From Chara braunii (taxonomy: Eukaryota > Plantae > Charophyceae), in assembly GCA_003427395.1 (NCBI GenBank), contig BFEA01000020.1, positions 5,702,665 to 5,766,664 on the forward strand: 64,000 nt of DNA, in the 5' to 3' direction. The first letter of the stretch is position 1. Every line of letters begins with the position of its first letter. Positions 1-64,000 of this stretch are shown here, in pieces. The notes beneath the pieces were generated by a model. The model did no database searches and was not told the DNA's origin. It saw only the letters and a program-made list of their open reading frames with translations. Both the position numbers and the translations under genes were made by a program.

Positions 1-2
1 TA

Positions 3-170
3 ATCCACCCAGCGCAGACTGGATTCATGCACAACAGGAGCATCCAGGATAATGTGCTATTAGTCAATGAACTAATAAAACTTGCACGACAAACAAAACA
101 AAGCGCTGCAATCGTGTTTATTGATTTTGAGAAAAACGTACGACCATGTGGACTGGAGATTCCTAGATAA
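3..170 (+). pseudogene. LINE reverse transcriptase fragment (frameshifted)
   Basis: Translates as IHPAQTGFMHNRSIQDNVLLVNELIKLARQTKQSAAIVFIDFEK/TYDHVDWRFLD, which matches the RT at 48300-48480 and the L1-clade QxGF..DFEKAYD motifs. Confidence 0.9.
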
Positions 171-1139
171 CAATCCCCTTCTTTTCAAGGCATTCTCACG
201 AAGCCCTGTCCACAATGCATCTGACTGTACCTCTGGCCAGGCGTGAGCTGGTTAGACAAGGCCTCAGTAGCTTGCTATTCATTTTTAATTTTTTTTTTTT
301 TTCCTTTTTTTTTATTTTTTTTTTCCTTAGGGTGTTTTAGAGGCCAAGGACCAGACCCGTGGTGATTCCTTTTTTTTTTTTTTTTTTGTTGTTGTTAGGA
401 GAATTAGTGTCCTATTCCACACTGTTGTCTTTAGCCATTCATCTAATAGACAATCTGTTGTTGTTACAATTGTTTAAACTGAGTCACACTTCTAATAACA
501 TTGAGCTGCTAGTATCTTCTCTCATGATCAGAGACCAGTATTTAGCTGTTAGAAGTACACATCGTCCTCAGTTGCTTGCCTGCTGACAGCCAGCCCNCTT
601 CTCTCATGATCAGAGACCAGTATTTAGCTGTTAGAAGTACACATCGTCCTCAGTTGCTTGCCTGCTGACAGCCAGCCCGAATGATGTCCTGACAGGATAG
701 GCCACCTACCCTACCCATCCCAACGTTAATACTCCCAGCGCACCCCCTGTCACTACTATCCTACCTCAGTGTGACCAGCACTCAGGACCATCGCCCTACC
801 AGTATCGAGGGCAACTTGGAGCAGACAGCAGTGACAAGCACCAAGGCTGGGCCAACCTCCCAGCCCTGATGGAAGCGAAAGCGGATGAACCTTGCCGTAC
901 GGGAACTTCGGACGCCAGGCTCATGCAATCTTCTGCAGGCCCAATTCAGAGAGTCTACCCAGCAGGATTACCTAAGCAAGGCAGGCCAGCGCCCGCGGAC
1001 ACATCCTACCGTCCTTCCCCTAGCTTACCCAAGGCTAGGCGGAACTCAGACTAGCCGGAGCGACTTATATCCCTACCGCTACCCTAGAGCTAAGCCATGC
1101 GTGAGCAGACCCCGTCATATACCTGATATACCCCCCCTG

Positions 1140-1310
1140 CCCAGTATCGAAGTTTTGTGTATGTGTGTATGCCCAGAGGCTATGTATGTTTGTATGAGCC
1201 CATATTAGGGCCATGTGTTTGTGTATCTGCCCGAAGGCTATGTGTGCTCTGTCTAACTGTATAGCGAGATGTATGTGCCCGAAGGCCAGATATGTGCTGT
1301 ACTATGTAGA
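1140..1310. repeat. Degenerate tandem repeats (tgtatgtgcccgaaggc-like), possibly within an LTR remnant
   Basis: Three to four imperfect copies of gccc(ga/ag)aggc among TG/TA-rich spacers. Confidence 0.4.
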
Positions 1311-1459
1311 GGGAACTCTGTGTTCATTTGAAGAGATGACAAGCCAAGCTGGACAAACCCCCCCCCCAAACTCCCAAGCCAGACTACAACCCGTGACTGG
1401 GGAGATCTTCAGAACAACCACGAGCAACAGCCACATGCAACCCACGCAGTATCAAGACC

Positions 1460-1670
1460 CGACATACAACACCATGGACAACCCTTGGGTGGTGCACAGG
1501 TAGTGTCTGCATAAGCTTACCATGCGTCAGCCCAAGGGAATGTGTGTCCAGCTGTGCGTCATTCTAATGCCCTGCCGGTGTCCATGCACAAGGCTGCAAT
1601 TGAGTTTTGAACCCGCAACCTCATACCACAATGCGCATTTCCAACCGGTGCTCTAACCACTGAGCTACAT
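1460..1670 (-). mobile_element. tRNA-derived SINE, copy 1
   Basis: The minus strand begins gtagctcagtggttagagc (A box) ... gggttcaaaactc (B box), followed by a ~140-bp body shared with 3257-3445. Confidence 0.75.
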
Positions 1671-2860
1671 CAACTGGACTCTTTTTTTTCTTTCCTGAGG
1701 AAACAGAATCTCGGTTGTTTATCAGGGGCTCCCGTCGATCAGCTGCGGGTAAGGTAAGGGACGTGAGTGGCATTCAGGAGGTCTCGGGCTCAATCCCCAT
1801 TCGGCTCATGTACCTTCCTGCTCAAGCTTGGCGGCTGCCACCGAGAGAGAGCCCCTTGGTCCCCCCGAGTGGCATTGAGCAGTGACTGCTACTGTTTGTA
1901 GGGGGAGGAGACTGGAGGGGAGGCACAGCGACTGACCCATCGAAGAAGCTCGGTCCTGATGCTACCGGCTGACCCCTGGCCGGTATCGCCCACCTGCAAG
2001 TAGAGTGCAGCCCGCCCATGTTCCGTCGTTGGAGGCTTGAACACGGGCTGACTGCTACGGGGTTCCCACAGTAATACTACAATGCAAAATAAGAAAGACC
2101 GGAAAGGCTGCTATCCTCTCCAGACTCCAGATTAAAAAAAAGACTCGAGGTGGGGAGCACTTGAATGCCTTCGGCGTCTTTCTTTTTTTTTTTTTTCACT
2201 TCTTTTCTTTTTCGTGAGTGAAAACGACGACCTTCTTTGTATTCCCTCTGCTGGTCAGAGGTCCAGCAGAAGGGGTTCAGAGAGGAGGGTACCGGAACCG
2301 CCCTCTTTTTCCCTTGTGCTGGTACCTTTCACTTGCAGGCTCGGCAAAAATTGGCTCGCAGGGCATTTTTAGACTCGGCATCAATAGCTGAGAAANNNNN
2401 NNNNNNNNNNNNNNNNNNNNNNNNNNNNNNNNNNNNNNNNNNNNNNNNNNNNNNNNNNNNNNNNNNNNNNNNNNNNNNNNNNNNNNNNNNNNNNNNNNNN
2501 NNNNNNNNNNNNNNNNNNNNNNNNNNNNNNNNNNNNNNNNNNNNNNNNNNNNNNNNNNNNNNNNNNNNNNNNNNNNNNNNNNNNNNNNNNNNNNNNNNNN
2601 NNNNNNNNNNNNNNNNNNNNNNNNNNNNNNNNNNNNNNNNNNNNNNNNNNNNNNNNNNNNNNNNNNNNNNNNNNNNNNNNNNNNNNNNNNNNNNNNNNNN
2701 NNNNNNNNNNNNNNNNNNNNNNNNNNNNNNNNNNNNNNNNNNNNNNNNNNNNNNNNNNNNNNNNNNNNNNNNNNNNNNNNNNNNNNNNNNNNNNNNNNNN
2801 NNNNNNNNNNNNNNNNNNNNNNNNNNNNNNNNNNNNNNNNNNNNNNNNNNNNNNNNNNNN

Positions 2861-2905
<45 letters not shown>
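2861..2905. repeat. (AG)n microsatellite at gap edge
   Basis: Seen directly. Confidence 0.95.
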
Positions 2906-2906
<1 letters not shown>

Positions 2907-3256
2907 GGTGCATTGCCACGAAGAAGGGGGCAAGAGAGAGAGAGAGTGAGAGAGAGAGAGAGCCGGTGCGTTGCCACGTCGAACGGGCCGGCTCTCTCTC
3001 TCTCTCTCTCCCGCCCTGAGCTGGATCCTCCCAGTCGGTATCAGTAAGGTCTTCAGCCAACAGGGGTGTGAGTGCACGTGTGAGTGGGTTGCGTGTGGTG
3101 TGTGGGAGAGTGTTGGCTTTGGACACTACCATCCAGAANGCTGCCCATCCCCCACTTCATAAGACCTTTGCCAAGCTTACTGTCTAGAACAGAAAGCATG
3201 CTACCCGAATGGCTGCGTCCCCGCGTTTGACGCGGTATAACAGTGAAGTCTAGACC

Positions 3257-3445
3257 AGCATACAACACCTGGTTGGTGCGCAGGCAGTGTCTGTAACAGT
3301 ACCATGCGTCAGCCCAGGGGAGCGTGTCCAGCCGTGTGCCATTCTAACGCCCTGCCGGTGTCCATGCGCAAGGCTGCAGAGTTTGAACCCGCAACCTTAG
3401 ACCAAAACACGCATTTCCAACTGGTGCTCTAACCACTGACCTACT
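3257..3445 (-). mobile_element. tRNA-derived SINE, copy 2
   Basis: Clearly homologous to 1460-1670 (taccatgcgtcagccc...gccctgccggtgtccatgc...gaacccgcaacc...ctctaaccactg). Confidence 0.75.
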
Positions 3446-3519
3446 GCACACAGTTCTAAATGTGCAAGGCATGGTATTCTACTATTCTTATTGTTGCAGA
3501 TTTTTCTCCACCTTTTTGA

Positions 3520-3630
3520 TATGTACTGGAGGCGACACGGGGGGCTTTGTTGTGTGGACCATTTGGAAAGCTCAAAATGAAGTCATTTGGAGTGGGGATA
3601 CAATAACACTTCTGGAACTGCAACTTGTTG
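3520..3630 (+). pseudogene. Possible LINE ORF2 C-terminal fragment
   Basis: VVWTIWKAQNEVIWSG resembles the WxIWxxRNxxxF motif downstream of zf-RVT. Confidence 0.45.
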
Positions 3631-4146
3631 GCAGGGTTCTGCCCCCCCCAACACCCCCCCCGCCCCCCCGCCTTCTTTCCTTCCTTCCTTCTTGGTAGTT
3701 CCTTTTTTTGGGCACTGGCAAAGTTGGTTTTGCTGAGGTCGGGACCGGTCCAGACCACGGGTCTGGACTGGTTTGTTTGTTAGTGAGGTTGGTTTGCCAG
3801 TCTGCAGATGGTCAGTGCACCCCACGCGAGTTCGGTGAGTCAATTCTTTTGCTGAGTGGCGCGGCAACGCTGGTCTTTGGTGAGCTTTTGGCGGTGGAAT
3901 GCTCTGTTGCCCTGGCGATGGGAGAGCAGTGAGGGCATTCATTGGCAGAGAGAGGTTGAAGGATTGACATGTGGCAGGGGTGAGGTGCCTCCCTGGTCAC
4001 ACTGCAGCAAGTTGTCTTTCTTTTTTTTTGTGTGTGTGTTCGATGCAGGTACTTTTGTTTACCTCACTGTTAATGACGTGGTTCTTTCTCCTGTTGCTAC
4101 AATGATGATGGTGACCTCTAATAATTATAAAAGAATAATAATAATG

Positions 4147-4188
4147 AGGGAAAACTAGGCCACATTCAAGGTTTTCAACTTTTCAGCT

Positions 4189-4219
<31 letters not shown>

Positions 4220-4423
4220 TTGAATAAAACAACCCGATCAAGAACTAGTTTTCAACTTTTCAGTTTTAAATGTGTTTCAGTCATGGTTTGGCGGATTTTG
4301 CTCCGAAGTGAGGAAAGCCGTGAATGTATGCAACCCAGCTTTACGGTTGCGTGGGGATGTGTTGTATTTGAGGGATGCCTGAAGTGGATTTAGAACTGAA
4401 AACGTGACTGCACCCTAGTTACC
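4147..4423. mobile_element. MITE with GGGxAACT...AGTTACCCC termini
   Basis: Inverted ends gagggaaaactagg ... cctagttacccc in a taataat context. The agttacccc terminus is the same as in the 5571 and 5938 MITEs. Confidence 0.5.
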
Positions 4424-4460
4424 CCTAATAATAAAAATGATGGTGACATCTACTGTCAGA

Positions 4461-4690
4461 AGCGCAGTCAATCCCCTCAAGAGAGGGCAATCAATGCTGC
4501 TCCTCCCCTCTTGTCAACTCTGGGCTCCTGGTTGAGATGTATGTGGGATGCTGCACCCGCTTTCCAGCTGGTGCTGCTTCCCACCAATAGATCTGGAACC
4601 ATCTTCAAACGAGAGCTTATTATTGGGGGCTGCTCCTATCACCCCAATAATGGGTCTCTCACAGATGTTTCAGAGGGGGAAAAAACAAAG
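4461..4690 (+). mobile_element. 5'-truncated LINE 3' tail (internal-loop motif, stem-loops, A-rich end)
   Basis: cagtcaatcccctcaagagagggcaatcaatgctg, then gggatgctgcacccgctttccagc...cccaccaatagat...gctcctatcacc. Confidence 0.75.
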
Positions 4691-4938
4691 GAAGAAAGAA
4701 ATTTCCGGGGGTTTGGTCAGTGGTGTGGAGAGACCTTCTTTTCCCCATGCAATTCTTCTCCGAATCCTTCAAATTTTAAGGGATGTCCCGAAGGACTGGT
4801 GGGACATTTCTTCTTTTGTTTGAGGACAATGGAGAGCTGAGTGGTATCACCATTGGCAGGTGGAAACCAGATGTCTTTTTTCCGGGGGAGCCCTGTCCCT
4901 CTGGAAGCAGGGGGAAGAGGGGTGGACCCACCGGAATC

Positions 4939-5134
4939 TTAAACCACCCGCACCTTTCCCCACTTGAAAAAGAAATACTGCGGAGGTTAACAACTTAACA
5001 CTGAAGTTCGACGGGGAATCGAAATGGCTGGCGGTGCCAGCCAGCTACATGATCCATGTCGGTTCGTTTTCCTTTGTCGCGCAGCATGAATTCTGGCATA
5101 CGGCCGATATATGGGAAAGGTACTGGTGGGTTTA
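4939..5134. mobile_element. TTAA/TA-flanked MITE
   Basis: Imperfect TIRs ttaaaccacccgcacctttccc ... gggaaaggtactggtgggttta. Confidence 0.7.
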
Positions 5135-5570
5135 GCAACGGTGATATGGTATCAGTGAGCAGTGAGTGGCCTTGAACGCGGCCTGCTCACCCTGCTTCTG
5201 GGTGAACGATGGTGCTTCAGCAGCAGAGAGGCCGCGATAAAAGAGTGAGGGAAGCGCTCAACTGGAGCTGCAGAGCTGGACGATGGAGGGTGTGTCAGCA
5301 GCAGAGTGGCTGGTAGAGGAGGGGAGGCGGAAGCGCCCACTAGGTGCTACTTTAGGAGATTCGGCAGGGTCATTGTGTTTAGTGCAGCAGCTGTCTGGAG
5401 GGTGCAAAGATGTGTGGTTACGGGATGACCTTGGAAAACAGTGGTGTCATTGAGAGATGCTGGGCCCTGTTCCCAGCACGTGCCACTCCCCACGAATAAG
5501 AGTGGAGTCATCATCTACTGGTGTCAATAGAACAGGCATCCCTGTCTCTAGCAGGCGGACCCCAGTCGCG

Positions 5571-5767
5571 AAACTACGTGGGAGTCACAAAAATGAGTTA
5601 TAATTGCACTACGGGCCAAGATACCGGGACAGTTTTGAATTGCCATTCGGGCAATGTATACAACCCAGCTTTCTGGCCAGGTAGGGTGCCCAAACTGCAA
5701 TTGCAGACTGTATCTTGGCCCATACTGCAATTATAACTCGTTTTTGTGACTCTACTGAAGTTACCCC
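5571..5767. mobile_element. Palindromic MITE, copy 1
   Basis: Long imperfect palindrome gggagtcacaaaaatgagttataattgca ... tgcaattataactcgtttttgtgactc, ending agttacccc. Confidence 0.85.
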
Positions 5768-5937
5768 TTCTTTTGTTTTTAAGGACCACTACCTTTCCTA
5801 TGTATCAGCCGCGGGCCTCACAATTCAAATTTCGGAGGTCGGGTGCCGCCAATGAAACTTATCAATGCATTTTTTTATTTTTATTTTTAACAAGAAACAA
5901 CCCGAGTGAGTGCTAGGGGTGCTGATAAGAGCAGACA

Positions 5938-6133
5938 CCACGCGGGAGTCACAAAAATGAGTTATAATTGCAATTGCAGTTCGGGCAATGTATACAATTG
6001 CAATTGCAGTTCGGGCAATGTATACAACCCAGCGTTCTGGCCAGGTAGGGTGCCTGAAGCACAATTGCAAACTGCATATCTTGGCCCGTAGTGCAATTAG
6101 AACTCCTTTTTGTGACTCTACTGAAGTTACCCC
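5938..6133. mobile_element. Palindromic MITE, copy 2 (internal ~30-bp tandem duplication)
   Basis: Homologous to 5571-5767; aattgcaattgcagttcgggcaatgtatac occurs twice. Confidence 0.85.
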
Positions 6134-6731
6134 TTTTATTTTTTATCCAAGAGTTTTTGACAATGGAATACAAATGAAATTATTGACATAGGACCAGAAT
6201 CCTATGATGGCACTGGTGGAACATTAAATTTTCCAGTTGCCACGGAAATGGTGAGAAAATGCTGGCCCACCGACTCGTACGTAAAGGCAAGCGTTTTAGA
6301 AAAGGGTTTTAGGACGACCGCACCTGAAACAGGCTGAGATGGGAGGAAGGGTCGCAGGACCAAGATGGGAAGGTCCGTACCACGCAACTAGGCCTCCAGG
6401 GAAACAACAGTGTACAGCAACAGGAAAGGAAAGGGTTTTAGGATGACCACGGAGGAGAAGGGAAAGGGTTTTAGCCTTTAGGACAACCATGTCTGAACGT
6501 CTGACGCAGGCCGAGAAGGAAGGAAGGGTAGCAGGACCAGGATGGGAGGGTCTGTATCGGCCAGATTGGCCTACAGGGAAGGGCTGCGGATACCTGGAAT
6601 CGGGCTGGACTGAAGGGAAGAGGGGTACAGAGAACAAGAGGGAACAGTTCAAAATTTCCAGGGATACAATGGGAAGGGAAAAACCTGCAGCCGCAAGACA
6701 AAAGGGAGCTCCAAGGCAGGAAAAGTAATAG

Positions 6732-6764
<33 letters not shown>

Positions 6765-7932
6765 NNNNNNNNNNNNNNNNNNNNNNNNNNNNNNNNNNNN
6801 NNNNNNNNNNNNNNNNNNNNNNNNNNNNNNNNNNNNNNNNNNNNNNNNNNNNNNNNNNNNNNNNNNNNNNNNNNNNNNNNNNNNNNNNNNNNNNNNNNNN
6901 NNNNNNNNNNNNNNNNNNNNNNNNNNNNNNNNNNNNNNNNNNNNNNNNNNNNNNNNNNNNNNNNNNNNNNNNNNNNNNNNNNNNNNNNNNNNNNNNNNNN
7001 NNNNNNNNNNNNNNNNNNNNNNNNNNNNNNNNNNNNNNNNNNNNNNNNNNNNNNNNNNNNNNNNNNNNNNNNNNNNNNNNNNNNNNNNNNNNNNNNNNNN
7101 NNNNNNNNNNNNNNNNNNNNNNNNNNNNNNNNNNNNNNNNNNNNNNNNNNNNNNNNNNNNNNNNNNNNNNNNNNNNNNNNNNNNNNNNNNNNNNNNNNNN
7201 NNNNNNNNNNNNNNNNNNNNNNNNNNNNNNNNNNNNNNNNNNNNNNNNNNNNNNNNNNNNNNNNNNNNNNNNNNNNNNNNNNNNNNNNNNNNNNNNNNNN
7301 NNNNNNNNNNNNNNNNNNNNNNNNNNNNNNNNNNNNNNNNNNNNNNNNNNNNNNNNNNNNNNNNNNNNNNNNNNNNNNNNNNNNNNNNNNNNNNNNNNNN
7401 NNNNNNNNNNNNNNNNNNNNNNNNNNNNNNNNNNNNNNNNNNNNNNNNNNNNNNNNNNNNNNNNNNNNNNNNNNNNNNNNNNNNNNNNNNNNNNNNNNNN
7501 NNNNNNNNNNNNNNNNNNNNNNNNNNNNNNNNNNCCCCCCGCTGTTCGCCTCGCACACCTGCCTCAACAGGATAAAACGGTATTAAAACCAGAAATGATG
7601 AGTTTGCTCTCCAGGTGCAGGCCGCCCCACAGCACTCGTCAAAACATCGACCAGTCTGGATGTGAATTTGGTTAGTCGGAGTTTTTCTTTTTTCCCGAAT
7701 TTACGGGGTGACAACCTTTTTTCTTTTTTTTTTGCGTGAACTTGGGCGAGGGGCAGCACTTGAGGAGGTGATCCGAGCAACCTCCTAAAGTGGCCGCCAG
7801 TTGAGGAGTCCATCCATTCGTGGGGAGCTGCACCTGCTGAAAACCGGGTCCAGTGTCCGTCATGATACATGACATAACACTGACAGTTGAATGATCAACA
7901 ACTCAGGCAGTGGGGCCAATTGCATGAATTCT

Positions 7933-7989
7933 CTTCTTCTTCTTCTTCTTCTTCTTCTTCTTCTTCTTCGTCGTCGTCGTCGTCGTCGT
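7933..7989. repeat. Compound (TTC)n(GTC)n microsatellite
   Basis: Seen directly. Confidence 0.95.
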
Positions 7990-8059
7990 ATGGTATGATG
8001 TTATTCCCTTTGAAGTCAGTTTGTTGAGATTTGTCAACTACATTCCCTTCTCTGTCCAC

Positions 8060-8218
8060 TTAAACCACCAGTACTTGGCCCAGCTATCGGCCGTGGAAAA
8101 AAAATAGAGTAGAAATGTTTCTAGTCGGATGAATTTGCGCGCTCCTGTAGTAGCCCGAGCACTTCCTAAAATTGTGGCGTGTTAACGGGCACGACTCTAG
8201 GAAGTACTGGTGGTTTAA
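8060..8218. mobile_element. TTAA/TA-flanked MITE, cleanest copy
   Basis: Perfect inverted ends TTAA-accaccagtactt ... aagtactggtggt-TTAA. Confidence 0.85.
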
Positions 8219-8267
8219 CTTTCCAGTGGCCCAGTTAGCTCCATCCCCACTACCGGTAGGAATGTGG

Positions 8268-8390
8268 TGAACCAACTGGGCTAGCTCAGTTGGTACACCC
8301 CTCAAATGTTGAAATACACAACCGGGTTCGAACTCCACTGGAAGTAAATCAGTGAAAGACTACATTTCTGAATTACCTAGGGCCCTGTCC
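8268..8390 (+). repeat. tRNA-like head (A/B boxes); inverted partner at 10550-10663
   Basis: gctagctcagttggtacaccc...gggttcgaactcc...ttctgaattacctagggc. Confidence 0.6.
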
Positions 8391-8400
8391 ATTCTATGAT

Positions 8401-8555
8401 GATATCTCAAGGCCATCGCCCTTCAAGAAAAGAGGAAGGAACAAGGAAAGGACCGTGGTGAGGTCAGCCATACTATACTTCTCCTCATCCCCTGTACCGA
8501 GGAGACTGTAGCCACCATCAGCATCTGCTCCCATGTACGTGGCGGCCTTGAGATG
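8401..8555. repeat. ~150-bp direct repeat, copy A (copy B at 10384-10535)
   Basis: gatatctcaaggcc...gtagccaccatc...ggcc; roughly 90% identical by eye. Confidence 0.9.
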
Positions 8556-8557
8556 AT

Positions 8558-10383
8558 GATTTTTTTTTTCTTCGAAAAACTTCGTGTGTGGGGAAACCAC
8601 TTAACGAGGTGATAGGAGGAGGCTCGTTAAGTGGGCCCCAGCATTTGAAGGTTGAGCCTCCATCTATCGGTGGCGAGCAGCACCTGCTGGAAATCGGGTC
8701 CAGCGTCCCTACACAATGATATGATGAGTGTCAACTGGAAATCGGGTCCAGCATCCCTATTCACTTTTCTTTTTAATTTTTTTTTTTAGCGTCCCTATTC
8801 AATGATGTGTGGAGATGTCATAAGTGTGCATCCATTACAGTAACTATGTGATTTGTGTTCATTTGGTCTGTTTATGTCATGCAAAGCCAAATCCGTATTC
8901 CACCATATCTGCCACGTTACTCTAAAATAGCAGGGGCATTGATTACTTCCCAGCGGCAGGGAAGGATAGACCTCCTGCCCTCGAAGCCTAACCCTAACGA
9001 GAAGCATTCTCATCAACCACCACAACAAGCAATCATCAAAACACTCCAAGAAACAGATCAGACACACGAAAACCCTAAACAACCTACCTCCCACCTGAGG
9101 GACAGTTAACATCCCTTGTTGATTGAAATCTGGGGCCGGATGACTCCAATCAACAGAGGGGACATCTACTATCCTACTCCCATCTGCTGCCAGACATCGA
9201 GGAGCGATTCAACATTGAAATAGAAGGTGGGGGGGACAATAAAATGTTTTTTCATCTCTAATCCCCTCCTCCCTGTCCTCGTCAGATCCCCACTCCTCTC
9301 CCCCTGCGATGATGTTGTTGTTGTTGCGGCTGTTGTCTCTGTTGTCGTTGTCGCCGCCAGCGGTGCAGGTCGTTGTCGTTGTTGTTGTTACTTTTGTTGT
9401 TGATGTCTCAATCGTCGTTGTCGCCATTGTCAAAAACGCAGCTGCCTGGACCGGTGTCTCCACCGTTGTTGGAAATAACGCCGTCGTGTAGTCTTTGTTG
9501 TTGTTACTGTTGACATCATCTTCGACGATGTTGTTGTTGTTGTTGTTGTTGTTGTTTTTGTTGTTATTGTTGTTGTTGTTGTTGTTGTTGTTGTCCACGC
9601 CGCTGTTGCCATAGTCATCACTACCTGCCCCCGTGTCACTATGGATGATAATGTTGTTGTCGATGTTGTTACAGACCTGCTCCCCTGTCTTGTCACTGTT
9701 AATGATGCTGATGTTGTTGATGTTGTTGCTGACCTGCGCACCAGTCTTTGCCGTTGATATCGTCGATGTTGTCGTGTCTCGTTTACTGCCGCTGTTGTAG
9801 TAGCCATCGGAGAGTGCTCGCCCTTCCCTGAAGAGATCGTAGCATCTGCGTATGATCCTGCGCTCCCGCCCCCAATCGATGATGTCATTAAGAAGAGGAT
9901 CCGCCCCCTCCTCTATCGCCCAGATAATGTCCAGCATCGGCATCTGCTGGGACATATCCTCCAGCCAATCAGCCATCGAAGCCCCGTCCCCACGGACCTC
10001 AGATGGGTGGTTTGCTGGAGATGGCATCACCCGCACAATCTCTTGCAGCTGAAGCCACCCATCCTCCAGATCGGACAACCATGCATCCGCTCGCTGTTGT
10101 TGATCTTCGTTCGACGCCATCATACCTGCCATCTTTCCTGCCGCGCCCCGTTTGTTGCATATCGATTGTCGCCCCGCTTCTTCACACCAAACGTTCTCCT
10201 ACTCTCCCGCCAATAGATTCACATGGAGAATCTGCCACGCCAGCATTGCACATGACGTGCAGCGGGACCTGTAGCCTAGCCAAAAACCACCTGGCACGGT
10301 GACATGGCCAGTCACTCGAAGGGCAGTCGGGCCTTGCCGGTGCGATCGCTCAGAGCATTAGCACTCCCCGCGATGCAGCTGCC
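8558..10383 (-). mobile_element. Putative non-autonomous retroelement: single ORF plus LINE-type 3' tail and oligo(A)
   Basis: Minus-strand order is ORF 10132-9209, internal-loop motif 8978-8930, tail stem-loops 8760-8600, A-run at about 8570-8560. Confidence 0.55.
9209..10132 (-). CDS. Hypothetical protein: Trp/acidic helical domain plus Asn/Thr-rich tail
   Basis: Open 307-aa ATG ORF. The N-terminal ~110 aa align with ORF 31267-31758. Confidence 0.6.
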   Translation of the reverse strand: MAGMMASNEDQQQRADAWLSDLEDGWLQLQEIVRVMPSPANHPSEVRGDGASMADWLEDMSQQMPMLDIIWAIEEGADPLLNDIIDWGRERRIIRRCYDLFREGRALSDGYYNSGSKRDTTTSTISTAKTGAQVSNNINNISIINSDKTGEQVCNNIDNNIIIHSDTGAGSDDYGNSGVDNNNNNNNNNNNKNNNNNNNNNIVEDDVNSNNNKDYTTALFPTTVETPVQAAAFLTMATTTIETSTTKVTTTTTTTCTAGGDNDNRDNSRNNNNIIAGGEEWGSDEDREEGIRDEKTFYCPPHLLFQC

Positions 10384-10535
10384 GATATCTCAAGGCCGTC
10401 GCCCTTAAAGAAAAGAGGAAGGAAAAAGGAAAGGGCCGTGGTGAGGTCAGCCGTACTGTACTTCTCCTCATCCCCTGTACCGAGGAGACTGTAGCCACCA
10501 TCCGCGTCTGCTGCCGTGTAAGTGACGGCCATCAG
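10384..10535. repeat. ~150-bp direct repeat, copy B
   Basis: Matches 8401-8555. Confidence 0.9.
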
Positions 10536-10549
10536 ATATCGTTGGCAAA

Positions 10550-10663
10550 CTGACCTGCCCCAGGTGATTCTGAATTATTGGATTTCAACCATCTAGTTCA
10601 TCTGAATTCGAACCCAGGTCAGCAGTTCATGGGTGTATTGACTGAGCTAGGCTCATTGGTTGA
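10550..10663 (-). repeat. tRNA-like head; inverted partner of 8268-8390
   Basis: Minus strand reads cctagctcagtcaatacaccc...gggttcgaattc...ttcagaatcacctggggc. Confidence 0.6.
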
Positions 10664-10829
10664 GTCAAAGTTTTTGGTGAGTGGTGAGACAAGGCCAGGT
10701 ATTGGTTTGCGGTTTGAGCGAACTTTGGGGTCTTTTTCTTCTTTTTCTTTTTTTCTTGTAAACATCTCGAAAGGAGTCCTTTGTCCTGGGTGTGGAGAGT
10801 GAGCCCTCGGGGGCCTCGCTTGGTGGATG

Positions 10830-11050
10830 GCTCCGATCTATTGGTGGGGAGCTACACCTGCTGGAAACCAGGTCCAGCATCTCTTGCATGACTGCACCTG
10901 CTGGAAACCGGGTCCAGAATCCATCACAAGACTGCACCTGCTGGAAACTGGGTCCAGCGTCCCTCACAAGACAGCACCTACTGGAAACCGGGTCCAGCGT
11001 CCGTTGCAAGACTGCACCTGCTGGCAATTGGGGCTCAGCATCCCTTGTAA
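10830..11050 (-). repeat. Tandem array of LINE-tail stem-loop 1 (five units of ~40 bp)
   Basis: Repeated gactgcacctgctggaaaccgggtccagcgtcc units. Confidence 0.9.
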
Positions 11051-11884
11051 GTCCGCAGCCGCACCCTCAGATACCAGATGCTGCACTCCTTTCTGACTGT
11101 ATCACCCTTCCAGGACCGGGCCTCAGCTGGGGCTTCATGCCCGTGACCCTGTTTCCGCGCGTGAGCCATCATTGCCCAGTTGGTGTTTAAGCCGTTTCTG
11201 CAATTTCTGCTGCGAGGTTTCCTCCTTCCCTCTATCCCTTTCCCCTTGTTGCTTTCCCCCCATTTCTTCTTTCCCGCTGACCCTTTGCATCAGCAGGTCC
11301 ATTTTCTACCAACACGCTTTTCCTTTGATCTATTTGCTGCTCTAGTTACAGATCCCTGGACCCTGGTCCTTTCTATGGTTTAAAGGAAACGGACATCCTT
11401 CACTCTATCTACTGCTGTAATTGTTGATCCCTGGAGTCTGGTCCTTTCCTTGGCATAGGGGAAACAGAATGGGTGGGGAGGCGTCAAATTCCTGGCTGCC
11501 ATTTGTTTTGGGCTGCGTTATGTTGGGAGGTCTATGGTGTGGGTACGAGGAGGATGGAGGAGGGCAGGGTGGCCGGGACCGGGACTGAGAAGTATAACAG
11601 CGGTTGATACTCCCAGGATCTTTTTCTTGTCTCCAGTTGTTCTTGACCAGTTGAATTCCTGTGTTGAAAGTTGTTGTTCTTCTTCTTTCTTCTTCTTCCT
11701 CTCCTCTCTACTTCGGATTCTGTGTGGCTTTGAATGCCGGTCTTGCTGAATGCCATTGACGTCAAGTATTTCAACAGTTGAATTCCTGTGAGTTCTGCGA
11801 CTGTGACTTTCTCTTCTGGCCATATTGCCTTTTCCTCGCTGACAGTCTTCCTTAGCTGTTTGGTTATCTTCCTGACTCGTTATG

Positions 11885-11998
11885 TATATGTGACGCTGGA
11901 CCCGGTTTCCAGCAGGTGACGCTCCCCACCAATAGATGGAGCCCCTCCCAGGGTGTTAGGGGTGCCTGCTCTTATCAGCACCACTAGCACTTCAGGGG

Positions 11999-12033
<35 letters not shown>
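11885..12033 (+). mobile_element. LINE 3' tail with poly(A)
   Basis: gacgctggacccggtttccagcaggtgacgctccccaccaatagatggagc...gctcttatcagcacc, then a long A-run. Confidence 0.85.
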
Positions 12034-12038
<5 letters not shown>

Positions 12039-12161
12039 GCCTTTTCATTTGTCAATGGACATGCTTCTTCCTCAACCTCCATGACCAGGTGGAAGCCAGA
12101 TGGATGAAACACCTCAATGGTTAGCAGGGAGGTGCTGAAACTTTTTTTTTTTTTTTTTTTT

Positions 12162-12338
12162 TTGAAGCACTAGTACCTTTGCCGGTTCAGAAATGAGGAA
12201 AAACTCCGAAGAATTCGGAGGCCGGGCCCGGCGACGTGTGCAATTGATGAATCCAATCGGCGGCCGCGTTTCGTTTCGGCCTCCTGAAAGGTCGGAGGCC
12301 CGCTATTTTCCGAAACGACAAAGGTACTAGTGGTTTAA
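12162..12338. mobile_element. TTAA/TA-flanked MITE
   Basis: agcactagtacctttg ... caaaggtactagtggtttaa. Confidence 0.75.
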
Positions 12339-12459
12339 GACCTGGCTCCGTCTACTCGGGGGGGTGATACGAGCAGCCCCTCCTAATAGATCCCTCTCTG
12401 GTCGCTCCATCTATTGGTGGGAAGCTTCAACTGCTCGAAAACGGGTCCAGTGTCCCTTC

Positions 12460-13900
12460 ATACATGAACTGAGATAGGAGGTCCTGAAACCTATCAGATG
12501 GTTCCAAAACATTAGTCCGGGAACGAAACCTACAGAACTAGCCTGCCTGCAATTTCAGGTGGAACACCGTAGTCTGCCAACCGATGACTGGTTGATAGAC
12601 CGCACTTCACTGGAACAGAGCAGGCTGGCCCTACCCTGGTGCAAATTGTGCTGTAAAGCATTTCCGACCAGAAAGCGACCTGAAACAATCGAGCACATCT
12701 TTTTGCAATGCCCAGGGGGCAGTTGGCTCTGGCACTGGTGGGACAGGATGTGGAGCCAACTTGGAAAGGCGGCACCCTGGCCATGGGACTGGAGAGCCCT
12801 GTTATGTGAAGTATGGCCCACAGGCCAACCAGATGACTTAACCTTGGACTCATTCAAACTTGATAGAAGAGTGGTTCTCTGGGCCCATGGCCCACAGACC
12901 AACCAGATGACTCAACCTTGAACTTATTCAAACTTGGTAGAAGAGCGGTTCTCTGGGCCCTCTAGTGGGCACCACTGCACCTACGAGATGGAATGGTTGA
13001 GACTGGAAGGACCCGAATTCACGGACGGAATCCGCCATCAAATACAGATGGAAATAACAACAGAATGGAAGAGCGTGAAAGCTAAACTAGACCACTTCCA
13101 TTCACAGAAGGAAATGCGCCAAAACATCCAACAATTCAGTACAAGCTGGCTTGGGGGGCGCAGGGGGGGAAGGATATGGAAAGTGGAATGGAAAAGGGAA
13201 CAGGAGGGGACACAAGAGGGCTGGGGGATAACCAGGGAGTGGACTAAGTTGGATGCTTCCATTCCAATGCGATCGACGACCGCCTGCTGACTTCCCTGAC
13301 CATTTTCCCCTTTTCCTCACAATGTCTGGTAGACCTGGGATGGTATGGGATGGAATGATGAGCCAAAGGAGGTAGGGAGGGTTTCATCAGCATGAGCCGT
13401 TGTCTGTTGTCTGCATTAGGGTCCAAGGAGGGTTTAGGGTTTAAGGAGGTGAGCAGAAAAACCTGATAGCGGAAAATGCAGATGTCAGTCCCCCTGGGCA
13501 TATCCTTGTCTGCTACAGCCTATTTCTAACCTCCTGTAGAAGACAATGCAGTCTTACGGTCGGTGTACCCGGGCCTCGTCTGACAGCACTGCAGAATGCA
13601 GGGGCAGGGTATCTTGCACATGTATAGAATGCAAAAGGACTCGCTAGTCACTGTTCATACCTGTCGCCCAACAGAAGGGTGAAGAGATGCGGTTTGCATT
13701 CTCAGGTTCACAAGAAGTCCATGAGAAGTGCAGTCAATTACTCATAGAGTGACATGGACAACACAGACATCAATGATGCTGAATTCATGTATTCAAGGGA
13801 CGTTCAACCCGCTTTCCAGCAGGTGATGCTCCCCACTTACAGATGGAGCGGCTATCATCAGGCCTACAACAGGGGCTGCTCATATCACCTCCCCCAGTAG
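12460..13900 (+). mobile_element. 5'-truncated LINE: ORF2 C-terminus (zf-RVT), 3'UTR and tail
   Basis: LPWCKLCCKAFPTRKRPETIEHIFLQCPG (CxxC..H..C). Tail stem-loops at 13797-13890. Confidence 0.9.
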
Positions 13901-14040
13901 CCCTGCTCTTTTTCTTTTTTTTTTAACTCAAAAACCGTCCAGTGCTAGTGGTGCTGGTAAGCGGTGTCTGCTCTTCCCAGTAGCCCTGCTCAGGGACTCA
14001 GGCCTTCAAAAAAAAAAAAAAAAAGCTTCTTCCTCGACCC

Positions 14041-14315
14041 CTCCCATACTTTTATTATCCTCGATTTAGAGGTACTCTGAAATGTGGTCTTTTGCTTAAG
14101 GAATCTCAAATTCTGGTGGTGATGTTCGAATGAGCACCTAGCTCTCTCTCAGCCGACCATTGGGACTCACTTCTGGACCTCCAGATTCTGAAGGTCAAAG
14201 CAAGCGAGTTGTGGACGGAGGACGAGGTTCGGGACTGCCTCTGTGCCATTCTGAGGAACAGACTGCTCAAGGGCTCAAAGGACTGGGATCGGGATCTGAA
14301 TCAGTGGCAGGCTGG
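14041..14315 (+). pseudogene. Fragment of LINE ORF1 C-terminal domain
   Basis: SLLDLQILKVKASELWTEDEV matches ALLDLQILKIKPSNLCSTTEI at about 46370-46430. Confidence 0.65.
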
Positions 14316-15987
14316 CAGCGCTTGTAAAAATAAAAATAGAAAGACGAAAACAGATCTGCGTACCAATAAGCCACACGCAAATCAGGCAAAGCGCAAAGAT
14401 CAGAGCTGTGGAAGAAGGCTGTATATCGGAAGGATAAGGTATGGAAGCAATGCCAACGTGCAGCCGACCTGGACTTGCGCTCCTGGAAGTTCTGAAACTG
14501 CAGCAATGCCAATGGCCCGAACTGTGTAAAAATCTGGAAGAGCTGTACAGGGTCAGATACAGGAGGACGATATCGGGACCAGTCGCCAAGTTCTGAAACT
14601 GCAGAGCAATCTTGCGAGATCGAGAAGGGAGCATTTTCGAGTACGGACGCCAAGCATGAGCCTCGTCACGAATATCGTCTCTAAGCCAGTGAAAAAACTG
14701 GAGTGAAATAAGACAAAATAGCTGAAGTGTACCGGAGCCGCAAGCCAGTAACCGCACAACATTTTTCAGCAGGCAAGTGCGCGGGTGGGGATCCAATATG
14801 GTTCCAATCCGCAGAACAACGCGGGAAACTGGGAATATGCAGGTAATACAGGCCAAACACCAGAGCAGCTAACCTCACAATGGATACAGGCGAGGATCGA
14901 GACCCATTTCATTGCTCTGCCCGGTACTGACCCGCAGTGCACGCGGGAAACGATAGACTTCAAGCTCGGATTAGAATTTGCACGAGTCGAGAAGATAGAC
15001 AGAACGGTTTAAATAAACACCGGGAGAAAACCCGGTCACCAGTCTGAGTGGAAAGGAGTAGAAGGACTGTGGCGGCGTGATTTTTATGCGCCTACTTCAA
15101 TGTAATTTGTTCCGCGATAATAAAGCTCCAGATTACATTGGTTTTACGATATCTCGTAATGAACCGGAGGAACGACCTTATGCTTGGACACGCTCCTCTG
15201 GCGCCGTATGAGGAGCAGCAAGTAACATACGGATGGCAGTATGCATACTTGCTAACCCATATGAGCACTACATTCCAATTTTCTACTTGTAAGTTACGTA
15301 CTGATTCGAGCTACTATCGAATTGTGACATTCGTAGGCGGCGACGATACGCGTGACGGTGCGGAGCAGCAGCGATCTGGAAAGAAGGTGCACACCGGACG
15401 ACCTGCAAGGAGCGGCTGCGGATAGAAGGGCGAACGCGACATCGACGTATGTTTAGAAGAGGCCAGGGACGGGGGACGTGGTCAGGCTGCCAGCGCTATT
15501 GGATGGAGGTACCCGCGGGTATGCAGACACCTCCGGCACCAACCGTTGTCGGGCGGCTGCCTACCAGCCGGGTACCCCCTTCTTAGCCAAACAAGAAAGG
15601 ATTTGGGGTATGTTTCCTTTGTTTTTGCATGGTTTGATGCATGGATATGTTTGACTAAGGGAATTGAGGGGAATCTTGGGGTTCTTGGCCTAGGTACTAA
15701 CCTATGGACAAGCGGGGACGGCGACCCGGGACGGTGGTCGCAAGAGGGGCCCGACGCGGAAGAAAAACCAGAGGTTTTCGATGAAGTATCTGGGTGTAAA
15801 GGGAAAGGCAGCTGCCGTTGAAACTAAGGAAAGCGGTGTCGGGGGCAGCACACACAGGCCGTGAAGCTTGGAGCACGCTTGAGTCGCGGGATGGGACCTG
15901 TTTGAGCTTGTTGTGATCAGGGAAAACGGTGCAAGTTGGGTCCTCTCCACGAAGGATCAATGGCCGGCCCGATCCTCGAAAAGAGGA

Positions 15988-16217
15988 GAGGCAGCTTCTA
16001 ACAGGAAAGGTGGGGCCAAGGACAGTACTAAGGACAGCTATGATGAAGCTTCAATCGGTTGGGTTTTCGCACTTACCATGCTGGAGAGCGTTGAACCACG
16101 TCGAGGCAGCTTCTAACAGGAAAGGTGGGGCCAAGGACAGTACTAAGGACAGCTATGATGAAGCTTCAGTCGGTTGGGTTTTCGCACTTACCATGCTGGA
16201 GAGCGTTGAACCACGTC
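15988..16217. repeat. Near-perfect tandem duplication, 2 x 115 bp
   Basis: gaggcagcttctaacagg...gaaccacgtc occurs twice with about one mismatch. Confidence 0.95.
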
Positions 16218-17519
16218 TTGAAAGAGGTGGGCCACAAGATGGCAAAACGGGGATCTCTCATTAAGACGACGGGTGGAAGCCGAATCGACAAGAGAATGGG
16301 GTAGTGGGAGCGACCCCGGATTGAGCTCTCTCGGCTGCTGACCCAAGGGGATCGGTGGAGGATGAGGGCAGAAAGTCGGAGCACGATCGGAGAGTGCAAA
16401 TAGCCGGGGCGGGTCAATCCTGGAGGCAGGAGATCGTGGGAAGTGATTGGAGGAAGGGAGCGGGGCAGAGATTAGAAGCGATCGGTAAGAACAGAGTGAG
16501 CTTGCAGCGATCGCGCGCTCCAGCGAGATCTCGGTAACAGAACGGAGGCTGGGCGCGCGCCCCATACGCTTTTTGGTCGCCGAGCAAGAAGCGGTCGCGC
16601 GGGAAAGGAAGAGCGAGCTGCGTCGGAGTGAGTGCGAAGAAGCTGAACGGACACCTCACCTAGAACCGGGGGGGGGGGGAGCAGAGCACTCGACTCTGGC
16701 TCGTGTAACCGTCGGCGCGCGTGCCAATGGGGTGGTGAACGGGAAAAAGAGTGCTTGGCAACAGAGGTCTAAAGCAGAGGATGGAAGGACCGCGCGGGGC
16801 GTGGATCGAGCACCGACGCTCTCCGAGACGCGAAGGGAGCATCGCCGGAATACGAACGGCCGGATGGCGGCAAAATCTGGAAGTTGTACTGGGTACGCGA
16901 GCTAGTGCGAGGACGCGCCGCGACCGAAGATTGTGCCAGAAACGTGCTCTAAGAAGGAAGGAAGCTCGACGGGCGTATGTGACGAGCTATCGAGAGTGGG
17001 AGAAACGTGTAAGGCGGGAGGATGCGCGGCCACTAGCTTGGGCAGGCCCACAGAGCTATCTCGATCCCTCCTTGAGGGAGGAATGAGCTGCAATTGGCCG
17101 GGGGCGAAGAACAGATGGATCGAGCGAAAGTACGGGAGGAATGACCGGGGAAAACTCTGAAAAATTCGAAAAGAACTGCGGGAAAGGGGCGAACTCTCAG
17201 AAACGAAAGTAGGAAGCTGAGACCGGTGGGAGTATGAGATGGAAAGAAGGAATGAGCGGGAAATGAGAAAAACTCTGAAAATTTCAAAAAGAATCGCGCG
17301 GAAAGGGGAAATTTTGGAAGACGAAAGCGAGCGGTGTGATTGGTGAAAGGAGAAGGGGGGAGGAGGAACAGGAGGAGGAGCTGGTGGGGGACTGAGGATA
17401 TAAAAGAGAGAGAGAGGAAGAGAGAGGAGGGGGGGGGCGCATGTAGGTAAACAAGGCGGCAAGGACGCGCACCAATGTTCGTATCGAGACAGCTCGCTGG
17501 CGCACGAGTGAGGGTCCGG

Positions 17520-17522
<3 letters not shown>

Positions 17523-17584
<62 letters not shown>

Positions 17585-18370
17585 CGCGAGAGGAGAGGGA
17601 GGACGGTCGAGCAAGAGGCGGAGCACGCAAGCCCCAGCACCCGAACGCTCGAGGTAGCACCGAGGGGCGTTTGCTTCGACGCCCTTGTTCTGGCGCTCGA
17701 CTGACCGCTGTGGAAGCTCGAGGTCGAGAGGACGAGAGAGAGAGAAAGGAAGAGATAGAGAGAGAGAGGAGGAGGAGAGAGAAGGAGCGAACGAGAGAGA
17801 GAGCGCGACACTGGCGCTCGCACGAACGGAGGAGAGAGAGAGAGGGAGCGAACGAGAGGGAGAGAGAGCGAACGAGAGGANNNNNNNNNNNNNNNNNNNN
17901 NNNNNNNNNNNNNNNNNNNNNNNNNNNNNNNNNNNNNNNNNNNNNNNNNNNNNNNNNNNNNNNNNNNNNNNNNNNNNNNNNNNNNNNNNNNNNNNNNNNN
18001 NNNNNNNNNNNNNNNNNNNNNNNNNNNNNNNNNNNNNNNNNNNNNNNNNNNNNNNNNNNNNNNNNNNNNNNNNNNNNNNNNNNNNNNNNNNNNNNNNNNN
18101 NNNNNNNNNNNNNNNNNNNNNNNNNNNNNNNNNNNGCGCGACACTGGCGCTCGCACGAACGGAGGAGAGAGAGAGAGGGAGCGAACGAGAGGGAGAGAGA
18201 GCGAACGAGAGGACGAGAGAGAGAGAGAGAGAGGGAGCGAACGAGAGGGAGAGAGAGCAAACGAGAGGACGAGAGAGAGAGGAGCGGAGCGCACGACACT
18301 GGCGCTCACACGTACGGAGGAGAGAGAGAGAAGGAGCAAAGCGCACGACACTGGCGCTCGCACAGAGAGA
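17523..18370. repeat. (GA)n-rich minisatellite with gcgacactggcgctcgcac units, spanning a gap
   Basis: Four copies of cgacactggcgctc in a GA-rich matrix. Confidence 0.9.
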
Positions 18371-18959
18371 GGGAGAGAATGAAGCGCGAGGGAGGAAGGT
18401 GCTCTTTCTGGAAACGGGGTGGCGGGGAGGAGACGAGGCGTTCTGAGGAGCCGGGGTGTTCGCCCCGCGTCCCCGGTACAGGTGCCCAAAGGGGCGGGCG
18501 CACATCGGGTATTGCGAGGAGCACCTGAGGGAGAAGGCGGGAGCGAGGACACCGCCGAGGCGGAGAGGGTGAGAGAAGCCGTGAGGAGAGCGGCGGGCTC
18601 GAAAATCCGGGTTTTGGCATCAGGATAGGCGGGCGACCAAAAAGTGACTCGTACCTTAGTAAGAGCGTCGGCCCGGGTGGTGGGATTGCAGGACAGAGGG
18701 AGGGTAGAAGACAGGGAAAGAAGGAGCGGTCATCAGGCGACCAAGCCACCGAGAGCGTGAGATCGGAACAGCGGATCGACAGCGAGAGGCAGCACGCGGC
18801 TTGTATCGGAAGGGTCCTCCCGCGCTCGCCGAGCGCTCGCGCCTCAGGGAGCGGTTGATCCCGGAGGACGGGGGAACGTGACTGGGTTCTCGAATGCCTT
18901 GGTTTCCGGGCTACCATCTCGGAGCCCTCTTGTTCGGACAATGGCGAGTCGTTAGGCTC

Positions 18960-19450
18960 GGGGCTTCGTGTTGACATTTCCGAGCTTTCTTGTTTGAAGT
19001 GCGTCGAGTCGCTGTAAGTGTGGTTCGACGTTGACATTCCTGAGTTTCTCAAGGTTCGATCTGTATGATCTGTGACTTGGGGTTCGGTGCTGACATCTCT
19101 TTTTGAGCTTTCCTGTTCGAAGTACGTCGAGTCACTGTAAGTGTGGTTCGGCGTTGACGTTTTTGAGTTTCTCAAAGTTCGGTGTTCGGTGCTGACATTT
19201 TTTTTTTAGCTTTCCTGTTCGAAGTACGTCGAGTCGCTATAAGTGTGGTTCGACGTTGACATTTCTGAGTCTCTCAAGGTTCGATCTGTATGGTTTGTGA
19301 CTCGGGGTTCGGTGCTGACATTTTTTTTCGATCTTTCCTGTTCGAAGTACGTCGAGTAGCTATAAGTGTGGTTCGGCGTTGACATTTCCGAGTTTTCAAA
19401 GTGTACCAGATCGCCGGACCCTGGGTCCAGTATTGACGTTTCTGAGCTCT
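18960..19450. repeat. Degenerate tandem repeats of ~85-120 bp
   Basis: Four copies of tttcctgttcgaagtacgtcgagtcgctataagtgtggttcgacgttgac; the minus strand reads as SEMSTSNHTYSDSTYFEQES repeats. Confidence 0.85.
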
Positions 19451-19596
19451 CTTGTTGACTCCGGTTTCGGCGTTGCCAATTTCCGAGCCGCGTTGCCACT
19501 CCGGAGCTCTCGTGCTCAGTCTGTATTGAGTCGCTCGACTCTGGTTTCGGCATTGTCATTTCTAAGCTCCCTTGTTCACTATGCATCGGGTCGCTG

Positions 19597-19689
19597 TCGC
19601 GCTCCCTGGTTCAGTGCGTAATCTGGTCCGGACTAATGTCAGTCGCGCTCCCTGGTTCCGTGCGTAATCTGGTCCGGGCTAATGTCAGT
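19597..19689. repeat. Tandem duplication, 2 x 46 bp
   Basis: gtcgcgctccctggttc...ctaatgtca occurs twice. Confidence 0.9.
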
Positions 19690-21585
19690 GGGGAGCCCGC
19701 CTTCTCGTTGTCTTTTCTGAGCACCAATGTGGTGTCTGACGGAGCTCCATTCTTCTACCTGGGCCGAGAACACGACAGTCTGTACTGATAGGTGTGGCTG
19801 CTAGAAGTTCGAGATCCCTCCTTGCGAGGCACCCTGCCAACGGGAGAGAAGTAAGGGTGAGAAGGGAGACCACTGAGACACCGGTCCTGCACATACCTTA
19901 AGAATTCGTGGGGTCTGACGAGGGGTCTCTAACTCAGCGAGAGCCTCCCCCGAGCGGTTGGTTAGGCGGGAAGAGCAGCGCTCGACAATGGAAGGGGAGA
20001 CCCGGGCGGACGATGGGGTCGGCCAGCGGGGAAAGTCAATTGTCTAGGGAGCTTGGCATAAAGGGGGCAAAAGCGCAAGAGGCGGGCCGACAAAGTGGCG
20101 CCGTTGCCGGGGATGAGCATTCTCCCGCGGCCTCGGCCGACTCAAGGACCACGGTGTGCGGGAGGACGAGCGTGACAGGTGGTGGAGGGGTCACCTTTTG
20201 GTATCGGCGTCAATTTCTTCGGCAAGACTTTTTTTCGACAGCCTTGTATCGACATCGGCTTCTTCGGCAGATTCGGTTTCGGCATCAGCTTTTCCAGCGA
20301 CGTTTCGGCATCGATTTTTTTTACGGCATCCTCGGCACTTCTTCAGTTGGGGGCCTTGTTTTTCGTGCGGGGAGGAGGTTGCTGGGTTATTTTGGGGTGT
20401 CGGGATCTCTTGGTTTTGCAGGTCCGCGCCGGCCCCGCTTACGACTTCGGCCCCGCTTGCGTCTTCCAAGAATCCAGGTCAGACTCTTACTGGGAGGTGT
20501 GACATATTTTTTGTGTGTTTATTTCTGAAAATCCGCAAATTAAGAGGGTGAAACAGTATGTTTGTGGGGTTTGAATGAGGGTGAAAAATAATCAAAGGGG
20601 GGGAAGAAGAGTCGTACGGGAAAATAGTGTGAGTGGGTCTGCACGTGGGGGAGAGAGAGTGGACGTAACTTGAAGGGGGAGAGAGGAAAGGGGGGTTCGA
20701 GAGGGCCTAGGGATGCTATCGGGTTGGGATCCAAGAGCACAGGCTCAAGCGGAAAGGGGTCTCCCTAACATTCTCGACCCGCACGGGTTGTGGACGTTGC
20801 CTGCACGGGACGAAACTCCCGCGAGGGAAAGGGCTTCTCGAGAGGGGGCTAGGTTTTCGGTTCTCGACCCACGCGGGTTGTGGACAACACCCGCGCGAGA
20901 CGCGACTCCCGCAAGGGAGCAGAGTTCTCAAGGGGGTGCTGTTCGGGACGCAGGGGTGAGAAGGGTAGTGCTTCGAGTGTCGGGGCAAAGGGTCGAGGGA
21001 GCTTCAACCGCCGTGGAGAACGATAGGGGTAGGGGGCTAATTCGGGAAGAAGAGGCGAGGGGCACCTTGGACGAGGAATCGGAGGCCGAGTCTTGGGTGG
21101 ACCGGTGTCTTGCCGATTTCTCGGACTCGGATCTCGGGGACTACTGGGACTACGGAAACAAATTTTGAAAAGGTCGAAGACCACAAGGTACGTATTTAAA
21201 GCAGCCAAACTTGAGAGACTCTCTTGCTAAAATTCTACTTCCCCACCCTTTTTTCTTTTCTGTGAGACCCCGATTAAACTCTCCGATTCCGAGAGAGAAA
21301 AGAGTCAGACGGAGGCGAATAGGAAGAAGGGAACGAGGTGAGAAGAGTTCACAATACAAGGAGGAGAATGAGAGGGAGGAAACAGGCTAGTCATCTTTGA
21401 TTGATAGGCGGATAAAAGTCCCGGGACCCGGGTAATTCCACGCTCGAGGTGGGCCGAGTAGGGGCGTGGTGCCGGATAGGCTAATTTAGGCCTAGGGGTC
21501 GGTTCGGTGGGGGACATAGGGCATGGGTGTGTGACTTCGGTCCAACTCTGGGGAGGGGGTTGCCACCCTTCTTCGGGGATAACCT

Positions 21586-22494
21586 GTGTTCGCGGCTAGT
21601 CCCTATACCTGGAAGTGGGAGGACCTCTCAGCGGGGGAGGACAGGAAGGTAGCCGAGTGGGACGACGTTCCTTCTCTGGTCCATTTGATCCTGCTGGGCT
21701 CACAGGCACCTTCTCCTTGCAGGGTATGGGTGGTCTCTCGAGTAACCAAAATTAAGAGTAACAAAAGACCATATTTTTTTAGAATGCATGAGCTTAGAGG
21801 CGGTCCCGGAAGGGATTAGTGTGAGTAGTTACGGTGGAATCGACGTGTGGTGCTATACTTTTCGTCTATGGACGGAAGACTTTGACATTGCGATTTACGT
21901 AGAAGAAGGGCAGGATCAAGGAGAGAATTTCCTCCTTGGATGGGAAGAGGCGGTAGAACGCTCTCGCACGGAAAGGGAAGAGTTAAGGGCGTACGGGTTT
22001 AGATACTTCTACGCTTTGGGGTACCGGACCTATCCCTAGGGGTGGGCGACCTGCGCCGGTGATTCCGGACGCGTACCTCGACGGGTCGGACGAGTGGAGA
22101 GTGCTTGTCGAGGGGGCTTATGAGTCTAGGAGTTCTGGAAGTTGAGCCGGCAGGCATTAGCGTGGGTAGTTGTGGGGGTGTAGACGTATGGTGTTACAAC
22201 TTTTATCTATGGACCAGAGATTTCGATATAGCCCTCTATGTGGAAGAACGGGCGGATAGAGGGGAAGGCTTTCTTGATAGTTGGGAAGAGGCGGTTGGTC
22301 ATGCTCAGCTAGAAAGGGAACTTTTAGGAAATTACGGGATTCGGTACTTTTATACTCTGGGTTGCCGGACCTTTCGACGAGGAGAGCAACCCGCGCCCGT
22401 AATTCCGGACGCCTATCTCGACGGGTCGGACGGTTGGAAGGTGCTGGAAGGGATCGTTAAGGAGGTGGTCCATAGCCAGGGGGGGCATGGTTAG
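21586..22494 (+). pseudogene. Disrupted ORF with two tandem copies of an unknown ~110-aa domain
   Basis: GISVxSxGGxDVWCYxFxLWTxDFDIAxYVEE...WEEAV...YGxRYFYxLGxRT...PAPVIPDAYLDGSDxW appears twice. Frameshifts and a stop interrupt it. Confidence 0.7.
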
Positions 22495-23784
22495 GATTGT
22501 AGAAGCAACTAGCGACGGTAGAATCCTGATCGAGAAGGCCGACCTTCACAAGGAGAGAGAGTGCTCAGTGTTCCCTTAGACCACCGCACTGAGAGATATT
22601 TGGCCGGGCGCGAGAAAGGAGTGAAACTCGAGAAGGGAGTTTTTCTCTAGGCAAGGTTCGCGGTAGGAATTTGGGAAGGAGATCAGTGGACCAGGAATAG
22701 ACCTAGGAACGACTCTTCATCCTAGGGCTTTGCCCTCTGTCATCATCATTGTCATCGTCTTCTTTCCTCTTTTCTAACTCTCCCTTCGTTAACTAATGAT
22801 TTGGCTCTGGAGAGATGGTAAGATGGGGGAGAGCTTTCCTCTGCAGGGGCATCACAAGGCGAGAGGTGATTGCCCTGTAGGGAGCGAGGGCAGATTTTGG
22901 GGATTGTACTAATCTGGGGCTGGGAGTATATCCTAGTGGTGGCAGATTGGGGCAAAGGGTTGATCGACGCATACTTTTGGAGGAACTGTATGCCTTGTAG
23001 GGAGAATGGGAGGAGTGGGTCTGACCCTAGTTGGGGCTGATGAGGACTGCTCTTGATCAGGGCATGTCTGTTTTAGCGGAGGCAGCGGAGTGTCAGCGTG
23101 AAAGGTAGGAGGAGGAGGGGGGAGGAGAAAAAGTCTTCATCCTTATCAGCTTCTTCAAACATCATCATCATCATCATCATCATCAACCTCTTAATTCTTA
23201 TTTCCTTGTTCTTTTTTATACTTGAGATTGTGAGAATCCTCCCCACAAGGTTGTTGACGTGGAGGGCAGGATGGAGTGAGTGGGGAGAGCTCTTTTCTGC
23301 AGGGAAAACACAAGGTGGGAAGTGTTTGCCTATAGGGAATAAGGGTGGACAAGGGGGACTGTCTAACTCTGGGGCTGGGAGAGATGGAAGGCGGAACATC
23401 TTCCACTAGCGGTGGCAGAATAGGACAGAGATAGCTTGAGGTAGGCTTTTTGGGGGAATAGCCTTCTTTGAGGGGCGTAGGGTAGAGGGAGGCTTTCCTA
23501 TTGTTGGGGCTGTGAGGAACCGCTCAACAACAGAGTGGTTCTGATTAGCGGAGGCAGCAAGGGAGAGGAGGGGTGATAAGAAGGAAAAGAGGAGGGGTGG
23601 ATAGGGGAGGGTCAATCAACATCAAGGATCACCATCATCAACATCATCATCATCATCATCATCATATTGGTTATTTGCTCAGGATCCCACTATTATCAGA
23701 TCCGAATTCTTAGGTTACATTCTAGTCTAGCTGATTTCGTAATTGAGCTTTTATTGTGTTCTTGCCCAGGTTGAGTAGAAACCA

Positions 23785-23960
23785 GAAAGACGCTGGCCGG
23801 CGCTGGGGCATCGCCATGTAACCTTCATAGGAGCATGAGGCCTTGGATAGAGATCTGGGGATTGCTGAGGGTGGAGGGCAGTTACAATACTTGACCAAAG
23901 GCTACAATCTGGCCGATGAGGGTCGGCGCGGGGGTGGGTGGCGCTGCCCTGTAACCTAGC
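23785..23960 (+). repeat. Dispersed repeat, possibly LTR-derived (other copies 27810-28015 on - and 51630-51835 on +)
   Basis: Shared cgctggxcggxgctgggg...tgtaacc...tgaggcct...agagatctgggga. Confidence 0.7.
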
Positions 23961-24179
23961 TAGATTGGGGTATGAGACCGGGTAGAGGCTTGGTTGGTAT
24001 ACAATATTGGCTCGGTAGAGACTGGCTGGTTGGTATGGATATCTGAGATTAGGGTTAGGGTAGTATGTGAGATCTTAGTAGATAAGCATTCTGAGTAGTC
24101 AGCATCATTCTCTACCGTTTTTTCTCCGAAAAAAAAAAAAAAAAAAAGGATATAGTACACTGCCTAATTCACTGTAGGG

Positions 24180-25043
24180 AGGCGATGGATTACTGGGCGA
24201 GAGCCTCGACCCTCTGGGACTCCCTTTTCTCAACCCCTTTCCCNGAACACCCCATCCAACTTCTCCTTCTGATTAACATCCCTGAACAGCCCCGGAAAGC
24301 GGAAAGGATTTGGTATGGACTCATAAGGAAGGTGACCCTCTGGGTCATATGGAAGGAAAGATGCAGCAGAACGATTGAAGGTGTCTCCAGCTCACGAGAG
24401 CTGACCTGGACGGAGACGAAAGTAATGATACAGGCAGAGATCCTTTGCAGATGGCGGAAGATTAAATTATCTTGGTCGGAAGATGAAGAGCAGCAAAGGA
24501 AGGCTAGACAGAGATTCAGCAGGGCATGGTTGATAGATGGGAAAGTTGCTGAGTTGCGGGACGATCGCATCTGTTGGAAGGACTGGCACAACTCTAGCTC
24601 AGGAAGAAACGCTGGGCAGCAAAGTGCAACGCACGGGCAAAGCACCTCAGGATCAGAACTCTAAAGAGAAAGCTTCGGACTCATACCACCACATTCGGGG
24701 AGATATAGTCGGGGTTTGGAGTTACTCCAATGGAAGGCGAGAGCAAGGGAGGAGAGATTTTAAAAATAATACTTCCAAGTGAGGGGCAGGGTTTAGGGTT
24801 TAGGTTTAGTAGACCTCAAAAGAAGGGAGAAGGCTAAATGGTTTAGGGGATACAGCGACTTACGGGCAGGGCCGATGAGGGAGAGAGCACAGGCATATAG
24901 AAATAATGGGCGAGCTCTTTCTAGATGACATAGCACTATCTGGCAGAACTGGTGTTTTTTCAGGTCTGAGAGGAAAGAGGGAGTCACGGCAAGCTGACAG
25001 TCAATCCTTCACCATTGGTGGAGCAATCAATGCTGTTCAGGGG
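24180..25043 (+). mobile_element. 5'-truncated LINE: ORF2 C-terminus and 3'UTR running into a gap
   Basis: LWVIWKERCSRTIEG...IQAEILCRW...FSRAWL. Internal-loop motif at 24994-25040. Confidence 0.8.
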
Positions 25044-26598
25044 NNNNNNNNNNNNNNNNNNNNNNNNNNNNNNNNNNNNNNNNNNNNNNNNNNNNNNNNN
25101 NNNNNNNNNNNNNNNNNNNNNNNNNNNNNNNNNNNNNNNNNNNNNNNNNNNNNNNNNNNNNNNNNNNNNNNNNNNNNNNNNNNNNNNNNNNNNNNNNNNN
25201 NNNNNNNNNNNNNNNNNNNNNNNNNNNNNNNNNNNNNNNNNNNNNNNNNNNNNNNNNNNNNNNNNNNNNNNNNNNNNNNNNNNNNNNNNNNNNNNNNNNN
25301 NNNNNNNNNNNNNNNNNNNNNNNNNNNNNNNNNNNNNNNNNNNNNNNNNNNNNNNNNNNNNNNNNNNNNNNNNNNNNNNNNNNNNNNNNNNNNNNNNNNN
25401 NNNNNNNNNNNNNNNNNNNNNNNNNNNNNNNNNNNNNNNNNNNNNNNNNNNNNNNNNNNNNNNNNNNNNNNNNNNNNNNNNNNNNNNNNNNNNNNNNNNN
25501 NNNNNNNNNNNNNNNNNNNNNNNNNNNNNNNNNNNNNNNNNNNNNNNNNNNNNNNNNNNNNNNNNNNNNNNNNNNNNNNNNNNNNNNNNNNNNNNNNNNN
25601 NNNNNNNNNNNNNNNNNNNNNNNNNNNNNNNNNNNNNNNNNNNNNNNNNNNNNNNNNNNNNNNNNNNNNNNNNNNNNNNNNNNNNNNNNNNNNNNNNNNN
25701 NNNNNNNNNNNNNNNNNNNNNNNNNNNNNNNNNNNNNNNNNNNNNNNNNNNNNNNNNNNNNNNNNNNNNNNNNNNNNNNNNNNNNNNNNNNNNNNNNNNN
25801 NNNNNNNNNNNNNNNNNNNNNNNNNNNNNNNNNNNNNNNNNNNNNNNNNNNNNNNNNNNNNNNNNNNNNNNNNNNNNNNNNNNNNNNNNNNNNNNNNNNN
25901 NNNNNNNNNNNNNNNNNNNNNNNNNNNNNNNNNNNNNNNNNNNNNNNNNNNNNNNNNNNNNNNAAGGACCAACTTCCGCGTATCTATTGGTCCATTGCAG
26001 CTGTAGTTCTGCCCTATCAGTTTTAGTGTTTTGCAGTGTGCATTATGATAACATGCAGGAATACTTCAGCAACAGAACCCGATGTACGTGCTGATGTCGC
26101 CCATGCAGACCTCAACAACGACCCAGGTATGTACTCTCTTTCTCTCCCTCTCTAAGCTCACCCTCCTCTTCACCCACACGCGTCCTCCGCCCGAAGACCA
26201 CCACCAAGCCCCACTGACCTTTGACCCCAAGCCCGGCTATGGCTGGGATCTGGCGCTGCCTCCAAGCAGCGCCCACCACCTCCACCTGCGCTCGCATGCG
26301 GCTCAGGCTCTTGTCAACAGCGGCCACGAGCACTGTAACTGGCAGCACTGCCGCAATGCTTCCAAGTGCCCGAATGAATGAGAGGCAGGCGGGCACTTTC
26401 ATCTATGGAAAGTGCTTGCCTGTACAGGCAGCCTAGGCCTGGCAACCGTGTGCCCAGTAGCTTCACATTGGGCCAAAGTGCCTATGCCCAGGCCCAATTC
26501 AGATAGCGGCCTGAGACCGAAACAGTTAGGCGCGCCCAACTGTACAACGTGGCCTGTGTCACTCCCTGCGTCCTGATAGGCAGGAAGGCCTTTTTTCC

Positions 26599-26761
26599 GG
26601 GGGGAAACTATGTGGGAGTCACAAAAATGAGTTATAATTGCGCTATTGGCCAAGATACAGTTTCGAATTGCAGTTTGGGCAATGTATACAACCCAGCTTT
26701 CTGGCCAGGTAGGGTGCCCCAAGTGCAATTGCAAACAGTATCTTGCCCCATAGTGCAATTG
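26599..26761. mobile_element. Palindromic MITE, copy 3 (right end truncated)
   Basis: gggggaaactatgtgggagtcacaaaaatgagttataattgc, homologous to the 5571 copy. Confidence 0.85.
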
Positions 26762-27009
26762 GCGGAAGAACACCTACTAGCAGGAGTTGGTAAGAGCATC
26801 CTCCACTAGCAGGCCTCGCAGGGTTGATGACTCCAGTCTATTGGTGGGGAGCTGCAGCCGCTGGAAACGGGGTCCAGCGTCCCTTTGATGATATGTACCA
26901 GGAGCAAGGTTTTCAGCAATCCATCCAATGGGCATACAGTAGGAGGCCTCTTGCAGAAATGCAGGCCCGCCTTCACTTAGGGCGGGCATGTTGCTTGTAG
27001 CAGGGCCAC

Positions 27010-27165
27010 TTAAACCGCCAGTACGCGGCCCCAGCCTTGGAGAAAGTTTTTGTCGCCACAAGCAAAACTCGGAGGGCCAAATCTGCGGCCTCTGAAGTGG
27101 TGCAGGTTCCACGCTGTCATCCTCGGGCCTATGTATGGTGTACTGGTGCTTTTTTTTTTTTTTAA
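27010..27165. mobile_element. TTAA/TA-flanked MITE
   Basis: ttaaaccgccagtac ... gtactggtgctt. Confidence 0.7.
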
Positions 27166-27194
27166 CAGCAAAACTTAGTATATGGGAAACCTAC

Positions 27195-27391
27195 TTAGCG
27201 AGGTGATAAGAGCATCCCCGGTAAGTAGGCCCCAGTTTCGAAGGCTCCATCTATTGGTGGGGAGCTACACCTGCTGGAAATCGGGTCCAGCGTCCCTATA
27301 CAAATGATGAAAATATATCTGCCGGAAATCAGGTCCAGCGTCCCTGTGCCATAGTGTGAATGTATGTGCCGGAAAACAAGTCCAGCGTCCC

Positions 27392-27423
<32 letters not shown>

Positions 27424-27545
27424 GAAAACGGGCCCAGTGCCCAAGGCTGATATTATCAACAAGAAGCTTGAGGCCGGGGTCCTCAAAGTCTACCCGGAGT
27501 GACCGAACCGATCATGCTGAGAACCGGGCTCAGCGTCCCTTGTAT
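27195..27545 (-). repeat. LINE tail with reiterated stem-loop 1
   Basis: ctattggtggggagctacacctgctggaaatcgggtccagcgtccc followed by three to four degenerate ccagcgtccc units. Confidence 0.8.
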
Positions 27546-27639
27546 GATGATGATGATGATGATATGATGATGATGATATGATGATGATGATGATGATGAT
27601 GATGATAATGACGATGATGATGATGATGATGATGATGAT
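27546..27639. repeat. (GAT)n microsatellite
   Basis: Seen directly. Confidence 0.95.
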
Positions 27640-28169
27640 TAGTAAGAAAACATATAGAAGACTATGCTATATCGGCAATCCTGGCCTCCTTTTAAGATCA
27701 CTGAACACCTCCTGAAATCCACCGCAGTTTTTCCAAACACTCGACCATCTAAGGGATTTCCAACAGATCATAACAATACTCACTAAAACCGACTTATTCT
27801 CTGACAAACTCATCTAGGCCTCACGCCCCCTTTCTGCTAGGTTACAGAGCGAAGCGACTTACTCCAGCTCCGGCCAGTGTCGTCCTGTGTCAGCAACCCC
27901 CAACTGTCCTTTAGGATGCCCCCCCATAGCATCCCCAGATCTCTCTACAAGGCCTCATGCCCTCGCCTTCGACAAGTTACAAGGCATCACCCCGGCTCCG
28001 ACCAGCGTCGTTCTAGCGTTGAACAGCTACGGATCCTGAATATAACAGTCTGATTCCAGTGTAGATTCGTACAAACCGCTAGCAAACCCTCAGAGTCCTG
28101 AGAGATTCTTCAAACTACCAGGAATAACAAGGGTGCTTGTTTTGAAGACTCAGAAAAATCACGAAGTAT

Positions 28170-28545
28170 AGAGATACCAGCGTCCCTATCTATGTGATGT
28201 ATAGAATCTCGCAAACAACATGAGACATCAATCCTATCGGGTGAAACCCTAATCATGATGTAATGTGTAATACAGCAATGTGACCAGCGTCGTTATACAA
28301 ATGATGAAGCTATATCTATACAAATGATGAAGCTATATCTGATGGAAATCAGGTCCAGCGTCCTTGTGCCATGGTGTGACTGTTTGTGCTGAGGAACGAG
28401 TCTAGCGTCCCTATCGATCTGATCTATAGAACCTCGCAAACAAAATAAGACATCAATCCTATCAGGCGAAACCCTAATCATGATGTAATGTGTATTACAG
28501 CAATATGACTTATATCTGCTGGAACTCGGATCCAGCATCCCTATA
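28170..28545 (-). repeat. Array of degenerate tail stem-loop units with duplicated spacers
   Basis: Five copies of ccagcgtcc-like units. Spacers are shared with 27290-27390, and 28176-28285 is repeated at about 28400-28510. Confidence 0.75.
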
Positions 28546-28559
28546 CTATGTTGTGTCAG

Positions 28560-30221
28560 ATGTATTAACTATCACTCAGGCGTAAACTGCCCACCACCAG
28601 TCCTGCGAGGCGATCCCTACCCCAGTGTTGATTGGTATTGCGGGCCGGGCAACCCAGTCATCACTGCCTAACCTACTCTTACCCTCCGGCAGACAACGAG
28701 AAACGCCTCCATATCGAGGCCAAAAATATAACAAGGAGGAAGTCAGAACACCCATTTCCCGGTCTTAAAAGAAAGGGATGGATGGCTGGCATACAAACCA
28801 ACCAACCCGATCTCACACCTTGGTTTTGATCCGGCAAACTGGACCTGGACACTAACCATAGGTAAAGGAAAACAAGGGCAGCGACAGCTACACACACTGT
28901 CAGTCAAATCAGCTTATAGACTATTGCGCCCCAAAAGAACCTTAAAAGACATAGTAGAGGACATGTGGATGAGACACCTAAATGTGGGAAAAGAGGCCCT
29001 TCACTCAATAAGATGGTTTAGACTAAGTAGGGCCTCCCCGGCGAAAGTGGCGTCACTGCAATGGCAAATTGATCACCGCTGCCTACCCACAAACGACTGG
29101 TTGATCGATAGAACAACCTTGGAACAACGAGGGCTAGCTTTGCCGTGGTGCAAACTTTGCTCATCGACCTTTCCACCAAGATGCCGACCAGAAACAATCG
29201 AGCATATCTTCCTGCAGTGCCCGGGGTCAATATGGCTATGGAGATGGTGGGACAGGGTTTGGAGACAGATGGGCACCACAATTACTTGGCCATGGGATTG
29301 GAAGGCAATACTGTGCGAAACATGGCACCCGGAACAGGCCACATCCTTCGAAGAGAACATGTTTAAAATTGGGAGGCGGGCGATGCTCTGGGCGCTAAGG
29401 AGGAGACGTTGTGTTTATGAAATGGAGGCAGTAAGACTGGATGGCCAAATCTTACAGGAAGAAATTAGACTGTATGTGGAAACTGAAATTACTATTCAAT
29501 GGAAAAAGCAAAAGAAAAATTAGTAACCCTACATACTATAACGGAAATCAAGAAGCACATCCAACAATTTAGCAAGGATTGGCTGGGGGGGACCCAGGGG
29601 AAGCCCATTGCAAATATTCGATGGGAAGGGGAAGGGGAAGGAGAGAGAGGGGGGGAGATTGTGGGACAAAATGGCAGGAACTATCAGCTTCGTTTTCAAG
29701 AATGGACAGATATCCAACAGGACACCCTGCTTCGGACTTCCCCGACCCCTTCCCACCACCAGCTCTAGCTATGGTGGGGGAGCAGTGGTACGGAGGTGGG
29801 GATTCCTAGCAGAAGGAGGCAGAAGGCACAAGGATCGGGCAAGGGAGAAACGGTACCTGGTAGCGAGTAGGGGGGAGGGTGGGAGGGTGAATTAGCTTAT
29901 AACAGTCAGGGCTGGGTCAAAATAGATACAACTTTTACCTCCACCCTTTCTCCCACCTCCAACTGCCTGGTAGGAATGCAGTGGTGCGATATGGATGGAT
30001 GAAAAGTGAAAGCCAAGGGTAAAGATCTTAGTCGTAGTGCCAACTGATATTCTTTAGAGGGTGCAGAGGCACAGATTTGGGGAAGAGACACAGATTAGGG
30101 GATCTCACAGTTACTGGCCCCATGGCTTTCAGACAGTATCATTAGCTGTATATGGGACGCTGGACCCGTTTTCCAGCAGGTGACGCTCCCCACCAATAGA
30201 TGGAGCCTCTCCCCAGGTGTT

Positions 30222-30250
<29 letters not shown>
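28560..30250 (+). mobile_element. 5'-truncated LINE: ORF2 C-terminal part, 3'UTR and tail
   Basis: LQWQIDHRCLPTNDWLIDR...WCKLC...ETIEHIFLQCPG. Tail at 30153-30250 with an A-run. Confidence 0.9.
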
Positions 30251-30252
<2 letters not shown>

Positions 30253-30746
30253 TAATAAATCGGCCGGGTACAGGGCGAAGTGGGCCATCAGGCATTCAGG
30301 GGGAAAACAGTCCTTCAGCAGCAGGAATTCGGCGCCTGGTACAGGGTAAAGAGGTTTACTCCCTGCAGCTCAACATCCTGTGCAGACAATCTTCTGAAGA
30401 CAGCATTCATCTCCGTTTTATTTCTACCACAACCTGCTCAGTGGCAGGTCTATTTCTGTTTTTTTTTCCAATGCCCTGCTCAGTCAATCCCCTGGAATCC
30501 AGGGTAATCAATGCTGGCAGGGGTCTCTACATTGTTTATCTGATTACAGTCTGTATATGGGNNNNNNNNNNNNNNNNNNNNNNNNNNNNNNNNNNNNNNN
30601 NNNNNNNNNNNNNNNNNNNNNNNNNNNNNNNNNNNNNNNNNNNNNNNNNNNNNNNNNNNNNNNNNNNNNNNNNNNNNNNNNNNNNNNNNNNNNNNNNNNN
30701 NNNNNNNNNNNNNNNNNNNNNNNNNNNNNNNNNNNNNNNNNNNNNN

Positions 30747-30971
30747 CTTACCCATCATTCTGCTGCCATGGATGTCTCCCCCTCCGGCGTCAACGTTTTT
30801 GTTGCTGTTGTTGTTGTAGTTGATGTTGTTGTTGTTGTTGACAATGTCGTCGTCGTTTTTGTTGTCGTCTCCGTTCTCATCTGCATCGATCTGCTGTATC
30901 ATTCCCCTCATGCGGCAGCTGCGAACATCGCCTCCCCTGTCATCATCATTGTTGTTGTTATTGTTATTGTC

Positions 30972-31015
<44 letters not shown>

Positions 31016-31758
31016 CACCACCTTTATCATCCATGTCCACCTGCGGCAGTACACCCTTCATGCTGCTGCCGTGCACTTCACCGGTCACCGTTGTTGTTGT
31101 TGTCGTTGTCGGCATTGTTGTTCTCGCCGTCGTTGTTAATATTGCTGCCATCCTTCACACCCCCTTCGCCCATTTCTCCCAATCCCACACCCTGCGCACC
31201 AGCGTTCTTGCTATTGTTGACGTTGTTGATGTCTCCCGTATCTTCCACGTCCACCTACAGCATCACTCACATCATGGCGCCGCCTTGGACGTCGCCCCCT
31301 CCATAATTGTTGTTATTGACACCAACCCCATCCTTGATGTCGCTGTAGCTGATGTTGTTTCTGTTATTTGTGTTTTCGCCGCAATCATCTTCAGTTGCCA
31401 GCAATCCATACCGATACTCCAACGGATTGCGTAGATCTCGCCCCAATGTGAAGAGGGCTCTACAAGCAGCCAACCTATCATCCGCCCGCCTCCAGTCGAT
31501 GTAGACTTCAAGCCGGGGATCCGGCCCATCCTCCAGCTCCCACAAGATGTCTAACAGCTCCTGGATCCTATCTTCCAACCACTGTTCCATCAAGATGGCA
31601 CCCCCATCGATCTCCCCCCCATCCTGCTGCCTCTGCATGAGCAACCCCACTGTCGTCTGCATCTGCTTGCATCCCTCCTCCAGTGCGGTAATCCATTCTT
31701 CTGCTAGATGTCTTAGCTCCCCTTCCAAGTCCATCTCTCCCCCCATTAGCGGCGCCAC
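30747..31758 (-). pseudogene. Second copy of the Trp-rich domain plus Asn-rich tail ORF (frameshifted, runs into a gap)
   Basis: AEEWITALEEGCKQMQ...WLED...LDILWELEDGPDPRLEVYIDW aligns with ORF 9209-10132. Confidence 0.65.
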
Positions 31759-33390
31759 TCACACAATTTTACTGAATCCCACGGCTGGCGCTACCCCTGC
31801 TGACGTGTCACGGGATGTCACTGCCACCAAACAGCAGGCGGCACGTGGCCACAAGCCACTTCGCACCTGTCGGGCACGTGTGCAGGTCCAGCAGCCGGGG
31901 AGCTGTTCTCCCCAGTCGCTAGTCGAGCCGGGCTGACCGGGCCCTACCGGTCCGCCGGCGTCGGGGCGCTAGCGCAGCCACCTCCAACCGGTGGCTGTTT
32001 CTCCGGTGTACTGGTGCTTTAAGAGCCTGCCGAGGACAAAAATCCGTGCAGAGGCTATATTCTCTGTTTTTTTAACTTTTTTTCCCTTTTCCTTTTTCTT
32101 TTTAAGGCTGTGAGGGGTGTTGAGGACAGTGCTGAGGGAGAATGTCTGGCAGGAAGCTGGACGCACTGAATCCAACCCACCTTGCCAGAAGCTGGACGCA
32201 CTGACCCACCCACAACCAGGGACACTCACTCAAGCCAGAGCTCTCAACCTTGACCACACACACCGTGACGGGGGGCGTCGACCAAGATCGGTGCTTCTTG
32301 ATCGCAGGCACTGGGCACACTAGCACTCGAACTCAGGTTCCGAAGGTCCCAGGGCAACCTTTCGGGAGACAGGTTCATTGCACCCTGTTGCCTGTTCCCA
32401 ACGGACTCTGCCATCGTGCCTGCTAGGAGGATAGCATGCTCTGTCCCCCCTCTCCTCTCCCTCATTTCTCCCCAACTGAGCTCACCCCTTTCCCAACCTA
32501 ATCCCCCCATGAACCCGCACAGCCCAAGGGGGGTGCACAAGTGGCCATAAGAGTCCATGCCCTCCAGCCGGAGAGCTTGCCGAGGATCCCACACATGCGA
32601 CTGCGGTACCTGATGCATTGAGCTCCAGTGCTCCACCACTGAGCATAAGACCACGTGTACCCTGACGTGTCTCTGGCCTGCTTTGGTCGATGCCCACTGG
32701 CCGAGCGTGCAGAGTTGAGCGTTTGAAGATTTGAAACCACAACCTCAGACCACAATGTGCATCCGACCAAAGTTCTCTACCCACTGAGATGTCACTGCCT
32801 TAGAGTCTTTTTTCAAGTTTTCTTTTTGGTGGGGGGGAATACAGTCAAATTTTTTGTTTGCCTGTAGGTCTGCGAGTGTTGTGCATTTCTTCACTCCTAT
32901 TGTAGAGATGAAAGGAGTGTGCGGAGTAGAAACAGCAGTGATTGATCTGTTTGTTTGGAAAGGTGGTAAATAGGCTGTTTTTTTTTTGTTTTTTTTTTTT
33001 TTTTTGGTAACCCACCAATCTGCTTGGGGGGAGTGATATGAGCATCCCCTCCTAGTAGATCGGCCGGGTGAATAGGCTCAGAATGAAAGGGTGTGACTGT
33101 TTGACTGGTTCAGGAAAGGGCATCAAGGTTCTGCGCGAACGCTCGAGCACAGCAGGCTGGCAGGGGACTTGGATGCGAAAAGACAACCTGACTGTGCCTT
33201 CCCTCCTCTGTTCATCCTCTCTGCCCTCCACAGCGCAACCACAGCGCCACCTCCACGTTCTACCCCCCTCCCCCCCCCCCTCCTTCCTCTCCCCAACCTC
33301 AACCCTATTCGAGAGCCCGCTGTTATTCTCACTCTAGCATGTGCACCTCATCGGAGGTATCCCCTTTGCCACCCTGCCTTTCGAGCCCCT

Positions 33391-33495
33391 TTTTTTCTTT
33401 CTTTTTTTTCTTTTTTCTTGCACATGTGGTCCGATGAACCACAGATCGGAAATGAAACAGTTCAATCGTAAGAGATACTACACTTGATCTTAGCC
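33391..33495 (-). pseudogene. U2: U2 snRNA-like fragment with A-rich tail (probable retrocopy)
   Basis: The minus strand has GGCTAAGATCAAGTGTAGTATCT (U2 5' region with the branch-site recognition GTAGTA), then a plant-type stem IIb gtggttcatcggaccac, then an A-rich run. Confidence 0.75.
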
Positions 33496-34466
33496 CATCT
33501 GACACTGTGTATAATCAATCCCTGAGGTAGTAAGAGGAAGCTTGGTTGGCTGGATGATGCAAGACAGAGGGGCCTGTCAGACACTCCTCAGGTGATTAAA
33601 GTCCTCCTTTTCATCCACCACCTGGGCGTCGCTCTCGGAAGACCTCCAGAACCCATGGCGCAGCACACGTGAACGACGACCCCGCAGATGGCGGCGGTGT
33701 CCAACCCTTCCACCGGCATGCTCTGCATGCGTATCTGCGCTCTCATTCTCCCCACCGTCCTCTCCAGCCGACAACGGAAAAGGACAGCGGTAACGGCCGC
33801 TGCCACTACTGTCCTCTCTGCCGTCGTCAGCTTTCGACGTTCGCATTGCCACCGTCTTCCATTGCCACGCAGGGAGCACAAAACATTTGTTTCAGCGTTG
33901 GGGAGTCACCCCGCCCCAACAGACGGCCAAACAACAGCCCTATCCACGGATGGTGATAACGCAACCAATGGTCTGTTGTCAGCGTAGAGGATGCGCTCCG
34001 CCACACCCCGCTGAAAAGGGCGGAGAGGACAATTGCGATGGCATGTTGGCGTGGGACGTCTTCCTGGCCTGCCCGCTCGGTGCACTCACGCCGGCGTCAT
34101 CACCACGCAGCGCAAGGATCTTCCTTTCCGACGTCCTCCACCAGCCGCCGCCACTGCGTACGCCGCTCCCCCTTCAGCCAAACGGCGTGATTCGAATTTT
34201 GAAATTCGAACGGGGATCTCCATACATTTTATTTTCATTTTCGCCGGTCGGAGCCACAATTCGAGTTTTCCCGCCTCTCAGAGCTGGACCAGGTCCGTCC
34301 ACATGGGCATGACCTCATGGACCAGCGACCCCGCCCCCCCCCCGCCGCCGGTAATAATATTATGCGACTGGCCGCGGGCCCGCCGTAGGAATCCTCCTCG
34401 GACGACCTTCCCGAGGATGAGTGGAACGAGGGCGGAAATTCTCTTGGACGACCTGGAGGAAAACCC

Positions 34467-34504
34467 CTGTCTCTTATACACATCTAGATGTGTATAAGAG
34501 ACAG
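34467..34504. other. Nextera mate-pair junction adapter (assembly artifact)
   Basis: CTGTCTCTTATACACATCT+AGATGTGTATAAGAGACAG, i.e. head-to-head Tn5 mosaic ends. Confidence 0.98.
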
Positions 34505-35362
34505 ACCCTAACCCACCCTGAGGTGACGTGTGGTCGGCAATAATATTATGCGACTGGCCGCAGGCCCGCCGTAGGAATCCTCCTCGGGCGACCTTCCCGA
34601 GGATGAGTGGAACGAGGGCGGAAATTCTCTTGGACGACCTGGAGGAAAACCCCTCGGGCCCCCAGGACGACCGGAGGAGTGTCTAATGAGGCCCAGAGGC
34701 TTACTCGGCAATTGTTTTGTGGAATCATGTCCGGAAAATCGGATGATTGCTGACAGGTAATCAACTAATGAAGGTGTTTTTTCCTATTGAATCTCCCCAG
34801 TGACATGTGCCTCAATTTTTTTCCCCGGTGGACCGATAAGGTCCAAGCGCAAAGGGGAAGCTCCTCCTCCTGCTGCTGCTTCCTCCTGGCTTTGTGCAGG
34901 TCACAGTCCTTTTTTTCCTTTTTTCTCAACTTCGAAAAGAAAAGAAAAAAAAGCAGCTGTGCACAGAGACTATACCAGGGCAATTACCCGGCTTCAGCTG
35001 TCACAGTGCTGCTGCTTCCTCCTGGCTTTTTTGTGGAAGCCATTGTGGTGACGGAAGTCCACGTGGAGCAGAGGAAATGCTGTGGCGCCGATTTCTGTGT
35101 GATACAGGGAGGGAGGTGTTTGATTTCTCTCTGTTCCTAACAATCACGTCTTCTAACGAAGGGGGCTGAATAGCCTGAATTTTTATGCGCGCTGCATCTT
35201 CCCACCCTTCTCAGACGTCATATATAGAAGGTATATTGGGTCTTGACCCTTGTCAAGTCATGCCAGCTCCTTGATTTGGTGCTGGGATGGGGTGGGATAT
35301 CCACGTGGTCCCCCATTAGAAAGGGAGAGGGGAATATGGTCCAAGTGCCAGCTCTTAAGGAT

Positions 35363-35570
35363 TTTTTTTATTTTTTATTTTTATTTTTTTTAAAACAACA
35401 CCCCCACCGGTGCTAGTGGCTCTGATAAGAGCAGACACCACTACCACCCGGGGAGAGGCTCCGTCTATTGGTGGGGAGCATCACCTGCTGAAAAACGGGT
35501 CCAGCGTCCCATATACAGAGTGTCATCAGAGAACAGCATAGAAACAATCCTGCCAGCATTGATTACCCTG
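35363..35570 (-). mobile_element. Short LINE-tail insertion with 16-bp TSD
   Basis: TSD gccagctcttaaggat at 35347-35362 and 35571-35586, with a poly(A)-like tail and the full stem-loop set. Confidence 0.9.
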
Positions 35571-37252
35571 GCCAGCTCTTAAGGATAAGGAAGCAAGAAA
35601 AAGAAAAAGAAGGAAAAAAAAAAGATAAGGAAGCGAGATGGATGGATGGATGGATGGATGGATGACAGACTGTCCGGCAGAAACAGTGACGGCATGAGGA
35701 TAGCATAGAAACATACACCCATAAATGACAATGCGATCTCGCGCGCACCCGAAAGCAATAACCACGCGATCCTTGCAAAGCTAAATTGTGGAGAGATCGG
35801 CACCGGTTCCTTGAAAAATTTATGAATGCCAACTCAGATTCAAACAGTCTCACTCCGGTGTCATAACCATCTGAGAGCTAAAAATAGCCAAAAGGTGGAA
35901 AAAGTGCAGATATCACCAACAGTCCTCCTTGGCAAAGGACGTATCTGTCAAAATTGGAACGGACATCTGTTAAAAGTGGAACGATAAGGAGAAGATTGAT
36001 CAGCATGGCCCGTGCCTTATCAAGGAGGATGACACGCATAAATTGAGAGAATTGGTCCAAAAAGAAAAAGAAAAAAAAATGGACAGATCGCTGTCATCAT
36101 CCGTGCGATTGGAAGCTTGGGTGGACTAGAGAGGAGTAGTGAAAGGTGTGAATTTTAATGTGAAGTGACTGCTAGCCTTCCTCGAAAGTATTCTGTTCTT
36201 TCCTTTCCTTCCCTTTCTTTCCTTCCTTTTCCTTTTCCTTTTCCTTTCCATTTCCATTTCCATTTCCATTTCTCTTTCTCTTTCTCTTTCCTTTCCTTTT
36301 CTTTCTCCCCCTCCCCTCTCTCCCCCGCTTTTCTTTTTTTACAAATTTGGAACATTTCTCGATTTATGTGTGTCATTCTTGCCTACAGGGGCCATACTAA
36401 TCTTCTCTGTATTGTTCCAATTTTGATGGATGTCCCCAAGGACTTCCCTGCCCTTTCCTTTGTTCACCTTTGAAATCTTTCTTTTCCTTTTCTTTGCTTG
36501 CCCGTCTGTTGTCCTCTCCTTTCCTTGCCTTCCCTTTTCTTCCCACATTCTGTTCACTCAATCTTCTTTTTCTCTTTTAAGTCTTCTTTACTCTCCTCTC
36601 CTCTTCGCCTCTCTCCTATCCTTTCCTTGCTTTGCTTTGCATTGACTAGCCAATTCATATCTCTTCTCCCTTCTTTTTTAAATCTCTCCTAAGGGAAGGA
36701 AGGAAGGAAGGAAGGAAGGAAGGACCAGGTGGCACTGCTGCATAAGGTAATTGAAACAAAGATATCGATTTTGGAATGAAGTGATTGCTGGCTCTTGAAG
36801 AAATAATTCTGTGTCCACCTCCCCTTTCTCTTGTCTCTCTTTCTATTCTCTTTCCTTTTGCTTCTATTTCCTTTCCTTGCCTTGCCTTGCCTAAACAATC
36901 TTTCTTGTCTTCTTTTTTTTTTTTTCCCTGTTCTTTACTCTCCTAGGGGAAGGAGGGGATGCTCCATCAGCTCATGAACGGCGAAGGAATTTGGAGATGA
37001 AGTTTTCAACACTGTGTTGACTTTGAAAAGTTTCTTTCTAACTTTCTTTTCTTTCCTTTCCTTTCCTTCCTTTCCTTTGCAGGATATGTAGCTCCCCACG
37101 AATAGATTGGAGCATTTCATAAAAAAAAAAAAAAAAAAGAGGATAAAGAGTCATTAAAGACATTTAAGTATGAGACTGATATTTGGGTTGTCGTTCTTGA
37201 ATCTCACTCATATTTCTTTTCTCTTACCCTGCGTACGGTCTGTGGAAGTCAC

Positions 37253-37254
<2 letters not shown>

Positions 37255-37322
<68 letters not shown>

Positions 37323-37333
37323 NGGATGATCCC

Positions 37334-37407
<74 letters not shown>
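37255..37407. repeat. (CT)n microsatellites
   Basis: Seen directly; split by a single N. Confidence 0.95.
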
Positions 37408-37410
<3 letters not shown>

Positions 37411-39049
37411 CCCCCCCCTCCCCTAGGGGAAGGAGGGGATGCTCCATCAGGTCATGAAAGGCAAAGGAGTTTGGAGATGAAGCTTTCATCACTGTTTGCC
37501 TTTGAAATGTTTCTTTTTAACTTTCTTTCCTTGCCTTTGCTTCTCCCCTTGCCGTTCTGTTTTCCTTTGCTTTGCTTTCCTTTGCTTTGCTTTTCTTTCC
37601 TTCTCATTCTGTTCACCAAGTCCTCCTTTTCTCTTTTTTGTTCTCCTCTCCTTTTCACCTCTCTCCTCTCCTTTTCCCCTCTCTCCTCTCCTCTACTCTT
37701 ATCTTTGTTCTGGGGTCCCTCTAAGACTTCTCTTCATTCTGCCTCCATGCTACTGCCTTTATTTATATAATATAAATTATATAATATATATGAAGAACAC
37801 TACCCACTTATGAAGTTAAAAAAAACCTGAATTTATTGCTGAGGGGATCATGAGGAAATCCTGCGGTGAGTACTGTGGTTTTCAAAAAGAATGGAAAAAA
37901 AAAAAAAAAACTAGGTAAATTAAGATATCCCCGATCCGGACTTCGTAGCGAAGAGGGCGAGCGCTGGCCGACACCACGCTACGGGTTGACGTGGCCATTT
38001 TTGACCAGGCGAGGGGGTAATAACTTGGGGGACGGACCCCCTCGTTTCTGTGTACACCACCATAGCTGCTGCCAAGTGAATGGCGCCGCAGAAGCTGTTA
38101 GTGTCGGGCTGAGCCTGGCACTGATGGTGGGCAGCGGAGTGTGCTTGCCTGGAACGTAATGGCGGACATGATGGAACTGAGACAGGATGCGGAAATACCT
38201 TGTGAGGGAGAGAGCGAATAGGAAAACGACAGTGTGTGTGGAAAGCAAAAGGGGGGGAACGATGGTTTTCTTGGAATTGCGTTCGGCGTACGCGCACCTC
38301 GACGCGGGAGCGATAGGAGAGTGACGACAGGAAAGAGGGGAAAGGGTGAGAGTGAGGGGAGAGTGGCAGTCAGGGTGAAGCAGGATGTGGGAGTGACGAG
38401 GACACGGACTGGAAGTTGTCAAGAAAAGAAATGACACGGCCGAACGTGAACTGAACGTGAACAGAGAGTGACAATGACGAACCACCGCACATGCACTCCA
38501 AGGGTCAGATCGGAAAGAGAGCTGGGAAGAGAGGAGAGAGGGGAGGGAGAACATGAGAGAGAGGGGAAGAGAGTAGGAAGGAAAAGAAAGGGGAAGGGAG
38601 GGTGACAGCGGGAGGGAGAGAGGAAGGAAAAAAGGAAAAAGAAGGAGAATGAGTGAGGAGAGGGAGTATTAGCGAGGAAGGGTGGGAGGGGAGAGAGTTA
38701 GTATGGGTGAGGCAGGGCACGGGAGTGATGAGGACACAGACTGGAAGTTGCCAAGACAAGGGATGACACGGCTGGAGGTGGAGATTGATGACGGGAGAAG
38801 GGGTGAGGGGAGGGGAACGAGGTGGGGGGAGGAGGGGGGATGGGCAGGCGGAGAGGAGAGCAGATGCGGAGATGAAGGAGGCAGGGGAGATAGGGGAAGT
38901 CCTCACGGAGGAGGAAACAAGGGAACGGAGGAAAACGCGGAGACCGGAAGACCGGGAAGAGACAAAGGAAACAAAGGACCCCCCCCCTCCTCGGTCAGCA
39001 GGGTGAAAAACACGATGATGGAGAAGGCGTTGTGAGTCAAAAGGAGAAC

Positions 39050-39720
39050 GGAGGAGGGACAGACCAGCGAAATTCAGATCCCACTGCGGAACCTCCCCCC
39101 CGCTCGTGCCTACTTCCTTACCCTCTTCATGCAACCTGCAGAAAAGTGTGTGATCGATCAAGGGGGCAGGAGATTGCTGGCCAGAGTTTACCCCCAGGAC
39201 AGACTGGAAGAGAGGGAAGGGGTGTACATGAAACACGAGAGTAATTGGGTTTTTCATAACAATGCTGCTTACATGTCCACAAAGGACAGGATAAAATGGA
39301 TATGTAAACAATTTGAAAGGATGAAAGGGTACCCAGAGGTTGTACAAGAGTTCTTCCTGATACAACCCATCTCCTCGACAATCTACATAATACTGAGTAT
39401 GTTTGAACAAGACAAGAAATGCATGGACGCGTGGAAGAGATTGAGGTGTGGTAGATAAGAAGTCCGTATCTACCCATGGCTCCCCAGAAAACTAACCCAG
39501 AGCAGATGACCCGGGAGCACGTCTGGATACATCCCGACAGAGGTGCAGGCAACCTTTATACACGAATTTGGTCAACAGTACAATCTAATTGACTTCATTG
39601 AACCCCTCCCCGCGTATGTGGCAAAATGCGACGACTATGTCATGCCGGCCCTGGACCTCCCACCTGGCCAGCCGTTCTCATTGGACGATATTATCCTATA
39701 CACGGTGAAAGGCAAGGCGT
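39050..39720 (+). pseudogene. LINE ORF1-like fragment
   Basis: KHESNWVF...RIKWICKQF...QPISSTIYII resembles KHAVLFTF...KLKWMWKKL...HPRTRNVIMV in the ORF1 at 60130-60430. A GA-rich leader (38200-39030) precedes it. Confidence 0.55.
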
Positions 39721-39833
39721 TGGCCTGAAACGGAAGGGCAGCCGCCGATAAATCGAATTGCCAGCCAGTCTTGATTTTCGGGTCGGCGCCCAGGGCCCGC
39801 GGCCGACATATGGGAAAGGTAGTGGTGGTTTAA

Positions 39834-40130
39834 ATGACCTGCGAGAAATCAAAAAGACCATAGATGCCTTTAGCAAGGAATGGCTGGGGAATGAGCAAGG
39901 AGGGTGGATAGCATCAGTGAACTGAACTGGGAGGGTATAAAAGGAGGGAATCAGCAGGCAGCAGCCAAGGGGGATAAGGAGAAAGTACAGAGGGACTATA
40001 CTAGGTTGGAGTTCAACAATTGGATGGACCTAGACCTGACAGCACCCCTCCACGCCCCCTTCAGACTTCCCTGATCCCTTCTCCCCGAATGTTTTACCAA
40101 TAGTCGAGAATGCATGGTATGGCCGCCAAA
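39834..40130 (+). pseudogene. LINE ORF2 extreme C-terminus
   Basis: EIKKTIDAFSKEWLG...GWIASV...RLEFNNW matches the ends of the other ORF2 copies. Confidence 0.75.
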
Positions 40131-40866
40131 GGTGGGCCAAGGCTTGGTTGCAGCAGGAGCCGAGAGCTTAGACCGCCAGTACACAGCCCCAGCCTTGCTG
40201 AAAAGAAAACTCGTCACCTACGGAGTATTTGGAGGCCCAGCGCCGTAGATAAATCAAATCAGCGGCGGGCGGCCTCTGAAAAGGGCCGGCGGCAACTCCT
40301 GGATTTTTCAAGATTTCTCCAGCGCAATGAGTGCATAGCTGTTTTTCCTCCTCTCTACTCCTTCACCCCAGCCTCTACCTGTCCAAGTTTTTTTTTTTTT
40401 AACACAACTGAAATCATTAGGAATGGTGATAAGAGTAGCTATTCCTAACCACCCAATTGAGACTCCGGTCTATTGGTGGGGAGTATCACCTGCTGAAAAC
40501 CGGGTTCAGCGTCCCTTATATAAAAAAAAATGTCCAGTGTTACAGCTTGATAAGAGTCAAAAAGGATCAAAACCACCTCTTCAGTCCTGATCAGACCGCC
40601 ATATAGAACATGCACCTCTAGCAGTTCTAATCCTCCTAATGATGATTAATCATTCTTCATTATCTCACCCCCNNNNNNNNNNNNNNNNNNNNNNNNNNNN
40701 NNNNNNNNNNNNNNNNNNNNNNNNNNNNNNNNNNNNNNNNNNNNNNNNNNNNNNNNNNNNNNNNNNNNNNNNNNNNNNNNNNNNNNNNNNNNNNNNNNNN
40801 NNNNNNNNNNNNNNNNNNNNNNNNNNNNNNNNNNNNNNNNNNNNNNNNNNNNNNNNNNNNNNNNNN

Positions 40867-42880
40867 AACTCTTCTTGAGAGGCATCCCAGACTCATTCTC
40901 ATCAGGCCATACCACATGTCCAATTCCTTGCTCCTGAGAACCCCCTAGCCAGTACATTGTGAATTTGAGAATAGATTTTTGGATGTCTTTCTTCTGAGTT
41001 ATTTAATTTAACTTTAAGATTAGCCCATTGAGCCCGAATTTATGTTTCCACAAATTGTTTGATATTCTGCGAACATTCCCTCCCTTCCATACTTACCTCC
41101 TCCATTACATATACACACCTCCTTTGCCATATGGCCCATATGATAACTTTCCTACCAAGGCAAAAAAAGATTTGACTGAAAGGTGGAGAGGGACAAATCA
41201 CGCGGATTCCATTGCCCTAGTAAAAAGGCTCTCCAATCCCAAGGTCACTCAAGCCCCGTTAGTCTTCGCCAAATACAGTCCCAACGTCGCCACATAAGGA
41301 TGGACCCTGGATACTGAGTAAAAATGTGTTTAATCGTTTCTCTATATTTACGTGAGGGAAATGTCATGTGACAAGATCGGCACCATGGTAATGCCAAGCC
41401 CCTCTGTTTCAGTGTTGAGTGATCTATCAACCAGTCATTGGTAGACAAACATCTATGCATAATCTGCCATTGGAGTGAAGCAAATTTGGCTGGCCTTTCC
41501 TAAGTGGATTGGAACCATCGTACAGATCTAAATTGATCTATGTTAATGTTGAGATGTTTTACCCATCTGTCTTGTACAATCGTTGGAGCATCGACTTTGG
41601 GTCTCAACATCCAATAGGCTGCCTTGACAGTCAGAGATTGAAGCGTTCTGGGCCTATCTCTCTTTGAAACCTTCCATGTCCATTCCTCAGGGTCAAGAGA
41701 AAGTTCTGCTATTGGGATTTCTGGGTAGTAGGCTCGCCATCGAGCAAGTTTTGTGTGGCTAGGTATTGTGTGAAGTAGGACCCTAATCCTGTATAACATT
41801 TTGTTGGGCACCCACTCCACTATGTCTGGATCATACCAAAAAATCCTGTTGTAAACGAAAAATATTTACCATTGCTCTATCCTGATATTGGCAAACAACC
41901 TGGCCTATTATCCATACATTGTCTGAATCATATCCTGCCACCCAATTTGAATCCTGCAGGCAGTATCATTTTCTTAGCATTTTTACCCTGGCCAGAGGAA
42001 TGGAGAAAATTATTTGGTCCAACATTTTAGGTAGGTGGTGAGCCTATTTGAGAGTGAATCTAAGTTGCTCTACAGACTTCCATTTTTTTACCGATGGATC
42101 CCATATATCCTTGATCCTCAGGATTCCCCTTTTAACCCAGGTCGACCATGGAGGTGAAGAACTATTGTAAACACACCCATTGCTGTCTGTGATCCATCTA
42201 TTGCCAAAAAGAGGTTGTCTTAACACTTCTTCATATCTTGATGGGAATGATCTGTTTGGGAGTGGAAGTTGTCTCCAGGTTTTGATAAGAGAACCCCAAA
42301 AGTTATCCTGACAGCTTGCTTCCCCCCCCATCCCTTCTTCATGTGTATGTAGGTTTCCTCTTGGAATGGACCAATAACGATTTTTTACCCATGTGAGTGG
42401 ATGTATCTCTTCAATTGTGGATGGCGTCAAACGCCGAATTTGCTCTAGGGCCATTGGTAGCCAGGGAACCTCTGGTGAAAATATCATTGATTTAATCCAT
42501 TGAAGGGACAATGTCTGACATTGTAAAGATGGATCTAAAATTCCTAATCCCCCTTTCGATTTAGGTTGGATAAGCGTAAGCCATGCTACCCTTGGAATTA
42601 CTCTTTGAGTTTCATTATTTCCCCTCCAGAGAAAGGATATCAATAACTTTTTCAATGCATTTGTTGTTGTCTTGGAGAGTAACCAGACTGCATAGTACTT
42701 GTACCAAATGGATGCTAGTATTACATTATTGATGATTAAGGCTTTTCCAAATAAAGAAGTATGTTGATTTTTCCATTGGGACATTTTTCCTAGCGCAGGT
42801 TTTGTTATCCAATCATCATTTGTAGTGAGTCTCCCTAGAGCAGTAAGAGAAACACCCAAGACCCGAATAGGGATCATTCT
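40867..42880 (-). mobile_element. Decayed LINE ORF2 (post-RT region to zf-RVT)
   Basis: PIRVLGV...SLFGKALIINNVILASIWY...PKSKGGLGILD...LPWCRSC...ETIKHIFTQ. Confidence 0.92.
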
Positions 42881-43109
42881 GTGTGACTGTGGAAAATATA
42901 TTGCATGCCCAACTCAGGGCTTACTTAAATAAGCATCTGACTGCAATTATGGGCAGACCTGGATGAACTCGACTGCAATCACGTCTAGCACTGAGTCAAA
43001 AAGGTCCTAGTGCAAGCATCCCCAGCTCAGATGGCACACTATTCTTTGAAATTCGCCTTTTACTGAAGAAAATACTGTTGACCAAAAAAAAAAAAAAAAA
43101 AAAAAGCGT

Positions 43110-43246
43110 TGTGTACGGAGATGGACCTGTTTTCCAGCAGGTGATGCTCCCCACCAATAGATGGAGCCTCTCCCCAGGTGCTAGTGGTATCTGCTCTTAT
43201 CAACACCACTAACACTGGTGGGGCATGTTTAAAAAAAAAAAAAAAA
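43110..43246 (+). mobile_element. LINE 3' tail with poly(A)
   Basis: ccagcaggtgatgctccccaccaatagatggagcc...gctcttatcaacacc, then an A-run. Confidence 0.85.
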
Positions 43247-45221
43247 TGGTGTCCATTTTCTTGTGGTACCAATTACAGACGGGGGCGAAGCTCTGCCTGC
43301 AGTGACAGGCCGGAAACCTACAGGCTCTCAGAACAATTGTGGTTTGCAAGCCTTGGGCATTGGGTCCCTCACGACGAATGTTGGAAAAAAAAAACAAAAA
43401 AAAAACTCGGGTTGATCATGCGTAAGCAGCTGATACCTTACGAAACTGATCGGGGGCTTGCTCTCCGGTCTATGATATGGAGATGTCGTGGGGATACTGC
43501 GTTCCTCAGTTGGGCGCGGCCCGCGGTGGATTTGGCTTATCTGCTCAGTGGGCAACGACCGATACGGAGTCTCTGCAGGGTTCTCCAACTTCTCCTGGTT
43601 CTGGGTGGCCTGGAGCAGCCTGGAGCACATGTGGTCAGGCTCGTCTTTTCAACCCGGCGAAGTGTAGGAGCAAATTGGTTTGTATGGACCTATTTGCATC
43701 GTTTGGCTCGTCGCTTTGGACGAGAGTTTCTCTGTTATTGTGATTGAATTGCTTTTGGGTATTGAATGGGTATTCGTATTGGTATGGTTAGTTCCTTTTC
43801 GAAAACTGCTGATAATAGATGATTTGTACATGATAGAGGATTAATGGTTTTGTTTTATTTTAGTTGGAACTTCTCTGAATCCTCGTTTATTTAGGCGAGA
43901 CAGGGGAATGATAGATAGAGGGCGGGAAGGGAAGGGGTAAACGATAGATAGGTTTTGGAAATTGTTGTTAGATGAAGGGGCGATGGTCTGTGTTTTGGAC
44001 TACTGTTTAATCAATTTTACTAATTCTTGATTCTTCTTTAAGTATTAGGGTTAGAGCTTACAATTTTTTGACGGTGGTTTGTTTTTTTTTCGTAGGTGGA
44101 TGTCCAGAATTAGGGTTTGTGGTGACTAGTGATCGTGTTTTCGGGTTTGACCCGTGATGTCTCACCCGCAAACAGGACCGCCTTCGTTTTGTAAGGGACG
44201 CCAGACCCATTTTCTGGCTTTTCGTAATAAATGATTCTTCGGGGGAAAAAAAAAAACAATTTAGACAATTCTTGATTTTTATTTTCTTAGCCATTTTTTT
44301 TCAAGGCTGTGATTGCAAAACAACTCAAAAAAAATGATTTTCAATTTTCTGACTGTACAAATTGTATTATTGTACTTCTTTGTTCTTATTGCTCCTCTTC
44401 GATTCCTCCGAATTTTCTGTTTTCTTCTTTGAAGTAATTGAACTAACAGGTAGATTGGGCATCGGGATATAGGGGTGAGGCAGGTAGGGTTGGGTTGCCG
44501 AAAGGCTCGAAAGTAGGAGGTTCCTTCGTTCTGAATGCTCCTTTGATCTGAGTTTTGGAGGCTACAAGAATTTTTTAGTGCTCTAGGCCCACAACCCAAA
44601 AAATCTGTTTGAGGATGTTTTCGGCCTTGAGCCAATGGGAATTGAAACCGTTCCTGGAGTTCCCCCTCCACCAAATGTGGGTACGGCAGAGGCCCAGGAA
44701 CCGGAAGCCACCCAGACTGCACACGCAGTAGCAACAGAGGCAGGGGAAAACAACAATACACGTGGGGTGACCCTGCACGAAGTAGCGGAATGGTTGATGG
44801 ACAACCTCCGCCTGAAATATGGAAACGTAAACGAGGAATTCTGGGATGAGGTTTATAGAGATCTGGTGCCCCTGCTGGAAAGTAGCACAAGTTTACATAA
44901 AGCTTTGACTCAGGGCTTGCCGGAGGGGGTATGTTGGTCGGATATCTGTCACAAACTGTTACACATCGTACTCACTCGTTTCCACCCCCCAATTCCTGAA
45001 CAGGCCCCTGGGAGAAAGGACGTCCACACAGATATATGTCAAAAAGACGTTCAGACAGATACCCGCCTAAGATCCTCACAGCCCAGCAATGGCACAACTG
45101 AGGAGAGAGTAGAAACAGATAGGCACAACCACACAACTATTGAAGAACGAACGGACCAGCCAGGTACACCAGACGGCCAAGACGAGGAACAACAACAAAG
45201 AGACGAAAAAGAGAAACAGAG

Positions 45222-45732
45222 CTGTGAAACCGCGCGTTCATTGAATACGGGTTTTCCGTTCAGAAATTGAATGGAATGCACACGTGTTCAATGAACGGGA
45301 CCGGACGCGGAGTTCAATTCCGCGCGGGGAAAAAAGAAAAAAAAAAATCCTCAAAAAATTCCGAAAAAAAAAAATGTTATGAAGAAAAATAAAATAAACA
45401 ACATTTGCCTGAGCATTACATCTAAATTCGTTACCAAATTGGAATACAAAATAGAAAACAGAAAATAAAAAAAAGTAAAAAATGAATTGAAATTAGTGAG
45501 CGAACACGATTTGACACCGCCATCTTTGGCGATTTTTCATTTTTTTTTGCCTTAGAAAATAACTCCAAAATTGAGAGGCATGTATCTCACATCATACAGA
45601 ACTTATAATAAAAAAAACAGAAAAAAAAAGTTATTTTTAGGCATTAAAATGATTTAAAAAAAAAAATAAAAAAAATAAAAAAATAATTGAACGCCGTGAA
45701 CGAGCGTTCACGGCGTTCAAACGGTTACACAG
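45222..45732. mobile_element. hAT-like non-autonomous element
   Basis: TIR ctgtgaaaccg/cggttacacag with 8-bp TSD aaacagag (45214-45221 and 45733-45740). Removing it rejoins the host ORF (EKQS|MGLE). Confidence 0.9.
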
Positions 45733-46516
45733 AAACAGAGTATGGGACTAGAGAAGGAAAAAACGCAGGGTAGACAGTTAGACGAGACAAAAAGAACGGT
45801 TGAAGAAAGGGAGACAGAAAGAACGGTTGAAGAAAGGGAGACCAGCCAGAACCAGGACCCAGCCCCTCGAACTAGGGACGCGGACTCACCAGAAGAACTA
45901 TGTCTGGCGCTGGCGGCCTGGGATCCAGCGGCACCAAGGCTCCAGCCTGTCTCCCATGAGCCCCCTCCCCCACCAAAACCTCCGGAGGCTTCCCTCACCA
46001 GCAGAAGACAAAAATCCGCCAGTTGCTAGAGAAACCCCCTCGTGGCACCCTCAAATAAGGGCATAGCTTTCCTTCCAGTAAGGCAAAAAGATGGGGCATG
46101 GGAAGTGGGACTGTCGGTACCTCCAGAAGCGGCGCACGGGGAAGTTTTCCTCCAAGGGCGTTCATCTTTCTTCCTCTCAGTAACGTCCTGGGCCGACAGC
46201 CCGGTCCTTCGAAAGCAGGAGATTTCCCAATTGATCCAGGGCCATCTCCCAGGAGGAGCCTCCTCCGCCCTGGTGATCTCTCATGGGCACGACTGATTGG
46301 AACCAAGGACATCTACTTGCGCTATGACCACTCGAGAACGGAAGAGCTGCACTGGTTGGATAGTGAGGCCCTGCTGGATCTGCAGATCCTAAAGATCAAA
46401 CCCAGCAACCTCTGCTCAACAACGGAGATTGAGGCTTTCTTGGTTCTTGGTGAAACTACTCAGGAAGGACATACTACAAAAAGACAGCATCTTGGACACC
46501 GAGGAGTGGCTCACAC

Positions 46517-46547
<31 letters not shown>

Positions 46548-46659
46548 CATCAAACTCTTGCGAGACAAAAAGATATACAAGACAACTGGTTAACAAAAGG
46601 ATGAATGTAGTAGACGCGCTATACGGCAAGGATAAAACCTGGAAACTTTGTAAACGGCA

Positions 46660-47380
46660 AGCGGACCTCGACCTGCGCTCACTCAATGTAAACGGACTTG
46701 CCTCAACAAAGTTCCCCAAAAGACTAGCAATTTTTGACCAGTTAAAAGGAGTAGAAGGGAGAGACTGGCTGCATGTCGTATGCCTGCAAGAAACTCTCCT
46801 CATGAACAATCCAGAACACAATCATATACACAAAGAGATTTGGCCACATCAGGCGTAACTGGTGGAGTCGCCATATGGCTCCCGCCCGGATCAAAAGTGG
46901 AGATGCTCAACTGGGCGGCAGACCAGGAAGAAGGCAGATGGTCTATTTACTGGCAATTGAGTCTTTAAAGGACAAACTACCGGTTGGCATCCCCACGATT
47001 TGGTGGGGGACTTCAATGCGGCTCCGGACCGCTGGCTGGATAGATGGAAAACCCCATCACCCTGCCCAAGTTACATGGAAAATGACGAGAGAATACTCGC
47101 GGAACTTTCACAATCTCTCAACCTCTTCTATACCTTTCGAAGGAGCTACCCCAATGCGCGCCGTTTCACGTGTTATCGCAAGAACACCACAGAGAGAGCA
47201 TCGAAGTCACGCATAGATTTAATCTTAATTTCAGAAGAATTACAAGGGGCCCTTCAAATGTCAGAGATATTCCCCAGCAGCCCCCACCCGGGTCTGGACC
47301 ATGCGCTGTGTCTCGCCACCTTCTCGTTCAGGAAAAAACCTGATCAAGGGAGGGGCTTTTACAAGCTCAATACATCCCTC
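46660..47380 (+). pseudogene. LINE APE-type endonuclease domain
   Basis: SLNVNGL, CLQET, GDFNA, SRIDLILIS and LDH motifs. Confidence 0.95.
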
Positions 47381-47859
47381 TTATCCAACGATCGCTTCAT
47401 TATCTACCTTAAGGATGTGTGGTCCTTCTGGAAGGAACAGAGAGGTCAGATCAACGACGATATATTGTGGTTCAACAACGGTCTTGCTTTTTTGGGCCGC
47501 AAGTGCAACGAGTACTCAAAGCTACTCGCGGTGGGCCGTCATGCCGAGGAGGTAAAGCTACAACATCAACTACAACAACTACAATCACAGGAAGATGAAA
47601 CCGACGACCTTGAACAACAAGTGGAGATAGCTAAGACCATCCAGACTCTAGAAGACCAACTCATGAATCACATGGAACACAGGTGGCAAAGAGTCAGGAT
47701 CCGGGGTAAACTTTCTAAACATAATATGGAAGGAGCAATGAATGCAAAATTCTTTGCAATGGCCAAGGCCAAGACAGGGAGGTCAATAATTGAGGCCTTG
47801 GAAGACCCAAAATGCCACCAAGGGCCCCTCCACACATCTACCGCCGTTTGCGCGAAGAT

Positions 47860-49000
47860 AGCGAGAAATTTTTATCAAACATTATTCACTTCAGGATGAC
47901 AGGACCAAGATAGAGCAGAACGAGCCGGGGAGATGGATGTATTCTTGCGTCCATTAAATAAAACCCTCTCAGAACAACAGAAGGAAGCCCTCGACATGCC
48001 CATATCAAAGGAGGAGATATGGACGACACTGAAACAAATGGAAGGAGGAAAAAACTCTAGGCCTAGATGGGTTTCCTAAAGAATTTTGGGAGGCCATGTG
48101 GGGGAGTATCTCACAAGACCTCATGGATAATTACCATGCGGTGTGGAGGACGGGACAAACAGGCGAATTAGTGGGGCAGGGAGTGTTGACGCTCCTCTAC
48201 AAGAAGGGGGCAAGAACCAATATCAGGAACTACAGAGGGCTCACAATGGTCTACAAGCTGGTAGCGAAAGCGCTAGCTAACCGTATGACACCAATAATGG
48301 CGGACATCATCCACCCGGACCAAACTGGTTTTATCCAGGGCGGAAATATTCAAGATAACATCCTCCTCGTTAATGAGATGATTAAACTAACAAGGCAGTC
48401 CAAAAACAATGCAGCAATCATCTTTATTGACTTCGAGAAAGCATACGACCATGTAGATTGGTTCTTTCTTGACAAGTGCCTGGAAAAACTTAATTTTGGG
48501 ATATACTTCAAACGCTGGATTGAGATTCTCCACGCAAATGGGACGACCAGGGTCATGGTGAACGGCAATTTACCCCCCCCTATATGCCTCCAGAGATCAG
48601 TCAGACAAGGAGACCCTATAGCTCCTTATCTCTTCGTCATAGTCATGGAGGCACTAGCTGCCAACTTAAGGACCCACAAAGACATCCAAAGAATTCAAGT
48701 TGTAGCAATACCCAAAGAGGTAATCCCCGTGTGCTCCTTGTTTGCTGATGACCTGACACTGATGGTGGACGCATCAAGAGAGTCAATGGAAGAGGTACAA
48801 TACATGATGAATCGCTTCTGTAAACTATTAGATATGACAGTCAAATGAGGAAACAAAACTTTGGGATGGTGGATACCCCACCAAGGAGGGAGACCCCCCG
48901 AACAACCCAGAATCAATTGACTCCCCAAGGAAGCCCCCATCAGAGTGTTGGGTATCTCCATGACAGCAGAGGGCAGACCGCCAACAAACAATGATTGAAT
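47860..49000 (+). pseudogene. LINE reverse transcriptase domain (stops and frameshifts)
   Basis: NYRGLT, QTGFIQG, DFEKAYD, RQGDPIAPYLF and FADD motifs. Confidence 0.96.
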
Positions 49001-52000
49001 TTCTACCCCGCCCCTGGCTAAAATGACCCTTTGGAGAGACAAGCACACCTCATTGTTTGGACGTGCACTGATTATCAAACAACGTGGTTCTGGCCTCAAT
49101 GTGGTACAAATCTGCTACTTGGGCTTTGGATAAGAATGCCCTACACCCCCTGAAGCGTCAGATAGCCGCCTTTCTGTGGCGTGGAGATCATGAGAAACAC
49201 AATGTAATCAGTCGGGTAGCATGACATTCCATAATCCAACCAAAAACGAAAGGGGGTTTGGGCATTATTGACCCCCTGATACAAACTAAAGTGCTGACAC
49301 TACAATGGCTCAAAAACCTTCTATTTAAGCCTGATGTTCCCTGGAGAGGATTAGCCCTGGAACAAATCTCCAGATTAGCACCACAAACACCGGTCGGAAC
49401 CGACCCACTGACGAGGTTGGAAAATAGGGGATGACCCATTCCAGGACCGAGATCGCGACAAAGGGACCCCCGTCCTGACTGCCCTAGGTAAGCAGTCAGG
49501 GCGGACATACGCAATGATCCATTCTGGCCCACCCTCTTCAAAACATGGAGAAGTCTCTCTCTGCTGGACAGGACAGCGCCAAAAAGATGGGAGGAGGTAG
49601 CCCGCCAACCCCTTTTTGAAAACAGATGGGTGGTGGACTTGAAGGGCCAGATGCTCCCTTGCACATATCCTCCCTGGCAGAGTTGGGTCAAGAGAGGGAT
49701 AATAAGGATAAAGGATATATGGGACGTTGATAAAAAGGAGTGGATAGGACCCGACCAGCTACGAGCGAGACTGCCGTACTGCCACCGACCATACAAAGCC
49801 CTGGAAACGCTGGTAGAAATGATCCCACTAGCATGGTGGAGGATACTCCGTAGGGGCCCAACCTTGCAAAAATCAGACTGGGTAGCTATTAGAAACCGGC
49901 AAGGATGTGTGGGCAAGGTAGTCCGCTGCCCCCCGGATGGAACGGTAGTGGTGCATCTCTCTCCACTGAGGCAAGACAATGTTATCCAAGAATGTCCACT
50001 GAGGCAAGACAATGTTATCCAAGAATGCTCACTAGAAGAAGCGTTGACATGCCAAATAGAAGAGGTATATAGAATCAGAGTACTCCATGAACGTGAGCAA
50101 AGGATAGCCTACTACCCCGGTACCCCCATTCACCATCTAGCCCTCGACCCGTTGGAGTGGTCATGGTCAGCACAAGGAAGGCAGGGCAAGAAATTCACCA
50201 AGTCCATATACTCCCTAACAGTCAAATCTGCCTACAAGCTCCTAAGACCAAAAACTGCTCTGCGGGACCAGGTGGAGGTGCGGTGGAGAGACCACCTGGA
50301 CATTAGCAAAGAGGAGTTGAGATCAATTAGATGGTTCAAGATGGCCAAGGCAAAGCCTGCCGAACTGGCCTCACTTCAATGGCAGCTGGAGCACCGCTGC
50401 CTTCCAACAAACAACTGGTTGATAGACCGAACATCTCTAGAACAAAAAGGGCGAGCTCTCCCATGGTGCAGGTTGTGCACAAACGCGTTCCCTTCCCGGA
50501 GGCGACCTGAAACAATTGAACATATATTCCTCCAATGCCCGGGTGCACTCTGGCTATGGAGATGGTGGGACAGGGTATGAGAACAACTAGGAACGAAGGC
50601 CCAGTGGCCCTGGGAATGGAAAGCCTTATTGTGTGAAGCCTGGCCCAAGGACCAGCTAGACCAGATAGACGAATTTACTAGAAATATGTTCAGGATGGGA
50701 CGATGGGCGATTCTCTGGGCACTTTGGAGACGACGCTGCACCTTTGAGATGAAGGGGGCGAGACTGGAAGGACCCGAATTCACGGAAAGTGTCCAGCAAC
50801 TGATCCAGACAGAAATAACTGCAAAATGGAACGATGTCAGAGCACAAATCCAACTTCTCAATAGACGTGAAGAGATCAAACAAAAAATCCAGGAATTTAG
50901 CTCAAGCTGGCTTGGGGGTGCAAACGGAGGAAGGATAGGAATGGTGGAATGGAATGGAGGATACACAACACTAGGGGAGGACCAACAGGGAATGGAGTTA
51001 GTAAGAGACTATCATTTGAGGTTCCAAGAATGGACCAAAGAGGATGCAGCGATCCCATTGAAACCTCCTGAGGCATTTCCGGACTTCTTCCCCCCCCTAT
51101 CTAATTGTCTAGTGGAAACGAAGTGGTACGGAATGGACTCTACACAACTCTAGTTCAAAAAAGAAGGTTTGGGTACTTAACGGGTGGGAGGGGAGGGTGA
51201 GGGACTAGTTTTGGAATAGCAGATATCTGGCGCCCGCTTCAGGGCGAAGAGGTTTACTCCCCTTTCCCAATAGCCTGCTCAGTCAATCCCCTGGACTCCA
51301 GGGTAATCAATGCTGGCAGGAACCCCGTATTTTTTTCCTTGGAACCTCTAAATTCTTTTTGTATATGGGACGTTGGACCCGGTTTCCAGCAGGTGACGCT
51401 CCCCACCAATAGATGGAGCCTCTCCCCAGGTGCTAGTGGTGTCTGCTCGTATCAGCACCACCAACACCAGTGGGGGAAGTTGTCAAAAAAAAAAAAAAAA
51501 AAACATTTATTTTTTTTAGCCGAAGCCGGGTAGTCTTAAGAATGTTTTAGGACTGGGGATTCCTAGCAACTTTGTCTTAGGTGGCTTCAATGGTGTTATA
51601 CTAAGTTACTTGCGGCTGTTCGATGCCAGAACGACCCTGGCTGGTGCTGGGGTGTTGCCCTGTAACCTGCTGATGCAGGAGCGTGAGGCCTGGTAGAGAG
51701 ATCTGGGGATGCTTTGGGGTGGGCATTCCACGGGACAACCAAGGGTTGCTGCTGGGACGACGCTGGTCGGAGCTGGGGTGAGTTGTGTTGCCCTGTAACC
51801 CAGCAGGATGTGGGGGCGTGAGGCCTGGAAGAGCTCGGCAGGGAGTAAAACAGTGTTGGAGAGCTTTGGAAGGGTTTGTTAGGGATTTCGAGGGTTTTGG
51901 AGCATTTGCAGGACCTATGCGGTCTATTCCCATCTATAAAAAAGAAAAAAAGAATAAAAGAACTAATAGGTCCTCATTGAAAAGAAAACAAAAGAGATCC

Positions 52001-52178
52001 TCATGGCCCTAGCTGTACTGTTCCGGGGGAGCATAAGTCCGGTCCGTCTCCACCAGCAAGTCATGCATTAGGAACCCTTTTTTAAGTAATTGAAATTTGA
52101 AATAAAGAGTCATAAATGACATACTGCTCACACAAAGAGATGCAGTTTCTCTTTCTTTTATGTACTTATTTATTTATT

Positions 52179-52189
<11 letters not shown>

Positions 52190-52244
<55 letters not shown>

Positions 52245-52262
52245 GTTATTTTATTATTATTA
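52190..52262. repeat. (TAT)n microsatellite
   Basis: Seen directly. Confidence 0.95.
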
Positions 52263-52307
52263 TGATTTTATTATTATTATCAATGTATCATTATATTGCA
52301 TTATTAT

Positions 52308-52960
52308 CTAGGCTACGGGAGTGGCCCGGGGAAAGTTGCCCAGCCGGGCAAAAAAAAAAAAATGAAAAATGGAAAAAATATATATATATATCGTCAAATA
52401 GAACTATATTTCAAAATTGGTACAGAATTTTTTTATTTTTTATTTTTAAAGCAACTTCATTATAAAAACCGGGAAACGGGCCCGGTGTCCCTCACATAGA
52501 TGCTGAAGCCATCATAGGCTAAGAAAGGCACTTCGGCCAACCCTATCCCCGACCCCAGCCATCTAGCTATGAATGTGACCCTGAGGCAAAAGTTGTTGCT
52601 CATGATGTAAGGGACGCTGGGCCCGTTTCCCAGCATATATTGAATACGAACGTTTTTTTTTTTTGAAAAAAATAGCCAGTTGCTCATCCCGACGACCGCA
52701 GCCAATGATGTAAGGGACGTTGGGCCCGTTTCCCAGCATATTAAAATGTGACATTTTTGAATTTTCAACGATTTTTTTTGGGGGGGGAGGCGGGGGGAAG
52801 GTTGTTCAGTTTATTTTTGTGCATCACATAGTTTTTGTTCAGATTTTTTATTTATTTATTTATTTTTATTTTATTTGTTTGCTGCGCCCTTCGCTGCTCC
52901 TCGCACGCCCGGGCCGCCCGGTCAAACAAGGTGACCCAGGCGGCCCGGCTGGTAGCCCAG
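52308..52960. mobile_element. hAT-like MITE, copy 1
   Basis: TIR ctaggctac/gtagcccag with 8-bp TSD attattat. Subterminal GC-rich arms are shared with 54010-54303. Confidence 0.8.
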
Positions 52961-53393
52961 ATTATTATTATTATTATGAAAAATCTGGAAACTTTGTAAG
53001 AATGTACTACTCACTCACTGCTTGTCCCCATCATGGCAGACAGCAACATTTACTACTTCACCAAGTCGGATTTACCCCTGTTCACCATTCATTGCTCCTC
53101 GGTCAGAGGATGAACTGACATGTACGCCTTACAGTCCTCCTTGCGTTCCTCTCAGTCCAACAGGAACTGAACGGTCAGATTGTGGCAGCCTTTCTGACCA
53201 CCAGGTTCATGCTCTACAGGCAGTCTTTGCCATGAACCTGGTCGTCAGAATGGCCAGGTCCTTGCTGACATAGCATGACACAATGCTGTTCATTTAATGT
53301 CTCCGGCTGTTCATTTAATGTCTCCGGCATGAAGTTCAAAAACTTCTGAAGCGTGTTGTAGGTCTCACCCTTGAACCTTCTTTTGCATCAAAC

Positions 53394-53458
<65 letters not shown>

Positions 53459-54009
53459 AGTCCAGTTGGCATTGTGGTTCTTGTCGTGGTTGGACCACGG
53501 GGACGGGTCTGCAGTGCTGAATTGTGTCGATCTTTTCCATGATCTGAGATTATACTGTCATCAGATGGACACCACCTTGCCTTCGAACAGCCATTCCTCC
53601 TAAGTTAGCCTGGACTTTGGCGACTCGCTATTCTCTCCTCCTCATCATTCCTGCCTTCTGTCAATGCTTCCAAGGTTCTCCATTTGCAATGGATCTGTGC
53701 TTCAGTGAAGTTGTTTTGTTGATGCCCACACATTTTCCATCGCATTTCTTGTTTAGTCAAGACTCTAGAATGATGCTGCATCTTTCTTTCCTAATCGCCT
53801 GCGAGTGTTTCTATGCCCACACTTTGTGTTGATCATGCCATGTACCATTACATCTCCGGCTTGGAGAATTGGGCGGCAAGTTCGTCCGGAGCAGCTACTG
53901 GGCGTGTTCAGGAAATGGAGTGGGGATAAACTGAAGAAACTTCAATTTGGTAACCCACTCCATTTCCTGAATGGGCCCAGTAGCTGGCCCAGGACCACTT
54001 GCCCAGAGG

Positions 54010-54303
54010 CTAGGCTACCAGAGTGGCCCAGGACCACTTGCCCAGCCGGGCCAAAAAATAAATAAATAAACGAAATGTTTTTTATTGTACTTTTTTTATT
54101 ATTTTAAATTTGGTAACGAATTTCGATGTGACCTGAGGCAAAATTTGTTCACTTTACTTTTCGGCATAACATTTTTTTTTCTGAATTTTCATTTTTTAAT
54201 TATTTTTTTGTTATTTTTCTTTTGCTGGAACTTTCTATGGTCCTTGCACGGCCGAGCAGCCCGGGCAAACAAGGTGACCAGGGCTGCCCGGCTGGTAGCC
54301 TTG
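54010..54303. mobile_element. hAT-like MITE, copy 2
   Basis: TIR ctaggctacca/tggtagccttg with 8-bp TSD cccagagg (54002-54009 and 54304-54311). Confidence 0.88.
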
Positions 54304-55399
54304 CCCAGAGGTCACTTGCTCTAGCCCTTTTTTTTTTTTTTTTTNNNNNNNNNNNNNNNNNNNNNNNNNNNNNNNNNNNNNNNNNNNNNNNNNNNNNNNN
54401 NNNNGTGGTAAGAGAACCACCGGGATTGAGGCTTTGCCTAGCGGGCCGCTCCATCTATTGGTGGGGAGCTACACCTGCTGGAAACCGGGTCCAGCGTCCA
54501 GCCCAACATTCATTGGCCTCCCTTTTTTTTTCCCCTTGTGCAGGGGCCATGCTGTTTCATGGTTGCGCGTAATGGTGTCTTCTGTTTCGTGGTCTCAGCA
54601 GTTCATACAGCGGTCTGAACTGTTGGGATGAGTTTCCGTCCTCCAAACATGAAGCCGCTGATTCACTGGTAAAGTGACATAGTCACATAGGTGATCTATC
54701 ATCCATTCTAGGCTCCTAAGAGTCCTAATTATTGCCAATTATATGGATTTGCATTTTCTTCATAGAAAGTTTGCAACTTGTTGGTCGTCGTACCTTGGTG
54801 TCCTCGTCCATCTTTCATGAGACCATTGGTTGTGGATCTTTAGTGTTGAGGAAGATACCCTAACCGAACTTGACTGGATAGGCAAACAAAGGAATTGGGC
54901 TCCTGTCGCTGTCTATGCTCCTCGAAATCGAGCACCACTCCATTGGGTATGGGTATAATTCTAAATCTTGTAAAGCCACATTTGGTCTGAAAGCTCCTTC
55001 GGGAAGGAAAGCTGTTACTCAGGTTTATGAGGTAAAGGGTTGTAAATAATCTCTTTTCCAGAATCCAGAGTCTGAACTTTCTACCTTCTGGGATTTTTGA
55101 TGATTATGCTGCGGAGCGAATCATGTGAAGGACAGAAGGAAGAAGGTGAAGATGAGACTCTGTTGGACAATCCATAGATTCTTACCGGATAGTGTTCATG
55201 AACAGGGTGCCCCATTCAGGGGTTTCAATGCAACTCTTCATTCAACAGTTCTTTCAAGGACAAGCTATTTCCTAAATCGTGGCATCCTTTCAGTTATTCA
55301 TGTAATTTTTCCGGGGTTATCCAATCCTTATTGATATCATCCTAAATATACCTCACTTCCCAAGTTTCCACACTCCTTTGGTTAAAATGAGGGAAAGCC

Positions 55400-56020
55400 A
55401 GTCCGTGTATCCAATGAGATATTTGCTTACGTAGCGGGGACCACACCTTTCACGACATCCATGCATGACTGTGCAGTCATTTCCAATCCGGGAGTAGCAA
55501 AAAGTTTGCTAACATATAATTGCAGGTTGTGCATGGTTCCCGACCACTTGCCGCGGTTGAGATGGTCAAACTTATTCCTCAATCTCGCAGCAACATATTG
55601 ATCTTTACATTGTTTAATAAAGATCTCTAAAGATCTCTTCCAGTGTGGTCACTGGTGTGATTTTGAGCCACTGCGCCAGATCAATCTTAGTGTACGGTAA
55701 CCCGACTTGCAAGCCCCGCACGGCCGGTTTGGCATTTGTCCCCAAAATCAAGGACTGGCTCAGCAATTGAGTTCCTAGCACCTCGAAGTAGGCTCTTATG
55801 GAGCTGATGCATGACTCTACATCTTCCCTTCTGTCATACTTGGACGGTATTTGTACCGCCTTTCTGTCCACATAGGGACTGCGATAGCCGACACCAAAAA
55901 AAATTGTGTCTGAACTCGAGGCTGCGCCGCTGCAGTAGTTGCAGAAATCACTGCGATGTCAATGGTTGCAACGACAGCGGGGTATGCACCTGCTGCAGGT
56001 CCCGATTGAACCACACTTAG
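55400..56020 (-). pseudogene. Ty3/Gypsy gag remnant
   Basis: DRKAVQIPSKYDRREDVESCISSIRAYFEVLG...LAQWLK resembles the retrotransposon gag PxxYDGxxDVxxW motif. It probably extends toward 54600. Confidence 0.7.
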
Positions 56021-56999
56021 AGAGGAAGAGGTGGAGGTATGCAGAGGAGCAAGGACAAACTGGTTAGCAGCATTGAAGACATGAGGTAAAGGAAGAGAGT
56101 TTTTTTTTTTTTTTTTTTTTAACAGAACCTTCTGGTCCTGGCTCCTTTTTCATTCTGGGGAGCATCAGTCCGGTTCCTATTCCCCCGGCAAGTCCAAGAT
56201 TGTACAAAGGTTACTCACTTACACTCCTTCCCCTTATGGTGTGGAGACCCCGAAGACGACATTGATTACTTCCCTGAGGAAGGATGTACCGATCTTCACC
56301 CCTGCCTAAGTTAGCCTGTTCTGGTAGATGCTGGTTGGGACTACTTGGAAATCTCTGGTTTTTTTTCTGGCTTGTCCTCTCTATCAACTGGTACTGTACC
56401 GTATCTGTGTGTTTTTGTGCCAGTGGGTGTGTCAGACTTCCTTATTCTACTTCTAGACTCCTGGGAGTTGTTTGGCTTGGGGGTATCGCTTGAAGCTAAA
56501 ACCCTAACCCCTAGTTTGATTGCTCTTTTGCTGCAGCCTGCTGGTGCTTTCTCTGACTCTTGTTTCCTGGCTATGTCTACTGCTATTGCTCGGTCGGCCT
56601 GAAATTAGTGGTCCATTCTCTGTTTTGGGGTGTAGAGGGTGGGTTGGTAGGGTTGGGAGTTTTGAGTCGATGGTGATTGTGAGATGGTTGCGGAGTGTGG
56701 TTGGTCATGGATTCGTTGCTTTCCCAGTCCTTCACTCTTGCTCTTATAGCTAATCCTTGCTTGTTCCAGTCCGCTCATCTGTCGAGTTCTTCTCTTGCTT
56801 CTATTAGTAGATGTTCGTACATTTGTTCTCCTGGATTGTTTATTAGGTTGAATTTAGTTGTTTCTACTACCGCTTCTAACATTTTTTGTCTCGCTTTCCT
56901 TTTTTTGGCTTCTAGTCGGGATGTTTTGTTAACCCAACTGCTTACTGCCTAGATTACTTTTGGGAAGCTATATAGGATGTCGGTGTTATTGTTTTCCTA

Positions 57000-57880
57000 C
57001 TTGCGGAGTTCCCAAACTTGTTTGATCCCTGTTTTAAAATGGTCGAAGGTGATTATGGAATTGTTTACTTTAAAAAAACTCTTGCTCAGCGTGTTGTCTA
57101 GGGAGAAAGTGAGGTGCAGACCTATTTGACTGTGGTCGAATCCTCCATAGTGGGGGAGCTTGAATATTGATGCCCGTTTAGTTGCGCCCTCCAGCGTTTC
57201 AGAGATGAGGAAGTCTATTATGGAGAATGAGGTTCTACCTTGGGATGTTTTTCTAACGCATGTATAATCCTTTGTTGTTGGGTTTAGCATTCTATATGGG
57301 TCCCTTAGGTTCATTTCTGTGAGGAATTATACCATTACCTGAGCTTCCGATTCCTCCGTTGCTTCCCTAGCGTGTGAAATTCTATCTAATGTCGGTTCTA
57401 TTGTGGCGTTCCAGTCCCCTACTAGGATTATGTGTTTGTATCGTGGACATTCCTGCTTTATTCTTTCAAGGAGAGATCTTCTTTGTGTATTGGTGTTTGA
57501 CGCGTATATATTGAGTAGGGAGATTTTTTCTTCCCTGTAGGCGAAGTCTGTTCTTGTCCAGCGGCCTTCTTCTGTGTCGCTCGTGAAAATTTTTATTGTT
57601 AGCAGTTCGGAGGCGTCTGCTTTCACGTGTACAATTGTTAATACTCCTGCTGAGACTGTTGTGGGGCTCACTGCCCATTCTGCATGCTCGATGTGATTCA
57701 ATCTTCTTAGAATCTCTTTTAGTGTGCTTAGGTGTTCCTCTGTTGTGGACAAATGAGTTTCTTGGATGCATAGGATATTTTGTGGTCTGTTGTCCCACCA
57801 GCCTGTTGTGGCAACGAAACTGTGTCATTTTGCTGGTGTTGACAGGATGGTTGCTAGACCTCTTACATTCCATGATCTGA
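57000..57880 (-). pseudogene. APE endonuclease domain
   Basis: WNVRGL, CIQETH, LNIYASN, VGDWNA, SIIDFLIS and FDH motifs across frames. Confidence 0.92.
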
Positions 57881-57999
57881 TTTCCAACTCTCCTCTTTCC
57901 CTGTTGCTGGCCCTAGGTGTTCTGGTAGCCCAATCGCCTTGTCTCGCACTGATTTGTGTCATTTGTTCAGGTTAGAGGTTTGAAGGTTCTTTGAGTGAT

Positions 58000-60626
58000 A
58001 ATTCCTTTATGGTGAGAGGGTGGGGAGTTGCATGGGGTCCTAGCTTAGTGAGGACTCCCCCGTATCCTCTTCCATTGTGTACTCTAGCGCCTCCATGCCC
58101 TTTCCTTCCTTGTTGAAGGTCTGTGCTGCCAATGTTGTTGCCAGGCTGGCTGCTGCCTGGATCAATGTGGTCTCGGATCCCAGTGTTGTGAAAGGAAGTT
58201 GGGCAATCTCCCACCAGAGTCTCCATTGCAGGTCCTCTCCCAAGGTCATTTCCGGGTCGTACAATGCTACTATTGGACGAGTGTCCAAGATGATTTATTC
58301 CCGGGATTCGCTTTTCTCCCCTAGTTCTTGTACTCCACCAGTTCTATTGCGGTCGGCTTAGCTCCGAGTACGGCCTTTGTCAACAGTTCTTCTCTGCTTT
58401 GACTCTTTTCCAGTCTTAGCAGTGAAAAGCTGGGAGTGGTTACAATCTGCCACTCGTTGGTGATAGAGTTAATTTTTACTGGGAGCATTGTCCTTCAAAG
58501 GAGGAGTGTTATGCTCTCTTGCCTCACCTTCTCCCAGAATGCATATTGTGTGTCTGGTCATTTAGGATTTTTACCGTCGTTGCTTTTAGTCTGTGCTCGT
58601 CGTTGAGGTGACCCAGTCTTTCCACTTGTGCACCCCGGATTTCTGCTTGAAGAACTAGTTGCGTTCTTTGGTCTTCCTCCCTAGTATTGTCCTCTCTCCC
58701 CTTCCCTTCAGTCTCTCTTCCTTTCAGGATTTGTTTTGACCCATCTTTTCCTTGAGACGCTTTTGGATTTTCCTTGAGACGCTTTTGGATATTCCTCCTT
58801 CTTTTGCTTGTTGTACGTTTCGGGTAGAGTTGGCATTCTGTATCTGTCTGATCTTCAGTCGCTGCCTGTTTCCTTTCTTGCATTCTTGCCTTTCTGTATT
58901 TGTTCCTTCTTGGTCTTGCAGTACTGTTCTGCGTAGAACGTTGTCATTTTTTCTTCCTTTTCTAGCGGGTCATAGGGGTTAACAGACACCGGAAAAGGAT
59001 GGATGCAAATTGTTGTTCCAGCCCTTTGCTTGAGTGTTTATTACTCTCTGTAGTAGGCCATTTGCAGCTCGAATCTGGATTCTCTCTCCCTCTTTGCCCT
59101 TTGGATATATTTTTTGAGTTTGTCCAAGGATGCGTCTCCCCAGGAGGCGATCTCTTCTTCGCTGTAAAAGTCTTCTTCTTCCTCTTCCTCCTCCGTTTGG
59201 ATCCTTTTGGTTGTTCCGCTTTTCCCTTCCTCCGGCTTCTTCCTCTTTTCCCCCACCATTGTTTTGCCCTCTATTTCTGTTCCCTGATGATCTTCCTCAC
59301 CTGCTCCCTCCCGTGTCGATTGAGAGTTGTCCACCTTCATTCCTTCTGTTCCCTCCTGTTGTTGTTTATTCATCCTTTGTTGCCCCCTTCTTGAGTATGT
59401 TGATGGCGTTTTCTTCCTTTCTTCCTCTTTTTCCTGTTCTTTGTTTTTTTCCTTCTCTATCAGTTCCTTCTCCGTCATTTCCCCTGTCTCATTCAGGTCC
59501 ATGAGTAAGTCCTTGAGGCAGCGTTCTTCTTGAATCCTTTCTAGATTTAGCATCGGGTCCCTTGTGAAAATTTTTGCTGATTTCTTACCAATTTTCATGG
59601 TCTGCCATCTACTGTTTGACGGGGGGTAAACATCAGGTTTCGGGGTAGGTTCACTTTCCAATACCCAGACCCAGTCCGGGACTGGTAAGTTGTCGTTGAA
59701 GATCCACCCTACGTACTGGCTGATTCTCATGTACCAGAGGCCCAGTTCATCCTCCACTTCCGCCAAAATTGTTTGTTAGAGTACCCTTGGTTTGGCTGTC
59801 TCCAAATTTTTTCGGGCAACTAGGGTTTGTTCCCGTGTGCCCTCTCTTCCTGCACTTGAAGCACGGTGGATTGCATTTGCTGGATATTGTCACCTTGACA
59901 GTTCTGTCTCTCATGATGAAGAACCAGTTTTCAGGCATTTGTGGGGAAATGTTGTTGCCTAAGTCCAGCCAGAATGTCATTGTGTTCTATTGCTACACCA
60001 AGAGGTCTGGCGTTGCGATTATCCATTCCACAATTTTCAGATGGTCATACTCCATTTGCAAGCGTTCCTTAATTGCTTCGTGCAACCCCTCGTGTACGTT
60101 ATCGAATTGAACCCAGAAATACTTTTTCATCAGTTCTTGTCGGTAGCACGAGGTGTCATTTGGAATGGGGTGTCGGGTTTCCACGGATGCACAGTGACTA
60201 CTGAGGAGTTGCAGGTGAAGGTCTTGTTGCTTAGGAAGTCTGCGTAAGACGGATCCTTACAGATTACCATTATCACGTTTCTTGTTCGTGGGTGGAATGA
60301 TACTTTTGGTTCTGTTCCTTGCACTGGTTCCATGCTTTTGAGTTTTTTCCACATCCATTTTGAGTTTTGCTGAGCGGTTCAACTCTTGACTTTTCCTCGA
60401 GAAGGTGAACAATACTGCATGTTTTTCGTGAAATTCGTCCAGTTTCGGAATCTGCTCCTTGGGATATTCGTATACTACCACTTCTTCCTTCATGTGCTCT
60501 TCGACCTCGACTAACTTCACGCTCCTCACTAGTTGTGCTTTGGTCTATTCCACTAGCCAGTCTTGAGTTTCGATTCCCATTCCCTCCATCTCGTTCCTTG
60601 AAGCTCCGTCTCTTGTCTTTTACCAC
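58000..60626 (-). pseudogene. LINE ORF1 with zinc knuckle and C-terminal extension (disrupted)
   Basis: VTVHPWKP..FWVQFDNV (plant L1 ORF1-like) and a CFKCRKRGHTGTNPSC knuckle. Confidence 0.8.

Positions 60627-64000: not shown

What the first reader, a model, noticed from the sequence alone, without database searches (positions are those of the whole stretch)
51274..51320. Covarying RNA motif with a near-invariant internal loop in the 3'UTRs of divergent retroelements
Seen: seven copies, at 4461-4501 (+), 8930-8978 (-), 24994-25040 (+), 30474-30522 (+), 35549-35571 (-, partial), 51274-51320 (+) and 56252-56297 (-). Each folds as outer stem / internal loop U(C/A)NAUC opposite (U/C)AAUCAAUG / inner hairpin. 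Stem sequences change almost completely while pairing is kept: inner CCCUC:GAGGG, CUUCCC:GGGAAG, CUUCACC:GGUGGAG, CCCUGG:CCAGGG; outer CCUGC:GCAGG, GCAGG:CCUGC, GAAGA:UCUUC, usually with a 1-nt bulge. G-U pairs favour the element-sense strand. Where the downstream sequence is visible, the motif lies about 50-200 nt upstream of the tail stem-loops. Inference: a selected cis-acting RNA element, such as an ORF2p/host-protein binding site, a stability or translation element, or a ribozyme. I cannot match it to a family I know.
Basis: partly seen in the sequence, partly recalled or inferred. Interest (0 to 1): 0.85.

Follow-up and report, generated by a model that had tools for sequence, protein, structure and literature searches.

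The report
Conserved RNA fold in algal LINE tails
Several only distantly related jumping genes (LINEs) of the stonewort alga Chara braunii keep the same small RNA fold near their 3' end; its unpaired core never changes while its stems change in matched pairs, so it is a selected RNA signal of a kind not yet catalogued, and its partner is still unknown.

Summary
The "partial" one is a 5'-truncated LINE insertion flanked by a target-site duplication.

The genome is Chara braunii. In 396 kb of its DNA I found 14 strong copies (covariance-model E 1e-11 to 1e-18) and several decayed ones.

- **Structure:** two helices, the outer one usually with a 1-nt bulge, hold an invariant 5x8-nt internal loop (NNAUC opposite YAAUCAAU). 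It is closed by U.G (13/13) and C-G (13/13).
- **Covariation:** 14 different inner-stem sequences all pair.
- **Non-circular control:** a loop-only pattern gives 11/11 fully paired matches in Chara, against 7/67 among chance matches in metagenomes.
- **Carriers:** L1-type LINEs whose ORF2 proteins are only about 30-60% identical and whose UTR flanks do not align.
- **Transcription:** RNA-seq shows the motif transcribed mainly in sense, in many contexts, with matched C>U and G>A changes at one pair and no cleavage ends.
- **Known families:** Rfam has no match.

The 3' tail module also occurs without the motif. I therefore favour a docking site for a shared trans-acting protein serving the LINE mRNA over a reverse-transcription primer signal. 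The function is unproven.

First-reader notes s1-529558 and s1-572237 report similar motifs elsewhere in this genome.

The parts
51274..51320 (+). Motif copy given in the finding (A type). Outer helix 51274-78/51316-20, bulge 51279, middle helix 51280-83/51312-15, loop strands 51284-88 and 51304-11, inner hairpin 51289-51303.
   Evidence: Sequence; MFE fold; CM 62-66 bits, E about 1e-17; RNA-seq depth island.
30474..30522 (+). Motif copy of the same family as 51274 (hairpin loop AAU instead of ACU).
   Evidence: CM 65.6-71.8 bits; fold z -3.35.
35549..35571 (-). 3' half of the motif at the 5' end of a 5'-truncated LINE insertion. The 14-nt target-site duplication TCCTTAAGAGCTGG lies directly before it and after the poly(A).
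   Evidence: Sequence read; tail match 35401-35517.
4461..4501 (+). Motif copy with inner stem CCCUC:GAGGG and a short outer helix.
   Evidence: CM 46 bits, E 1e-11.
24994..25040 (+). Motif copy (A2 family) with inner stem CUUCACC:GGUGGAG and the bulge on the 3' side. The downstream sequence is lost in an assembly gap.
   Evidence: CM 51-56 bits.
8930..8978 (-). Motif copy (B type) with 5' loop strand CUAUC, inner stem CUUCCC:GGGAAG and a 7-nt hairpin loop.
   Evidence: CM 32-50 bits; not in the seed of model R1, yet found by it.
56252..56297 (-). Motif copy (B type) with 5' loop strand ACAUC and middle helix CGGU:GUCG. It lies in the 3' UTR of the element at 56089-63347, which has endonuclease similarity but no RT.
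   Evidence: CM 55-58 bits; endonuclease hits.
53075..53124 (-). Decayed copy (3' loop strand CAAUGAAU, weakened helices).
   Evidence: CM 15.6-16.9 bits, E 0.015-0.08.
13722..13789 (+). Diverged or decayed copy just upstream of a tail module, in a LINE whose ORF2 C-terminus is 37-68% identical to that of the 51274 element. The 3' loop strand is lengthened.
   Evidence: CM E 0.4.
47000..51153 (+). Broken ORF2 of the LINE that carries the 51274 copy: endonuclease piece 47000-47899, RT 48096-48848, zf-RVT piece 49630-50580, C-terminal piece 50629-51153.
   Evidence: Pfam RVT_1 2.3e-29, zf-RVT 1.3e-5, weak Exo_endo_phos; C-terminal piece conserved at protein level in other carriers; ORF end.
51360..51484 (+). 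Tail module (hairpins) between the motif and the poly(A). This is a separate conserved module, found 35 times in 396 kb and mostly without the motif.
51485..51503 (+). Poly(A) end of the element.
   Evidence: Sequence.

Best explanation
This is a selected structural module of the sense-strand RNA of a group of L1-type LINEs of Chara braunii. It lies in the 3' UTR, about 120 nt after ORF2 and 30-60 nt before the terminal tail module.

Two helices that are free to change sequence hold a fixed asymmetric internal loop: 5'-NNAUC-3' opposite 5'-YAAUCAAU-3', closed by a U.G and a C-G pair. That loop is the working surface.

**Shown:** the structure is conserved by compensatory change, the loop is invariant across LINE lineages with very different proteins and flanks, and the motif is transcribed in sense.

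**Inferred:** the loop is the docking site of a sequence-specific trans-acting protein that is the same for all carrier lineages. I favour a host RNA-binding factor, or a very conserved part of the LINE ribonucleoprotein, acting on the ORF-bearing LINE mRNA (export, stability, translation or RNP assembly). I do not favour the signal that primes reverse transcription. That role fits the tail module better, since the tail lies next to the poly(A) and spreads on many elements that lack this motif.
For: **Structure**
- On 13 copies, 84.5% of cells pair against 66.1% in shuffles (0/500 reach it). The covariation score is 0.52 against 0.23.
- Slid registers give 30-63% paired. The inner helix is 92% paired, with both-side changes at 5 of 6 pairs.
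- RNAalifold finds the same structure on its own.
- There are 14 different inner 5' arms among 18 copies and all pair. Swapping partners between copies drops the inner helix from 5.2 to 3.3 pairs and the outer from 7.7 to 5.0.

**Non-circular control**
- A loop-only pattern gives 11/11 Chara matches with both helices, against 7/67 distinct chance matches from metagenomes (Fisher 4e-9).

**Divergence of carriers**
- ORF2 identity is 29-39% between some carriers and 50-62% between others.
- Upstream UTR flanks do not align.

**RNA**
- Depth is up to 554 and 888 reads over the motif but 0 in the 120 nt before it.
- First mates lie 5-7 times more often on the minus strand, meaning plus-strand (sense) RNA in most stranded libraries.
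- Hundreds of reads have differing upstream letters.
- 51290 C>T and its partner 51302 G>A occur at matching counts (256 and 256; 337 and 349). Both are present in both contigs of a run under another organism label.

**Tail without motif**
- Of 35 tail cores, 11 were scored as having a motif upstream. One more, on locus L010, had not yet been searched with the model when that count was made and proved to have one.
- About 20 of the 23 others show no trace of the motif within 300 nt.
- Most have no ORF2 within 3 kb.
- In each of the three elements where an ORF2 end and a tail are both readable, the motif or a decayed form of it stands just before a tail, although one of these also has a partial tail without it.
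Against: - No binding partner was identified, and no RNA-binding domain was recognisable in the ORF1-region reading frames.
- No host mRNA with the motif was found, and nothing tests export, stability or translation.
- The sample is small: 14 strong copies from about five or six lineages in 0.4 Mb of one genome, so the number of independent compensatory events is limited.
- Motif-less tail copies could partly be other LINE families or short truncations, so 'dispensable for priming' is an inference.
- In stringent LINEs, conserved 3' structures are bound by ORF2p (PMC4176376), and that remains a strong prior for the rival.
Confidence: 0.42

Rival explanations
1. The motif is part of a two-part recognition site for the LINE's own ORF2 protein (or ORF1 protein). 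Together with the tail hairpins it marks the RNA as template for target-primed reverse transcription, as in stringent-type LINEs.
For: - It lies in the last 210-260 nt of the element, a constant 30-60 nt before the tail.
- In each of the three elements where an ORF2 end and a tail are both readable, the motif or a decayed form of it stands just before a tail.
- The RT-less element at 56089-63347 keeps it.
- Some elements carry two copies.
- Precedents: ORF2p binds the 3' stem-loop of zebrafish L2 LINEs (PMC4176376), and a monocot L1 lineage has a conserved covarying 3' hairpin (PMC3472496).
Against: - The tail core occurs about twice as often without the motif, with no trace of it in 300 nt.
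- The loop is identical in lineages whose ORF2 is only about 30-40% identical, whereas in the zebrafish case specificity lies in family-specific loops (PMC4176376).
- The motif is not at the 3' terminus.
Confidence: 0.27
2. The loop is an RNA-RNA contact or a catalytic or ligand-binding core. It would be a tertiary receptor that docks onto another part of the 3' UTR, a new self-cleaving ribozyme, or an aptamer.
For: Thirteen invariant unpaired nucleotides framed by variable helices is the pattern of ribozyme and aptamer cores. Tandem copies in two elements could dock on each other.
Against: - No Rfam ribozyme or riboswitch model matches even at E 10.
- No place in the motif shows many RNA molecules beginning or ending (table 6).
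- Most elements have one copy only.
- I found no conserved complement of the loop strands in the two tail types (reading; inference).
Confidence: 0.08
3. There is no function of its own. The similarity would be recent common descent or exchange of a 3' UTR segment between LINE families, and the stems pair because the ancestor happened to be a hairpin.
For: Tail modules are clearly shared and shuffled between lineages, and one B-type unit is flanked by a repeated GACTTGCC-like segment, suggesting module insertion. Related sequences can beat shuffles without structure, as the tool's own caveat says.
Against: - Flanks within a few nucleotides of the motif are unalignable while 17 loop and closing positions are invariant.
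- Stems differ at up to 5 of 6 pairs yet stay paired, including A-U to U-A flips inside one family.
- Slid-register controls, which keep relatedness, fall to 30-63% paired.
Confidence: 0.06
4. It acts as DNA, for example as a transcription-factor site. The reverse complement of AGTCAATC contains a W-box-like TTGACT.
For: The A-type copies contain the W-box-like hexamer on the opposite strand (reading; the W-box consensus is from my own knowledge).
Against: B-type copies (GGTCTATC, GGTACATC) lack it. A DNA site does not explain compensatory stem changes or the invariant U.G position.
Confidence: 0.02

Closest known systems
3' tail stem-loops of stringent-type LINEs (zebrafish ZfL2-1/ZfL2-2; the conserved 3' hairpin of the monocot L1 lineage with LINE1-1_ZM)
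   Same: A conserved RNA structure in a LINE 3' UTR, with variable, compensating stem nucleotides and a few strictly conserved unpaired nucleotides. It is thought or shown to be read by a protein (PMC4176376 abstract; PMC3472496).
   Different: Those hairpins sit at the very 3' end, next to the terminal repeat or poly(A), and the conserved letters are in the terminal loop and 3' flank (UCU and CGAG in the monocot L1 case, PMC3472496). Here the motif is 128-178 nt from the poly(A), a separate tail module lies in between, the terminal loop is free, and the conserved letters form an asymmetric internal loop shared by lineages with very different ORF2.
ENE (element for nuclear expression) triple-helix modules of plant retrotransposon RNAs
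   Same: A stem / internal loop / stem module near the 3' end of a plant transposon RNA that acts on the RNA's fate. In Arabidopsis Evade it protects against deadenylation and supports mobility (PMC12501189, as summarised).
   Different: An ENE works through a U-rich internal loop that clamps the poly(A) tail. The Chara loop strands (NNAUC / YAAUCAAU) have no U run, so they cannot form a U.A-U triplex with poly(A).
Constitutive transport element (CTE) of simple retroviruses and the NXF1-binding element reported in the human L1 3' UTR
   Same: These are retroelement RNAs that recruit a host export factor through a structured 3' element (CTE: PMC4829213 abstract). That the CTE's conserved unpaired nucleotides lie in internal loops, sometimes duplicated, and that the human L1 3' UTR has an NXF1-binding element, are from my own knowledge (L1 element: Lindtner et al. 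2002, not read here).
   Different: There is no sequence or model-level similarity that I could test, and the partner here is unknown. The CTE is about 150 nt with two mirrored loops, whereas this motif is 41-49 nt with one loop.
Conserved 3' UTR stem-loop proposed for human L1 and Alu
   Same: A stem-loop near the 3' end of L1-clade elements, proposed to help RT recognition (PMC5135761 abstract).
   Different: That proposal rests on positional conservation of a hairpin in a relaxed-type L1. Here there is an invariant internal loop and explicit compensatory changes across lineages.

Membership tests
Any Rfam 15 family | Match to a curated covariance model at or near its gathering score | tested here: not met
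   The whole window at gathering thresholds gave only U6 and an LSU rRNA piece. Permissive scans (E up to 10) of three motif regions gave nothing on the motif except a chance mir-55 hit at E 3.5.
Stringent-type LINE 3' tail stem-loop | Hairpin at the extreme 3' end, directly before the terminal repeat or poly(A) | tested here: not met
   The model match ends 128-178 nt before the poly(A), with a separate tail module between them.
Stringent-type LINE 3' tail stem-loop | Covarying stem with conserved terminal-loop nucleotides | tested here: not met
   The stems covary, but the terminal loop is variable in length (3-7 nt) and sequence. The conserved letters are in the internal loop.
Stringent-type LINE 3' tail stem-loop | Specific binding by the cognate ORF2 protein and requirement for retrotransposition | not testable with these tools
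   This needs a binding assay and a mobility assay.
Stringent-type LINE 3' tail stem-loop | Shared with partner SINEs | tested here: inconclusive
   About 20 tail-bearing copies without ORF2 nearby lack the motif. Whether they are SINEs was not established.
ENE triple-helix element | U-rich internal loop on both strands able to clamp an A-rich tract | tested here: not met
   The loop strands are NNAUC and YAAUCAAU in 13/13 strong copies, with no run of U.
Small self-cleaving ribozymes (hammerhead, HDV-like, twister, hairpin and others) | Match to the class consensus, and site-specific cleavage | tested here: not met
   There are no Rfam hits. No place in the motif shows many RNA molecules beginning or ending in two oligo-dT RNA-seq runs. 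Cleavage in vitro was not testable.
Retroviral CTE-like export element | Binding of the host export receptor to the internal loop | not testable with these tools
   This is an analogy only.
L1-clade LINE (the carrier element) | APE endonuclease, RT and C-terminal zinc-binding domain in ORF2, with a poly(A) end | tested here: met
   RVT_1 at 2.3e-29, zf-RVT at 1.3e-5, weak Exo_endo_phos. Poly(A) at 51485-51503. The best outside relatives are plant and Closterium LINE RTs.

The most novel reading that the evidence does not exclude
The motif is a host-factor landing pad that several LINE lineages of a streptophyte alga have kept unchanged. It would be a LINE counterpart of the retroviral CTE, recruiting the cell's export, stability or translation machinery to an intronless retrotransposon mRNA. 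If so, the invariant loop identifies a still unknown, sequence-specific RNA-binding protein of Chara, and the same loop might mark host mRNAs that use it.
Probability: 0.3. Interest if true: 0.72.

Novelty: new variant of a known kind. Interest (0 to 1): 0.55.

Why it matters
Conserved RNA structures in LINE 3' UTRs are the main handle on how these elements choose their template and manage their RNA. Almost all worked examples come from animals, plus one monocot L1 lineage.

This motif is well defined: a 41-49-nt fold with a fixed 13-nt loop. It has clear compensatory evidence and is expressed. It is also shared by LINE lineages that have otherwise diverged beyond alignment, in a genome where transposons dominate. 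It therefore offers:
- a ready seed for a new RNA family;
- a bait for finding its protein partner;
- a natural experiment, since the tail occurs with and without the motif, for separating template recognition from other functions of a LINE 3' UTR.

Tried and rejected
**Searches that led nowhere**
- A word-index protein search with the zf-RVT piece found nothing.
- A strict A-type DNA pattern found nothing in the metagenome contigs.
- A general loop-only pattern found 102 loci, about the chance number. The recurring look-alike is a coding region (peptide LIAPHKDVEGMN, with only synonymous differences). I used these loci only as a null set. I took none of these contigs for human DNA.
- The closest LINE relatives outside Chara that I could fetch (Closterium sp. 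NIES-65 and a turtle) have no motif.
- A full-text search for the loop strings returned only primers and unrelated sequences.
- Pfam on the ORF1-region reading frames of two carriers showed no RNA-binding domain.
- One look-up returned no DNA because the gene model was too long.

**Tests that did not discriminate**
- Sense and antisense MFE energies do not separate the strands; antisense is as stable or more stable in 10 of 14 copies. The strand call therefore rests on stranded RNA-seq, G.U counts and element orientation.

**Readings considered and dropped**
- T-loop or tRNA T-arm: the partner of the 5' strand is downstream, and B-type copies do not fit.
- Kink-turn or loop E: no G.A pairs are possible.
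- Poly(A) signal: too far from the poly(A).
- 5' splice site: lost when Y is C.
- Pairing to the 18S rRNA 3' end: the halves are in the wrong order.

These last five rest on reading the sequences and on my own knowledge of the consensus motifs, not on a tool.
Full report
**What is there**

In the copy at 51274-51320 the parts are:
- a 5-bp outer helix (51274-78 with 51316-20);
- a bulged U (51279);
- a 4-bp middle helix (51280-83 with 51312-15) that ends in a U.G pair;
- a 5-nt loop strand CAAUC (51284-88);
- a 6-bp inner helix with a 3-nt hairpin loop (51289-51303);
- an 8-nt loop strand UAAUCAAU (51304-11).

ViennaRNA returns this fold as the minimum-energy structure for five of the six full copies and as the centroid for the sixth. 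It also keeps the fold as a separate domain when the whole 325-nt 3' UTR is folded. The octamer AATCAATG occurs 8 times in the window against 2.46 expected.

The "partial" copy at 35549-35571 is the 5' end of a truncated LINE insertion. The same 14 nt (TCCTTAAGAGCTGG) stand directly before it and after its poly(A).

**Source and more copies**

The RT piece at 48096-48848 is 60% identical to a Chara braunii protein (CBR_g8636) encoded on assembly GCA_003427395.1. This confirms the organism named in earlier notes of this scan. I fetched nine more pieces of that genome through annotated RT-bearing gene models, giving 396 kb with the window.

A covariance model built from five window copies found:
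- the sixth copy, which was left out of the seed, at E 5e-7;
- four copies in L001;
- two in L006 and one in L007.

A second model built from 12 copies found one more strong copy in L010 and several weak or decayed ones. In all there are 14 strong copies (E 1e-11 to 1e-18). Two elements carry two copies 130-165 nt apart (L006 33099-33149 and 32969-33017; L007 6894-6952 and 7063-7113).

**Covariation**

On the 13-copy alignment:
- 84.5% of cells form standard pairs against 66.1% in shuffles (0 of 500 reach the observed value).
- The covariation score is 0.52 against 0.23.
- Sliding the 3' partners by 1-3 columns, which keeps relatedness, gives 30-63% paired.
- The inner helix is 92% paired, with both-side changes at five of its six pairs.
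- The U.G pair and the first C-G pair of the inner helix are invariant, 13 of 13.

RNAalifold predicts the same structure on its own.

That alignment was fitted to the model, so I re-parsed 18 copies from the two loop strings alone. The 18 copies have 14 different inner 5' arms and every one pairs with its partner (3-7 bp). Outer helices reach 6-11 pairs in the 14 strong copies, with one bulge on either strand. Swapping partners between copies lowers the means from 5.2 to 3.3 (inner) and from 7.7 to 5.0 (outer).

The cleanest control uses one sequence-only pattern (RGTNNATCCYYY, 5-20 nt, RRRGYAATCAATG).
- In Chara DNA it finds 11 distinct matches, and all 11 have an inner helix of at least 4 and an outer helix of at least 6 pairs.
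- In the whole metagenome collection it finds 102 loci, about the chance number. Only 7 of the 67 distinct ones reach those values (Fisher 4e-9).
- The recurrent metagenome look-alike is a coding sequence.

**How divergent the carriers are**

The element with the 51274 copy is an L1-type LINE with weak endonuclease similarity, RT, the zf-RVT domain and a poly(A) end at 51485-51503. Its last reading-frame piece ends at 51153, 121 nt before the motif. That piece is conserved at protein level in other carriers, so the motif is in the 3' UTR.

Between carriers, ORF2 translations are 50-62% identical (51274 element and L001:13559 element). Between other pairs they are only 29-39% identical. Outside the motif the upstream UTR flanks give no alignment between families. 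Downstream they share only one of two tail modules. So 17 loop and closing nucleotides stay fixed where everything around them has changed.

**RNA evidence**

Two oligo-dT RNA-seq runs filed under the same organism label were laid on 50600-51520 at 85% likeness.
- Depth is zero in 51096-51188 and close to zero (at most about 1) in 51189-51219.
- Depth rises to 554 and 888 over the motif, falls, and rises again to thousands over the tail core.
- 96-97% of what was laid runs on into unlike sequence. Hundreds of reads stop matching exactly at 51274 with differing upstream letters. The motif is therefore transcribed in many different contexts.
- First mates lie 5-7 times more often on the minus strand, which in most stranded libraries means plus-strand, element-sense RNA.
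- Position 51290 (C>T) and its pairing partner 51302 (G>A) vary at matching counts (256/552 and 256/558; 337/883 and 349/892).
- Both contigs covering the motif in a run under another organism label carry both changes.
- No position in the motif shows a pile of molecule ends.
- One variant (51303 G>C in about 30-40% of the reads of one orientation only) remains unexplained.

**Strand**

G.U cells outnumber A.C cells 9 to 3 at variable pairs, and the closing U.G is invariant. Folding energies do not separate the strands. The sense assignment therefore rests on the RNA-seq orientation, the G.U counts and the fact that the LINE intermediate is the sense RNA.

**Relation to the tail**

The motif lies 30-60 nt before the tail module, and the model match ends 128-178 nt before the poly(A).

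The tail core occurs 35 times in the 396 kb. Eleven were scored as having a motif upstream. One more, on L010, had not yet been searched with the model when that count was made and proved to have one. About 20 of the 23 others show no trace of the motif in the 300 nt upstream. Most of these have no ORF2 within 3 kb.

Their similarity to the tail begins at the same module boundary rather than at scattered points. This argues that many are different elements rather than random truncations (inference). Three elements have both an ORF2 end and a tail readable; in each, the motif or a decayed form of it stands just before a tail:
- L010, with a strong copy between ORF2 and the tail;
- the element with the tail at 13797, which has a decayed form;
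- the 30147 element, whose ORF2 is followed by a partial tail and only then by the motif at 30472-30524 and a second tail.

In a fourth candidate (tail at 40459) an assembly gap hides the interval.

**What it most likely does**

- **Shown:** a structure maintained by compensatory change, an invariant asymmetric loop, sense transcription, a 3' UTR position, and sharing among deeply diverged L1-type LINEs.
- **Inferred:** the loop is read by a sequence-specific partner common to all carriers.

The tail seems able to spread without the motif, and the carriers are ORF-bearing LINEs and their truncated copies. I therefore favour a docking site for a shared trans-acting protein that serves the LINE mRNA (export, stability, translation or RNP assembly) (0.42).

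The main rival (0.27) is a second part of the ORF2p recognition site. It has the strongest precedent (PMC4176376; PMC3472496).

A tertiary contact, ribozyme or aptamer core (0.08) has no support from Rfam or from read ends. Pure hitch-hiking (0.06) does not fit the contrast between invariant loop, compensating stems and unalignable flanks.

**Comparison with what is known**

Rfam 15 has no matching family.

The nearest kind is the stringent-type LINE 3' stem-loop. The monocot L1 example has a covarying stem, a conserved UCU loop and a CGAG flank in the last 45-50 nt (PMC3472496). The Chara motif differs in position, in having its conserved letters in an internal loop, and in being shared across very different ORF2 lineages.

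It resembles ENE modules of plant retrotransposons in outline (PMC12501189) but lacks the U-rich loop that defines them. The retroviral CTE (PMC4829213) is the closest functional analogy for the host-factor reading, but I could not test membership.

**Verdict**

This is a real, selected, expressed RNA motif. It is a new variant of the known kind "structured cis-element of a LINE 3' UTR", and its mechanism is unresolved.

Limits:
- one genome;
- 0.4 Mb sampled;
- about five or six lineages;
- no search of other charophyte genomes was possible with the collections at hand.

First-reader notes s1-529558 and s1-572237 describe what look like the same or similar motifs on other pieces of this genome. 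I did not see their sequences.

Noticed in passing
window 36341-36443 (-): A full-length U6 snRNA gene or retrocopy (Rfam 81.7 bits, E 3e-19), about 770 nt from the truncated LINE insertion at 35348-35571.
   Followed up: no
window 63568-64000 (-): A fragment matching the bacterial-type large-subunit rRNA model (111 bits, model positions 2283-2646, cut by the window end). It is probably an organelle-derived insertion. A LINE tail core lies inside the matched span, at 63878-63971 (+), where the rRNA alignment has a gap.
   Followed up: no
window 56222-56248 (-); L006 about 32935-32968 (-); L001 about 47420-47450 (-): A second small hairpin follows the motif directly. In B-type copies its loop is AACCAUAA-like. 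In the A2 family it reads UCCUUC-GGCCGUAC-GGAAGGA. It looks like another conserved UTR module.
   Followed up: no
L006 32969-33149 (-); L007 6894-7113 (+): Two elements carry an A-type and a B-type motif in tandem, in opposite order in the two elements. In L006 the B unit is flanked on both sides by a GACTTGCC-like segment, as if a module had been inserted or duplicated.
   Followed up: partly
L008 4803-4839 (+); L005 10021-10060 (+); window 10612-10653 (-); L001 33385-33423 (-): Short hairpins keep the outer helix and CAGUCAAUC...GCUG but lack the inner hairpin and the 3' loop strand (CM E 0.0006 to 0.9). They could be deletion derivatives or chance.
   Followed up: no
35 sites in the window and loci L001, L006, L007, L010 (e.g. 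window 11883-11990, 43122-43223, 54448-54499): The tail core (GGGACGCTGGACCCGGTTTCCAGCAGGTG...) is far more common than the motif. It is hugely abundant in contigs of runs filed under two other organism labels (word depth up to about 80,000).
   Followed up: partly
L001 about 13790-13860 (+): Directly after the 40-nt poly(A) of a motif-bearing LINE comes a tRNA-like stretch (GGTTCAATTCC T-arm-like), possibly the head of a tRNA-derived SINE.
   Followed up: no
window 51303 (RNA reads): G>C at the invariant closing pair in 42% (233/556) and 30% (269/891) of reads whose first mate lies on the minus strand, and in none of the others. It is probably one strongly expressed diverged copy.
   Followed up: no
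all 18 parsed copies: Pairs 1-4 of the inner helix are always pyrimidine on the 5' side and purine on the 3' side, while pairs 5-6 flip freely. This could be descent by transitions through G.U, or a constraint on a purine strand next to the loop.
   Followed up: no
L001 10001-84596; L006 10001-45579: Annotated C. braunii gene models CBR_g8636 and CBR_g22023 span 75 kb and 36 kb and join LINE RT pieces to other RT-bearing sequence (for CBR_g8636, Ty3/gypsy-type RT), so they are chimeric transposon models.
   Followed up: partly
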